From IMG/VR virus record IMGVR_UViG_2526164634_000009: a DNA stretch of 42,795 nt. The stretch is one strand, 5' to 3'. This DNA comes from a virus (lineage: Duplodnaviria; Heunggongvirae; Uroviricota; Caudoviricetes). Below are positions 1 through 42,795 of this stretch, one piece after another. Under the pieces are notes generated by a model. It saw nothing but the letters and a program-made list of their open reading frames with translations. It did not search any database and was not told the origin of the DNA. Positions within the stretch are counted from its first letter, which is position 1; the number at the start of each line of letters is the position of its first letter. The position numbers and the translations under genes were made by a program.

Positions 1-267
1 GCTGATGATTCAGGAAAGTGGATGTTTAAGGATGGAGCTGTAGTTAAACGGATTTATACAGCAGACGAACAGCAACAACAGGCCGAATCACAAAAGGCCG
101 TATTGCTTTCCGAAGCTGAATCAGTCATCCAGCCGCTGGAACGCGCTGTCAGGCTGAATATGGCAACAGACGAGGAACGCACACGACTGGAAGCATGGGA
201 ACGCTACAGTGTTCTGGTCAGCCGTGTGGATACGGCAAATCCTGAATGGCCACAAAAGCCTGAATAA
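1..267 (+). CDS. Tail fibre assembly protein, alternative copy (Mu U'-like), 5' end outside window
   Basis: Frame open from position 1; C-terminal sequence [13 protein letters not shown]...EWPQKPE parallels the minus-strand Tfa at 296-829 ([13 protein letters not shown]...FPEQPE); opposite orientation as in invertible tail-fibre segments. Confidence 0.7.
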
Positions 268-272
268 AAATT

Positions 273-292
273 AAGGCCCGCTATCGGGCCTT
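273..292. terminator. Hairpin between convergent Tfa genes (AAGGCCCG-CTAT-CGGGCCTT), likely bidirectional terminator
   Basis: Perfect 8-bp stem, 4-nt loop, T-rich tract on minus strand after stem. Confidence 0.5.
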
Positions 293-295
293 GTC

Positions 296-829
296 TCATT
301 CAGGTTGTTCGGGAAATGTTACTGGCAGGCTGGAGGTGTCTGTAGATTCGACTTTCTGCGCATAGAGCATCCACTCAGTTAATTTTTGTTTATTCTCGTC
401 GGAAATGATGCCCAGCCGTAGCTGTGAGTCCCATAGCTGGGTTTTATCCCTGACAAGTTGCAACAGGCTTTGCTTTTCATTCTCTGCCTGCTGCCTCTGT
501 TCCTCCTCGGTATAAGTTCGCTTTATCACTACGCCATCTTTGAACATCCATTTACCCGAAATATCAGCCCGGCGATTTGCTGTAATATCAGGAACCTCAA
601 CGACGCTTGCGCCTTCTGGATTAATTGCTGAAACATCCTTTTCAATACAAATAATACCGTTGTTGTGGTCATAGACCATTTTCAACGTATCAGGCTGAAA
701 GTTCTTTTGTTCCTCATACCAGTTTTTCCCATCCTCTGTATAAAGCCATTTGATGTTAAATTGTTTCGTTAGCTGGTATTGCTCTTTTGTTTTAGGGTTG
801 CCAGCAGTAATATTTTTTAAGTGCATCAT
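296..829 (-). CDS. U: Tail fibre assembly protein (Mu U / Tfa family)
   Basis: 177-aa ORF directly downstream of tail-fibre gene; conserved Tfa C-terminal region. Confidence 0.8.
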
Positions 830-831
830 AA

Positions 832-2292
832 TTAAATACTCCCCGCGTTATACCACGTTCCATTAATGCAATACTGAATTGGCCTTGCCTGAGTTGTATC
901 AATTAATTCATCACGGTTTCCGTTAACTGAACCCGTAACGACATAACCTGACCTGTCAGACCAGCCGGGACCATTCCATGTCTGAACAGATGACAGACCG
1001 CCAAGGCGAATACCTGTAATAAACCTTGAGTTACATTCTGCCTGCGTATATGCTCCAACATCTCCCGCAGAGGGTTTGCGGGTTGTGGTGTAAAACTCTG
1101 ACCAGTCAGCTTCAAAGCCATAACCATCTCGCGCTGAACGATAATAAATACCGCCGTTCTTATAATTCACACGGAACTGAACCGCCGGGCAACTCCCCGC
1201 ATTCATATTAAAGTGAAGAATCAATGTTGACGCTCCACTAATAGTCGCATTATAAACGCCGCTATTTGAGTTCCATCCAACAGCTTTGTCATTTCCAACA
1301 GTGCTTCCTGTCTGCCCTAAAGCAAATGCAGGCTGCTGGTTTTTCGTGTTGTAGTCTCTTCGCCAGCCAGGAGCATAAGCATCACCATGATTAATATAAG
1401 TGAATTGAGCGTTAGTAATTCCGCCACCGCTGGACATGCTCGGGGTGGTTACACGGATGGTCATGGCACCTTTATTACCCATAACCTCAATAACGCAACC
1501 TGCAAGATGAATAGTTCCACAGCCAGTATCGGTAATAATTTTATTATTGCCGTATGACCATGAACATTTGCACATCCAGTATGGGTGATTGAATGCCCCT
1601 TGAGAATCCAGCCATTCAATCAATTGTGCCGTCGTCCAGTTTCCTGCACCTGTGCTAATAGCACCATGAAAAGAGCGGCAAGCACCTATTGTTTGCGTAA
1701 ATTTATCTTTGTTTGGAATATCTGCGCCGTTCTGGTTTTTCTGTAATGCGCCAGAAGCCTGATTTACCGTTTCCTGTAAACCGACGTTTTGGATAAACAG
1801 CGGCTTATTGGGAATATCTGCTCCGTTCCGGTCTTTTGCCAGACGAGCATTGGCATTATCCATCGCAATTTTCACCGCTTTTGCGGTGGCTGCCAACGTT
1901 TCACTGGGGCTGTCAGTGGCACTGGTTAGCTGAACGAGTCCTTTTTTGTTCAGGCTGGCATCATAGATATCCAGATTTTCACGTGCTGTACGCTGTGCTG
2001 ATGCCCCGGCAGTTTTAATTTCGCTGAGGTTATTTTTTATCAGCAGCGCGTTATTGCTCATAATGGCTTTAATGGACAGTGCAAGCTGGTTTAATTTTGT
2101 TTTATCCGGTTGAATACCGGCTTCTTCCAGCGTGTTTAATAACTCCGCCTGAACAATATTAAACCAGTCCATGCCGGGCCATGTGATAACATTATTCCCG
2201 TCACCTTCTGAAAACCAGCGAACGATAGCACTACGCTGGGCGGATACGGGCGGCATGACGGTTACGCCGCTGTCGTTATCAATATAAAACAT
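832..2292 (-). CDS. S: Tail fibre protein (Mu S-like; constant N-terminal part 2292-~1797, variable C-terminal part inside invertible segment)
   Basis: 486-aa ORF, Gly/Asn/Thr-rich C-terminal region typical of fibre tips, position after baseplate genes, gix-like site within ORF. Confidence 0.8.
1771..1796. other. gix/hix-like crossover site for a Gin/Hin/Pin/Cin-family serine invertase
   Basis: TTCCTGTAAACCGACGTTTTGGATAA: imperfect 26-bp dyad with AAACC / GGTTT half-site cores, matching remembered gix consensus at all but about one position. Confidence 0.6.
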
Positions 2293-2834
2293 TAGTTATC
2301 TCCGTCATGGTAAACAAATTTATAAATCTGATGCGCGGGTTTATATTTCTCCAGTAAACATTCCAGCGCACCCGATTCATAAACACGTAACGGCGTCAGG
2401 ACATTATCCAGCACCGTTGCGTTGCGATAATTTTTAATACCGTAAATATTGACCTGCGTAACCCACTGGCTTTCTGTGGAATCCGTCAGCCTGACGGTAA
2501 AACCGTACTGCGCAGCCAGCCATTCATAAAAGCGCCGACTCAGATTGCCGGTCATACGCATTTTATTCGCGGCAGCCCGCTGGCGTTCGGACAGGGTGCC
2601 GTTTTCGCTTGTACAGTCCGGCAACCCCAGAAATGATTCCCACTCCCCCAGATACCAGCGGGATGTGGACGGGAAACGCTCCCGCAGCATTTGCCGCGCA
2701 TCATCCGCCGCACTGGCAATCACGTCACTGATGGCCTGCGCCAGCGCAGATAATTTGCTGTCGGGGCTTTTATTCCAGGCAAGCCCTGACGGCAGTAATT
2801 GCAGAAAGGCCGTCTGATAGGGTGTTACAGCCAT
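2292..2834 (-). CDS. Baseplate/tail protein (Mu gp48-like, DUF2313-type)
   Basis: 180-aa ORF between baseplate J-like gene and tail fibre; family assigned from memory of Mu gp48 / YmfQ-like proteins. Confidence 0.55.
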   Translation of the reverse strand: MAVTPYQTAFLQLLPSGLAWNKSPDSKLSALAQAISDVIASAADDARQMLRERFPSTSRWYLGEWESFLGLPDCTSENGTLSERQRAAANKMRMTGNLSRRFYEWLAAQYGFTVRLTDSTESQWVTQVNIYGIKNYRNATVLDNVLTPLRVYESGALECLLEKYKPAHQIYKFVYHDGDN

Positions 2835-3907
2835 TCAATTGTCCCCGGTGTTAACAGTTCCGTATTCTCCGAACGCTGGATCTCTGTCGGGAAACGCACT
2901 TCAAAATCATCCAGACCGGTAACACCTGCCACCGCACGGATAATACGGGAGGTGGCAAGTGCGCCGCCCGGCGTCACCTCATTAAAAAACATGGTATTAA
3001 TGGCGTGGGTAATAGCCTGTTTCAGTTCGGCTGTCTTCGGTGATATATAAATCCGTGGATTTACCGGCTTTGCCTTTGGCGCAAATACAGTGACATTTAC
3101 ACCGTCAGGCTGTCCGACAATCAGACCGGTGATCGGGTCAGTATGACCGGCGATATAATCCGCCACGCGTTCCACGTCTGCCGGTTGTGGAAAAATATTG
3201 CTCCGGTTATCCATAACAAACGTCACCCCGACTGTGCCACCGCCTTTCCATGTCGGAAAACACCAGGCACGGGTAACGCCGCTGACTTCACGTGCCCAGC
3301 GGACGTAATCAAACTGATTACCGCCGAACGGAGGATACTGGACACGATATTCCAGCCGTGACAGCAGCTCCGCTGCACTCTCAATATCAGCTCCACCGGA
3401 AAACCCTTTTACAGTGATGGCATCGGAAACAACACAGGCAACCGGGGTGATCAACGTTAAAAGGGTATTCTCACCGGTATTTCCTGCCTCACCGGCAGCC
3501 AGTGCGGTAACGGTAATTTCCGTCGTTCCTGCACGGTCAATCACAATGGCATCAGCCAGGCTGTAAACCACACCATCAGCACGCTGCCAGCGTGTACCGG
3601 CAGGAATGGTGGTCGCTGCCGATGTGGTGACAGTCAGCGGGCCGCTGGCGGCTGTCGCCTGTTTGCGGCGCACCCCCCAGAACCGGCAGTGCTCCAGCAA
3701 CTCATCTTCATCTGCTGTCGACGGGATAATCTGCCGTCCAACCCATGAAATATGCTCGTGACAACCGGCAGCAAGGCCCGCCTGAGCATAAGCAATGGCA
3801 CTCAGCGTTTTTTCACGGGCCTGAGGCCAGCTACCCGGCAGGCGCTGTTCAATATTCTGTTCTGTACGGGCAATCAGCGATGATAATGTCGGTGGTGAAT
3901 AAGCCAT
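2825..3907 (-). CDS. Baseplate J-like protein (Mu gp47-like)
   Basis: 360-aa ORF, position and size match baseplate J family. Confidence 0.7.
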   Translation of the reverse strand: MAYSPPTLSSLIARTEQNIEQRLPGSWPQAREKTLSAIAYAQAGLAAGCHEHISWVGRQIIPSTADEDELLEHCRFWGVRRKQATAASGPLTVTTSAATTIPAGTRWQRADGVVYSLADAIVIDRAGTTEITVTALAAGEAGNTGENTLLTLITPVACVVSDAITVKGFSGGADIESAAELLSRLEYRVQYPPFGGNQFDYVRWAREVSGVTRAWCFPTWKGGGTVGVTFVMDNRSNIFPQPADVERVADYIAGHTDPITGLIVGQPDGVNVTVFAPKAKPVNPRIYISPKTAELKQAITHAINTMFFNEVTPGGALATSRIIRAVAGVTGLDDFEVRFPTEIQRSENTELLTPGTIEWL

Positions 3908-4345
3908 TTAAACCCCGTTAAATGCTGCTTTAAACTCATAAGGAATAACGGAACCATCCGGTAATGTCAGTGCAATGTAGAGGTATAACCAGCCCTGATG
4001 TAACTGTTCCGCCCTGACGTTAATCGCACTTACCCGGCCCGCTGTTTTCAGCCATTCCAGCGCCTCTTCGGCATACCCTCTGGCGCGTTCCAGCGTATCC
4101 GGTGTGGCTTTTTCACGTGATAACAGCCACAACCGCGAACCGATGGGGCGGTCGCGGTAACTGTCACCCCACCATCCACGGCGATCATCTGAACCATCCG
4201 GCAGCGTGTCAGAATCCAGCGAGCGCCGGTCGGTAAACAGGGAGATTGTCACATCGGTTGTCAGGCTGTCGTCGGTCAGCATATCAATGCCATCCTGTGC
4301 AATATCGCCGCGTCCGTTCGTCCAGATAATGGCTAAATCGGTCAT
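3908..4345 (-). CDS. Baseplate protein (Mu gp46-like, gp25/GPW-type)
   Basis: 145-aa ORF in baseplate cluster. Confidence 0.6.
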   Translation of the reverse strand: MTDLAIIWTNGRGDIAQDGIDMLTDDSLTTDVTISLFTDRRSLDSDTLPDGSDDRRGWWGDSYRDRPIGSRLWLLSREKATPDTLERARGYAEEALEWLKTAGRVSAINVRAEQLHQGWLYLYIALTLPDGSVIPYEFKAAFNGV

Positions 4346-4935
4346 TGCATTGGCCCCGTGGTTCCGCCGCTATCGCCACGGTGGATATGCTTATCCGTCG
4401 ATTTGCCATTGATGATGGCATCCGGGGCAGTAATATTGCTGTCGAACTGGCTTTTACCTTTAACGCCCAGACCTTTCTGGATCTCAACGTCGCCGGTAAA
4501 CGTGGTTCTGGGTGTGTCAACGGTCATACTTTCATCAGCGTAAACCTCAACCGTTTTACAGGTAATGATGCAGCGTCCGTCCTTTGTCAGCCTGATACGA
4601 TGCCCCTCGTGGTGGTAAATGCCAGCATCACCCGGTTCAAGATTTGTCGGGCGGTAGCGGCGGTCTTCCACCACAACGGCAATCCCCTGATCACGTTGTG
4701 CACCCACACAGGCAATCAGCGCCTCTGCGCCCGGCAGAGGAACGCTGAAATGCCCGTAATTTTGCAGGCGCTCCACTTCATCAGATTCCTCATCATCCAG
4801 CAGACCAACCTGCAGGTTCTGAACCTTTCGTCCGTCGTTAATCACGTTAACAACGGCACGCGCAAGCATCAGGCGCACACGACGCATCAGCGGCATCAGC
4901 AGGCGGTTCATGGCGGAATCATTTACTCTTTCCAC
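4342..4935 (-). CDS. Baseplate assembly/spike protein (Mu gp45-like, gpV-type)
   Basis: 197-aa ORF in conserved position. Confidence 0.65.
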   Translation of the reverse strand: MERVNDSAMNRLLMPLMRRVRLMLARAVVNVINDGRKVQNLQVGLLDDEESDEVERLQNYGHFSVPLPGAEALIACVGAQRDQGIAVVVEDRRYRPTNLEPGDAGIYHHEGHRIRLTKDGRCIITCKTVEVYADESMTVDTPRTTFTGDVEIQKGLGVKGKSQFDSNITAPDAIINGKSTDKHIHRGDSGGTTGPMQ

Positions 4936-6062
4936 GGCGGCGTTTTCTCCGGGTGTCTGCGATAATAATCTTCAACCAGCGCATCAATACCGCCGTTACT
5001 GTCGCCGCCTTTCCTGTTTTTACGGTCGCTTTCAACCGGCACCAGAAAGCCTTCGCGTGGTGCAAGGCTGACGCGGGTTTTCAGCCCGTCCTGGTCATTC
5101 AGTATCAGGGTGACTTTGCTGACCAGTAATTCCGTGGTTTTGATGGCATATTTCGAGGCATCAATAGTGACCAGCAGGTTCGGCATCCAGAGTTGCCCGT
5201 CCTTGCGAGTCCATCCGTCAATTTCTGCCTCAAAGGTGATGGATTTTGCCAGTCTGCGGCGTTGCTCACGCAGGGCGCGGGCCTGTGCATCCTTCGCCGT
5301 AATCTTGCTGTCAGCAATGATGATCATCGGTCTGTAACGGGTCACATCACTGTCAGTGGCGGTCCCTTTCCGGGAGACGATACTTTTCGCATCAATATCA
5401 TCACCCTCAGCACCATTTGCGCGGGCATACCCCTTGACGGTGTATTCGCTGAACCGGTCGCGGAAGTCTTCCTCAAAATCCAGCGTCAGCAGATTTTCTC
5501 CGAGAACCAGCTCATCAGTGGCTGTGCTGGCAGCCCGGCTGAATACCAGCTCTCCGGCGGCATTGCTGGTCATCAGTACACCGCGTGCGCGGGAGGCACG
5601 CACCAGCGCCTCATAAACGGTTTCTGAATGGTCCAGCGTGAAGCCGGGAAAAGCTGCCGAACTTTCCTTATCGGAAAGCTCCCAGCGAACGGTAACGCCA
5701 TAAGGAGCGCACAGGTCACGCGCAATCTGCTCCAGTGTGCGTTTTTTCCACTGTCCGCCACTGTAAACGGCAGCACAGTCAATCAGGTCAGCCGTTTTGT
5801 CACGTCCGGCGACAGTGATTTTCATACTGTCAGCGGTCATCTGGCGTCGCCGTGAATCGATATAACCGGTGCAGACAATCTGCCCCTCGATTTCGAGCGT
5901 GAACTTCTTCCCCGGAGCCAGCCCGGATAAATCCGTGCCCGGTGGCACGTTCACCCCCAGCTCAAAATATCCGGCTACGGATTCAATCGAGCGGGTGACA
6001 GAGACTGACGTCCAGCCGGTAAAAAGCCTGCCATCCGTTCGCAGCGTGACGGTATTACTCAT
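4923..6062 (-). CDS. P: Tail/baseplate hub protein (Mu P / late-control-D-like)
   Basis: 379-aa ORF immediately downstream of N-like gene. Confidence 0.7.
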
Positions 6063-6843
6063 TAATCACCTCAATACTGACACCACCGGGAACAAACAAC
6101 GGGTTGCTGATACCGTTCCTGCGGGCCAGCCGTTGCCAGTTCCGGCTGTTTCCTGTGTAACGGTACAGGGCCACCATTGCAGGCATCGTCTCCGGCAGGC
6201 GGTGCGTTTCACTGCCCGCCAGTTGCAGCCCGCGTTTTTCCAGGTCGGCAACAACCAGCAGACGCAGTTGCGTAAGCTGAACGCTGTCTGTCGAAAAGCC
6301 CTGCTCAGATGCCGTCAGAATGACGGTATCCAGTGCAGCCCCCAGCATGGCGGCTGTTTTTCCGATATCGGACACACTTTCAAATACCGGGGGCGTGGCT
6401 GTACCACTGTCTGAAAAGGATACCTGTGAAAAACCGCCGTCCGGGGTTATGGCAGTTAACTGTAACTGTCCCTGTGTGACGGTAGCGGATGTGCTGCTGG
6501 CCCCGATGGCTGTGCCGGTTGTGGTGGACGGGGCATCCAGTACAGGTGCACGGGCGGCATTATCCATCCGGCGACTGAAATCCAGTGCCGCAGTCAGTGC
6601 CTGGCTGGCAGCTTCTGCCCGGTATGTCTGCGCCGCTGCCAGCATGACGTAGTTCAGTGTGGCAATATTTTTTTCTGCAACCGGACTGTTGTACGAGGTT
6701 GTGATTGTCCCCTGTCTGCCTGCGGTGGCAGCATGGCGACGTTCGAATCGCTGCGCCAGACGGTTCCATGTGGAAAATGCTGTCCGGGTATCGCATAACG
6801 ATGAAAGTAAGCGTGCAGCAAGAACCGTATTGACGGGGATGTG

Positions 6844-8382
6844 TTATTCAGTCGGCAGTGCTACGCGCCAGGGGAGCAGTTCGCCGACCCGGTTTATCGG
6901 CCAGTCGGCTATGACGTCAAGGACATAGCGGAGGTAGCTTTCTGGCTCCACTCCGTTCAGTTTGCACGTCCCGATCAGGCTGTACAGCAGCGCTCCCCGC
7001 TCTCCTCCATGATCCGAACCGAAGAACAGGTAGTTTTTGCGGCCCAGACTGACCATCCGCAACGCATTTTCAGCGATGTTATTGTCCGCCTCAGCCCAGC
7101 CATCATCTGCATAGTACGTCAGCGCCGGCCACTGGTTCAGGGCGTATGCGAACGCTTTCGCCAGTTCTGAGTGTCGCGACAGGGTTTTCATCTTTTCACG
7201 CAGCCAGCTTTCCAGGGATTTCAGCAGCGGTTTCGTTTTCAACTGACGTTCGGCAAGGCGCTGCTCCGCCGTCATTCCCCTTATCTCTGCCTCGATGGCG
7301 TACAGTTCGCCGATCCGTTTCAGCGCTTCCTCCGTCAGGGCTGACGGGGTGCGAACGTGCACATCGTGGATTTTACGGCGGGCGTGAGCCCAACAGGCGG
7401 CTTCCGTTATCCGGCCATCCCGGTACAGCTCGTTGAACCCGGCGTATGCATCCGCCTGCAGTACACCACTGAACCCCGCAAGATGGGTCTGCGGATGGAT
7501 GCCTTTTCTGTCCGGGCTGTAAGCGAACAACACCGCCGGCGCCAGCGTTGACCCGGCGTTACGGTCGTCACGAACGTAGGTCCATAACCGCCCGGTCTTC
7601 GTTTTCTTATTGCCTGGCAACAGCACCGGGACAGGCGTGTCATCAGCATGGAGCTTACCGTCAGTCAGCACATAGTCCTGAAGCGCTTCTTCCAGCGGTG
7701 ACAGTAGCCGGCAGCATGCATCCACCCAGCCCGACAGCAGTGAACGACTCAGCTCCACGCCCTGGCGGCCGTACATTTCAGACTGGCGGTACAGCGGGGT
7801 GTGCTCTGCATACTTTGAGATCAGCACGCGGGCCAGCAGCCCCGGTCCTGCGATACCCCGCTCGATGGGCCGTGAAGGCGCGGGGGCCTGCACGATGGCA
7901 TCGCACTGAGTACAGGCATGCTTTTCACGTACAGTCCGGATAACCCGGAAGGCGCTGCGCATCAACTCCAGCTGTTCGGCGGCATCCTCACCCAGATAGC
8001 TCAGTGAGCCTCCACATTCCGGGCAGCATGATGCTGCCGGCAGCAGCCGTTTTTCATCGCGGGGGAGTGATTCGGGGAACGGTTTGCGGGTGCGGGTTTG
8101 ACGCAGCGGGCGCTGCACGGCCGGGTCGTCAACCCGACCGGTAAGGGTATCACTTTCTTTCTGAAGTGCCTTCAGGTCAGCTTCCATCTGTGCGATACGA
8201 CGGGAGACTTTTTCGGAGCGGCTGCCGAAGTTCATCCGGCGCAGCTTATCCAGCTGTGCCTGCAGATGGTCTATTTCGCGTTCACGCTCGTTCAGCTTTT
8301 CCAGCAGGGCACGGTTCAGCGCCTCCTGTTCGGCAAGGAGACGTTTCAGTGCATTGATATCGTCAGGAAGTGAGCTGCTCAT
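6844..8382 (-). CDS. tnpC: IS66-family transposase TnpC
   Basis: 512 aa; N-terminal coiled-coil, CxxC...CxxC zinc-finger segment, DDE-type core. Confidence 0.9.
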
Positions 8383-8430
8383 ACCGGGTATATTACCAGG
8401 CTCATTCAGCGTCGACCAGGATAAAGAGGC

Positions 8431-8778
8431 TTACAACATAGTCAGGGACGTAAGCAGTCTTTTAGGCTGCCGCCAGTCGATACCTTCCAGCAGCATCGCC
8501 AGCTGTGCCGGTGTGAGGAACACTTTGCCATCCCGGGCTGACGGCCAGGCGAAGCGGCCGCGCTCCAGCCGTTTGGTCAGCAGACACAGTCCATCGCCGG
8601 TAGACCAGAGGAGCTTTACCTGACTGCCATTACGCCCACGGAAGATAAAAACGTGACCTGACATCGGATCGTCTTTCAGCGTCGTCTGCACCTTTGCCGC
8701 CAGGCCGTTGAAGCCGTTTCTCATATCGGTGATGCCAGCGACCAGCCAGATCTTTGTCCCTGATGGTAATGGGATCAA
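8431..8778 (-). CDS. tnpB: IS66-family accessory protein TnpB (Orf2)
   Basis: 115 aa, MIPLPSGTKIWLVAGITDMRNGFNGLAAKV motif typical of IS66 Orf2. Confidence 0.9.
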   Translation of the reverse strand: MIPLPSGTKIWLVAGITDMRNGFNGLAAKVQTTLKDDPMSGHVFIFRGRNGSQVKLLWSTGDGLCLLTKRLERGRFAWPSARDGKVFLTPAQLAMLLEGIDWRQPKRLLTSLTML

Positions 8779-9179
8779 CGTTTGAGCTCCCGTATCAGCA
8801 GGTTCAGGATATTTTCGCTGATGGCACCATTCAGACGGAGTGATCCGTGCCGGAACGTCACTTCACAGCTGATATTGAGTGATTCAGGTGTCGCAGCAGC
8901 TACAGGTTGTGACCGGGGGGAGGTTGTAGGGACAACATCTTCGGCATCAAGTGTTATCGGGAGCAGCTCAGGCACGTTGTTTTCTGTTGTTGAAGGAGGA
9001 CGTAGTTTTCCTTCGCGCCAGTACTGGCGCCACTTGAACAGCAAATTATCGTTGATCCCATGCTCACGAGCGAGTTGCGCTACGGAGATCTCTGGTCGAT
9101 GCGAGAGTTCAACCATTTTGATTTTGAACTCAACGGGATAATTAGGGCTTTTTTTACGCACTGCGGTTAATGATTTCAT
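8775..9179 (-). CDS. tnpA: IS66-family accessory protein TnpA (Orf1), HTH
   Basis: 134 aa, overlaps tnpB start by 4 nt as in IS66 elements. Confidence 0.85.
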   Translation of the reverse strand: MKSLTAVRKKSPNYPVEFKIKMVELSHRPEISVAQLAREHGINDNLLFKWRQYWREGKLRPPSTTENNVPELLPITLDAEDVVPTTSPRSQPVAAATPESLNISCEVTFRHGSLRLNGAISENILNLLIRELKR

Positions 9180-10008
9180 GGATAGCGTCCACCATATTTG
9201 GTGTCCACTATTCTCTCAGGAATTTCAGGATCTGCCAGACGGTGCTGAGACGACGCTTACCGATGAAACGCCGGACAGCGCCCCCATCAGCGAGGAGGCC
9301 AGCATGGCAGGCTGGTTAATCAGGCTGGTCACAGAGCCTTTCATCGCAGAAAGCGATCCCATCAGACCGCTGACAGTCTGCGTAACCCCCAGATTGTCCA
9401 CCGCATCACTGATATCATCGATGACACCGGTTACAGCTTCCATCACGGCGGTTGCCGCCGCAGTGCCATCTTTTACGGTCTGCCAGACAGAGGACAGCGT
9501 ATCTCCCAGAGAACCGGTTACAGCAACGGCCTGTGCCGGTACGGCTGCACTGGTGTCTGTCTCTGCGTCCGGGGCAGTATCCTGCAACGACGGATAAACG
9601 GTAACGGTGAACGCGTAATAATTCAGTTCATCCGCTTTAGTGCGGCATTCCCATGAATCCACCATGACGTCCACAGTGCCGAAATCAGGATGTACCAGCT
9701 CACCGCTACCCGGAGCATCAAGAGCATCCATCAGCGCACCCGCTTCATCTCTGGCTGTTTCTGCGTTGCTGTTCAGAATGCAGGCGCTGAATGTACGGGA
9801 GCGAAGCTTTTTCCCCAGGTCATTGACGCCGCCGGTATCACGTAACGGGTACTCGCGTTTAACCAGGCGACGTCCGCCAGCCTGTTTTTGCTCCTCGATG
9901 ACGAGAAACGGCACGTTACGGAACGTGCCTTTGCCGGTTGTTTTCCTGCCTCCACCGGTTTTATCCCGGACAGCATTAACGACATTTAAAGCATCTTCAA
10001 ACATGGTT

Positions 10009-12081
10009 TTACCAGCCCGTAATGTAGTTATCGCCCGCGTAAATATTCAGCCCCATACCGTCCTCGGTGACGCGGGAACTGGTCAGACGTAACCCCTCGC
10101 CAAGTTCGACGCGCAGCGAGGCTTCCGCATTGACTTTTTGTTCCTGCGGTTCCTTATCCGTGGCCGTCCATTTCTGATACAGGTCGGTTACAAAACCGCC
10201 CAGATACTCCCCGGCGACACTGCCCAGCGTGGCACCGGCAACCGTACCCAGCGGTCCGGCAAGGCTGCCAACGGCACCGCCGAGCCATGCACCGGCTGTA
10301 CTGCCAATTGCGCCTGCTTTTTCATGGGTTGACGCCTGCTCATCCATCAGGACGGGGGCAAGCTGGAGTGCCCCCATTACCGGGCCACCCAGACGTGACA
10401 ACGCACGACCGGCACCTTTCCCCATCCAGCCCAGCGCCCCGGCACCTTTTGTCACAACCCGACCGATCGCACTGCCTGCAAGTTTGTTTCCGATACCGGA
10501 AAACCACCCGCCAGCGGCACGCCCGGCATCAGCCAGCTTTCCGACCGTTCCCGTAACCAGTTGCCCGGCAGCACTGCCTGCAAGCCTGCTCAGAAGACCG
10601 GATTTACCGGGTAAAGGTAATGGTGCAGGCCGTGCCGTTACCGGTACGCCGGGTGGGGGTAATGCCAGTACAGGGCGTGGTGCAGGTAATGCCAGCGGCT
10701 GTGGCCCGGACAGCAATAACGGCTGGCGGGGTAACAGCGGGGCCATTCTTCCGCCGCTCCGTACGCGACGACCGCCGCCACTCCCGTAGCCACCAAATCC
10801 ACGGGGCCAGTTGATGACAAACACACGCTGAATGCCGATACCCTGCAACAGCGTCTCAGACGTCATGGCATCCGGGACCGGCAGCCCTGCCTGCCCACGT
10901 TTGCGGTTTCGCATCCAGCGCCACATACGACGCCCGGTTTTAAACGGATAACTGGCAACCTGCCATGAGGGTTTTGCCACGGCCCAGCCTGCTCTCAGGG
11001 CTTTATTGGCAAGCCAGACAGACACCAGAACAGCAGCCAGTTTTTTCAGGCTGACAATATTCTGGTCAACCCATGCCAGCGCATCTTTACCCGGTTTCAG
11101 CCAGCGCCATAACTCCTGCGCCGCGATTTTTACCGTTCTGAACGTGGTCAGAAATTTCTGACCAATGTTTTCTGCCAGTGCGTCAAGTTCCCCGGATTTA
11201 TCCGCCATGTCGTGCCAGTTAAGCACCCGGCGCATCTCGTTCTTGATTTCTTCAAAGGGGCCGCTGTTTGCCACCTTTATGCGAAATTCAAGCAGGTTGG
11301 CTTCCATCTGGGCGAACATCCCGTCCCAGGAGTTCATCGCACTGGCCTGTGCACCTTTTGACTGTTCTGACAGCGTTCTGAATACCGTCAGAATGGATTT
11401 CAGGCCCAGCTTGCCCTTTGTACCCAGATCACGGATTTTTTTAACGTCCGTTCCCGTTGCATCCGCCAGCGCCTGATAAACGTTGATACCGTAACCGGTC
11501 AGCAGGTTGGCATCCGCCGCTGTGATTTGCTGGCGGGCAAACATCTGTTTCAGTTGCAGTGAGGCACCCTGGGCAGTGGGTAAATCCCAGCCGTGCATGG
11601 CCCCCTGATCCTGCAACATGGTGATGAACTGTTTCGTCTGTTCATCCGTCATGCCGAAGCCTTTCGACGAACGGATCTCATCCAGAACACCACTCAGCCC
11701 CCACGTGGTGTCCTTCGCGTTCTGCTTTGCCCAGGCCATCATGGCCTGCGCTCTGACCTTATCGCCGTGATACAGCGAGTTCATGGCGATGATCTGCTGC
11801 TCACGCTGGGCGGCTGCACCAATAAACAGTTTATTGGCGGTGTAACCCACGCCAGCGATACCCAGCGCCCCGGCTGACAGCATTCGGAATGTACGGGTTG
11901 ACAGTGAACCCATTCTGTCAATGGCACCAGAAACGCGCACAACCTCCATACGCAGGGCACGAAGGGAACTTTGCCCGCTACGGGACAGGGCGTTTATCTG
12001 GTTCGAATACTGGCGGGAACGCCGGGAAAGATTGCCATTAAGATCAATAATGACAGACGCCTTTAAGCGTTTCCCGGTCAT
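10009..12081 (-). CDS. Tail tape measure protein
   Basis: 690 aa, alpha-helical with Gly/Ala/Pro-rich segment, between tube/chaperone and N. Confidence 0.8.
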
Positions 12082-12225
12082 AGAGATTTCCTGATTTAAC
12101 GGTGATATTGAGAGAGGGTTTTAGCCTGCTGGCAGTGCCGGAAAAAGCGGGACAGCGGGAGAGACAAGGCCCATTCCGGGCCACTTTTCAGAATAACGCC
12201 AATCGCTGTCGCCGCTTTCTCAATA

Positions 12226-12660
12226 TCATTCCGGCACCGCAGCCACTCGCCCCCGTTCTTGCGTCAGCGATGCCGCCACAGCCATGTCGTACATTTCTGT
12301 GGCCAGCGACAGACGCTGGAAGTCATCGACAGACAGCTTACGAATCAGCGCCATCGACAACGGGCCTTTGATGCAGCCCACGCTGGCAATCTGTCGGCGC
12401 AGCATTTCCAGTCCCATCCGGGACGGGGAACTGACCAGCACCGGACCTTCCTTGCTCATTACCAGCTTTTCAGCAGCCGCCTGTGCATCAATCATATCGC
12501 CTGCGGTCAGTTCACGCAGCGTCACGTCATACTGCATTTCAGTCTCGTCACCGGTGCCGAACGGCAGGCCGTCTTTCAGTTTCAGCACGCCGGACTGAAT
12601 TTCTGCCACAATGCTGTCATGCAGTTCCTGTGCTTCAGGACCTAAATTCATTTCGTCCAT
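12226..12660 (-). CDS. Tail assembly chaperone-like protein (Mu gp41-like)
   Basis: 144-aa acidic ORF between tube and tape measure genes. Confidence 0.5.
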   Translation of the reverse strand: MDEMNLGPEAQELHDSIVAEIQSGVLKLKDGLPFGTGDETEMQYDVTLRELTAGDMIDAQAAAEKLVMSKEGPVLVSSPSRMGLEMLRRQIASVGCIKGPLSMALIRKLSVDDFQRLSLATEMYDMAVAASLTQERGRVAAVPE

Positions 12661-12669
12661 TGTTTCCCC

Positions 12670-13026
12670 TTATGCAATGCGTTTGCTTTGTTTTGCCATC
12701 AGTACCAGCGAAATTTCGCCGCCGTCGTTTTTCGGTTCATCTGCCTGCCAGGCATTCGCCATCATCCAGGTTTCACCGGTGTCTGCCTGAAACTCTGCCG
12801 TGATGTTTTCCCAGCCGATGATTTCATCCAGACCGATATCACCACCGCCCGGAATTTTGCATTCCAGCTTTGCGGCACGTGGTTTACCTTTCCAGCCATA
12901 AACCCGCGAGCCGGTCACTTCTTCACGGGTGATGCCGGAAGGCGTGAAGGAGGCCCCTTCCATCGTTTCAAGCTCCATGCCATTGACACGGATGAACGCC
13001 ACCCCCTGACGCTGATTTCCAGCCAT
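12670..13026 (-). CDS. M: Tail tube protein (Mu M-like)
   Basis: 118 aa, directly downstream of sheath gene. Confidence 0.75.
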   Translation of the reverse strand: MAGNQRQGVAFIRVNGMELETMEGASFTPSGITREEVTGSRVYGWKGKPRAAKLECKIPGGGDIGLDEIIGWENITAEFQADTGETWMMANAWQADEPKNDGGEISLVLMAKQSKRIA

Positions 13027-13035
13027 AAATGCTCC

Positions 13036-14523
13036 TTACAGAATGAACTGAACTTGTGCCGCGAAAATGCGGAACTGGTTAATCAGATTCGGGCCGCACA
13101 GCACATCAAGGCGGTCTTTGTCGTCCTTGTTACGTGCCACATACAGCTCCTCTTTGAACGTGTCGAAATCCTCGACCAGTCCGGCGTTTTCCCATTCTTC
13201 AAACAGTGCCAGCAGCTCCGTTTTAATCACGGATGGCGTCACCACGGCCTGACCGGTGGCAAAGCGGGTGCCATCACTTGCCAGCTTGTAGTTCGGGAAT
13301 TTCTGCGTGATGCGGGTTCGCAGCGAATAACGCAGATAACTCAGCGTGGCGATGGTATTCACGTTCAGATAAGACGGATCGCTGTCACCGTACTTGTTTG
13401 TGCGGTACATCGTGATCATGCGTTCAATCTGCATTTCACCACCATCATTCACGTTAAACGTGGAGATGCCGTCAAACAGCAGCGCATTACGTTCTGACCA
13501 GGTGAAACGATCCCCCACCGCAGGCGGCATTCTTCCGGGCAACGTCAGCGTCTGGAGTGGACGCGCCGGGTCGATGGAAAGCGCCTGGCTGGCAACGGCA
13601 CACAGGGTGGCGGCGTACAGATATGACGGTTCCGGTGCACCGGCAATCCCCATACAGGAAATCAGATGGTCATTACGGCTGACACCAAACGTGGAAATAT
13701 CCCCATACGTGCCGGACAGCACTGTCACGGCAAAGCCATCAGCCTGATTGACTGGTCCCCAGCGTTCCTGCAATTCAGTGCGTAACAGATTCAGGTTCGG
13801 TTCATCGGTATAGGGCATCACAATATATTTGTATTGCAGATCGCCCATTCCCGCGATACTTGCGCTGATATCCGGGTTGCCATTTTTCCCGGAGGCGGCT
13901 TTGAATGCCGTGATAATCCCGTAAGGGGTCGTTTCACCCGCGTAATAGTTCCAGCGCACGTCCACGGCAGATAATGCACCCGTAAATTTTGCACTCAGAA
14001 CCACATCTGCATGGGTGTCATCATCCCCGCTGTCTGCGCGAACTTCTGCCGTCACCGGTAAATCAGGCTGGCCTTTGATTCGGGCAACCAGCAGGTCAGC
14101 CAGCGCCGCTCCCGTTGCACCTGCTGCGACAGATACCGCCAGTCGCTGACCGGCAATGTAAGTCACAAGCGAGCCGTTTTCGCCTGCCGTTCCTGACAGT
14201 GAAATTTCACCGACAGCAGCATTACCGGTGCCATTCCCCTGCGGGATACACCACAGCTCCGCCACGCGGTTAGCGTTCAGGAATGCATCTGCCATCAGTG
14301 CCAGCATGGAACCCTGACCAAACGCCGCACTGGCCTGTGAGCCGGAACGGATACGGACAGGCACGTTTGGTGCCGCACTGGCTTTACTTCCGCTTTGCCC
14401 GAACATCAGCACGCGCTGACGGGGTGCCGGTGTTCCGCTGACGGCATTACTGTTATCAAATTCGATATACGTCAGAGGAACGCGAACATCTGACGGGATC
14501 GCGTTAAATGAAATATCGCTCAT
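13036..14523 (-). CDS. L: Contractile tail sheath protein (Mu L-like)
   Basis: 495 aa, size and position as Mu L. Confidence 0.85.
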
Positions 14524-14726
14524 TTCGATTTACTCCGTTTTTTCGGCACAGCGACGGTATCATCCGCCGTGTTTTCGGTGCTCCCGACTTCAACCACATC
14601 ACCGGCTGCAAGGCGACGTATCCAGAAACTGTTACGGGGCTTTTCTTCTCCCTCAGACGCCAGTAATTTCATCGTGAGCGGGTCACGGATGGCTTTTCCC
14701 GCTGCGGGTTTAATTTTCAGCATCAT
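14520..14726 (-). CDS. Small conserved protein (Mu gp38-like)
   Basis: 68-aa ORF overlapping sheath start by 4 nt. Confidence 0.5.
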
Positions 14727-15258
14727 GATCCTTTTCCTGATTCACATTGATATGTGCGGCAAATTCCGGGGTTCCGTCCGGATATTCCCAGGTCTGCCAG
14801 TGACGCTCATAATCATCCAGCGAGTCCGTATCCACCACGGACGGTAACGGGGTAGTGCCACTGAACAGAACACCGTAAAGCACCACACCGGCATCGATAC
14901 GGTTGTCGTTACAAAGATTTCTGACCTGCGTCAGTCTCATCCCGGTGGTCGGGCCAAACGTCTGACCGTTAACACCGGCAATCAGTCGCTCCACAATCTG
15001 ATAAATACCGGGCCGGTTTACCTGTTCCCCGTTCAGCAACTCCGCCACGACAAAAAATGCCCAGCGACTTTCAACTTCCCGACGCGTACGCCCCTCACCA
15101 CAGCCCATCCATGCCAGAAATACCGATGGCGGGGCCAGAAAGAGACGGTGCACATCCTCGTTAGTCCATGTGCCGGTAAGGGGTTCCACCTGCCGCAGGG
15201 TTGCCCCAAACAACTCACGAACGCGCGCCAGCAGTGCGGCTTCGGTTTCTTCCAGCAT
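14710..15258 (-). CDS. Tail completion / neck protein (Mu gp37-like)
   Basis: 182-aa ORF in head-tail joining block. Confidence 0.5.
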   Translation of the reverse strand: MLEETEAALLARVRELFGATLRQVEPLTGTWTNEDVHRLFLAPPSVFLAWMGCGEGRTRREVESRWAFFVVAELLNGEQVNRPGIYQIVERLIAGVNGQTFGPTTGMRLTQVRNLCNDNRIDAGVVLYGVLFSGTTPLPSVVDTDSLDDYERHWQTWEYPDGTPEFAAHINVNQEKDHDAEN

Positions 15259-15683
15259 CAGATAAACCCCTTCTGTTTTCGTGAGAAGACCGGCGCGTCA
15301 GACTGCACCTGCACAAGGTTTTCACCATCCGGCGAGGCTGCCGTCCTGCTTTCCACGCCGGGATCTGTTTTGCCATCGCGCACCTGTTCCAGCCAGCGCA
15401 CCGTGTCCCTGTAAGTTGCGATGAGCTGCTCGGTGGGTTGTGATTCATTCAGATAAAACCAGGCCACCACGCAACACTGCCGTTTCAGCAGTGAGGGGAC
15501 GACGGTAAGCGGCAGAACAAAGCGCGCGGCGAGATAGCCATCAATAAAGGCCGAAGCATCTGCCAGTGCCTGTTCTGCCACGGCATCATCCGGCTGCCCG
15601 TCCGCTGTTTTAGGGCGGGTGAGAATATCCAGCCGCGTACGTGTATAGCGGGCGCACAGGTCATTTACCGTCGCGTAATTCAT
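15258..15683 (-). CDS. Head-tail connector protein (Mu gp36-like)
   Basis: 141-aa ORF, overlapping starts/stops with neighbours. Confidence 0.5.
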   Translation of the reverse strand: MNYATVNDLCARYTRTRLDILTRPKTADGQPDDAVAEQALADASAFIDGYLAARFVLPLTVVPSLLKRQCCVVAWFYLNESQPTEQLIATYRDTVRWLEQVRDGKTDPGVESRTAASPDGENLVQVQSDAPVFSRKQKGFI

Positions 15684-16090
15684 GCATCCACCTCAGCCAG
15701 CGCCGCTTTGATTTGCGCACCGCTCACCGGTTCCCCCAGCGCCGCACTGACGGCTTTCACTTTGGGTTCCCCCCCTGCGGTAAAGTGTTCCGGGTTTGCC
15801 TTATCCAGACCGGCAACGGTCGCACGGATACGGGTATTCAGATCGCCCACACCCAGAACGTCCAGCCCCCCAGCCTCAGCGAGCGTTTCTGCTGACGATG
15901 CAGATACCACAGACAGCACGCTGTCGGCACGAATGATCGCCAGTTGTTCTTCGGTGACTTCCACGGTGTTTTCGCCACGCGTAAAGGCGATTCCGGCGCG
16001 GCGGTAGACCGGACGAAGGCATTTAATAATCGCCGTGCAAGTGATGCGAGAAGTGTCCAGCCGTTGTGAATTAAGCGAAGTGCCTGACAT
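15680..16090 (-). CDS. Hypothetical head protein (Mu gp35 position)
   Basis: 136-aa ORF immediately after major capsid gene and hairpin. Confidence 0.45.
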   Translation of the reverse strand: MSGTSLNSQRLDTSRITCTAIIKCLRPVYRRAGIAFTRGENTVEVTEEQLAIIRADSVLSVVSASSAETLAEAGGLDVLGVGDLNTRIRATVAGLDKANPEHFTAGGEPKVKAVSAALGEPVSGAQIKAALAEVDA

Positions 16091-16124
16091 AACACATGCT
16101 CCTCCTTTTCCTTTAAATCAGGTT

Positions 16125-16148
16125 AAAAGGCGGTCTGAACCGCCTTTT
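16125..16148. terminator. Stem-loop after major capsid gene (AAAAGGCGG-TCTGAA-CCGCCTTTT), probable partial terminator
   Basis: Perfect 9-bp GC-rich stem with A-run before and T-run after, symmetric on both strands. Confidence 0.5.
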
Positions 16149-16156
16149 AATGACGG

Positions 16157-17074
16157 TTACAGGTAGTCAGCGACAACCAGTTGCAGCTTGCCCTTCATCT
16201 CGTTGGAGACGGTGGTATTGCCATCCGCGAACAGTTCACGGTTAAGCAGTTGCTCTGCGGCTTTTTCCAGCCCGACCGGTACAACGATATGCGTCGGCTT
16301 CAGGCCCAGCTTCTTACCGCCATCACCTTCAAAAGATCGCATCAGTTGCCAGCCCTTCCAGAGGTTATCCAGCGTCAGATCGCCTTTTACCGCGACAGCC
16401 ATCTGCCAGAAGCCGTAACCGGCAGCACGGCGGGCGCTGGCACCAAACAGGAACTCGTTATCCATAAAAACGTGGTCGTCATCGATACGGGTACGTGCGA
16501 CCAGCTCCGGTTTGCGGCGCTCCTGGAAAATCAGCGGTTTGACTGCGCGGGAGCAGTCCAGCAGATAGAACGGCAGACCGCTGAAGCTGTCCTGCTCAAC
16601 GATGTTGGAGGTATTAACCGCGCTGCCCGTGCCGTCCACATTCGGATATACCGGATGCTCCTTGTCGAAGAAGTTCTGACCGTCATAGCACGGCTGGGTA
16701 AAGCCATCTTTCAGAAGTTTAAAAATCAGCTCATCCGGCTGAACTGCCGCAGAACGCCCCATCTCCTGAAAAATCGGCGCATAAATACCCAGATTGTCAT
16801 CCTCGAAGTCATCACGGGAAATACCCACGGTGCCTTCAAACGTTTTATTGGCGATGGAGTAGCCATGCGCTTCCATTTGCTGAATGGTTCGCTTACCCAC
16901 CCATTCTTTCAGGGTCGGGAATTTACCCAGCCAGCCATAGGTATTACTGCGGGTGGAAGAGTTCACCACCATTGCAATTTTGCTGTACTGCGACGGGGCG
17001 TCTTCAAGACCGCCCTGAAAATCCTTACGCCAGGAGGTCATCAGGGCTTTAATGGATGCCGGGGTGACAATCAT
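16157..17074 (-). CDS. T: Major capsid protein (Mu T-like)
   Basis: 305 aa, follows protease/scaffold gene. Confidence 0.85.
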   Translation of the reverse strand: MIVTPASIKALMTSWRKDFQGGLEDAPSQYSKIAMVVNSSTRSNTYGWLGKFPTLKEWVGKRTIQQMEAHGYSIANKTFEGTVGISRDDFEDDNLGIYAPIFQEMGRSAAVQPDELIFKLLKDGFTQPCYDGQNFFDKEHPVYPNVDGTGSAVNTSNIVEQDSFSGLPFYLLDCSRAVKPLIFQERRKPELVARTRIDDDHVFMDNEFLFGASARRAAGYGFWQMAVAVKGDLTLDNLWKGWQLMRSFEGDGGKKLGLKPTHIVVPVGLEKAAEQLLNRELFADGNTTVSNEMKGKLQLVVADYL

Positions 17075-18156
17075 TTTTCTTGTTCCTGTTTCATTTTCAG
17101 ATACTCAGCCTCAGTAATGCCGAGCGCCTTCACTGCTGCCTGTTCATCAGCAGACAGCACCGCCACCGCCGGTTTTTCCTGCGACGGGATTTTCGCTGTG
17201 GTGGTCTGCATGGCAGATAACGCAGCGATGGGCTGTTTTTTCTCAAGCTGTGCCGACAGTGCCGCCACGCCAATCTGACCGCCAAGCTGTTCCAGGTAGG
17301 TACGTTCGCTTTTGAAAATGCGGCCTTCCTGTTCCGCCTTGTCCAGAACGGCGCTCAGGCTGGCTGTGGCGCTTTGTGCAGTCGCCTGTGCCAGTTCATC
17401 ACGCAGGGCGTTGTAGCTTTCCACAGGGACGTATTTCGTCAGGTCAACGGCGGCTTTCTGTGCCTTTTCCAGTTCGGCGGATAACGACGCCACTTTTCCG
17501 GCATCTGTTTCGAGCGCATCAAGCGCACTCAGGGCCGCGCTGGCCTGTTCATCGGTGATGTCTGCATTTTCGGGGACAGTCACCCCAAGACGCGCAAGCA
17601 GCTTGCGCAGCGTTTCATTCATGGGTTTGTTCTCCTGTTGAAGGATGTCGGGAAGGTCTGCCGCCAGTGCGGTCAGCTTTTTCATGCCGGTGGCACCGGG
17701 GTCATTGGTCAGCGCAGCAAGGCGGATTTGCAGCACCGCACCGGTGGCGGTGTCATACGGAAAAACCGCAGAGAGATAACCAAATTCGCCGTCATCGATG
17801 CGCTGCTGGGCCGCCGCCGTCCAGCGTGGGTGGATAAATAACCCTTCACCTTCACGCCACTGCATTTCATCGGCGTTAAACCAGCCAGCCGCGACGAGTT
17901 GTTCCGGGGGTAATCCTTTGTCCTTACGTAGCTGGTTATGCTCGTAATCAATCAGCACGTCCTGGTTGAGCGCGCGAACGCCTTCAACCAGACGCCCGGC
18001 AATCTCACCGTCGATGAACCACCCCTGACCACCTGTCACATCAAACGGGCGACCATCACGGGCACTGAAATGACCGGCAGGCAATAGCTGGCACCAGCCG
18101 TCATCGTCAATGGACAGCGCATTCAGTGCGGCAATGCCAATCGCGTGTTTTTTCAT
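17071..18156 (-). CDS. I: Head protease / scaffold protein (Mu I-like)
   Basis: 361 aa, Ala/Glu-rich coiled-coil C-terminal half typical of scaffold. Confidence 0.8.
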   Translation of the reverse strand: MKKHAIGIAALNALSIDDDGWCQLLPAGHFSARDGRPFDVTGGQGWFIDGEIAGRLVEGVRALNQDVLIDYEHNQLRKDKGLPPEQLVAAGWFNADEMQWREGEGLFIHPRWTAAAQQRIDDGEFGYLSAVFPYDTATGAVLQIRLAALTNDPGATGMKKLTALAADLPDILQQENKPMNETLRKLLARLGVTVPENADITDEQASAALSALDALETDAGKVASLSAELEKAQKAAVDLTKYVPVESYNALRDELAQATAQSATASLSAVLDKAEQEGRIFKSERTYLEQLGGQIGVAALSAQLEKKQPIAALSAMQTTTAKIPSQEKPAVAVLSADEQAAVKALGITEAEYLKMKQEQEK

Positions 18157-18198
18157 GTCCTGCTGCTCATCATGGTTTGTGAGCAGTCAGTTTGCGGG

Positions 18199-18208
18199 AG
18201 GTGCGGGA
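18199..18208 (-). promoter_or_regulatory. Candidate late-promoter element TCCCGCACCT (minus-strand reading) upstream of gene I
   Basis: Exact 10-mer shared with region upstream of lys, at similar distance (about 45-55 nt) from the start codon. Confidence 0.4.
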
Positions 18209-18352
18209 AAATCTGGGGTTATGCTATTTGAGTACTGGAGAAAGAAAGTGGAAGGAAGATAAAACGGGATTCATACACCGTTAAATACCGGTTTAAAAAT
18301 CCCGTGGCGCGTTTTAAAAAATCTGTGCGGCTGATTTCATGTCTGATTCCGT

Positions 18353-18823
18353 TTATTGCCTCAGAGCGGCGCTGACGCGTTTTCTGATGGCATCAAAAAT
18401 TTCCTGTTCCCCGGTCTTATCCAGCCCCATATAAGGACGCGCAGGAACGCCTGCCGGGCGGGGTGCCATATCGGGTGTACCGCCCCACTGATGGATGGCA
18501 GCATAAATTTTTGGCGAACCAATCAGGGCATAATCCTGTCCATAATCGGTGGTAATGCTGCGTGCCAGATCGCCATGCAGGGTAAGGATACTGCCCGGAA
18601 CAAAACCATGATCCTGACGCCATGCCTGCCACGAATCGCTCCACGCTTCCCAGCCTTTCCCTGTATCCGGGTCTGCCTGCCGTTCAAATGCCTGTTCCGT
18701 GGATGACAGCAGCGCCGCAGCCATCACACGGGGAATGGCGCGGTCACGTGTAACGGTTCCCAGTTCATCCAGTGCAAGCTGAATACGTCGCACATCCACG
18801 GCAACGTTCATATCAAGACTCAC
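18353..18823 (-). CDS. G: Virion morphogenesis protein (Mu G-like)
   Basis: 156 aa, between F and I. Confidence 0.7.
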   Translation of the reverse strand: MSLDMNVAVDVRRIQLALDELGTVTRDRAIPRVMAAALLSSTEQAFERQADPDTGKGWEAWSDSWQAWRQDHGFVPGSILTLHGDLARSITTDYGQDYALIGSPKIYAAIHQWGGTPDMAPRPAGVPARPYMGLDKTGEQEIFDAIRKRVSAALRQ

Positions 18824-20175
18824 TTATTCACCTCCACATGCCCCTCCAGTACGTCAATCATCCCGTCAGCAATCGCGGCTTCAAGCGACTGTGCAGATAC
18901 GCGGCTGATACTGACCAGCACATCCGCACGGTCATTCTGCCTGCCGACTGTCTGTGATGTTCTGACTACAATCCGGGCCATGCCGTCACGGGTTGCCACA
19001 ACATACAGCAACTGGTGGTTCTCCCTGTCCCACAATACTGCCTGTGGTTTTGCCATCAGCGACGGCAGACGCTGTAAATCTTCCGGTTTCAGGGCGGCAT
19101 CAGCAGTGGTCGCCAGACTTTTCCCGTTCATCACAAGCAGACGGGCTGGCATATTCCCGGTGCGCTGATGTACGGCTTCAGCTACCGATTCCGTCATAAA
19201 ACCCAGTGCCCGGATTTCATGAGCGGTCTGACGTGATCCTGCCAGGCGTTTAAGCCAGAGGGAAAAAGCAAGCTGACGCTCCCGGCTGTTATTCAGCGTC
19301 TGAACAACCTGCTCACGCAACTGCGCGTCGCGAATTTCCACCAGTTTTCGAATCAGTGCCTGATCCGTACCAAACGCCGCCGAACCCGGGTTATATGACC
19401 AGCCCACATCCGGCGTCATTTTTACCCGACCGTTGTCAAACGTGGTTGACGATGTGCGGAAAATCTCTCCGGTGCTTTCATCCATACCGGCGTCCACTTC
19501 GCGGGTATTCATGAATGACGCACCATAACTGACCTGTAGCCCCAGTTCTTTCATGCGGGCCGCAGACACCGCCCGGACGCGACAGCGGCAGTTCCAGCCA
19601 TTGGGCGGGTAATGCGTCTGCCAGAAAATGTCGTCATACCTGAAAACCATATTGTGCAGCCGCGCATGTTCCGGGCGTGTTCTGCCATCCATAACGGCAA
19701 CGTACTGCCAGTATGGATACAAATCTGCGGTATTCATCATCTGCGCATAACGTCCTGCCCCATACGCCGTACGGGTATTGACGTTATAAATGGTTGCCAG
19801 ACGACGCGGACTGCCCAGCTCGATTACCTTTGCGTTTCCCTCTGCATCCACGATGATTTGTTTTCCCCACCATCCGAGTTTTTGCAGCCGGGGGGCCAGT
19901 GTGCGGGTAAATTCCTCACGGGTGATGCCTTCACTGACAGCCCGCTCCACTTCCTCACGGATTGTGGTCAGGACATCCATCCGGGTGGCTTTGGCAACGG
20001 TAAAGGCGCGGGCGTGCGCGTCTGCCAGTTGTTCGTACCAGTTCCAGGTGATGTTGTAGCCTTTGGCGCGGAAATACGCGACAGCCTCCTTTGGCGGGAG
20101 GCGTGCGGCATACGCCAGATCAATGGTCTGCTGCGGCATCCAGACGCCCCCATATATCGGCAACAAAAATGGCAC
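18820..20175 (-). CDS. F: Head morphogenesis protein (Mu F-like); true start may be internal at 20139
   Basis: 451-aa ORF downstream of portal; first ATG overlaps portal 3' end by 56 nt. Confidence 0.75.
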   Translation of the reverse strand: MPFLLPIYGGVWMPQQTIDLAYAARLPPKEAVAYFRAKGYNITWNWYEQLADAHARAFTVAKATRMDVLTTIREEVERAVSEGITREEFTRTLAPRLQKLGWWGKQIIVDAEGNAKVIELGSPRRLATIYNVNTRTAYGAGRYAQMMNTADLYPYWQYVAVMDGRTRPEHARLHNMVFRYDDIFWQTHYPPNGWNCRCRVRAVSAARMKELGLQVSYGASFMNTREVDAGMDESTGEIFRTSSTTFDNGRVKMTPDVGWSYNPGSAAFGTDQALIRKLVEIRDAQLREQVVQTLNNSRERQLAFSLWLKRLAGSRQTAHEIRALGFMTESVAEAVHQRTGNMPARLLVMNGKSLATTADAALKPEDLQRLPSLMAKPQAVLWDRENHQLLYVVATRDGMARIVVRTSQTVGRQNDRADVLVSISRVSAQSLEAAIADGMIDVLEGHVEVNK

Positions 20176-21658
20176 GGGTCAGCATGTCGATAAGTTCTGC
20201 ATCATCCATCTGCGGATATAATGAAGCGGCTTTGTTCATGGCGGCTTCCGGGCCATCTTTCAGCACAGAAAAAATGACGGGTTTCAGCAGGGGATCAACC
20301 GAACGCTGCCAGTCTTCCGGTGAAACGCCCATCCGGTCGACATCATCCTCCTGCGGGATATCATCAGCGGATAATGCGGCTTCTTTCTGCGGACCGTTAT
20401 CCGGGACAACCGGTTGAGCAGTAAACACGGCTTCGTCACCGACCGGCTGTGGAATATGGAGTTTTTCCTGTATCCAGGAGACCGGAATACGCATTCCCGC
20501 CGCCAGTTTCGGAATGGCGTCAGACAGTGCCGTAATATCACCCGCTTCACTGGTATCAAACACAATGCCCGGCAGGCGGTTAATATCAATGGTGCTGTCA
20601 CTGTTCAGTGCCAGCAGGGGATAAATCAGATCACGGTTAATACTGCGGGCAAGCTGGCCCACATCCGCGTTACGGATTTCCCGGCGAACCTCATCATGCA
20701 CTTCACCCAGCGACCGTGCGCCTTTATCGCCAGCCTCTGTGGTCAGGGTGCCGCCCAGAATGGCTTTTGAAATCGCTTTTTCTGCCCAGCCAATCATCGC
20801 CATAAAGGGGTCTGACTGACCATCTGCGGCGCTCTGAAAATCCAGCGTCATCCCCATCGGAATAATGCCACCGGCACGTCGCCCGATATCCATCACGGCC
20901 TGCATCAGCGTGGCTTTCTCGCGGTTCGTGGAGCCGGTCGGATATTTACCGACGCGCATGGGGAGTCCGTAAATTTCCAGAAACTCTGCAAAATCACGCA
21001 CGGAATAGTTTTTAAAAATAAAAGGCCAGATAAGCGTGCGCACAAGGCCATTGGTGCCGACATACCCGGTGCGGGATTTGGCCCGGTGCATAAACCAGCC
21101 GAACGGTTGCAGCTCCAGCCCGTGATAAGACGCATCACGCAGGTGTAATTCGTTCAGATTGTCGGGGTTCGCGCAGAACAGCGCCGGATCGCGATGATGC
21201 AGCGCCACCGGCACGCGCATTTTCCCCAGCCAGCCCCATTCAATCTCCTGCATGGAATAGCCCTTGAGAATGGCATCACCGGCATCAAACAGGGCATCTT
21301 CAAACCACGCCGCATCATGCAGATATTCATTCAGCATGTCAGCGTCTTTTTTCTCCTGTGCGCTGGCATCACGTGCCGGAGCGATGCGCCATTCCAGCGC
21401 CTGAATGGCAAGGCGGCGTTTGCTCAGTTCGGAAAAAAGGTGGGTGTCCTTTTCTTCCATATCAAAGGCCAGGTCAGCCTGTGCTGTCAGATCACCGCGT
21501 TCGGCATCATGCAGCATCTGCGCGGCCCGGTTCGGCGTCACACCACTGGAAGGATGCTCCTGCGTACGCTTCATGACCATTGCCAGCTCATCGCTGCGGG
21601 TCTGCATTTCATCGTCAAAATCAAACGGCTGCCCGGAAATATCCAGAATACGGCCCAT
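20120..21658 (-). CDS. H: Portal protein (Mu gp29/H-like)
   Basis: 512 aa, directly after terminase large subunit. Confidence 0.8.
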   Translation of the reverse strand: MGRILDISGQPFDFDDEMQTRSDELAMVMKRTQEHPSSGVTPNRAAQMLHDAERGDLTAQADLAFDMEEKDTHLFSELSKRRLAIQALEWRIAPARDASAQEKKDADMLNEYLHDAAWFEDALFDAGDAILKGYSMQEIEWGWLGKMRVPVALHHRDPALFCANPDNLNELHLRDASYHGLELQPFGWFMHRAKSRTGYVGTNGLVRTLIWPFIFKNYSVRDFAEFLEIYGLPMRVGKYPTGSTNREKATLMQAVMDIGRRAGGIIPMGMTLDFQSAADGQSDPFMAMIGWAEKAISKAILGGTLTTEAGDKGARSLGEVHDEVRREIRNADVGQLARSINRDLIYPLLALNSDSTIDINRLPGIVFDTSEAGDITALSDAIPKLAAGMRIPVSWIQEKLHIPQPVGDEAVFTAQPVVPDNGPQKEAALSADDIPQEDDVDRMGVSPEDWQRSVDPLLKPVIFSVLKDGPEAAMNKAASLYPQMDDAELIDMLTRAIFVADIWGRLDAAADH

Positions 21659-23313
21659 TACCAGCCCCCTCGTTCAAACTGGTGATAATCATCAAAATCA
21701 TCGTTATCAACACCATCACCACGGTGGCGTGGTGGCAGCGCCTGTATGCTGTCCTCGTCGATAACAAAACCATTCATATAAGACGCCCTGACAGCCATAC
21801 AGAGCGCCACGGCAAAGTCGCCATGTCGTCGGCCTTTACCGCCTTCGTCTTTTGTGCGCCCCTTATCAATCTGCGGAATACCTTTGTCCACCTTGATGTG
21901 GAGCAGGTCATCAAGTGTGGTCTGGTGCCGGGCAATCGTGATGTTCTGCGCTTCAAACTCGCCTTTCAGTTTCGGCATCCACTCCTGATACCAGGATGCG
22001 GTCAGATTCACACAGTCGATCATCTCCGGGCCATAAATCAGACGGGCGGCTTCTGCCAGATAACCGCCGTTACCGGTGGCATCAAATGCAGCGCCGGTAA
22101 AACGGGGCAAACGGGACAGAATGAATAAAAGGATTTGTCGCTGCTGGTCATAGGTCACATTACGCAGCTCCACGCGGAAACATTCGCGTTTGCGTAAGTC
22201 AGGAGTGATGGCAAGCGGCACAAACACCGTCAGGTCGCCACGGCGTGCAAAGTCTTCGCCCAGTACGTGTTTATTGAGCGGCGACAGCGCATCGAGCAAC
22301 GGGAGCAGCTCCTGTTCACACCAGTCCTGAACGATGCCGTGGCGCATTTGTGGTGTCAGCGATTCAAAATCGTCCGGGGCTTCAAAACGCAGAATCGGGA
22401 TATCCCGCACTGGCGTCATGGCGGCTTCAATCAGCACGCGTGACAGATAAGCGCCCCCGGATTTTTTGGGAATGCAGCCGTATTCCTCGTCGGCACTCTC
22501 TTTATTCGGCGCATTCCGGTACAGGCCATCACGCCAGGCTTTTTCCGCTTCCGGCGACCACGGCTGATTCGTGACGTAACAGATACGTCGGTACAACCCG
22601 TCAGCGATGGCATCATCCAGCGTGATGCGGTGAACGCTGTAATCCTTGCGCCCCTCGCGCGCATCCTGAATGTACTGGTTAAACAGGTTATCGACGCCGT
22701 TATGTGTCGATATGATCCGCACGCGGGCACCCCACATGGTGAGAGCAAAAGCCGCTTTCAGGAGTTCGTCCAGGGCTTCATGAAATGCCGCCTCATCAAT
22801 CACCACGTCTCCCTGCAAACCACGCAGGTTAGACGGACGGCTTGACAGCGCCTGCACCTTAAATCCGCTGTTAGGGAAACGGATCATATAAGTGAGGATT
22901 TCTTCTTTTTTGTCGCTGTCCCAGAAGGTCTGCTCCCATACGTCAGCCTTTGCCAGTTGGTTAAAGGCGCGGGCAAACAGGGCACAGGCGGCAATGTATT
23001 CCAGCGCCATTTCCTGACGGGAACCCACATAAAAAACGTTGCGACCGCCACGGCGACGCGGCTTTGCTGCCGTCATGACATTGCGGCCCGCTTCGGCCCA
23101 TGTCAGACCGGTACGACGGGATTTTTCAGCAATACAAATCTGGCTTTCATCCTCAAACCAGCGGCGCTGATAACCCAGAAAAACCGGTTCATTGCGGGGC
23201 TGTGCTTCCCCGATATCGGTAACGATATTCACGCCCAGCAGTTCGGCTTCCTTACGCAGGTCGATTTTTCGGGGGGCATGAAGGGCTTTAAGATTGTTTT
23301 CTCTGGTGTTCAT
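21658..23313 (-). CDS. Terminase large subunit (Mu gp28-like)
   Basis: Start chosen at internal ATG 23313 (MNTRENNLK...), which follows the terS stop by 8 nt; the 615-aa first-ATG version would overlap terS by 185 nt. Confidence 0.8.
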   Translation of the reverse strand: MNTRENNLKALHAPRKIDLRKEAELLGVNIVTDIGEAQPRNEPVFLGYQRRWFEDESQICIAEKSRRTGLTWAEAGRNVMTAAKPRRRGGRNVFYVGSRQEMALEYIAACALFARAFNQLAKADVWEQTFWDSDKKEEILTYMIRFPNSGFKVQALSSRPSNLRGLQGDVVIDEAAFHEALDELLKAAFALTMWGARVRIISTHNGVDNLFNQYIQDAREGRKDYSVHRITLDDAIADGLYRRICYVTNQPWSPEAEKAWRDGLYRNAPNKESADEEYGCIPKKSGGAYLSRVLIEAAMTPVRDIPILRFEAPDDFESLTPQMRHGIVQDWCEQELLPLLDALSPLNKHVLGEDFARRGDLTVFVPLAITPDLRKRECFRVELRNVTYDQQRQILLFILSRLPRFTGAAFDATGNGGYLAEAARLIYGPEMIDCVNLTASWYQEWMPKLKGEFEAQNITIARHQTTLDDLLHIKVDKGIPQIDKGRTKDEGGKGRRHGDFAVALCMAVRASYMNGFVIDEDSIQALPPRHRGDGVDNDDFDDYHQFERGGW

Positions 23314-23320
23314 AACCCTC

Positions 23321-23911
23321 TCATGCCTTACCCAGCAGCACATCACGGATACGCTGCTCCAGCTCTTCGCTGATGCCATCCTGCCCGCGCAGTTCTTCAC
23401 TGACGGCGTTTGCCGCTTCTTCTGCGAATGCCTGGCGGATTTCTTTCTCGCGCCGGTGGCTGGACATTGCCGTGGATTCCAGACGCTGTGCCGCCAGCAT
23501 GGCATTTTTCAGCAGGTCAATATCCACGTCAGATTCCGGGTTTTCGATTTGCCGCATCATGGCCTTAAAAAGCTGGCTGCGGGCCATTTCCAGAATCAGC
23601 TTTGTGGTTTCTCCCATTGGCTTGTCGCCAAGTTCTGCGGTCAGTGCTGACGTCATTTCACGCATCTGTCGCAGGTTATGGCCTACCTGCTCGACGTTCG
23701 TCGCGTAACGGTTCAGACCGGAACGGGAGAGTTTCATCTCATCCGGCAGGCCAGCGTCTTCAATCAGTGCGTTAATTTCTTCCAGAATGCGGGCCTGTGG
23801 GATCGCTTTATCACGCAGCATTTCATGCAGCGTTTTACGTACGTTTTCCGGCAGTAAATCCACTTTTGAAGCCCGGCCCCGTGTTTTCCTGTCCATCACG
23901 CCTCCTGTCAT
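23321..23911 (-). CDS. Terminase small subunit-like protein (Mu gp27-like)
   Basis: 196-aa ORF immediately upstream of terminase large subunit. Confidence 0.6.
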   Translation of the reverse strand: MTGGVMDRKTRGRASKVDLLPENVRKTLHEMLRDKAIPQARILEEINALIEDAGLPDEMKLSRSGLNRYATNVEQVGHNLRQMREMTSALTAELGDKPMGETTKLILEMARSQLFKAMMRQIENPESDVDIDLLKNAMLAAQRLESTAMSSHRREKEIRQAFAEEAANAVSEELRGQDGISEELEQRIRDVLLGKA

Positions 23912-24198
23912 GCACGGGGACGAGGACGCTTGACACCGGCAACGCGGGCACGACCTTCCGCCACATCCTGACCTCGGGAGGTCAGCGTTACGACATAAAA
24001 GCCGCGCAGGTTTTCCACGGTGACCAGTTGCTGCTCTGCCAGCCAGTCAATCTGGCCGCGAACCACATCGCGGGAAACGTTGTGTCCGTATGCATCCAGA
24101 CAGTCCTGAAGGATGGATTCGTTTGCTTCGTTATTGCAGTCCATCAGGGAACGCAGGATGACCAGACGACGGTCTTCGGTCAGAATATCGTTAATCAT
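23908..24198 (-). CDS. Hypothetical protein (Mu gp26 position)
   Basis: 96-aa ORF, 4-nt overlaps with neighbours. Confidence 0.45.
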   Translation of the reverse strand: MINDILTEDRRLVILRSLMDCNNEANESILQDCLDAYGHNVSRDVVRGQIDWLAEQQLVTVENLRGFYVVTLTSRGQDVAEGRARVAGVKRPRPRA

Positions 24199-24512
24199 GA
24201 ATTACTCCGGTTTACTGCGTTTTCAAGCAGCAGCTCCAGTTGATGGGAAAATGACTGCACCCGCTGGGACAGCACCCGGATATCGCCGGACAGCTCTGCA
24301 ATTCGCAGGCGCATTTCGTGTACATCTTCTGTGCCAGGGATGCTGGCGTAGCGGGTTTCCATTTCGGTCATCCGGTTTTCAAGACGCTCCACACGCTCAG
24401 TGCTGGCAAAACTACGACGCATTGCCCAGACGGCCCCACCGGCCACAACAGGCAACAGGTAAGGCCATAACGCTAAAACTGAAATCAAATCCATTATTCT
24501 GCTCCACGGCAC
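24195..24512 (-). CDS. Membrane protein with N-terminal TM helix and coiled coil (Mu gp25-like, possible lysis regulator)
   Basis: 105 aa; hydrophobic segment ISVLALWPYLLPVVAGGAVWA then heptad-rich region. Confidence 0.5.
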   Translation of the reverse strand: MPWSRIMDLISVLALWPYLLPVVAGGAVWAMRRSFASTERVERLENRMTEMETRYASIPGTEDVHEMRLRIAELSGDIRVLSQRVQSFSHQLELLLENAVNRSNS

Positions 24513-24688
24513 CAGTGGCAGTAGTTCGCCATCGGCTGCTGTCTCAGCACATCAGGCCGCAGCTCACGACCGCAACCGGGACACAATACAGGCGGGTCAT
24601 ACGCCGCCGGGCGGGGAATATCACGGGTATCCCCCTGCCAGAGTTCAGCGAGCAGCAGCGCCACCGCCCGGTTCTGGTCTTCGTTCAT
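24494..24688 (-). CDS. Small zinc-ribbon protein (CPGCG...CHWC)
   Basis: 64-aa ORF with two Cys pairs. Confidence 0.4.
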   Translation of the reverse strand: MNEDQNRAVALLLAELWQGDTRDIPRPAAYDPPVLCPGCGRELRPDVLRQQPMANYCHWCRGAE

Positions 24689-24986
24689 AAATTTCTTTCC
24701 TTCGGGTCTCCTGTTCCCGGACTGATGCCTTGTCGCGGTTGCACTGCCCGAGCGCCATCAACAGGTCAGCATTCCAGAGAAGGGATGCTCCCCACGTCAG
24801 GGGCTGTGGCATGGGCGGAACGGGCGTTGCTTCCGTCAGTTCTGCATCAGTTTCGGGCAGGATCACCACCGATGGCACGGGTGCGTTTTTCGAGTTCCCG
24901 CAACCTGTCAGCAGCAACGGCAGGCACAGGACGAGTGCTGCAATTGTCACCGGTAATGGCGGTTGTAATTTTTTGTTTTGCATCAT
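24645..24986 (-). CDS. Outer-membrane spanin (o-spanin) lipoprotein, start inside i-spanin gene in another frame
   Basis: Internal start MMQNKK..., signal peptide with lipobox LLTGC, Pro-rich mature region. Confidence 0.6.
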   Translation of the reverse strand: MMQNKKLQPPLPVTIAALVLCLPLLLTGCGNSKNAPVPSVVILPETDAELTEATPVPPMPQPLTWGASLLWNADLLMALGQCNRDKASVREQETRRKEIYERRPEPGGGAAAR

Positions 24987-25233
24987 GATGTTCTGTCTCG
25001 TCTGCCAGCCGCGCGGCACGATTTGCGGCACGGATAGCGGAAAATACCTGCATCGTCTGTTCCTGACCGTGTAACAACCATTCAGCCGTGTTGCGGGCCT
25101 GTTGCTCCGTCTGTAATTCACGGCGCAGCGTCTGGTTATCGTGGCGGGTGCTGTCCAGCCTGTGCCACAACACCCCGGACAAAACGGCGGCAAACACGGC
25201 TGCCAGCAGTAAACTTTTACTGGCGAAGGTCAT
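24847..25233 (-). CDS. Inner-membrane spanin (i-spanin, Rz-like)
   Basis: 128 aa, N-terminal TM helix then charged coiled-coil periplasmic domain; immediately after endolysin. Confidence 0.6.
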   Translation of the reverse strand: MTFASKSLLLAAVFAAVLSGVLWHRLDSTRHDNQTLRRELQTEQQARNTAEWLLHGQEQTMQVFSAIRAANRAARLADETEHHDAKQKITTAITGDNCSTRPVPAVAADRLRELEKRTRAIGGDPARN

Positions 25234-25735
25234 CCGCCCCCCTGATATTCCAGATAGCCATTTCCACTTCGCGACGGTTCATCAGTCCTTTCCATTTATG
25301 GCCTGCGGCAAACACCCAGCGGGCCATCTGGTCACGCGCTCCGGCGTAATCACCGGCATTGAGTTTTTTCAGCAGCGTTGATTTACTGAATGCGGTAACA
25401 CCGGTGTTGAAAATAAACGTTGCCAGCGCCGTTTTCTGATATGGCGTCAGCGGCACCCTGACAAGACGATCGATTGCCGCATAAACCGGTTTTAAATCAC
25501 TGTCGAGGAGAGCCATACACTCCGCATGGCTGTAACGGCGCATTTCGATATCCGGCCCGGTATGCCCCACACAGACCGAAAGCACACCGCCAATATCGCG
25601 GTAAGGCATATAAGCGATATTTTCCAGGTGGATCAGAGACTGACGGGTCATTTCCTGATAACCACCCACACCGCCACCGGCAATCGTTACAGCCAGCAGT
25701 GTGGCTTTCAGTTTTTTTGGTATCCCCGCCATCAT
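25217..25735 (-). CDS. lys: SAR endolysin (phage lysozyme family; Mu lys-like)
   Basis: 172 aa, N-terminal weakly hydrophobic Gly/Ala-rich signal-anchor-release segment, downstream of C. Confidence 0.8.
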   Translation of the reverse strand: MMAGIPKKLKATLLAVTIAGGGVGGYQEMTRQSLIHLENIAYMPYRDIGGVLSVCVGHTGPDIEMRRYSHAECMALLDSDLKPVYAAIDRLVRVPLTPYQKTALATFIFNTGVTAFSKSTLLKKLNAGDYAGARDQMARWVFAAGHKWKGLMNRREVEMAIWNIRGADDLRQ

Positions 25736-25782
25736 GCTTCCCTGAAAAAATGCTCTGATGGCAGTCTAAAAAATCAGGTGGC

Positions 25783-25792
25783 AGGTGCGGGA
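25783..25792 (-). promoter_or_regulatory. Candidate late-promoter element TCCCGCACCT upstream of lys (Plys region)
   Basis: Same 10-mer as upstream of gene I. Confidence 0.4.
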
Positions 25793-25807
25793 TTATGGTG
25801 ACAGGAA

Positions 25808-25830
25808 ATAACCGGCAGGATGCCGGTTAT
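25808..25830. terminator. Perfect 10-bp palindrome ATAACCGGCA-GGA-TGCCGGTTAT overlapping the end of gene C
   Basis: Stem-loop with T-run on plus strand; role (middle-transcript terminator vs regulatory dyad) not resolvable. Confidence 0.35.
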
Positions 25831-26249
25831 TTTGGGCTTTCAGGTGAGAACAGATCAGGCTGATGACGTCGTGTATGCAGCTTTCTCTGGCGGGCAATAA
25901 TCTGGTAGATCTGCGGCTGGGACAGGCGGTACTGGCGACGCAGTTCTTCCATGTTACGACCATTAAACTGGCAGTAAAGCAAATCGTCGCGTAACGCGGT
26001 CAGGATCGTATCGCCGCAGGGGATGTAAAACTGCCGTCCACCCAGAAAACAGGACAGGGCAACGGCCTGTTTACGGGCAAGTTCACGGGGATTGCTGACG
26101 TTCTGGCGTTTCAGTTCGTTTTCCAGAACATCAATCAGATCAACCACCGAACGGGGCCAGCGTGATTCCAGTTCCGGGGCCGGGATGTTATCAATATGTC
26201 CGATTAACTGGCGAATTGCCGGATCGTGTTCAAATAAATCATGCTGCAT
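25827..26249 (-). CDS. C: Late transcription activator C (Mor/C family)
   Basis: 140 aa; close paralogue of the Mor-like ORF at 27228-27617 with shared C-terminal HTH region. Confidence 0.85.
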   Translation of the reverse strand: MQHDLFEHDPAIRQLIGHIDNIPAPELESRWPRSVVDLIDVLENELKRQNVSNPRELARKQAVALSCFLGGRQFYIPCGDTILTALRDDLLYCQFNGRNMEELRRQYRLSQPQIYQIIARQRKLHTRRHQPDLFSPESPK

Positions 26250-26261
26250 ATTTTCCCCCGG

Positions 26262-26381
26262 TTAACAGACAAAAAGATACACCACGGCACTGATGGTTAT
26301 CAGAACCACAAGGGCAATCACTTTTATCGCATTAATCAGCGTGGACGGCCCGAAACATTCATCACTGAATTTTCTGTACAC
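26262..26381 (-). CDS. Candidate small hydrophobic peptide (GTG start, about 39 aa)
   Basis: Open frame with AAGGA upstream, ending in hydrophobic stretch LINAIKVIALVVLITISAVVYLFVC; below ORF-track size cut-off. Confidence 0.25.
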   Translation of the reverse strand: MYRKFSDECFGPSTLINAIKVIALVVLITISAVVYLFVC

Positions 26382-26592
26382 AATATTTTTCCTTATAACG
26401 TTGACAGTGGTGAAGAATTTCCGGCATATCAACTGACTGCCAGCCTTTCATGTAATAACTGCCGTGGGTGCCATCGTGCCCTGTGTAATCCATTGGCTTT
26501 GGTGGTGGGCCTCCGGCCTCCCGATGTAATACCTCCTGTCGTAAACGTTCACGCCTGCCGAACTGAAAGGACGCATCCCACCCTTTACCCAT
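26362..26592 (-). CDS. Hypothetical 76-aa protein translationally coupled to GH108 gene
   Basis: ATG at 26592 overlaps GH108 stop (ATGGGTAA arrangement). Confidence 0.3.
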   Translation of the reverse strand: MGKGWDASFQFGRRERLRQEVLHREAGGPPPKPMDYTGHDGTHGSYYMKGWQSVDMPEILHHCQRYKEKYCVQKIQ

Positions 26593-27145
26593 GCAGAACC
26601 TCCCGACAGGCGCTGGCGAGCAGATCCAGACGGTTAAACCAGCCATTCAGATATTTCCCCTGCGAGGCACTGGATTTGATAATCCCTGCGTAATAGCGGG
26701 AACGACGCAGGAAGCACTGCAACAGCAGCCAGTCAGTATCGGCACGCAGAACGGCTGCGCGTGTGTTTTTACCGACGATGCCATCATCATCAACACCTGC
26801 TGCCGCCTGGAGGATCTGAATCGCGCGTTTAACACCGTGCTGAACGGCAGCATCAAAAACGAATAAGGAAACGCCATCAGGCCATTCGTTACACTTTGCC
26901 GCCAGCCAGTAATCACGCCAGTAGATCTGCGCCGCCTGCTCGCGGGTTAAATCCTTAATGCGGGTATCAGGTTTTCCGTCACCGTTAACATCGGTTTTGC
27001 CATCAATAACGCCGTCGCGACGGTCAGAAATACCGTATTTCGTTTCGCCGCCACGGTCGGCAGGATCATTAACATAGCCACCTTCAACATCAGGGCGTAT
27101 AACGAAATTCAGCGAATGAAGGAATGCAGGGGAAAACTCAGGCAT
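26585..27145 (-). CDS. Glycoside hydrolase family 108-like muramidase with C-terminal peptidoglycan-binding domain
   Basis: N-terminal EGGYVNDPADRGGETKYGI motif characteristic of GH108; strong RBS AGGAGGG; first gene after terminator that follows mor. Confidence 0.65.
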   Translation of the reverse strand: MPEFSPAFLHSLNFVIRPDVEGGYVNDPADRGGETKYGISDRRDGVIDGKTDVNGDGKPDTRIKDLTREQAAQIYWRDYWLAAKCNEWPDGVSLFVFDAAVQHGVKRAIQILQAAAGVDDDGIVGKNTRAAVLRADTDWLLLQCFLRRSRYYAGIIKSSASQGKYLNGWFNRLDLLASACREVLHG

Positions 27146-27204
27146 GTTGCCCTCCTGTCATGAACGTTTTATCGTCACAACAGAATATTGAGGGCGTAAA
27201 AAAA

Positions 27205-27221
27205 GCCGGATTAACCGGCTT
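27205..27221 (-). terminator. Rho-independent terminator after mor (AGCCGG-ATTAA-CCGGCT followed by T7 on the minus strand)
   Basis: 6-bp GC stem plus seven T immediately after the stem on the transcribed strand. Confidence 0.6.
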
Positions 27222-27227
27222 TACTGT

Positions 27228-27617
27228 TTAAAACAAAGGGGGGGAACACTGACGATACTTTATACGCCGCATTCGTCGGATGGCTTTATAGACTGTGTTA
27301 AATGTCACACCATGACGGATTGCCAGTTCGTGAACATTGCGACCGTTGAAATCATTCCAGATACGCAAATCCCGAATAAGCGAATCCAGAACCTGACCGC
27401 GTGGAATGTAGACCTGACCGCCGCCCAGATGCTTACAGATAGCCACAACAATCTCCAGTGAATGGGCCGGGTCAACACCTAACCGGGACAATTCCCCGCG
27501 CAGTAAATCGTTCAGCTCCGCCAGCAGTGCCGGAAAGCGTGACGTATCCTCTGCGGGATTGTCAAGATGTGCCAGGATGGTGTCATCCTGCAAATCACCA
27601 AATAAATCTTCCGTCAT
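27228..27617 (-). CDS. mor: Middle operon regulator Mor
   Basis: 129 aa, same family as C, position after GemA. Confidence 0.85.
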   Translation of the reverse strand: MTEDLFGDLQDDTILAHLDNPAEDTSRFPALLAELNDLLRGELSRLGVDPAHSLEIVVAICKHLGGGQVYIPRGQVLDSLIRDLRIWNDFNGRNVHELAIRHGVTFNTVYKAIRRMRRIKYRQCSPPLF

Positions 27618-28165
27618 TGTGCCATCCTCCGTGTCTTTCTGGCACGGGCATAAGCCGCCGTCATGGCATCATAGCCGCGCAGTTCACGCCCGGACGGACT
27701 GACTGGCAACGGAAGCCCGTGACGGGAAAAGGCTTCACGAATACAGCGGATATGCCACTGCTTGAGAGTTTCGAGAACAATCAACAGGGTGTCGCCATGA
27801 CACCACGCCAGCGTGGAAACACCCTGTCCGCCATTACGTTTCGCCGTCAGGCGCTGAACATATTTATCCAGCGCCACATCACCGCCATCGGTAATAAAAC
27901 CGTCTTCTGCCATCTGCTGCCAGACTTTGTATACCTTCTCGCGGGGCGTGACATGCCCCTTAAAGCGGCGACGTGGATGTTTATTCAGCTTCTTAAAGCC
28001 GCGTTCTTTCATGGCATCGAGCACCTGTTCCAGTTGCGTAACCGTCAGCTCGCGGCAACTGATTTTGCCCGTTTTCTGCATCAGAAAAGCGCGGTAAGTG
28101 TCGTCGTCGAGTTGTAGCTCCCGACGGGCGACATGGATTAATTTAATCAGGGATGTGCGATTCAT
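27614..28165 (-). CDS. gemA: GemA-like regulatory protein
   Basis: 183 aa, GGAGG RBS, precedes mor with 4-nt overlap. Confidence 0.75.
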   Translation of the reverse strand: MNRTSLIKLIHVARRELQLDDDTYRAFLMQKTGKISCRELTVTQLEQVLDAMKERGFKKLNKHPRRRFKGHVTPREKVYKVWQQMAEDGFITDGGDVALDKYVQRLTAKRNGGQGVSTLAWCHGDTLLIVLETLKQWHIRCIREAFSRHGLPLPVSPSGRELRGYDAMTAAYARARKTRRMAQ

Positions 28166-28183
28166 GATCGTACCTCCGGAAAG

Positions 28184-28205
28184 AGGCGGTGCTGCAACAC
28201 CGCCT
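28184..28205. other. Perfect hairpin AGGCGGTG-CTGCAA-CACCGCCT just upstream of gemA RBS
   Basis: 8-bp stem, 6-nt loop. Confidence 0.4.
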
Positions 28206-28234
28206 GAATTTACACATCAATCAGAGAGGATTTT

Positions 28235-28501
28235 ATGGAAAATAATGTACAACCTTATGATGTTGCAGGTTATGCGATTGCATCAGCACTGGTGCGCCTT
28301 CTGGTGAAGAAGGCGATCATCACCGCAGAAGAGGGCCAGGCCATTTTCAGCTCTTCAGCAGAGATTTTAAAAGATGCGCCTGCAATAAGAACAAGCCGCC
28401 GCGAAAACATGCAACTGTCAAAGATCATGGAAGACATTATCAGTTCGTTAGACCCAGATGCTGACGGATCTCAAAAGCCTCAAACACATGAGCGTCAGTA
28501 A
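28235..28501 (+). CDS. Hypothetical 88-aa protein encoded antisense to the early operon
   Basis: ATG preceded by AGAGGA; lies in a 274-bp stretch with no minus-strand ORF of 60 aa or more. Confidence 0.4.
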   Translation: MENNVQPYDVAGYAIASALVRLLVKKAIITAEEGQAIFSSSAEILKDAPAIRTSRRENMQLSKIMEDIISSLDPDADGSQKPQTHERQ

Positions 28502-28742
28502 CAATATCCTGGTCTGATAACCCCAGCCTGCGGCGGATGTACTCCTCGCGGGCTGTTTCATTTTGCAGTGCCACTACTGTTTCCAGACGATTCATTTCGC
28601 GGTTGATAATGTCACGGACTTCTCTGGCGGTGAGATTATGCTTAATACCATATTCAACGATAGCGCGAACACGTTCCAGCATCCCTTTTTCAGCCATGAC
28701 GTTATCAATATTAAGGGGAGTAAATTTATCTTCATTGTTCAT
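28440..28742 (-). CDS. Hypothetical early protein
   Basis: 100-aa ORF in operon context. Confidence 0.5.
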   Translation of the reverse strand: MNNEDKFTPLNIDNVMAEKGMLERVRAIVEYGIKHNLTAREVRDIINREMNRLETVVALQNETAREEYIRRRLGLSDQDIVTDAHVFEAFEIRQHLGLTN

Positions 28743-29062
28743 TTTGCGGCCCTCAGAATAAATTCAGGATAAAATTTCAGACTCATTTGCCGTAACACAT
28801 CCAGTGCAGCAACGGCTGCTGATTTATCGTTGCCATCAGCAATAGCGCGGAGATTTTCAATAATCCAGTGAGGACTCAGTGACTCAGCAATAATGCCAAA
28901 CCGGTACGCCATGACCTCATCAATAGCTTTTTCATGAGACGGCTCATATACAAAATTCACAAAGTCATGCACTTCTTTTTTCGGCAAACCACCGGCAATC
29001 AGCAGGGCGGCAAGCTCTTCTGATTTTGAAAATACACCATTATTCATGTCACTCACCTTCAC
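28739..29062 (-). CDS. Hypothetical early protein
   Basis: 107-aa ORF, 4-nt overlap with neighbour. Confidence 0.5.
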   Translation of the reverse strand: MKVSDMNNGVFSKSEELAALLIAGGLPKKEVHDFVNFVYEPSHEKAIDEVMAYRFGIIAESLSPHWIIENLRAIADGNDKSAAVAALDVLRQMSLKFYPEFILRAAK

Positions 29063-29231
29063 AATTCATGCACGCCGTGTCATCGCCCATATCGCAGTGG
29101 TTACATTTCTGCCCGCCACAATGAGGGCACTCTTTCAGATATTCAGGGGATTCATTACCGCAGGTCGGGCATTCCTGTTTCACCGTGGTAAATTTCCCCA
29201 GCCACGAATACGATGTTTCATTGTTTTCCAT
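29049..29231 (-). CDS. Small zinc-ribbon protein (CPTCG...CPHCG...CNHC...CMNC)
   Basis: 60-aa ORF with four Cys pairs. Confidence 0.45.
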   Translation of the reverse strand: MENNETSYSWLGKFTTVKQECPTCGNESPEYLKECPHCGGQKCNHCDMGDDTACMNCEGE

Positions 29232-29748
29232 TGTTTACCTCCGCCTGTTTTTGCGCCCGGATAAATTCGTCAGAAAGGATTTCAGTCATGCGGCCCTGTG
29301 CGGGAGTCATCCCTGTCATGACGTAAATCACATCACCAACACGGAACCACCGGAGCGGGCCGAATATTGTTGCGCTGAAATCCAGTCCCAGTGCGGGTAA
29401 GAGAGCGTCAGTACGGGCATAAGTGACCGGAATATTCTCCTGCCATATTTTCGCCAGCTCTTTTGACTGCTCCCGCAGATGTGCAGGAATGCGCGATGTT
29501 CTTGGCCTGCAACTGTTACCTGATGCGGAGCGTTGTACAGTCCACAACTCCGGCGAGAAAGGTCGCTCATTCCCCGGAAAATTCACGCCATGAAAATGAC
29601 GCCCACCAATACCTGTGCTGAATACTGACCGGCAACCACAACCCAGAACCTTATCAAGATGGCGGGCTTCTTCGCGTAGTTTCAGGCAGTCCGCCATAAA
29701 CTGGTCCCATGCCAGCAGTGCTGCGGGATTTGACGTTTTAAAAAACAT
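29218..29748 (-). CDS. Hypothetical early protein; start taken at internal ATG 29748 overlapping upstream stop
   Basis: 176 aa from MFFKTSNPAALL... Confidence 0.5.
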   Translation of the reverse strand: MFFKTSNPAALLAWDQFMADCLKLREEARHLDKVLGCGCRSVFSTGIGGRHFHGVNFPGNERPFSPELWTVQRSASGNSCRPRTSRIPAHLREQSKELAKIWQENIPVTYARTDALLPALGLDFSATIFGPLRWFRVGDVIYVMTGMTPAQGRMTEILSDEFIRAQKQAEVNNGKQ

Positions 29749-30278
29749 CACGCCACCTCCTGCACCGCTGCGGGAGCCGGAGAACAATCAAGAATGAGAT
29801 AACGCAGTACATGGTCGGTGATATTCCAGGCGCTGGAACTGCAAATAAAACGCCCCAGCCGGATATCGATATAAGCCATCACAAAACGGGGCATTCCCTG
29901 TTCGCACATTCTGTTATCCACCTCAGCAACAATGTGAACTGACTCACAGGTCAGCACGCCCGTCGCAAACTCTTTTGCCAGCGCGGGGATGGTATTACCT
30001 TCCACCCAGGGTAATGAGCGACGCCAGTTGCACCACACCGCATCATCAACAGCAGGCTGCTCAGTTGCGTTTCGTCTTACAGGCGGCGTCGGACGCGGGC
30101 GCGGAACGTCATAAAATCCGTTGCATTCGGTGAGCACTCCGGCATCAACCGCATCACGCAGGAAATACACCATTGACGAGGGCAGCATATTCATTTTTTC
30201 AGCCAGAACTCCGCAGGTCAGGCGTCCGTAAGCCCGTAATAATGTGCTGACACCATTCAGAATTTTTGCATCAACCAT
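29748..30278 (-). CDS. Hypothetical early protein with possible N-terminal winged-helix
   Basis: 176-aa ORF. Confidence 0.5.
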   Translation of the reverse strand: MVDAKILNGVSTLLRAYGRLTCGVLAEKMNMLPSSMVYFLRDAVDAGVLTECNGFYDVPRPRPTPPVRRNATEQPAVDDAVWCNWRRSLPWVEGNTIPALAKEFATGVLTCESVHIVAEVDNRMCEQGMPRFVMAYIDIRLGRFICSSSAWNITDHVLRYLILDCSPAPAAVQEVA

Positions 30279-30376
30279 GTTTTATTCCTCAGTAATCTGT
30301 TTCAGGCGCGAGCAATCCCCTGACGTATCGCGCCATAATTAAAAGAATGTGAATTAATTAAATATTAATGGTGGTA

Positions 30377-30901
30377 TTAAATACCGGCTTCCTGTTCAAA
30401 TGGAATAATAGAAAAATCCTCAATGCCTGATTTAACTGTAATTCCGGCAACGCCTGCGACCGCTTTCGGTTCCAGTAAAATCGCTTCCTTGTTGATTTCC
30501 TGCTTCGTGCGAATAAAGCGTTGCAGGCCAAGACGCTCCAGCGTTTCCATCACTGCATCCATACCACGAATACTTACTGATGGCGGACGGACCCGCCACG
30601 ATACATCACCGGTGACAAGATTCGCCGTCTTCACTTTGCCGCCGTTCGTCAGTTCGTCGCGGTTCGCTTCACACCATCCCTGAACGCCTTTTGAAAGGGT
30701 TTCAATATCGGTTTTAATCGGTGCAATCCGGGCTGCAAATTTCTCCGTAATTTCCGCGATGGCATCATTCATTTCCGTTTCCAGACGTGATGCTTCGCGC
30801 TGTAAATCCCCGATGCGTTTAATATCGGTAATCACCGCATCGCGGTTTTGTGGCACATAAGCCGCTGCGGCACTTTTGATACGTTTTGCTGGTTTAGCCA
30901 T
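30377..30901 (-). CDS. gam: Host-nuclease inhibitor Gam (Ku-like DNA end-binding protein)
   Basis: 174 aa; matches Mu Gam as I recall it, essentially along its length. Confidence 0.9.
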   Translation of the reverse strand: MAKPAKRIKSAAAAYVPQNRDAVITDIKRIGDLQREASRLETEMNDAIAEITEKFAARIAPIKTDIETLSKGVQGWCEANRDELTNGGKVKTANLVTGDVSWRVRPPSVSIRGMDAVMETLERLGLQRFIRTKQEINKEAILLEPKAVAGVAGITVKSGIEDFSIIPFEQEAGI

Positions 30902-30920
30902 AAATTAAAGCTCCTGTTAA

Positions 30921-31220
30921 TTAATATCCGCTGTATACAATGCTGGATACAGCTCGATTGCTTAATTCCATCTTTCGGGCAATGACATGAATATCCAGTC
31001 CTTCTTTATAAAGTTCACGACATAAATATTTGTCGTGTTCACTGATTCGGTATACACACAATGATATTCCGTGCCTTCTGGCATGTGCCCGGAGGGCGGT
31101 TGTGGCGACTTTCAGTTTTTCCGCCATTTCTTCAATGGTCATTTTCCCGACGTTGGCTTCGATAAATTCCCGGTCTTCGCGTGACCAGCGCTTACGATTA
31201 CACTTCATGTCAGTCACCAT
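30921..31220 (-). CDS. Small putative DNA-binding protein (two HTH-like segments)
   Basis: 99-aa ORF. Confidence 0.45.
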   Translation of the reverse strand: MVTDMKCNRKRWSREDREFIEANVGKMTIEEMAEKLKVATTALRAHARRHGISLCVYRISEHDKYLCRELYKEGLDIHVIARKMELSNRAVSSIVYSGY

Positions 31221-31640
31221 TCAGTACAGCAGAGGCTCGCGCAGTGATGCCGGAATATGCCGCAGCGATAACTGAACCGCTTTCAGGGCAAGCGAGGAAT
31301 AACAGCAGCGCGCCCAGCCTTTTGCCATTAACCGGTAATCGCGCCAGATACGCTGCCACATTTCACGGGCTTCAGGGTCTGATGCGCAGATGTATTCCCG
31401 GTCCATGACGTACTCCCATAAATCCACGTTGAACGCACCGCCAAATGCAATGGCGCGGGATATGCTTTCGCCGCAATAACGTGCACAGATGCTGTAATGG
31501 TCGAAAGCAATCAGGTAAGTCTTTTCACCACAATCATCAACTTTCCGGGCGCAAATAAACTCGCGTAATTCACCACCGTTGTTATTGCGTTCCTGAATTC
31601 GGATTAATGCCTGAATTTCATTTCGGATTTTGACGTTCAT
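31221..31640 (-). CDS. Hypothetical early protein (Cys-rich)
   Basis: 139-aa ORF. Confidence 0.5.
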   Translation of the reverse strand: MNVKIRNEIQALIRIQERNNNGGELREFICARKVDDCGEKTYLIAFDHYSICARYCGESISRAIAFGGAFNVDLWEYVMDREYICASDPEAREMWQRIWRDYRLMAKGWARCCYSSLALKAVQLSLRHIPASLREPLLY

Positions 31641-31660
31641 TGTCAGCGTTCCTTTGCGAA

Positions 31661-31930
31661 TTAATGTTTAACCGCATTCACCGGATGTGGTACTAAATCA
31701 CATTCAGCTTCCATACCCACTTTCTTCATAGTGGTCAGCATCTCATCTTTGGCCTTTTTAATAATTTCAGGAGCCATAGTCAGGACGATATTTGCCAGTA
31801 AATCATGAGGCCCGATATTTTCCGTTGGCGAGATATCTGCAAGACATGCTTTTGCATCCAGAACTTCTCTGCGCCCATTGCAACCGTCACTACTTTCCAG
31901 CCATGTAAACTCAAAGATAACTTTTGCCAT
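31661..31930 (-). CDS. Hypothetical early protein
   Basis: 89-aa ORF. Confidence 0.5.
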   Translation of the reverse strand: MAKVIFEFTWLESSDGCNGRREVLDAKACLADISPTENIGPHDLLANIVLTMAPEIIKKAKDEMLTTMKKVGMEAECDLVPHPVNAVKH

Positions 31931-32168
31931 TTTGCGTCTCCTTATTGATTCTGAATAACTGCGCTGGCTTTTACCTTCGCGCCTTTTACCTGCTTAAAGA
32001 AAACCGCGCTGCACCACGGACAACATGCAAAGGAGTCCCATACTTCATTTTCTGGTGAGCATTGCGTCATAATTTGCTCTTTGCATTTGGGGCAATTAAA
32101 TGCAGTCAGAGCCACATTGTTATTCTGTACCCGTTTAACCCATTCAATATATTTTTCAGCTTTAGTAC

Positions 32169-33225
32169 GGCTTTGTTGAATAAATCAGATTTCGGGTAAG
32201 TCTCCCCCGTAGCGGGTTGTGTTTTCAGGCAATACGCACGCTTTCAGGCATACCTGCTTTCGTCATTTTGTTCAGCGCTCGTACCAGGGCCATAGCCTCT
32301 GCAACCTGACCATCGTAGTCACGCAGTGTCAGTGAACCTCCGAACAGCTGTTTTACCCGGTACATCGCCGTTTCCGCTATCGAGCGACGGTTGTAATCTG
32401 TTGTCCATTTCCACCGCGCATTACTCCCGGTCATTCGCTGATTAGCCACTGCACGGTTACGGTCTGCATATTCACCGGGCCAGTAACCCGCACCTTTTCG
32501 GGGAGGGATAAGGGCGCTGATTTTCTTACGCCGCAGTTCATCGTGACAGAGCCGGGTGTCGTAAGCGCCGTCTGCCGATGCTGCCCTGATTTTTCTGTGA
32601 GTCTGCCGGATAAGACCCGGGAAGGCTTCTGAGTCCGTTACGTTGTTCAGCGACAGGTCTGCACAGATGATTTCATGTGTGTTGCTGTCAACGGCCAGAT
32701 GCAACTTCCGCCAGATACGACGGCGTTCTTTGCCGTGTTTTTTGACTTTCCATTCGCCTTCACCAAAGACCTTCAGCCCGGTGGAATCAATCACCAGATG
32801 CGCGATTTCACCTCGGGTGAACGTTTTGAAACTGACATTAACCGACTTTGCGCGCTTGCTGACACTGGTGTAATCCGGGCAGCGCAACGGAACATTTATC
32901 AGTGTAAAAATGGAATCAATAAAACCCTGTGCAGCCCGCAGGGTCAGCCTGAACACGCGTTTAATGACCAGAACGGTGGTGATGGCGAGATCAGAATAGC
33001 GCTGAGGTCTTCCCCGTGATGAAGGCGTTGCCGACTCATACCAGGCCTGAATAGCTTCATCATCCAGCCAGAAAGTTATGGAGCCACGGTTGATGAGGGC
33101 TTTATTGTAGGTGGGCCAGTTGGTGATTTTGAACTTTTGCTTTGCCACGGAACGGTCTGCGTTGTCGGGAAGATACGTGATCTGATCCTTCAACTCAGCA
33201 AAAGTTCGATTTATTCAACAAAGCC
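32169..33225 (-). mobile_element. IS903-like element (IS5 family), 1057 bp, 9-bp target duplication CTTTAGTAC at 32160-32168 and 33226-33234
   Basis: Perfect 18-bp terminal inverted repeats GGCTTTGTTGAATAAATC, single transposase ORF, identical 9-bp flanking repeats. Confidence 0.9.
32225..33193 (-). CDS. tnp: IS903-type transposase (DDE); true start may be internal
   Basis: ORF contains FKITNWPTYNKALINRGSITFWLDDEAIQAWY region that I recognise as IS903 transposase. Confidence 0.9.
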   Translation of the reverse strand: MKDQITYLPDNADRSVAKQKFKITNWPTYNKALINRGSITFWLDDEAIQAWYESATPSSRGRPQRYSDLAITTVLVIKRVFRLTLRAAQGFIDSIFTLINVPLRCPDYTSVSKRAKSVNVSFKTFTRGEIAHLVIDSTGLKVFGEGEWKVKKHGKERRRIWRKLHLAVDSNTHEIICADLSLNNVTDSEAFPGLIRQTHRKIRAASADGAYDTRLCHDELRRKKISALIPPRKGAGYWPGEYADRNRAVANQRMTGSNARWKWTTDYNRRSIAETAMYRVKQLFGGSLTLRDYDGQVAEAMALVRALNKMTKAGMPESVRIA

Positions 33226-33240
33226 CTTTAGTACACATCG

Positions 33241-33468
33241 TTATCTCCAGATAATCTGGCAACCATTAAGACGGGCCGTCCATACAGAACGGGCCACCCC
33301 GGACTTATGCTCCATAATTCTGACCGCGTTTTTTACCAGTTCCACCGGTGGGTAAGTGATTTCAAGAATCGGACGCGCCACGCCGAGATATGATTCATTT
33401 ACATGACTCCCGCGCGCCTGTAACCAGTTCTGCGCATCCGTTGCCATTTTTATATTTCGGGCCATCAT
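33241..33468 (-). CDS. Small early protein immediately downstream of B (position of Mu kil)
   Basis: 75-aa ORF; position-based only. Confidence 0.4.
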
Positions 33469-33483
33469 AATTTCTTCTCCTTC

Positions 33484-34422
33484 TTAATTACGCAGCAGCG
33501 TTGAAATATCAACGTCCAGGTCTAATTCACGGAAAGCCTGACGCAGATAATCTTCGTTAACACGCTCACCTTTACCGTGAGCCGTCATGGCGGCAAGGCG
33601 AAGTGAATGATTCAGAATGCGAAGCGCACCTGGTTTCTGCGCAATCTGCTGTAATAACTCCAGTTCTTTTTCACCGTTAATCTGCCAGGCATCCGCAATA
33701 GCTTTTACATCGGCTTTTTTGGTTTTATTAATTGCAGTGCGCTTTGCAATACGGGAAAACAGACGGGCAAATTCAACCGTTCTGTTACCCCCCGTCATAT
33801 TTGAATAAACCCGGTGATTTCCCATCAGCACAAGGCCAATACGGGTTGATTCCTGTAACAGGCGGAGTTCTTCCAGAACCTCGGCACCAAGATGATCAGC
33901 TTCGTCGATGATAACCAGCCCCTGTGTACCTTCAAGGCGACGTCGCAGGGCGCGGGAGAGCGGCCCTTTACGGCGTGGTGCGTCATTCATTCCCAGCTCA
34001 AACGCCAGTTCAGTAAGACATTCCAGAACGCTGGCACAGGATGGCGTAATGGTGATCATCCAGACATTGTTATTGGTGCGGCGATATTCACGGGCCGCTT
34101 CGGTTTTACCCACACCAGGATTGCCACATACAACAGCAATACTTTCAGTCAGGCTGGCAAAACGCATACTTGTCCAGATTTGTTTTACCGTCTGCGTTTC
34201 CACAAAGCGGGGCGGCTCAGGTAGTTCTGCAACTGCATGATATTTTTCCAGCCAGCGTTGCAGAATTTGTGAAACACGCTCGTTATCCCCGTTGTACTTA
34301 TCATTGATAAAACTACTGATAGTTCCGGTAGAAAGCCCGCTCTCAAGAGCAATTTGTTTAAAGGTGGTTTCTTCATTTTCTACAAGCGTGCGCAGTTCTG
34401 CGCGAATATCGGAAATATTCAT
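33484..34422 (-). CDS. B: Transposition ATPase B (MuB-like AAA+)
   Basis: 312 aa, Walker A GNPGVGKT, follows A. Confidence 0.85.
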   Translation of the reverse strand: MNISDIRAELRTLVENEETTFKQIALESGLSTGTISSFINDKYNGDNERVSQILQRWLEKYHAVAELPEPPRFVETQTVKQIWTSMRFASLTESIAVVCGNPGVGKTEAAREYRRTNNNVWMITITPSCASVLECLTELAFELGMNDAPRRKGPLSRALRRRLEGTQGLVIIDEADHLGAEVLEELRLLQESTRIGLVLMGNHRVYSNMTGGNRTVEFARLFSRIAKRTAINKTKKADVKAIADAWQINGEKELELLQQIAQKPGALRILNHSLRLAAMTAHGKGERVNEDYLRQAFRELDLDVDISTLLRN

Positions 34423-34460
34423 CTGAATAACCTCGTAATTAAATTTTGTTTAAACGTTAA

Positions 34461-36554
34461 TTAAATGGCTTTTTTACGTCTGTTCTGTTCCAGAATATCC
34501 AGCGAATGATTCAGATATTCATCACGCTCAGTTTCGTATTCATCATCATGCTCTTCCTCACACCTCAACGGCTGAACGGTCACCACATTACCAACAGGGC
34601 GATAAACATTATCCAGCCAGGGTTCTATCGTTTTTTGTTCAATAACCTGAATACCTTCATCCTCAGCATCACGTATTTTTTCCTCAGCACGCTTGCGCAT
34701 TCCTTTAATACGTTGCTGTTGTTTGTGATATTCAGCCGTAACAGGAAAGGCTGCGCGTTTATTGCCGTTCCATATCGCCTCACAGATAAAGCTACCGTCC
34801 TTACGGCGTACCGTAATTCGCTCGGCATCGTGAATGTCATAGCTGATAAGTACCTTGCGACCATGTTCATCACGTAGCTCTGGCGCGTAGTAAATATTGT
34901 TCAGCCACTGGATTTCGCAGCGTCTTACCGGACGCTCCACCATCGGGCGGAACATGTCACGCAGCTCAATATCACTCAGCCACTCAATTTCAGTGTCTTC
35001 TTCCGCTAAGCGTTTTTTTCTGAACTCTGCCGGGCTGTAATGTTTTCCGTTTGGTTTCATCGGCAATTCAGAATGTGGGCGGTTGTTGTACCACTCCACC
35101 CCCTCACGGATAGCCTCAATCAGTTCTGACCAAGACGGCAGCTCGCGCATTGCGGCTTTCTGACGGGCGCTCAGTGGCTTGTCCTGTTGCAGGGCATTAA
35201 ACGCTGAACGCAGATCACGATTAAGTACTCGCAACGATTCCCGGTCAGCCCCCTTGCCGAAATAGGTGCGATACCTCCTTGCTATACGCATCGGTAACGT
35301 CCGGTTCAGGCGCTCAATAATGCCGCGTCCCTGCGGATTTCCCGCAATACCAGTGGGGTGGTTAATCCCCAGGCGGGGCAGAATCCCGACGATCTCTTTA
35401 TCCAGCATATCTGCCGTTTCACCGGAACCATTATCCGAGTAATACAGGAATGGTTTTCCGTGATTGCGAATGCCGTGTTGTATCGCCCCGGCAACAGCGA
35501 ACACGTTCTCCGCAAGATCAAGACTCCAGCCAACCACAAACCGGGTTCCACCGTCGATCACAAACGTAACTTCCGGTGAAAATGGACGCCCGTGAACCGG
35601 ATGCGCACATTTCAGCTTCATACCGTGACCGTCACCAATCCAGACATAATTCACCGGCATAGCTGTCCAGTCGCGGCGGGTGAATCCTTCAAGCTGACGG
35701 TATTCACTGCCGGTAACGCGCCCTTTTTGTTTCACCACTTCCGGCAGTTTTTTCATGGCATACCGGACAACATCATAGGAAGGCATCACCTCCAGCATGT
35801 ATGGTTCGTCCGCATGGCGACGCTGCCAATCAGCGACAAAATCCTCGTATGCTTCTGACATAGGCCTGCCGTTAGCCTGACGATACTGCGCCAGAAATTC
35901 AGGCAGCCAGCTAATTTCTTCCGGTTTTATTTCGTCGCGCTTTCCTGGTGCCAGTAACAGCAATCGTTCTGCGGCATTCTGTGCTTTGTTAAACGCAGCT
36001 ATCCAACGTTTGAGCGTAATTGCGCTCAGAGTTCGCTCTTTCCCTTTACGGGCATTAGCAGTAATGACCAAAGATTCCAGGCGTTCTTCCAGGTTACCCT
36101 GCGCTAACCGCGACACAATAAAACGTATAGCGCTGGCACAACTGAATCCCGGCTCCTGGCTAATTCGTAGAACTTCACAGACAAGAGCAATACGCGCTTC
36201 TGCAACTTTACGTTGATTTTCCGTAAGCGCATTCAGACGCTCTTCTACCAATTGTGGCGAACCGCGATATGCCTCAACAGGCTGTACAACATTTTGTTTG
36301 CGTTCACGCTTTACAGGAGGCTGGGTAGTTATCTCCTGCGGGGCGGTTGCCATCAGTTGAGCTACATGGCGCTCACGTAACGCCCGTTGTGTAACCGGAG
36401 GGAGGCAGTCGATGCTGTATTCAATGGTTTTTGAACCCGCACGTTTGCGCCTGAAATGCTCAGATGAGGCCAGTTTCCTTATGGAATACCGCACCCCTTG
36501 CGCAGTTCCCGGCATACCCGGTAGCCCTACAAGCTCATTAACTGACACAAACAT
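34461..36554 (-). CDS. A: DDE transposase A (MuA-like)
   Basis: 697 aa; C-terminal tail DDEYETERDEYLNHSLDILEQNRRKKAI matches Mu A as remembered, N-terminal DNA-binding region diverged. Confidence 0.9.
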   Translation of the reverse strand: MFVSVNELVGLPGMPGTAQGVRYSIRKLASSEHFRRKRAGSKTIEYSIDCLPPVTQRALRERHVAQLMATAPQEITTQPPVKRERKQNVVQPVEAYRGSPQLVEERLNALTENQRKVAEARIALVCEVLRISQEPGFSCASAIRFIVSRLAQGNLEERLESLVITANARKGKERTLSAITLKRWIAAFNKAQNAAERLLLLAPGKRDEIKPEEISWLPEFLAQYRQANGRPMSEAYEDFVADWQRRHADEPYMLEVMPSYDVVRYAMKKLPEVVKQKGRVTGSEYRQLEGFTRRDWTAMPVNYVWIGDGHGMKLKCAHPVHGRPFSPEVTFVIDGGTRFVVGWSLDLAENVFAVAGAIQHGIRNHGKPFLYYSDNGSGETADMLDKEIVGILPRLGINHPTGIAGNPQGRGIIERLNRTLPMRIARRYRTYFGKGADRESLRVLNRDLRSAFNALQQDKPLSARQKAAMRELPSWSELIEAIREGVEWYNNRPHSELPMKPNGKHYSPAEFRKKRLAEEDTEIEWLSDIELRDMFRPMVERPVRRCEIQWLNNIYYAPELRDEHGRKVLISYDIHDAERITVRRKDGSFICEAIWNGNKRAAFPVTAEYHKQQQRIKGMRKRAEEKIRDAEDEGIQVIEQKTIEPWLDNVYRPVGNVVTVQPLRCEEEHDDEYETERDEYLNHSLDILEQNRRKKAI

Positions 36555-36556
36555 TT

Positions 36557-36793
36557 TTATGCCACCTTACGAGCGTAACGGCTGGGCCAGATCTCCTCCG
36601 GCGCAACACCAATAGCATCAGCAATAATGCGCTCATATTTTGGGCATTTGCGGTACAGGGCATTCTTTAAAGAATCCTGGTTTAAACCGGCTTCAATGGA
36701 CAGAGAGCGTAAAGTAAAACCTTTTACATGCACCGCCGCGACAACATGCGCGGGGTGCCAGTCCTGTTTAACAACTTCATTTATAGACATCAT
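36557..36793 (-). CDS. ner: Ner-like DNA-binding regulator (start taken at internal ATG 36793)
   Basis: C-terminal IIADAIGVAPEEIWPSRY resembles Ner family; AAGGA RBS before internal ATG. Confidence 0.7.
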   Translation of the reverse strand: MMSINEVVKQDWHPAHVVAAVHVKGFTLRSLSIEAGLNQDSLKNALYRKCPKYERIIADAIGVAPEEIWPSRYARKVA

Positions 36794-36973
36794 TCGTTTA
36801 TCCTTAAAAGTTATCTGTGCGGATAACACCGCCGGATAATCTCTGCGGATAAAGTATTGATCCACATGTGGCGCATGTAAAGCAAAAATTTGATTTTCTT
36901 TTGCCTGATGTGGATCATCTGTGTTTTCTATTGAAATTATCCTTTTGTATCAATTAGATAAGAGGAAAGAAAA
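36794..36973. promoter_or_regulatory. Divergent early/repressor promoter-operator region
   Basis: Three CGGATAA repeats 13 bp apart (36818-36852) and inverted repeat TGATCCACAT / ATGTGGATCA (36858-36867, 36909-36918) between divergent ner and c. Confidence 0.5.
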
Positions 36974-37519
36974 ATGGATAAGCTGAAAGGAAAGTCACTT
37001 TCTTTGCCGGAAGTGACAAAAGAAAGTATCCCGGAGCGTTTGAGAGAATTAATTGGAAAAAGAAGTGTAAGGGCTGCTGCGAAAGATTGGGGGTTGTCTT
37101 TTTCTACTTTAAACAATTACCTGACGCGAGGTACTGAACCTTCACTCAGTGTGGCTCGGCAGATAGCTGCAATTGAAGGGGTTACTATCGAATGGATATG
37201 TGGATCACATGATGATTCATATGAGAATCACCCAATTTCAACTAACACGCATAATGAGAATACAAAACTCATTATGAACATCATTAACGCCTTGGATGCA
37301 AAGGATATTGAGCGACTATCTAAGACTCTTGCCCTCAATGGTGCTAAGTATCTGACTCAAATGTTGGAACCCGAAAATCAAGGCTTACTGCGTCTTGAAG
37401 GACGAAAACGTGTCGCCGCGCTGCTATTAGATGATTTACCTGATGAGCGTATCAGAGAGATTTTGGAAGAAATTGAGAGCAGCAAACTCTCAAGTAGTGT
37501 AAAATCGAGAGCGGGCTAG
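36974..37519 (+). CDS. c: Prophage repressor (c-like, HTH)
   Basis: 181 aa, divergent from ner, HTH-like segment near N-terminus. Confidence 0.7.
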   Translation: MDKLKGKSLSLPEVTKESIPERLRELIGKRSVRAAAKDWGLSFSTLNNYLTRGTEPSLSVARQIAAIEGVTIEWICGSHDDSYENHPISTNTHNENTKLIMNIINALDAKDIERLSKTLALNGAKYLTQMLEPENQGLLRLEGRKRVAALLLDDLPDERIREILEEIESSKLSSSVKSRAG

Positions 37520-37583
37520 TTCAATTAGCCCGCAGTGAACAGATTTTGAAGGCATTTAAAATGCTAAAATTGCAGTAACGCGT

Positions 37584-37745
37584 AGTATCAAATATTTTTT
37601 CGTTTTTAGCTTTCTTTGCGATGGTAGTATCAAATCGCATGTTGTGCGCATAACACTGTTTTATGTCATAACTGTTTGTTTTATCCCATCAAATCCCGTT
37701 TAATCCACTTTCCTCCCGGATTTTTCACCAGTATCAAATAATTTA
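37584..37745. repeat. Mu-like left-end attachment region with three AGTATCAAAT repeats (37584, 37626, 37730), candidate transposase-binding sites
   Basis: Spacing 42 and 104 bp mirrors Mu L3-L2-L1; adjacent tract (revcomp AAAAATCCGGGAGGAAAGTGGATTAAACGGGATTTGATGGGAT) resembles remembered Mu left end. Confidence 0.5.
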
Positions 37746-38077
37746 CCTCTCTATACGACTATGAGGAGAAATTGCTTATTGCCAGATGGGAACTGACAGC
37801 AGAACAGGCTGTTACACAGCAGTTAAAAAATGAGGTGTCAAAAGGAAAACTGATTGACACCGGGTTCTGTATTTTTGCCCTCAGTAAGCTGGCAATGGCG
37901 TTATCCAGTACGCTTGATTCCATCCCTTTATCCATGCAGCGACAGTTTCCTGATTTAACACCGCGCCATCTTGACCATCTGAAAACCATTATTGCGAAGG
38001 GGGCAAATCAGTGTGCGCGGGCAGGGGATAAATTACCGGATTTACTCGATGAATATATCAGAGCAACAACTGAATAA
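37742..38077 (+). pseudogene. nu1: Lambda-like terminase small subunit nu1, 3' fragment only (truncated by Mu-like prophage insertion)
   Basis: Frame opens only at 37742 after in-frame TAA; translated C-terminal part resembles lambda Nu1 C-terminus and overlaps A start as in lambda. Confidence 0.7.
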
Positions 38078-39977
38078 TATGATGGCTGCCGTTTCGGTTG
38101 CGCTGCAGCCTCTGGTCAGGGTTGTACCAATGACGGCAGTTGAATGGGCTGATCAAAATTATTATCTGCCTAAAGAATCTTCATATGGTGAGGGAGAATG
38201 GAAAACGCTGCCATTCCAGATCGCCATTATGAACTGTATGGGTAACGACCAGGTTCGCACGGTTAACCTGATTAAATCTGCCCGTGTTGGCTATACAAAG
38301 ATGTTGCTGGGGGTGGTCGGGTATTTTATTGAGCATAAATCCCGAAACAGTCTGCTTTTTCAGCCCACGGATTCTGCCGCTGAAGATTTTATGAAGTCTC
38401 ACGTGGAGGCGACGATTCGGAACGTGCCATGCCTGAAAGACCTTTCCCCATGGCTGGGTCGTAAACATCGTGACAATACTCTCACGCTGAAACGCTTTTC
38501 ATCGGGCGTCGGTTTCTGGTGCCTGGGCGGCGCTGCCGCCAAAAACTACCGTGAAAAATCCGTGGACGTGGTCTGCTATGACGAACTTTCCTCGTTCGAG
38601 CCGGATGTCGAAAAAGAGGGCTCGCCAACCCTGCTGGGGGATAAGCGTATTGAGGGGTCGGTGTGGCCAAAATCCATTCGCGGCTCGACGCCTAAAATCA
38701 AAGGCACCTGCCAGATCGAAAAAGCCGCTAACGAGTCGGCGCATTTTATGCGTTTTTATGTGCCCTGCCCGCACTGTGGGGAGGAGCAGTATCTGAAATT
38801 TGGCGATGAGTCCACGCCTTTTGGGCTTAAATGGGAGAAGGACAGCCCTGAAAGTGTTTTCTACCTCTGTGAACATCATGGCTGCGTGATCCATCAGTCT
38901 GAGCTTGACCAGAGCAACGGGCGGTGGATCTGTGAAAACACGGGCATGTGGACCCGTGACGGTCTGACGTTTTTCAGCGCCCGGGGTGATGAAATTCCGC
39001 CGCCGCGCTCCATCATGTTCCATATCTGGACGGCGTACAGTCCGTTCACCACCTGGGTACAGATTGTCTATGACTGGCTGGATGCACTGAAAGATCCCAA
39101 CGGCCTGAAAACCTTTGTGAACACCACGCTGGGCGAGACCTGGGAAGAGGCCGTGGGCGAAAAACTCGATCACCAGGTACTGATGGATAAGGTGGTGCGT
39201 TACACGGCGGCGGTGCCTGCCCGGGTGGTTTATCTGACGGCGGGCATTGACTCGCAGCGAAACCGTTTTGAGATGTATGTCTGGGGATGGGCTCCGGGAG
39301 AGGAAGCCTTTCTGGTGGATAAAATCATCATTATGGGGCGTCCTGATGAGGAAGAGACGCTGTTACGTGTGGATGCGGCGATCAACAAAAAATACCGCCA
39401 TGCGGATGGCACCGAAATGACTATTTCCCGTGTCTGCTGGGACACCGGGGGGATCGATGGTGAAATTGTTTATCAGAGATCAAAAAAACACGGTGTTTTC
39501 CGGGTGCTGCCGGTAAAAGGCGCATCTGTCTATGGCAAGCCGGTGATCACCATGCCAAAAACCCGCAATCAGCGGGGCGTGTATCTGTGTGAAGTGGGAA
39601 CGGATACCGCAAAAGAAATTCTCTATGCCCGTATGAAAGCCGATCCCACGCCTGCGGATGAAGCCACGTCGTATGCCATCCGTTTTCCTGATGATCCGGA
39701 GATTTTTTCGCAGACAGAGGCGCAGCAACTGGTGGCGGAAGAGCTGGTGGAGAAGTGGGAAAAAGGAAAGATGCGTCTGCTGTGGGATAACAAAAAGCGG
39801 CGTAACGAAGCGCTGGACTGCCTGGTGTATGCCTACGCGGCATTACGTGTGTCCGTGCAACGCTGGCAGCTTGATCTGGCTGTACTGGCAAAATCCCGGG
39901 AAGAAGAGACGACCCGGCCAACCCTGAAAGAACTGGCAGCGAAGCTGTCCGGAGGAGTGAATGGTTACAGTCGCTGA
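38049..39977 (+). CDS. A: Lambda-like terminase large subunit gpA
   Basis: Start at MNISEQQ (38049); conserved terminase blocks including VGYTKMLLGV, GDKRIEGSVWPKSIRGSTPK, WTAYSPFTTWVQIV. Confidence 0.9.
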   Translation: MNISEQQLNNMMAAVSVALQPLVRVVPMTAVEWADQNYYLPKESSYGEGEWKTLPFQIAIMNCMGNDQVRTVNLIKSARVGYTKMLLGVVGYFIEHKSRNSLLFQPTDSAAEDFMKSHVEATIRNVPCLKDLSPWLGRKHRDNTLTLKRFSSGVGFWCLGGAAAKNYREKSVDVVCYDELSSFEPDVEKEGSPTLLGDKRIEGSVWPKSIRGSTPKIKGTCQIEKAANESAHFMRFYVPCPHCGEEQYLKFGDESTPFGLKWEKDSPESVFYLCEHHGCVIHQSELDQSNGRWICENTGMWTRDGLTFFSARGDEIPPPRSIMFHIWTAYSPFTTWVQIVYDWLDALKDPNGLKTFVNTTLGETWEEAVGEKLDHQVLMDKVVRYTAAVPARVVYLTAGIDSQRNRFEMYVWGWAPGEEAFLVDKIIIMGRPDEEETLLRVDAAINKKYRHADGTEMTISRVCWDTGGIDGEIVYQRSKKHGVFRVLPVKGASVYGKPVITMPKTRNQRGVYLCEVGTDTAKEILYARMKADPTPADEATSYAIRFPDDPEIFSQTEAQQLVAEELVEKWEKGKMRLLWDNKKRRNEALDCLVYAYAALRVSVQRWQLDLAVLAKSREEETTRPTLKELAAKLSGGVNGYSR

Positions 39978-40167
39978 ACTGCAGGCGCTGCGTCAGGCGC
40001 GCCTTGATTTATTAACCGGTAAACGGGTGGTGTCTGTCCAGAAAGATGGTCGCAGAATTGAATATACGGCGGCTTCTCTGGATGAGCTTAACCGGGCGAT
40101 CAATGATGCGGAGTCGGTACTGGGGACAACCCGACGTCGCCGTCGTCCGCTGGGAGTGAGGTTATGA
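39961..40167 (+). CDS. W: Head-tail joining protein gpW
   Basis: 68 aa, between A and B. Confidence 0.8.
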   Translation: MVTVAELQALRQARLDLLTGKRVVSVQKDGRRIEYTAASLDELNRAINDAESVLGTTRRRRRPLGVRL

Positions 40168-41756
40168 AACGAACGCCTGTCCTGATTGATGTGAACGGCG
40201 TTCCGCTTCGTGAGAGTCTCAGCTACAACGGGGGCGGCGCAGGATTTGGCGGGCAAATGGCGGAGTGGTTGCCACCGGCGCAGAGTGTCGATGCGGCCCT
40301 GCTGCCCGCGTTGCGTCTGGGGAATGCCCGGGCAGATGATCTGGTGCGCAATAACGGGATAGCGGCCAATGCGGTGGCCCTGCATAAGGATCATATTGTC
40401 GGGCATATGTTTCTGATCAGCTACCGTCCGAACTGGCGCTGGCTGGAGATGCGGGAGACTGCGGCAAAAAGTTTTGTCGATGAGGTGGAGGCGGCCTGGT
40501 CGGAATACGCCGAAGGGATGTCTGGCGAGATCGACGTGGAAGAGAAACGCACGTTTACGGAATTTATTCGTGAAGGTGTGGGCGTTCATGCGTTTAACGG
40601 CGAAATCTTTGTGCAGCCGGTCTGGGATACGGAGAGCACGCAACTGTTTCGTACGCGTTTTAAAGCCGTGAGTCCGAAACGGGTGGACACGCCAGGACAC
40701 GGTATGGGGAACCGTTTTCTGCGGGCCGGTGTGGAGGTCGATCGATATGGCCGTGCCGTTGCGTACCATATCTGTGAGGATGATTTTCCTCGCTCCGGGA
40801 GTGGACGATGGGAACGGATCCCGCGTGAACTTCCCACCGGGCGTCCGGCCATGCTGCATATTTTCGAGCCGGTGGAGGACGGGCAGACCCGTGGGGCTAA
40901 TCAGTTTTACAGCGTCATGGAACGGCTGAAGATGCTGGATTCCCTGCAGGCAACACAGCTTCAGTCGGCCATTGTGAAAGCCATGTATGCAGCGACGATT
41001 GAAAGTGAACTTGATACCGAAAAGGCCTTTGAATATATCGCCGGCGCGCCACAGGAGCAGAAGGATAATCCGCTTATTAATATTCTGGAGAAGTTCTCCA
41101 GCTGGTATGACACGAATAACGTGACACTGGGCGGTGTCAAAATTCCGCACCTTTTCCCTGGTGATGATCTGAAACTACAGACTGCGCAGGATTCAGACAA
41201 TGGATTTTCTGCGCTTGAACAGGCGCTGCTGCGGTATATCGCCGCCGGTCTTGGCGTTTCCTACGAACAGTTGTCCCGTGATTACTCGAAGGTCAGTTAT
41301 TCAAGTGCCAGGGCCTCTGCCAATGAGTCGTGGCGCTATTTTATGGGGCGGCGAAAATTTATTGCGGCCCGGCTGGCCACGCAGATGTTTTCCTGCTGGC
41401 TGGAAGAGGCACTTCTTCGGGGGATTATCCGTCCGCCACGGGCGCGTTTTGATTTTTATCAGGCGCGATCAGCCTGGTCACGGGCAGAGTGGATTGGTGC
41501 CGGAAGAATGGCCATTGACGGGCTCAAGGAGGTTCAGGAATCGGTGATGCGCATTGAGGCCGGACTGAGCACGTATGAGAAAGAGCTGGCGCTGATGGGC
41601 GAGGATTATCAGGACATTTTCCGCCAGCAGGTCAGGGAATCTGCAGAGCGGCAAAAAGCCGGACTCTCACGTCCGGTGTGGATAGCGCAGGCGTATCAGC
41701 AGCAGATAGCGGAGAGTCGCAGGCCGGAAGAGGAGACAACACCACGTGAGACGTAA
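40164..41756 (+). CDS. B: Lambda-like portal protein gpB
   Basis: 530 aa. Confidence 0.9.
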   Translation: MKRTPVLIDVNGVPLRESLSYNGGGAGFGGQMAEWLPPAQSVDAALLPALRLGNARADDLVRNNGIAANAVALHKDHIVGHMFLISYRPNWRWLEMRETAAKSFVDEVEAAWSEYAEGMSGEIDVEEKRTFTEFIREGVGVHAFNGEIFVQPVWDTESTQLFRTRFKAVSPKRVDTPGHGMGNRFLRAGVEVDRYGRAVAYHICEDDFPRSGSGRWERIPRELPTGRPAMLHIFEPVEDGQTRGANQFYSVMERLKMLDSLQATQLQSAIVKAMYAATIESELDTEKAFEYIAGAPQEQKDNPLINILEKFSSWYDTNNVTLGGVKIPHLFPGDDLKLQTAQDSDNGFSALEQALLRYIAAGLGVSYEQLSRDYSKVSYSSARASANESWRYFMGRRKFIAARLATQMFSCWLEEALLRGIIRPPRARFDFYQARSAWSRAEWIGAGRMAIDGLKEVQESVMRIEAGLSTYEKELALMGEDYQDIFRQQVRESAERQKAGLSRPVWIAQAYQQQIAESRRPEEETTPRET

Positions 41757-42795
41757 TCTTTCACACATTATTGCCGCAGCATTCAATGAACCGCTGCTTC
41801 TGGAGCCCGCCTATGCGCGGGTTTTCTTTTGCGCGCTCGGGCGCGAGATGGGGGCAGCAAGTCTTTCGGTACCACAACAGCAGGTACAGTTTGATGCTCC
41901 CCGGAATGCTGGCTGAAACGGACGAGTACATGGCCGGAGGTAAACGACCGGCCCGTGTTTACAGGGTGGTGAACGGTATTGCTGTACTGCCGGTGACCGG
42001 CACGCTGGTGCACCGGCTGGGGGGTATGCGGCCATTTTCCGGAATGACAGGCTATGACGGTATTGTCGCCTGTCTTCAGCAGGCAATGGCGGATAGCCAG
42101 GTGCGGGGCGTACTGCTGGACATTGACAGTCCGGGCGGGCAGGCCGCCGGCGCGTTTGACTGCGCTGACATGATTTACCGCCTCCGTCAGCAGAAGCCGG
42201 TCTGGGCACTGTGCAATGACACGGCCTGTTCTGCAGCCATGCTGCTGGCGTCGGCCTGCTCCCGACGGCTGGTTACCCAGACATCCCGTATCGGCTCCAT
42301 TGGCGTGATGATGAGCCATGTCAGCTATGCCGGTCATCTGGCGCAGGCCGGTGTGGATATCACGCTGATTTACTCAGGGGCGCACAAGGTGGATGGCAAT
42401 CAGTTTGAAGCCTTACCGGCAGAGGTTCGCCAGGACATGCAGCAGCGCATTGATGCGGCGCGCCGGATGTTTGCCGAAAAAGTGGCCATGTTTACCGGTC
42501 TGTCTGTTGATGCCGTCACGGGAACAGAGGCCGCCGTTTTTGAAGGTCAGTCCGGCATTGATGCCGGGCTGGCGGATGAATTAGTCAATGCGTCGGATGC
42601 CATCAGTGTGATGGCCACGGCGCTGAACAGTAATGTCAGAGGAGGCACTATGCCGCAATTAACTGCAACGGAAGCCGCCGCGCAGGAGAACCAGCGAGTG
42701 ATGGGGATCCTGACATGCCAGGAAGCGAAAGGACGTGAACAGCTTGCCACGATGCTGGCAGGACAACAGGGCATGAGCGTTGAACAGGCCCGGGC
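41746..42795 (+). CDS. C: Lambda-like head protease/scaffold gpC, 3' end outside window; apparent +1 frame change near 41880-41915
   Basis: N-terminal 56 codons (VRRNLSHIIAAAFNEPLLLEPAYARVFFCAL...) stop at TGA 41914-41916; remainder (RVVNGIAVLPVTGTLV... to window end) is in the +1 frame. Confidence 0.6.

What the first reader, a model, noticed from the sequence alone, without database searches (positions are those of the whole stretch)
36557..37745. Mosaic immunity/left-end module with a repeat-rich operator region
Gam and the C-terminus of A look essentially Mu-like from memory, yet the repressor, Ner, the A N-terminal DNA-binding domain and the terminal repeats are clearly diverged. That is the pattern expected for a heteroimmune Mu relative. 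The operator region carries three CGGATAA repeats 13 bp apart and a 10-bp inverted repeat pair 51 bp apart, which are candidate Ner and repressor sites.
Basis: partly seen in the sequence, partly recalled or inferred. Interest (0 to 1): 0.45.

Follow-up and report, generated by a model that had tools for sequence, protein, structure and literature searches.

The report
Swapped immunity/transposition module in Mu prophage

Summary
CGGATAA occurs at 36820, 36833 and 36846, exactly 13 bp apart. TGATCCACAT (36858-67) and ATGTGGATCA (36908-17) are an exact 10-bp inverted pair, 50 bp start to start. A third copy lies inside c.

The heteroimmune-mosaic interpretation is right in kind, but the boundaries are wrong. 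Window 1-34553 is about 98% identical to Mu and D108. Window 34554-37756 has no detectable nucleotide similarity to either. So A is foreign (28% identical to MuA) except for its last ~30 codons, which are Mu's.

The repressor is not a diverged Mu c. It has a lambda/434/P22-type HTH fused to a C-terminal domain remotely homologous to that of Mu c, and it has no similarity to the A N-terminus.

The same A and ner are in Yersinia phages vB_YpM_5/6, and about 300 E. coli genomes carry related A genes. The exact c allele is in 3 of 5426 complete E. coli genomes.

Eight related loci support the site assignment. The GATAA/TTATC array goes with Ner and sits just downstream of the early promoter. The GTGGATCA half-sites go with c, and one 18-bp palindrome fills the promoter spacer.

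It is a new member of a known kind, of modest interest. In passing: relatives make 4-bp, not 5-bp, target duplications.

The parts
34461..34553 (-). 3' end of gene A: about the last 30 codons, identical to MuA. The tail reads DDEYETERDEYLNHSLDILEQNRRKKAI. The recombination junction with the Mu backbone is at about 34553.
   Evidence: blastn to Mu and D108 stops at 34553. C-terminal alignment.
34554..36554 (-). Gene A, residues 1 to about 667. It is a transposase of a different Mu-like lineage, 28% identical to MuA. The N-terminal Mu winged-helix domain is retained.
   Evidence: It is 99.4% identical to vB_YpM_5 A and 91-100% identical, per 100-column block, to the strain S6 prophage A.
36557..36793 (-). 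ner (78 aa), a Ner-family HTH_35 protein.
   Evidence: Pfam PF13693, E 2.9e-25. 46% identical to Mu Ner and 48% to D108 Ner, 100% to vB_YpM_5 Ner. PDB matches: EnrR 3.6e-17 and Mu Ner 6e-13.
36811..36852 (.). Candidate Ner operator. Contains TTATC 36811-15 and GATAA at 36822-26, 36835-39 and 36848-52 (the cores of the three CGGATAA repeats at 36820, 36833, 36846). It can be read as two units: TTATC-N6-GATAA (36811-26) and TAATC-N6-GATAA (36837-52), with centres 26 bp apart. It covers about +1 to +36 of the Pe transcript.
   Evidence: It is kept with identical Ner where c differs (S6, vB_YpM_5) and rewritten where Ner differs (L021, L023).
36853..36881 (-). Candidate early promoter Pe. The -35 is TTTACA (36881-76), the spacer is 17 nt, the -10 is AATACT (36858-53). 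Transcription would start near 36846 and run towards ner, A and B.
   Evidence: Promoter scan. The same hexamers sit at the homologous place in L019 and L021 and in E2348/69.
36858..36875 (.). Candidate repressor operator 1: the 18-bp palindrome TGATCCAC-AT-GTGGCGCA, which fills the Pe spacer.
   Evidence: In relative L024 it is a perfect palindrome, TGATCCAC-TT-GTGGATCA.
36908..36917 (+). Candidate repressor operator 2: ATGTGGATCA, a half-site whose other half is poor. It lies 50 bp from operator 1.
   Evidence: The position and the 52-bp 8-mer spacing are kept in all relatives with this type of c DNA-binding domain and are absent in the S6 and E2348 types. S6 instead has CTACAAAAG twice, also 50 bp apart.
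36974..37519 (+). Repressor gene c (181 aa). Residues about 19-75 form an XRE/434-type HTH. Residues about 89-178 form a helical C-terminal domain remotely homologous to that of Mu and D108 c.
37198..37207 (+). Third exact copy of ATGTGGATCA, inside c. Possibly an auxiliary operator, possibly a coding accident.
   Evidence: It is kept in the 87% relative only.
37511..37533 (.). G+C-rich hairpin that overlaps the c stop codon. The T-run is on the minus-strand side only.
37582..37635 (-). Candidate transposase end-binding sites L3 (TTTGATAC at 37585-92) and L2 (37627-34), inside the 12-bp repeats GTAGTATCAAAT.
   Evidence: The same octamer occurs three times in the right ends of relatives.
37730..37756 (-). 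Candidate L1 site (TTTGATAC at 37731-38) and the prophage terminus. The + strand reads ...TTTACCTCTCTATA, with the last base at 37756.
   Evidence: Homology among five independent insertions stops after CTCTATA. Lambdoid Nu1 sequence follows.

Best explanation
The finding is the lysogeny and early-control region plus the left attachment end of a transposable Mu-type prophage. The prophage is a recombinant. Everything from the tail of A rightwards (B, kil, gam, late genes) is Mu or D108 at about 98%. The left end, c, the operators, ner and A residues 1 to about 667 come from another enterobacterial Mu-like lineage, whose relatives are widespread as E. coli prophages.

Proposed working:
- c binds GTGGATCA half-sites. 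It has a 434/P22-type HTH plus a Mu-c-like C-terminal domain and no LexA-type cleavage domain.
- One 18-bp palindrome occupies the 17-bp spacer of the early promoter Pe, so bound repressor shuts off ner, A and B. A second site lies 50 bp upstream of the first relative to Pe and probably acts cooperatively.
- Ner binds the TTATC/GATAA array that covers about the first 36 nt downstream of the Pe start. This throttles early transcription and, by analogy with Mu, probably c transcription as well.
- The foreign transposase binds three TTTGATAC sites arranged like Mu L1-L3.
- A keeps the Mu C-terminal tail, so it can work with the Mu-type B encoded downstream.

Shown: the gene identities, the mosaic boundaries, the repeats and their co-inheritance with the proteins. 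Inferred: who binds where, the promoter, and heteroimmunity.
For: Mosaic. blastn finds 98-99% identity to Mu and D108 up to 34553 and nothing in 34554-37756. B is 99% identical, A 28%, Ner 46-48% and c has no real match to the Mu or D108 proteins. The last 28 residues of A are identical to MuA, whereas strain S6 and other native members of the donor lineage have a different tail and their own B.

c. Weak HTH_3 and Phage_CI_repr Pfam hits. The model has five N-terminal helices, and its best fold matches are P22 c2, 434 Cro, SinR and DdrO, with target-normalised TM about 0.8 over about 62 residues. It matches phrog_3037 full length at 5e-58. Its C-terminal half matches the Mu/D108 c family phrog_7148 at 3.7e-6, and the reverse match also holds. 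hhalign gives E 2e-5 and 3e-6. There is no c-to-A similarity, whereas Mu and D108 give E 6e-15 and 4e-17 for the same comparison.

Sites. Loci with identical Ner but a different c (S6, 1290, vB_YpM_5) keep the GATAA array and lose the GTGGATCA pair. Loci with a different Ner but a similar c DNA-binding domain (L021, L023) rewrite the array and keep the pair at the same positions. Both junctions fall within about 12 bp, at the Pe -10. Pe hexamers are conserved. S6 has its own 9-bp repeat pair, also 50 bp apart and also starting in the Pe spacer. Ner relatives bind short AT-rich palindromes as paired monomers (PMC9023278).

Ends. TTTGATAC occurs three times in the left end and five times in the whole window, against 0.94 expected.
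Against: There is no binding or transcription data.

Co-inheritance of a site with the adjacent gene is partly what linkage alone would give.

Each repeat class alone is only modestly unlikely in this A+T-rich spacer: 147 and 118 of 5000 shuffles.

The recognition helix FSTLNNY is almost the same in c alleles that have different candidate operators, so what sets specificity is unexplained.

Operator 2 is only a half-site, and in JCKP02 it carries 2 SNPs.

No promoter for c was found.

This particular prophage carries two IS insertions and is probably unable to make phage.
Confidence: 0.7

Rival explanations
1. The assignment is the other way round: the CGGATAA array is the repressor operator and the GTGGATCA inverted repeat is the Ner site.
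For: D108 Ner is reported to bind inverted repeats (my own knowledge). The repeats alone do not say which protein binds them.
Against: Loci with 100% identical Ner and a different c keep the array and lack the inverted repeat. Loci with a different Ner and a similar c HTH keep the inverted repeat and rewrite the array. The array lies next to ner and downstream of the Pe start, where Mu Ner acts.
Confidence: 0.08
2. It is a simple D108-style heteroimmune Mu: only c, ner and the operator-binding N-terminus of A are exchanged, and the repressor and transposase N-termini remain paralogous.
For: A does keep a Mu-type N-terminal domain (PF02316; PDB 1tns at 5e-5).
Against: A is 28% identical to MuA across the catalytic and C-terminal domains, and there is no nucleotide match from 34554 onwards. 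c has an XRE fold and no similarity to A. The end repeats are TTTGATAC, not the Mu consensus.
Confidence: 0.03
3. The repeats are not regulatory sites. They are by-products of composition, of the ner ribosome-binding site, of promoter elements or of shared ancestry in an A+T-rich spacer.
For: CGGATAA is over-represented across the whole window, 20 copies against 4.2 expected. About 3% of shuffles give a 7-mer three times, and about 2% give a 10-bp inverted repeat. TTATCC at 36798-803 overlaps the ner Shine-Dalgarno sequence. The TGATC part of operator 1 is conserved in all immunity types.
Against: The exact 13-bp phasing was never seen in 5000 shuffles. The GTGGATCA 8-mers are conserved islands at fixed positions in relatives whose surrounding sequence has diverged. 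A heteroimmune allele has a different repeat pair with the same 50-bp geometry.
Confidence: 0.12
4. The module is a dead remnant: the prophage is defective and the control region no longer works.
For: An IS66-family element interrupts gene N, and an IS903-like element lies between kil and gene 6. The host lambdoid prophage is itself disrupted in Nu1.
Against: The c, ner, A and B reading frames are intact. Copies of the module at 99.7-100% identity sit at different chromosomal sites in three complete genomes, with fresh 4-bp duplications where testable. The same A and ner are in plaque-forming phages vB_YpM_5/6 (PMC10434027).
Confidence: 0.07

Closest known systems
Phage Mu / D108 immunity and early-control region (c, O1-O3, Pe/Pc, ner, attL L1-L3)
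   Same: Same gene order and orientation: end, c leftward, operators, then ner-A-B rightward. Ner is of the same family. The repressor C-terminal domain is remotely homologous. A has a Mu-type N-terminal domain and a Mu-transposase C-terminal domain. There are three end sites spaced like L1...L2-L3. The A tail and B are identical to Mu.
   Different: There is no nucleotide similarity. The repressor DNA-binding domain has a different fold and is not paralogous to the A N-terminus. The operators are different (GTGGATCA and GATAA). The end-site motif is different (TTTGATAC) and the termini read TA...TA. Relatives make 4-bp rather than 5-bp duplications.
Yersinia phages vB_YpM_5 and vB_YpM_6 (MT374853/4; PMC10434027)
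   Same: Same hybrid design: a Mu-like backbone with the same B (100%), A (99.4%) and Ner (100%), the same A/Mu-tail junction and the same GATAA array.
   Different: The c is another allele (56% identical, 194 aa). There is no nucleotide match over 36863-37309. Their candidate operators are CTACAAAAG repeats, so they are probably heteroimmune to the window element. The paper does not analyse this region.
Mu-like prophages of E. coli of the donor lineage (prophages in strains S6, 1290, E2348/69; O157-type prophages, probably Sp18-like)
   Same: Related A, about 78% nt identical in most of 301 genomes. Same Ner family, the same phrog_3037 repressor family and the same intergenic architecture.
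   Different: They carry their own A tail and their own B and late genes. The window element has Mu's. That the O157 hits are Sp18 itself was not checked.
434 / P22 c2 / lambda-type HTH repressors
   Same: The fold of the N-terminal domain, and a palindromic operator placed inside a promoter.
   Different: There is no S24 self-cleavage domain. The C-terminal domain is Mu-c-like, so RecA-mediated induction is not expected. The Mu-like prophage Sp18 is reported not to be mitomycin-inducible (PMC2669165).

Membership tests
Mu-like transposable phage (Muvirus-type genome) | DDE transposase A of the Mu family next to an AAA+ target activator B | tested here: met
   A matches PF09299 at 1.9e-18, PF02316 at 1.6e-6 and phrog_310 at 3e-200. 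B matches PF09077 at 5e-34 and is 99% identical to MuB.
Mu-like transposable phage (Muvirus-type genome) | Insertion at varied chromosomal sites with short target duplications | tested here: met
   Near-identical or related elements sit in ycjP, mscM, patD, ydcO, glpT and Nu1. Four insertions with both flanks show 4-bp repeats. The window's own right end lies outside the window.
Mu/D108 immunity design | Repressor DNA-binding domain paralogous to the transposase N-terminal (enhancer-binding) domain | tested here: not met
   The best c-to-A match has E 0.31 and is not at the N-terminus. The controls give 6e-15 for Mu and 4e-17 for D108.
Mu/D108 immunity design | Repressor of the Mu c family (phrog_7148) over its full length | tested here: not met
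   Only residues 86-175 match phrog_7148, at E 3.7e-6. The full-length family is phrog_3037. blastp against Mu and D108 c finds only a 15-26 aa motif.
Mu/D108 immunity design | Divergent c and ner-A-B units around a shared operator region, with a Ner-family protein as the first early gene | tested here: met
   ORF map. Ner matches PF13693 at 2.9e-25.
Mu/D108 immunity design | Immunity specificity (superinfection test against Mu and D108) | not testable with these tools
   Heteroimmunity is inferred from the unrelated repressor DNA-binding domain and operators.
XRE / 434-Cro-type HTH repressors | Five-helix HTH domain | tested here: met
   Model helices at 19-27, 32-39, 43-51, 58-68 and 72-75, with pLDDT about 80. 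Matches P22 c2 and 434 Cro at target-normalised TM 0.77-0.81 and rmsd about 1.5. The Pfam HTH_3 score is just under threshold, 21.5 against 23.
LexA/lambda-CI-type inducible repressors | S24 peptidase self-cleavage domain | tested here: not met
   No Peptidase_S24 hit. The C-terminal half is all-helical.
Ner family | Binding to the proposed GATAA/TTATC array | not testable with these tools
   Only comparative support and the binding mode of the homologue EnrR (PMC9023278).

The most novel reading that the evidence does not exclude
The donor lineage is a mechanistically distinct branch of Mu-like elements in two respects. First, its transposase joins ends that read 5'-TA...TA-3' with a 4-bp stagger instead of Mu's TG...CA and 5 bp. 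Second, its immunity no longer relies on a repressor that is a paralogue of the transposase enhancer-binding domain. In this reading the window element shows that such a module can be grafted onto the Mu B and morphogenesis backbone simply by keeping the ~30-residue MuA tail.
Probability: 0.35. Interest if true: 0.55.

Novelty: new member of a known kind. Interest (0 to 1): 0.33.

Why it matters
It gives a natural three-layer mosaic: backbone, transposition module and immunity allele. The junctions mark functional boundaries.
- One junction falls at the ~30-residue A tail that, in Mu, contacts B and ClpX.
- Two independent junctions fall at the -10 of the early promoter, between the Ner and repressor specificity units.

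This offers ready-made, testable operator predictions for an unstudied repressor family (phrog_3037) that is common in enterobacterial Mu-like prophages. It also shows that Mu-type immunity can run on a repressor whose DNA-binding domain is unrelated to the transposase.

In practice it affects superinfection immunity and typing of Mu-like prophages and phages, including the Yersinia phages proposed for applied use.

Tried and rejected
- Nucleotide comparison of 36400-37800 with all phage records found no match in any phage record other than the three Yersinia vB_YpM phages (the lambdoid PhiR12 phages matched only the Nu1 flank), so neither Mu nor D108 matched.
- The junction with Nu1 was searched for in 5426 complete E. 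coli genomes and is in none of them, so the source genome was not identified.
- A scan of one genome per species with c found only six distant loci, which were of little use.
- Sequence search of c against solved structures found nothing.
- IHF site: one consensus match, AATCAAATTTTTG at about 36884-96 on the minus strand, lies between the two c sites as in Mu. It is not conserved in any relative (read by eye), so I dropped it.
- Structured RNA in the c leader that would pair TTTTCTTT with AAAGAAAA: the z-score is 0.26 and the covariation term is unfavourable. The Rfam hit SpF14 scores 31.5 bits against a gathering score of 100 and is taken as chance.
- Promoter for c: none reached the scan threshold in the window or in three relatives.
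- A 5-bp duplication was tried at every insertion. It fits only S6, ambiguously, and fails for 1290, WS1933D and JCKP02.
- A literature search for 4-bp duplications in Mu-like phages found nothing relevant in the held library.

Full report
**What is in the window.** The window holds most of a Mu-type prophage on the minus strand. The G segment lies at 1-1796, B at 33484-34422, A at 34461-36554 and ner at 36557-36793. A 180-bp intergenic region follows, then c at 36974-37519 on the plus strand, and the prophage end at 37756. Beyond the end the sequence continues as the 3' part of a lambdoid Nu1 gene, followed by terminase, W and portal genes. The Mu-type element therefore sits inside another prophage.

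**Check of the observation.** The three CGGATAA copies are exact, at 36820, 36833 and 36846. The 10-bp inverted pair is exact at 36858-67 and 36908-17, 50 bp start to start. A third exact copy of ATGTGGATCA lies inside c at 37198-207.
- In 5000 dinucleotide shuffles of the intergenic region, a phased triple 7-mer never occurred.
- Any 7-mer present three times occurred in 147 shuffles.
- Any exact inverted repeat of 10 bp or more occurred in 118 shuffles.

The phasing is clearly non-random. Each repeat class on its own is only moderately unlikely.

**Mosaic structure.** blastn against complete Mu and D108 gives 98-99% identity for nearly all of window 1-34553. The exceptions are two insertion sequences and a few patches of lower identity. 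From 34554 to 37756 there is no match at all.
- At the protein level, B is 99% identical to MuB and Ner is 46% and 48% identical to Mu and D108 Ner.
- A is 28% identical to MuA over the catalytic and C-terminal domains and 36% over the first 63 residues.
- c has no real match to Mu or D108 c.
- The last 28 residues of A are identical to MuA.

From my own knowledge of Mu, that tail is the part of MuA that contacts MuB and carries the ClpX recognition signal. The junction thus keeps the A-B interface matched. Native members of the donor lineage (strain S6, L021, L023) have a different A tail and their own B.

**Where the foreign block comes from.**
- Yersinia phages vB_YpM_5 and vB_YpM_6 carry the same B, A and ner: 98.5% nt identity over 33226-36862, with Ner 100% and A 99.4% identical. 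They have no nucleotide match over 36863-37309 and 82% identity over 37310-37750. The paper describing them does not analyse this region.
- Related A genes are in 301 of 5426 complete E. coli genomes, mostly at about 78% nt identity, including many O157 strains.
- The exact c-plus-operator allele is in only 3 of the 5426 genomes, each at a different chromosomal site.
- The protein collection holds a 49-member cluster of this c and a graded series of relatives at 87, 83, 70, 65 and 64% identity.

**The repressor.** Pfam gives only sub-threshold HTH_3 and Phage_CI_repr hits. An AlphaFold model built from 49 homologues has a mean pLDDT of 74, a five-helix N-terminal domain and an all-helical C-terminal domain.
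- Foldseek places the N-terminal domain with P22 c2, 434 Cro, SinR, ImmR and DdrO.
- PHROGs assigns the protein to phrog_3037. Its residues 86-175 also match phrog_7148, which is the Mu/D108 c family, and Mu and D108 c reciprocally match the C-terminal part of phrog_3037.
- hhalign of the family profile against Mu c and D108 c gives collinear C-terminal matches, with E 2e-5 and 3e-6.

So c looks like a domain chimera relative to Mu c: a different DNA-binding fold on a related C-terminal domain. In Mu and D108 the repressor N-terminus is a paralogue of the A N-terminus (E 6e-15 and 4e-17 here). In the window element it is not (best E 0.31), although A still carries the Mu-type N-terminal domain.

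**Assigning the repeats.** I compared the intergenic regions of eight loci.
- Loci with the identical Ner but another c allele (S6, 1290, vB_YpM_5) keep the whole block up to TTGATC, including the GATAA array. They lack GTGGATCA.
- Loci with a clearly different Ner but a very similar c HTH (L021, L023) rewrite the array into other GTTAyC...GATAAC-like palindromes. They keep TGATCCAC and GTGGATCA at the same positions (-115 and -63 from the c start).
- The two kinds of junction fall within about 12 bp of each other, at the -10 of the predicted early promoter.

Linkage alone would make a site travel with its neighbouring gene. The coincidence of two independent junctions, and the conservation of the 8-mers amid diverged flanks, argue for two specificity units.

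**The promoter and the site geometry.**
- The promoter scan finds TTTACA-17-AATACT on the minus strand at 36881-36853. The same hexamers sit at the homologous place in relatives.
- The 18-bp palindrome TGATCCAC-AT-GTGGCGCA fills that promoter spacer. In L024 it is a perfect palindrome.
- The S6-type allele has its own pair of repeats, CTACAAAAG, also 50 bp apart and also starting in the spacer.
- The GATAA array covers roughly +1 to +36 of the early transcript.
- Comparison with E2348/69 and the second Ner type favours TTATC-N6-GATAA palindromes as the unit.
- This fits the way the Ner homologue EnrR binds short AT-rich palindromes as paired monomers (PMC9023278).

**Ends.** TTTGATAC occurs on the minus strand at 37731, 37627 and 37585. 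That spacing resembles Mu L1...L2-L3. The octamer also occurs three times in the right ends of relatives. This confirms that the terminal repeats differ from Mu.

**Limits.**
- Nothing here is a binding or transcription experiment.
- The promoter for c was not found.
- Operator 2 is only a half-site, and it carries the only two intergenic SNPs in strain JCKP02.
- The recognition helix is nearly invariant across alleles that have different candidate operators.
- This copy of the prophage is probably defective because of two IS insertions.

**Verdict.** It is a new immunity allele in a known kind of mosaic Mu-like element, and the same hybrid backbone is already represented by sequenced phages. 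Interest is modest. The more unusual points are the repressor that is decoupled from the transposase, and the 4-bp duplications with TA termini seen in four related insertions.

Noticed in passing
window 37756/37757; relatives L007+L011 (S6), L008+L012 (1290), L025+L026 (WS1933D), L029+L030 (JCKP02): Four independent insertions of this element type are flanked by 4-bp direct repeats (TTAA, TCAC, GGCT, CTTA), not Mu's 5 bp. The element termini read 5'-TAAAGCG...CTCTATA-3', i.e. TA...TA instead of TG...CA. The window's own right end lies outside the window.
   Followed up: partly
window 37757-38077 and onwards to 42795: The Mu-type prophage is inserted in the Nu1 (small terminase) gene of a lambdoid prophage, whose gpA, W and portal genes follow. 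None of 5426 complete E. coli genomes has this junction. Two Stx-phage records in GenBank carry the annotation 'region of the inserted Bacteriophage Mu-like phage'.
   Followed up: partly
window 6806-9254: An IS66-family element interrupts the Mu gene N homologue. Its ORFs, all on the minus strand, are 8775-9179, 8431-8778 and 6844-8382, and match HTH_Tnp_1, TnpB_IS66 and DDE_Tnp_IS66. The prophage is therefore probably defective.
   Followed up: partly
window 32169-33225: A 1057-bp insertion relative to Mu, D108 and vB_YpM_5 lies at the kil/gene 6 boundary. It carries a DDE_Tnp_1 transposase ORF (32225-33193, minus strand). Mu coordinates overlap by 9 bp across it, as expected for an IS903-like element.
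   Followed up: partly
window 1-1796: The G segment is in the opposite orientation to the Mu and D108 reference records. At 85-90% it is less similar to them than the rest of the backbone.
   Followed up: no
window 36859-62, 36913-16, 37203-06: Each of the three ATGTGGATCA copies contains a Dam methylation site (GATC). TTGATC next to the Pe -10 is conserved in all immunity types.
   Followed up: no
L029 (JCKP02), homologous to window 36908-36920: In a nearly identical element, the only two substitutions in the 180-bp intergenic region both fall in or next to candidate operator 2: GATGTGGATCATC becomes GATATGGATCACC. c has one change, P87L.
   Followed up: no
L006 and L010 (FDAARGOS_1059): The two flanks of this copy belong to unrelated genes (ycjP and an SDR oxidoreductase gene). 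This indicates a deletion or rearrangement next to the prophage.
   Followed up: no
window 36895-36904 and 36966-36973: CTTTCTTTTG, and its complement AAAGAAAA just upstream of the c start codon, are conserved across immunity types. RNA pairing is not supported. It could be a site for the A N-terminal domain.
   Followed up: partly
window 26378-27180 and 28204-29038: Patches of lower or absent identity to Mu and D108 lie within the early and middle region (about 79% over 26378-26593, with gaps around 26594-27179). These indicate further small mosaic exchanges.
   Followed up: no

What the first reader, a model, noticed from the sequence alone, without database searches (positions are those of the whole stretch)
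37520..38100. Mu-like transposable prophage inserted inside the terminase small-subunit gene of a lambda-like prophage
The Mu-type repressor gene ends at 37519 and is followed by three AGTATCAAAT repeats with Mu L1-L2-L3-like spacing. Within about 40 bp, a reading frame opens after an in-frame TAA and encodes only the C-terminal half of a lambda Nu1-like protein, continuing into intact A, W and B. The lambda-like packaging gene therefore appears split by the Mu-like element, and the nu1 5' half and cos should lie beyond the Mu right end outside this window. This gives a prophage-in-prophage arrangement in which the inner element probably inactivates the outer one.
Basis: partly seen in the sequence, partly recalled or inferred. 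Interest (0 to 1): 0.8.

Follow-up and report, generated by a model that had tools for sequence, protein, structure and literature searches.

The report
Mu-like prophage splitting lambdoid nu1 gene
A transposable Mu-like prophage has jumped into the small-terminase (nu1) gene of a lambda-like prophage in an E. coli O111-type strain. This confirms a "prophage inside a prophage", but it is an ordinary result of random Mu-type transposition, not a new kind of system.

Summary

**Source and inner element.** The window is the whole contig AIHD01000025.1 of E. coli DEC12D. A Mu-like prophage lies reversed at 1..37755. Eleven or more independent insertions in other genomes share the sequence up to '...TTTACCTCTCTATA' (37755) and diverge right after it.

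**Left junction.** From 37756 the DNA is 99.8% identical to intact 169-codon nu1 genes. Only codons 64-169 are present in the window.

**Right junction.** I found it in two IMG/VR contigs: cos, nu1 codons 1-64, then the Mu right end, mom, com and gin. One of the two genomes also carries the left junction. The target duplication is CGAC, so 4 bp and not 5.

**Repeats.** The three AGTATCAAAT copies are real, at 37584, 37626 and 37730. They mirror three sites at the right end.

- The repressor is Mu-like by position only.
- The transposase is of the vB_YpM_5/SuMu type, not MuA.
- The termini are TA...TA.
- The inner prophage is itself broken by an IS66-family element and carries an IS903-like element.

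**Verdict.** This is a new instance of a known phenomenon, of low to moderate interest.

The parts
1..37755 (-). Mu-like transposable prophage, reversed in the window. About 2,972 bp of its right end (rest of the G segment, gin, com, mom, attR) lie off the contig start. The total is about 40,727 bp including two IS.
   Evidence: 99.9-100% identical to the 37.19-kb prophage in E. coli 12A, apart from two IS and the G segment. Annotation of 12A. Bridging through L026.
1..1796 (.). Part of the invertible G segment (tail fibre and tail-fibre-assembly genes). It is inverted relative to 12A and to the end of L025, which probably caused the contig break.
6807..9260 (-). IS66-family element (tnpA 134 aa, tnpB 115 aa, tnpC 512 aa). 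Its 8-bp duplication CGATGAAA is at 6799-6806 and 9261-9268. It splits the DNA-circularisation (Mu N-like) gene.
   Evidence: The gene is intact in 12A.
32169..33225 (-). IS903-like element, 1057 bp, with 18-bp inverted repeats. Its 9-bp duplication CTTTAGTAC is at 32160-32168 and 33226-33234. It sits between the kil-like and gp6-like early genes.
33484..34422 (-). MuB-type AAA+ transposition ATPase
   Evidence: Pfam Phage-MuB_C 5e-34 and AAA_22
34461..36554 (-). DDE transposase A, 697 aa
   Evidence: Pfam Mu-transpos_C and HTH_Tnp_Mu_1. 99.4% identical to vB_YpM_5, 43% to SuMu. Matches Mu/D108 A only over the last ~150 aa. The PDB search matches only the MuA N-terminal domain.
36557..36793 (-). 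ner-like early regulator, 78 aa
   Evidence: Pfam HTH_35
36974..37519 (+). Immunity repressor. It sits where Mu c sits and points the same way, but it is XRE/HTH-type.
   Evidence: phrog_3037 5e-58, weak HTH_3, no real similarity to Mu c
37520..37755 (-). Left attachment end (attL) of the Mu-like element. The terminal dinucleotide TA is at 37754-37755.
   Evidence: Eleven or more independent insertions share this sequence up to 37755 and then diverge. Partly alignable to Mu nt 25-70.
37584..37593 (+). AGTATCAAAT repeat, L3-like putative transposase-binding site
37626..37635 (+). AGTATCAAAT repeat, L2-like site
37730..37739 (+). AGTATCAAAT repeat, L1-like site. It lies at the same distance from its terminus as the first right-end site.
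37756..37759 (+). CGAC, one copy of the 4-bp target duplication. The other copy abuts the Mu right end in L025 and L026.
37756..38077 (+). 3' fragment of lambdoid nu1 (codons 64-169 of 169). The called ORF starts at TTG 37772.
   Evidence: 99.8% identical to intact nu1 genes. Pfam Phage_Nu1 positions 86-163/164.
38049..39977 (+). Terminase large subunit gpA, 642 aa, full length
   Evidence: GpA_ATPase and GpA_nuclease. Same length as in RM14723.
39961..40167 (+). gpW head-tail joining protein
   Evidence: PF02831
40164..41756 (+). Portal protein gpB
   Evidence: PF05136 Phage_portal_2
41894..42795 (+). S49 head protease (gpC-like), running off the contig end
   Evidence: PF01343

Best explanation
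**What happened.** A roughly 37.2-kb Mu-like transposable phage made a simple transpositional insertion into codon 63/64 of the small-terminase gene nu1 of a resident lambdoid prophage. It duplicated 4 bp of target (CGAC). The phage is of the vB_YpM_5 type, with Mu-like late genes and a SuMu/D3112-clade transposase.

**Resulting order.** Q, nanS-like esterase, lysis genes, rha, cos, nu1(1-64), then the Mu-like element reversed (attR, mom, com, gin, G, tail, head, early genes, B, A, ner, c, attL), then nu1(64-169), A, W, B, C.

**Effect on the outer prophage (inferred).** The N-terminal cos-binding part of Nu1 is now separated from its gpA-binding part. The cos site is separated from the head genes by about 40.7 kb. 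The outer prophage should therefore be unable to package a viable genome and is 'grounded'.

**Effect on the inner prophage (inferred).** It later received an IS66-family element in its DNA-circularisation gene and an IS903-like element in its early operon. It is therefore probably defective for making particles. Its ends, repressor, A and B are intact.

**Inheritance.** The arrangement is passed on vertically in a small E. coli lineage.

**Shown versus inferred.** Both junctions, the duplication, the element boundaries and the IS insertions are shown. Loss of function of both prophages is inferred.
For: - **Identity of the inner element.** A, B, ner and the repressor are identified by Pfam and PHROGs. 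The element is 99.9-100% identical to the prophage in 12A.
- **Boundary at 37755.** It is set by eleven or more different flanks.
- **Intact nu1 for comparison.** A 169-codon nu1 that is 99.8% identical continues upstream, where the window switches to Mu.
- **Right junction.** L025 and L026 read cos, nu1 codons 1-64, then TAAAGCGCGC..., mom, com and gin. The left junction is present in the same IMG genome.
- **Predicted product.** The 64-aa N-terminal product predicted before the junction was seen exists in the protein collection on 28 contigs.
- **Mobility of the element.** The same element sits at many unrelated loci (ppsR, mscM, ydcO, ycjP, a P2-like prophage and others) with 4-bp duplications in 6 of 6 simple cases.
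- **IS insertions.** Both have their own duplications, and the empty sites are seen in 12A.
- **Outer late region.** Identified.
Against: - The right junction was read in two related assemblies (IMG 2526164633 and 638341084), not in DEC12D's own contigs, which the tools could not reach.
- In 2 of the 5 copies examined in complete genomes, the two flanks of this element are different genes, i.e. Mu-associated deletions. A single junction alone would therefore not have proved a simple insertion.
- No complete E. coli genome among 5,426 carries either junction.
- Inactivation of either prophage has not been tested.
Confidence: 0.93

Rival explanations
1. Assembly artefact: the contig is a chimera that joins a Mu-like end to a lambdoid terminase region through a short repeat.
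For: The window is a short-read draft contig. Both of its ends fall in repeated phage DNA (G segment and lambdoid head genes).
Against: The same left junction occurs in an independent assembly (L027). The reciprocal right junction, with a matching 4-bp duplication, occurs in two assemblies. The breakpoint coincides to the base with the element end defined elsewhere.
Confidence: 0.02
2. In DEC12D itself the junction comes from a Mu-mediated deletion or inversion, so the nu1 5' half is not next to the right end.
For: In 12A copy 2 and in FDAARGOS_1059, the two flanks of this element are different genes (ymjC-like SDR versus the ycjF side or ycjP).
Against: Sister genomes with an identical Mu side (0 mismatches in 3,369 bp) have the reciprocal junction with nu1 codons 1-64 and the CGAC duplication.
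Confidence: 0.04
3. The 101-aa ORF is a naturally short, complete Nu1-like gene, and the Mu-like element merely lies beside it.
For: Short Nu1-like proteins (80-114 aa) are annotated in E. coli, and one PHROG profile (phrog_1790, 114 positions) is covered almost end to end.
Against: Homologues that are 99.8% identical have 169 codons, and their homology stops exactly at the Mu terminus. Pfam covers only positions 86-163 of 164. The missing 64 codons sit at the other end of the element.
Confidence: 0.01
4. The insertion is not neutral chance. Either this Mu-like phage prefers resident prophage packaging genes, or hosts whose lambdoid prophage was disabled were selected.
For: A second nested case exists: the same element lies next to the capsid gene of a P2-like prophage (L017). 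The nu1 insertion persists in at least three assemblies.
Against: Most insertion sites seen are ordinary chromosomal genes. Two of about 15 sites in prophages fits random insertion into prophage-rich genomes. No target motif appears beyond the 4-bp duplications.
Confidence: 0.08

Closest known systems
Yersinia phages vB_YpM_5 / vB_YpM_6 (Muvirus; PMC10434027)
   Same: The transposase is 99.4% identical. The left end is 86% identical in DNA, with the same three repeats and the same right-end sequence.
   Different: Those are free, plaque-forming phages. The window's copy is a prophage that carries two IS and sits inside another prophage.
Coliphage Mu / D108 / SfMu
   Same: - Gene order c, ner, A, B, kil, gam ... 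mor, lysis, head, tail, G segment, gin, com, mom
- MuB-type ATPase
- Three repeats at each end with the L1...L2-L3 and R1-R2...R3 pattern
- Near-random insertion
- Part of attL aligns to Mu nt 25-70
   Different: - The transposase core is not MuA-like.
- The repressor is unrelated to Mu c.
- The termini are TA...TA instead of TG...CA.
- The duplication is 4 bp instead of 5 (Mu values from PMC3145075).
Insertional 'grounding' of prophages by mobile elements (reviewed in PMC6379469; defective prophage pool of O157 Sakai, PMC2669165). Classical Mu insertions into prophage lambda are recalled from my own knowledge and were not checked.
   Same: A mobile element interrupts an essential phage gene and leaves a resident, vertically inherited defective prophage.
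   Different: Here the interrupting element is a whole 37-kb phage, and it is itself interrupted by IS elements, giving three levels of nesting.
TA-TA-ended transposable prophages of Leptospira, and phage B3 (PMC8705779)
   Same: TA dinucleotides at both termini instead of TG/CA. The duplication length differs from Mu's 5 bp.
   Different: Those give 6-bp duplications and have Tn552-related transposases. This element gives 4 bp.
Lambda terminase Nu1/gpA and cos
   Same: Order cos, nu1, A, W, B, C. The GGGCGGCGACCT cohesive-end sequence lies upstream (that this 12-mer is lambda's cohesive end is from my own knowledge).
   Different: nu1 is split into codons 1-64 and 64-169, about 40.7 kb apart.

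Membership tests
Mu-like transposable phages | DDE transposase with Mu-type N-terminal DNA-binding and C-terminal domains, next to a MuB-type ATPase | tested here: met
   Pfam Mu-transpos_C 1.9e-18, HTH_Tnp_Mu_1 1.6e-6, Phage-MuB_C 5e-34
Mu-like transposable phages | Several transposase-binding repeats at both ends, widely spaced at the left end and close together at the right end | tested here: met
   TTGATAC cores at L 19-25, 123-129 and 165-171, and at R 19-25, 41-47 and 76-82. Binding itself was not tested.
Mu-like transposable phages | Insertion at many unrelated sites, flanked by a short target duplication | tested here: met
   More than 15 different flanks. Duplications found in 6 of 6 simple insertions.
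Mu-like transposable phages | Repressor next to the left end, transcribed divergently from ner-A-B | tested here: met
   ORF map
Mu sensu stricto (Mu/D108/SfMu) | Terminal 5'-TG...CA-3' and a 5-bp duplication | tested here: not met
   Termini are TATAGAG...GCGCTTTA and duplications are 4 bp. Mu values from PMC3145075.
Mu sensu stricto (Mu/D108/SfMu) | MuA-type catalytic core and Mu c-type repressor | tested here: not met
   D108 A matches only residues 548-697. The PDB MuA core was not hit. Repressor versus Mu c gives E=0.003 over 15 aa.
Mu-like transposable phages | [quoted passage not shown] | not testable with these tools
   Only a hint: the circular vB_YpM_5 record has 80 bp of unrelated DNA between its two ends.
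Lambda-like cos packaging module | Full-length Nu1 with the N-terminal cos-binding domain | tested here: not met
   The window copy covers Pfam positions 86-163/164 only. Codons 1-64 lie beyond the Mu right end.
Lambda-like cos packaging module | gpA (ATPase and nuclease), W, portal B and S49 protease in that order, with cos upstream of nu1 | tested here: met
   cos sequence in L001 and L025.
IS66 family | Three ORFs tnpA-tnpB-tnpC and an 8-bp duplication | tested here: met
   Pfam HTH_Tnp_1, TnpB_IS66 and DDE_Tnp_IS66. CGATGAAA is duplicated.
IS903 group (IS5 family) | 1057 bp, 18-bp inverted repeats, 9-bp duplication | tested here: met
   The IS903 reference values are from my own knowledge.

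The most novel reading that the evidence does not exclude
The vB_YpM_5-type 'Muvirus' lineage found here is a natural hybrid. It has Mu-like late genes and Mu-like end architecture, but its transposase comes from the SuMu/D3112 clade.

Its ends are TA-3' rather than CA-3', and it apparently joins them to target phosphates 4 bp apart instead of Mu's 5. In the papers I searched, a 4-bp duplication is not among the values given for transposable phages; one review lists 5 bp and 6 bp (PMC8705779).

If the 4-bp stagger is real, this lineage would be a close-to-Mu model for how transpososome geometry sets the stagger.
Probability: 0.55. Interest if true: 0.45.

Novelty: new member of a known kind. 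Interest (0 to 1): 0.27.

Why it matters
- **Prophage decay.** This is a clean, fully resolved example of how prophage-rich pathogenic E. coli accumulate defective prophages. One phage disables another, and IS elements then disable the first. The disabled lambdoid prophage, with its Q, nanS-like and lysis region, is thereby fixed in the chromosome.
- **Annotation.** The Mu insertion leaves nu1 as two ORFs. DEC12D's annotation calls the 3' piece 'DNA packaging Nu1'. The 64-aa 5' product is named 'hypothetical protein' elsewhere. The case also shows why draft assemblies break here.
- **Side finding.** The TA termini, the 4-bp duplication and the non-MuA transposase in a phage filed under Muvirus may interest transposition specialists.

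Tried and rejected
- **Species-representative genomes.** Two scans with the predicted right junction and the observed left junction found nothing. The strain is not a species representative.
- **Complete E. coli genomes.** A megablast of both junctions against 5,426 genomes found no genome covering either one.
- **Mom as an anchor.** I searched for Mom homologues hoping to use Mom to reach the right-end contig. The 90% cluster representative is a Salmonella protein, not the exact sequence, so that route failed.
- **What worked.** IMG/VR scans found both junctions.
- **5-bp duplication.** I shifted the assumed termini by one base in either direction. This fits only 2 of 6 cases by chance, so I rejected it.
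- **The 64-aa product as proof.** I considered treating its presence as proof on its own. I rejected this because N-terminal 'partial' fragments of many lengths (47-155 aa) exist in the same cluster.
- **Literature.** Searches found no description of this particular insertion.
Full report
**Source.** An exact look-up of the 101-aa Nu1-like product shows that the window is the entire 42,795-bp contig AIHD01000025.1 of assembly GCA_000250275.2. Its protein EHX50330.1 is named 'DNA packaging Nu1 [Escherichia coli DEC12D]'. Everything beyond the window therefore lies on other contigs of a draft assembly.

**The observation.**
- On the minus strand lie a MuB-type ATPase (33484..34422), a 697-aa DDE transposase (34461..36554) and a ner-like gene (36557..36793).
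- On the plus strand, diverging from them, lies a 181-aa repressor gene that ends at 37519.
- The 10-mer AGTATCAAAT occurs exactly three times in the window, at 37584, 37626 and 37730. About 0.08 exact copies are expected by chance.
- The frame that opens after the TAA at 37739-41 gives a product matching Pfam Phage_Nu1 only at profile positions 86-163 of 164.
- It runs into a full-length gpA, then W, the portal protein and an S49 protease.

**Where the element ends.**
- Megablast of 37300-38300 against 5,426 complete E. coli genomes splits the query cleanly. Positions 37755 onward are 99.6-99.8% identical to 'terminase small subunit / large subunit' in many genomes. The part before that matches Mu-like prophages and Yersinia phage vB_YpM_5.
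- Copies of the same element lie in ppsR and near ycjF (strain 12A), ycjP (FDAARGOS_1059), mscM (JCKP02), near patD (S6) and ydcO (strain 1290). Ten further contigs hold copies next to a caiD-region gene, an EAL-domain gene, the his operon, a P2-like prophage and others.
- All of them share the sequence up to '...AATTTACCTCTCTATA' and diverge at the next base.
- The left terminus is therefore window position 37755.

**What was interrupted.**
- In strain RM14723 the homologous nu1 has 169 codons with a GTG start. It is preceded by a lambda-type cos sequence (GGGCGGCGACCT...).
- The alignment shows intact '...GATAGCGAAGACGACTATGAGGAG...' against the window's '...CCTCTCTATA|CGACTATGAGGAG...'.
- The window thus keeps codons 64-169.

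**The other junction.**
- From the right end of the element in 12A, JCKP02 and others ('TAAAGCGCGCAAAATCATTTGATACC'), I predicted that the nu1 5' fragment would read ...GAA GAC GAC | TAA. That gives a 64-aa product.
- That exact 64-aa sequence is in the protein collection on 28 contigs. Many other partial lengths exist in the same cluster, so this alone is weak evidence.
- Scans of representative genomes and of complete E. coli genomes found no junction.
- A scan of IMG/VR did. Contig IMGVR_UViG_2526164633_000014 (L025) reads lysozyme, Rz, rha, cos, nu1 codons 1-64, 'TAAAGCGCGC...', mom, com, gin and the start of the G segment.
- The same IMG genome holds the window's left junction on a 43.2-kb contig (L027). 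Its Mu side is identical to the window over 3,369 bp.
- A second genome (L026, IMG 638341084) has the same right junction. It continues through the G segment into window positions 1-769, and upstream it carries Q, a nanS-like esterase and the lysis genes.
- The two junctions share CGAC, so this was a simple insertion with a 4-bp duplication.
- The element as it stands in this lineage is about 40,727 bp.

**State of the inner prophage.**
- Against the 37.19-kb copy in 12A, the window is 99.94-100% identical except for three things.
- An IS66-family element at 6807-9260, with duplication CGATGAAA, splits the 'DNA circularization protein' gene.
- An IS903-like element at 32169-33225, with duplication CTTTAGTAC, lies between the kil-like and gp6-like genes.
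- The G segment is inverted, which explains the contig break.
- The ends, repressor, ner, A and B are identical to those in 12A.

**How it works.**
- Shown: both junctions, the duplication, the boundaries and the nesting.
- Inferred from established lambda biology, from my own knowledge: Nu1's N-terminal domain binds cosB and its C-terminal part holds gpA, so the split should abolish terminase assembly at cos.
- Also inferred: with 40.7 kb inserted between cos and A, a cos-to-cos unit would exceed the lambda head capacity. The outer prophage should be unable to produce viable particles.
- The inner prophage should be unable to make infectious particles because its N-like gene is split. It may still transpose.

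**How Mu-like is it.**
- The organisation is Mu's. vB_YpM_5 is filed under Muvirus and is described as close to Mu, D108 and SfMu (PMC10434027).
- Both ends carry three TTGATAC cores, with the first at nt 19-25 from each terminus and R2 22 bp after R1. Part of attL aligns with Mu nt 25-70.
- The transposase, however, is 43% identical to that of Haemophilus SuMu and about 31% to the Pseudomonas D3112 type. It matches D108 A only over residues 548-697. A PDB search finds only the MuA N-terminal domain.
- The repressor is unrelated to Mu c.
- The termini are TA...TA. Six of six simple insertions have 4-bp duplications: CGAC, CGCG, CTTA, TTAA, TCAC and GCAC.
- Mu cleaves at terminal CA and duplicates 5 bp (PMC3145075). 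TA-TA ends and 6-bp duplications are known in other transposable prophages (PMC8705779).

**Caveat.** In 12A copy 2 and in FDAARGOS_1059, the two flanks of the element are different genes, which indicates Mu-associated deletions. A single junction would not have sufficed, and for DEC12D itself the right junction is inferred from sister assemblies.

**Verdict.**
- Mu-type phages insert almost at random. Prophages make up a sizeable share of such genomes, and a second nested case, inside a P2-like prophage, turned up in passing.
- This is therefore a well-documented new instance of a known phenomenon, not a new mechanism.
- The termini and the 4-bp duplication are the only mildly unexpected features.

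Noticed in passing
window 37754-37759; L025:2509-2516; L008:364-369 and 37578-37584: The Mu-like element has TA...TA termini and a 4-bp target duplication in 6 of 6 simple insertions. Mu itself has CA termini and a 5-bp duplication.
   Followed up: partly
window 34461-36554 (-): The transposase is not MuA-like in its core. It is 99.4% identical to vB_YpM_5, 43% to Haemophilus SuMu and about 31% to the Pseudomonas D3112 type. Only the last ~150 aa match D108/Mu A. The phage is thus a mosaic of Mu-like late genes and a different transposition module.
   Followed up: partly
window 6807-9260: An IS66-family element (tnpA, tnpB, tnpC; 8-bp duplication CGATGAAA) splits the DNA-circularisation (Mu N-like) gene of the inner prophage.
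   Followed up: yes
window 32169-33225: An IS903-like element (1057 bp; 9-bp duplication CTTTAGTAC) lies in the early operon between the kil-like and gp6-like genes.
   Followed up: yes
window 1-1796; L025:4171-4848: The G-segment tail-fibre region is inverted relative to 12A and to the sister assembly. The contig starts inside it, so G inversion or its inverted repeats probably broke the assembly.
   Followed up: partly
L009 / L004 (FDAARGOS_1059); L024 / L018 (12A copy 2): In both strains the right end abuts a ymjC-like SDR gene. The left end abuts ycjP in one strain and the ycjF side in the other. This points to Mu-associated adjacent deletions of different extent from one ancestral insertion.
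   Followed up: no
L017 (GCA_031626895.1, JANFJY010000001.1: 1700301-1706846): The same Mu-like element ends directly next to the capsid and small-terminase genes of a P2-like prophage. This is a second prophage-in-prophage case.
   Followed up: no
window 40358-40730 versus L027: 21 mismatches cluster in the portal gene, while the Mu side is identical (0 mismatches in 3,369 bp). This suggests recombination among lambdoid prophages after the insertion, or assembly mixing.
   Followed up: no
L002:3357-3440 (vB_YpM_5 record): The 'circular' phage record has about 80 bp of unrelated DNA between the left and right termini. This is probably packaged host flank and not phage sequence.
   Followed up: no
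window 37505-37530: An 8-bp inverted repeat, GCGGGCTA...TAGCCCGC, spans the repressor stop codon. It may be a terminator or a regulatory hairpin.
   Followed up: no
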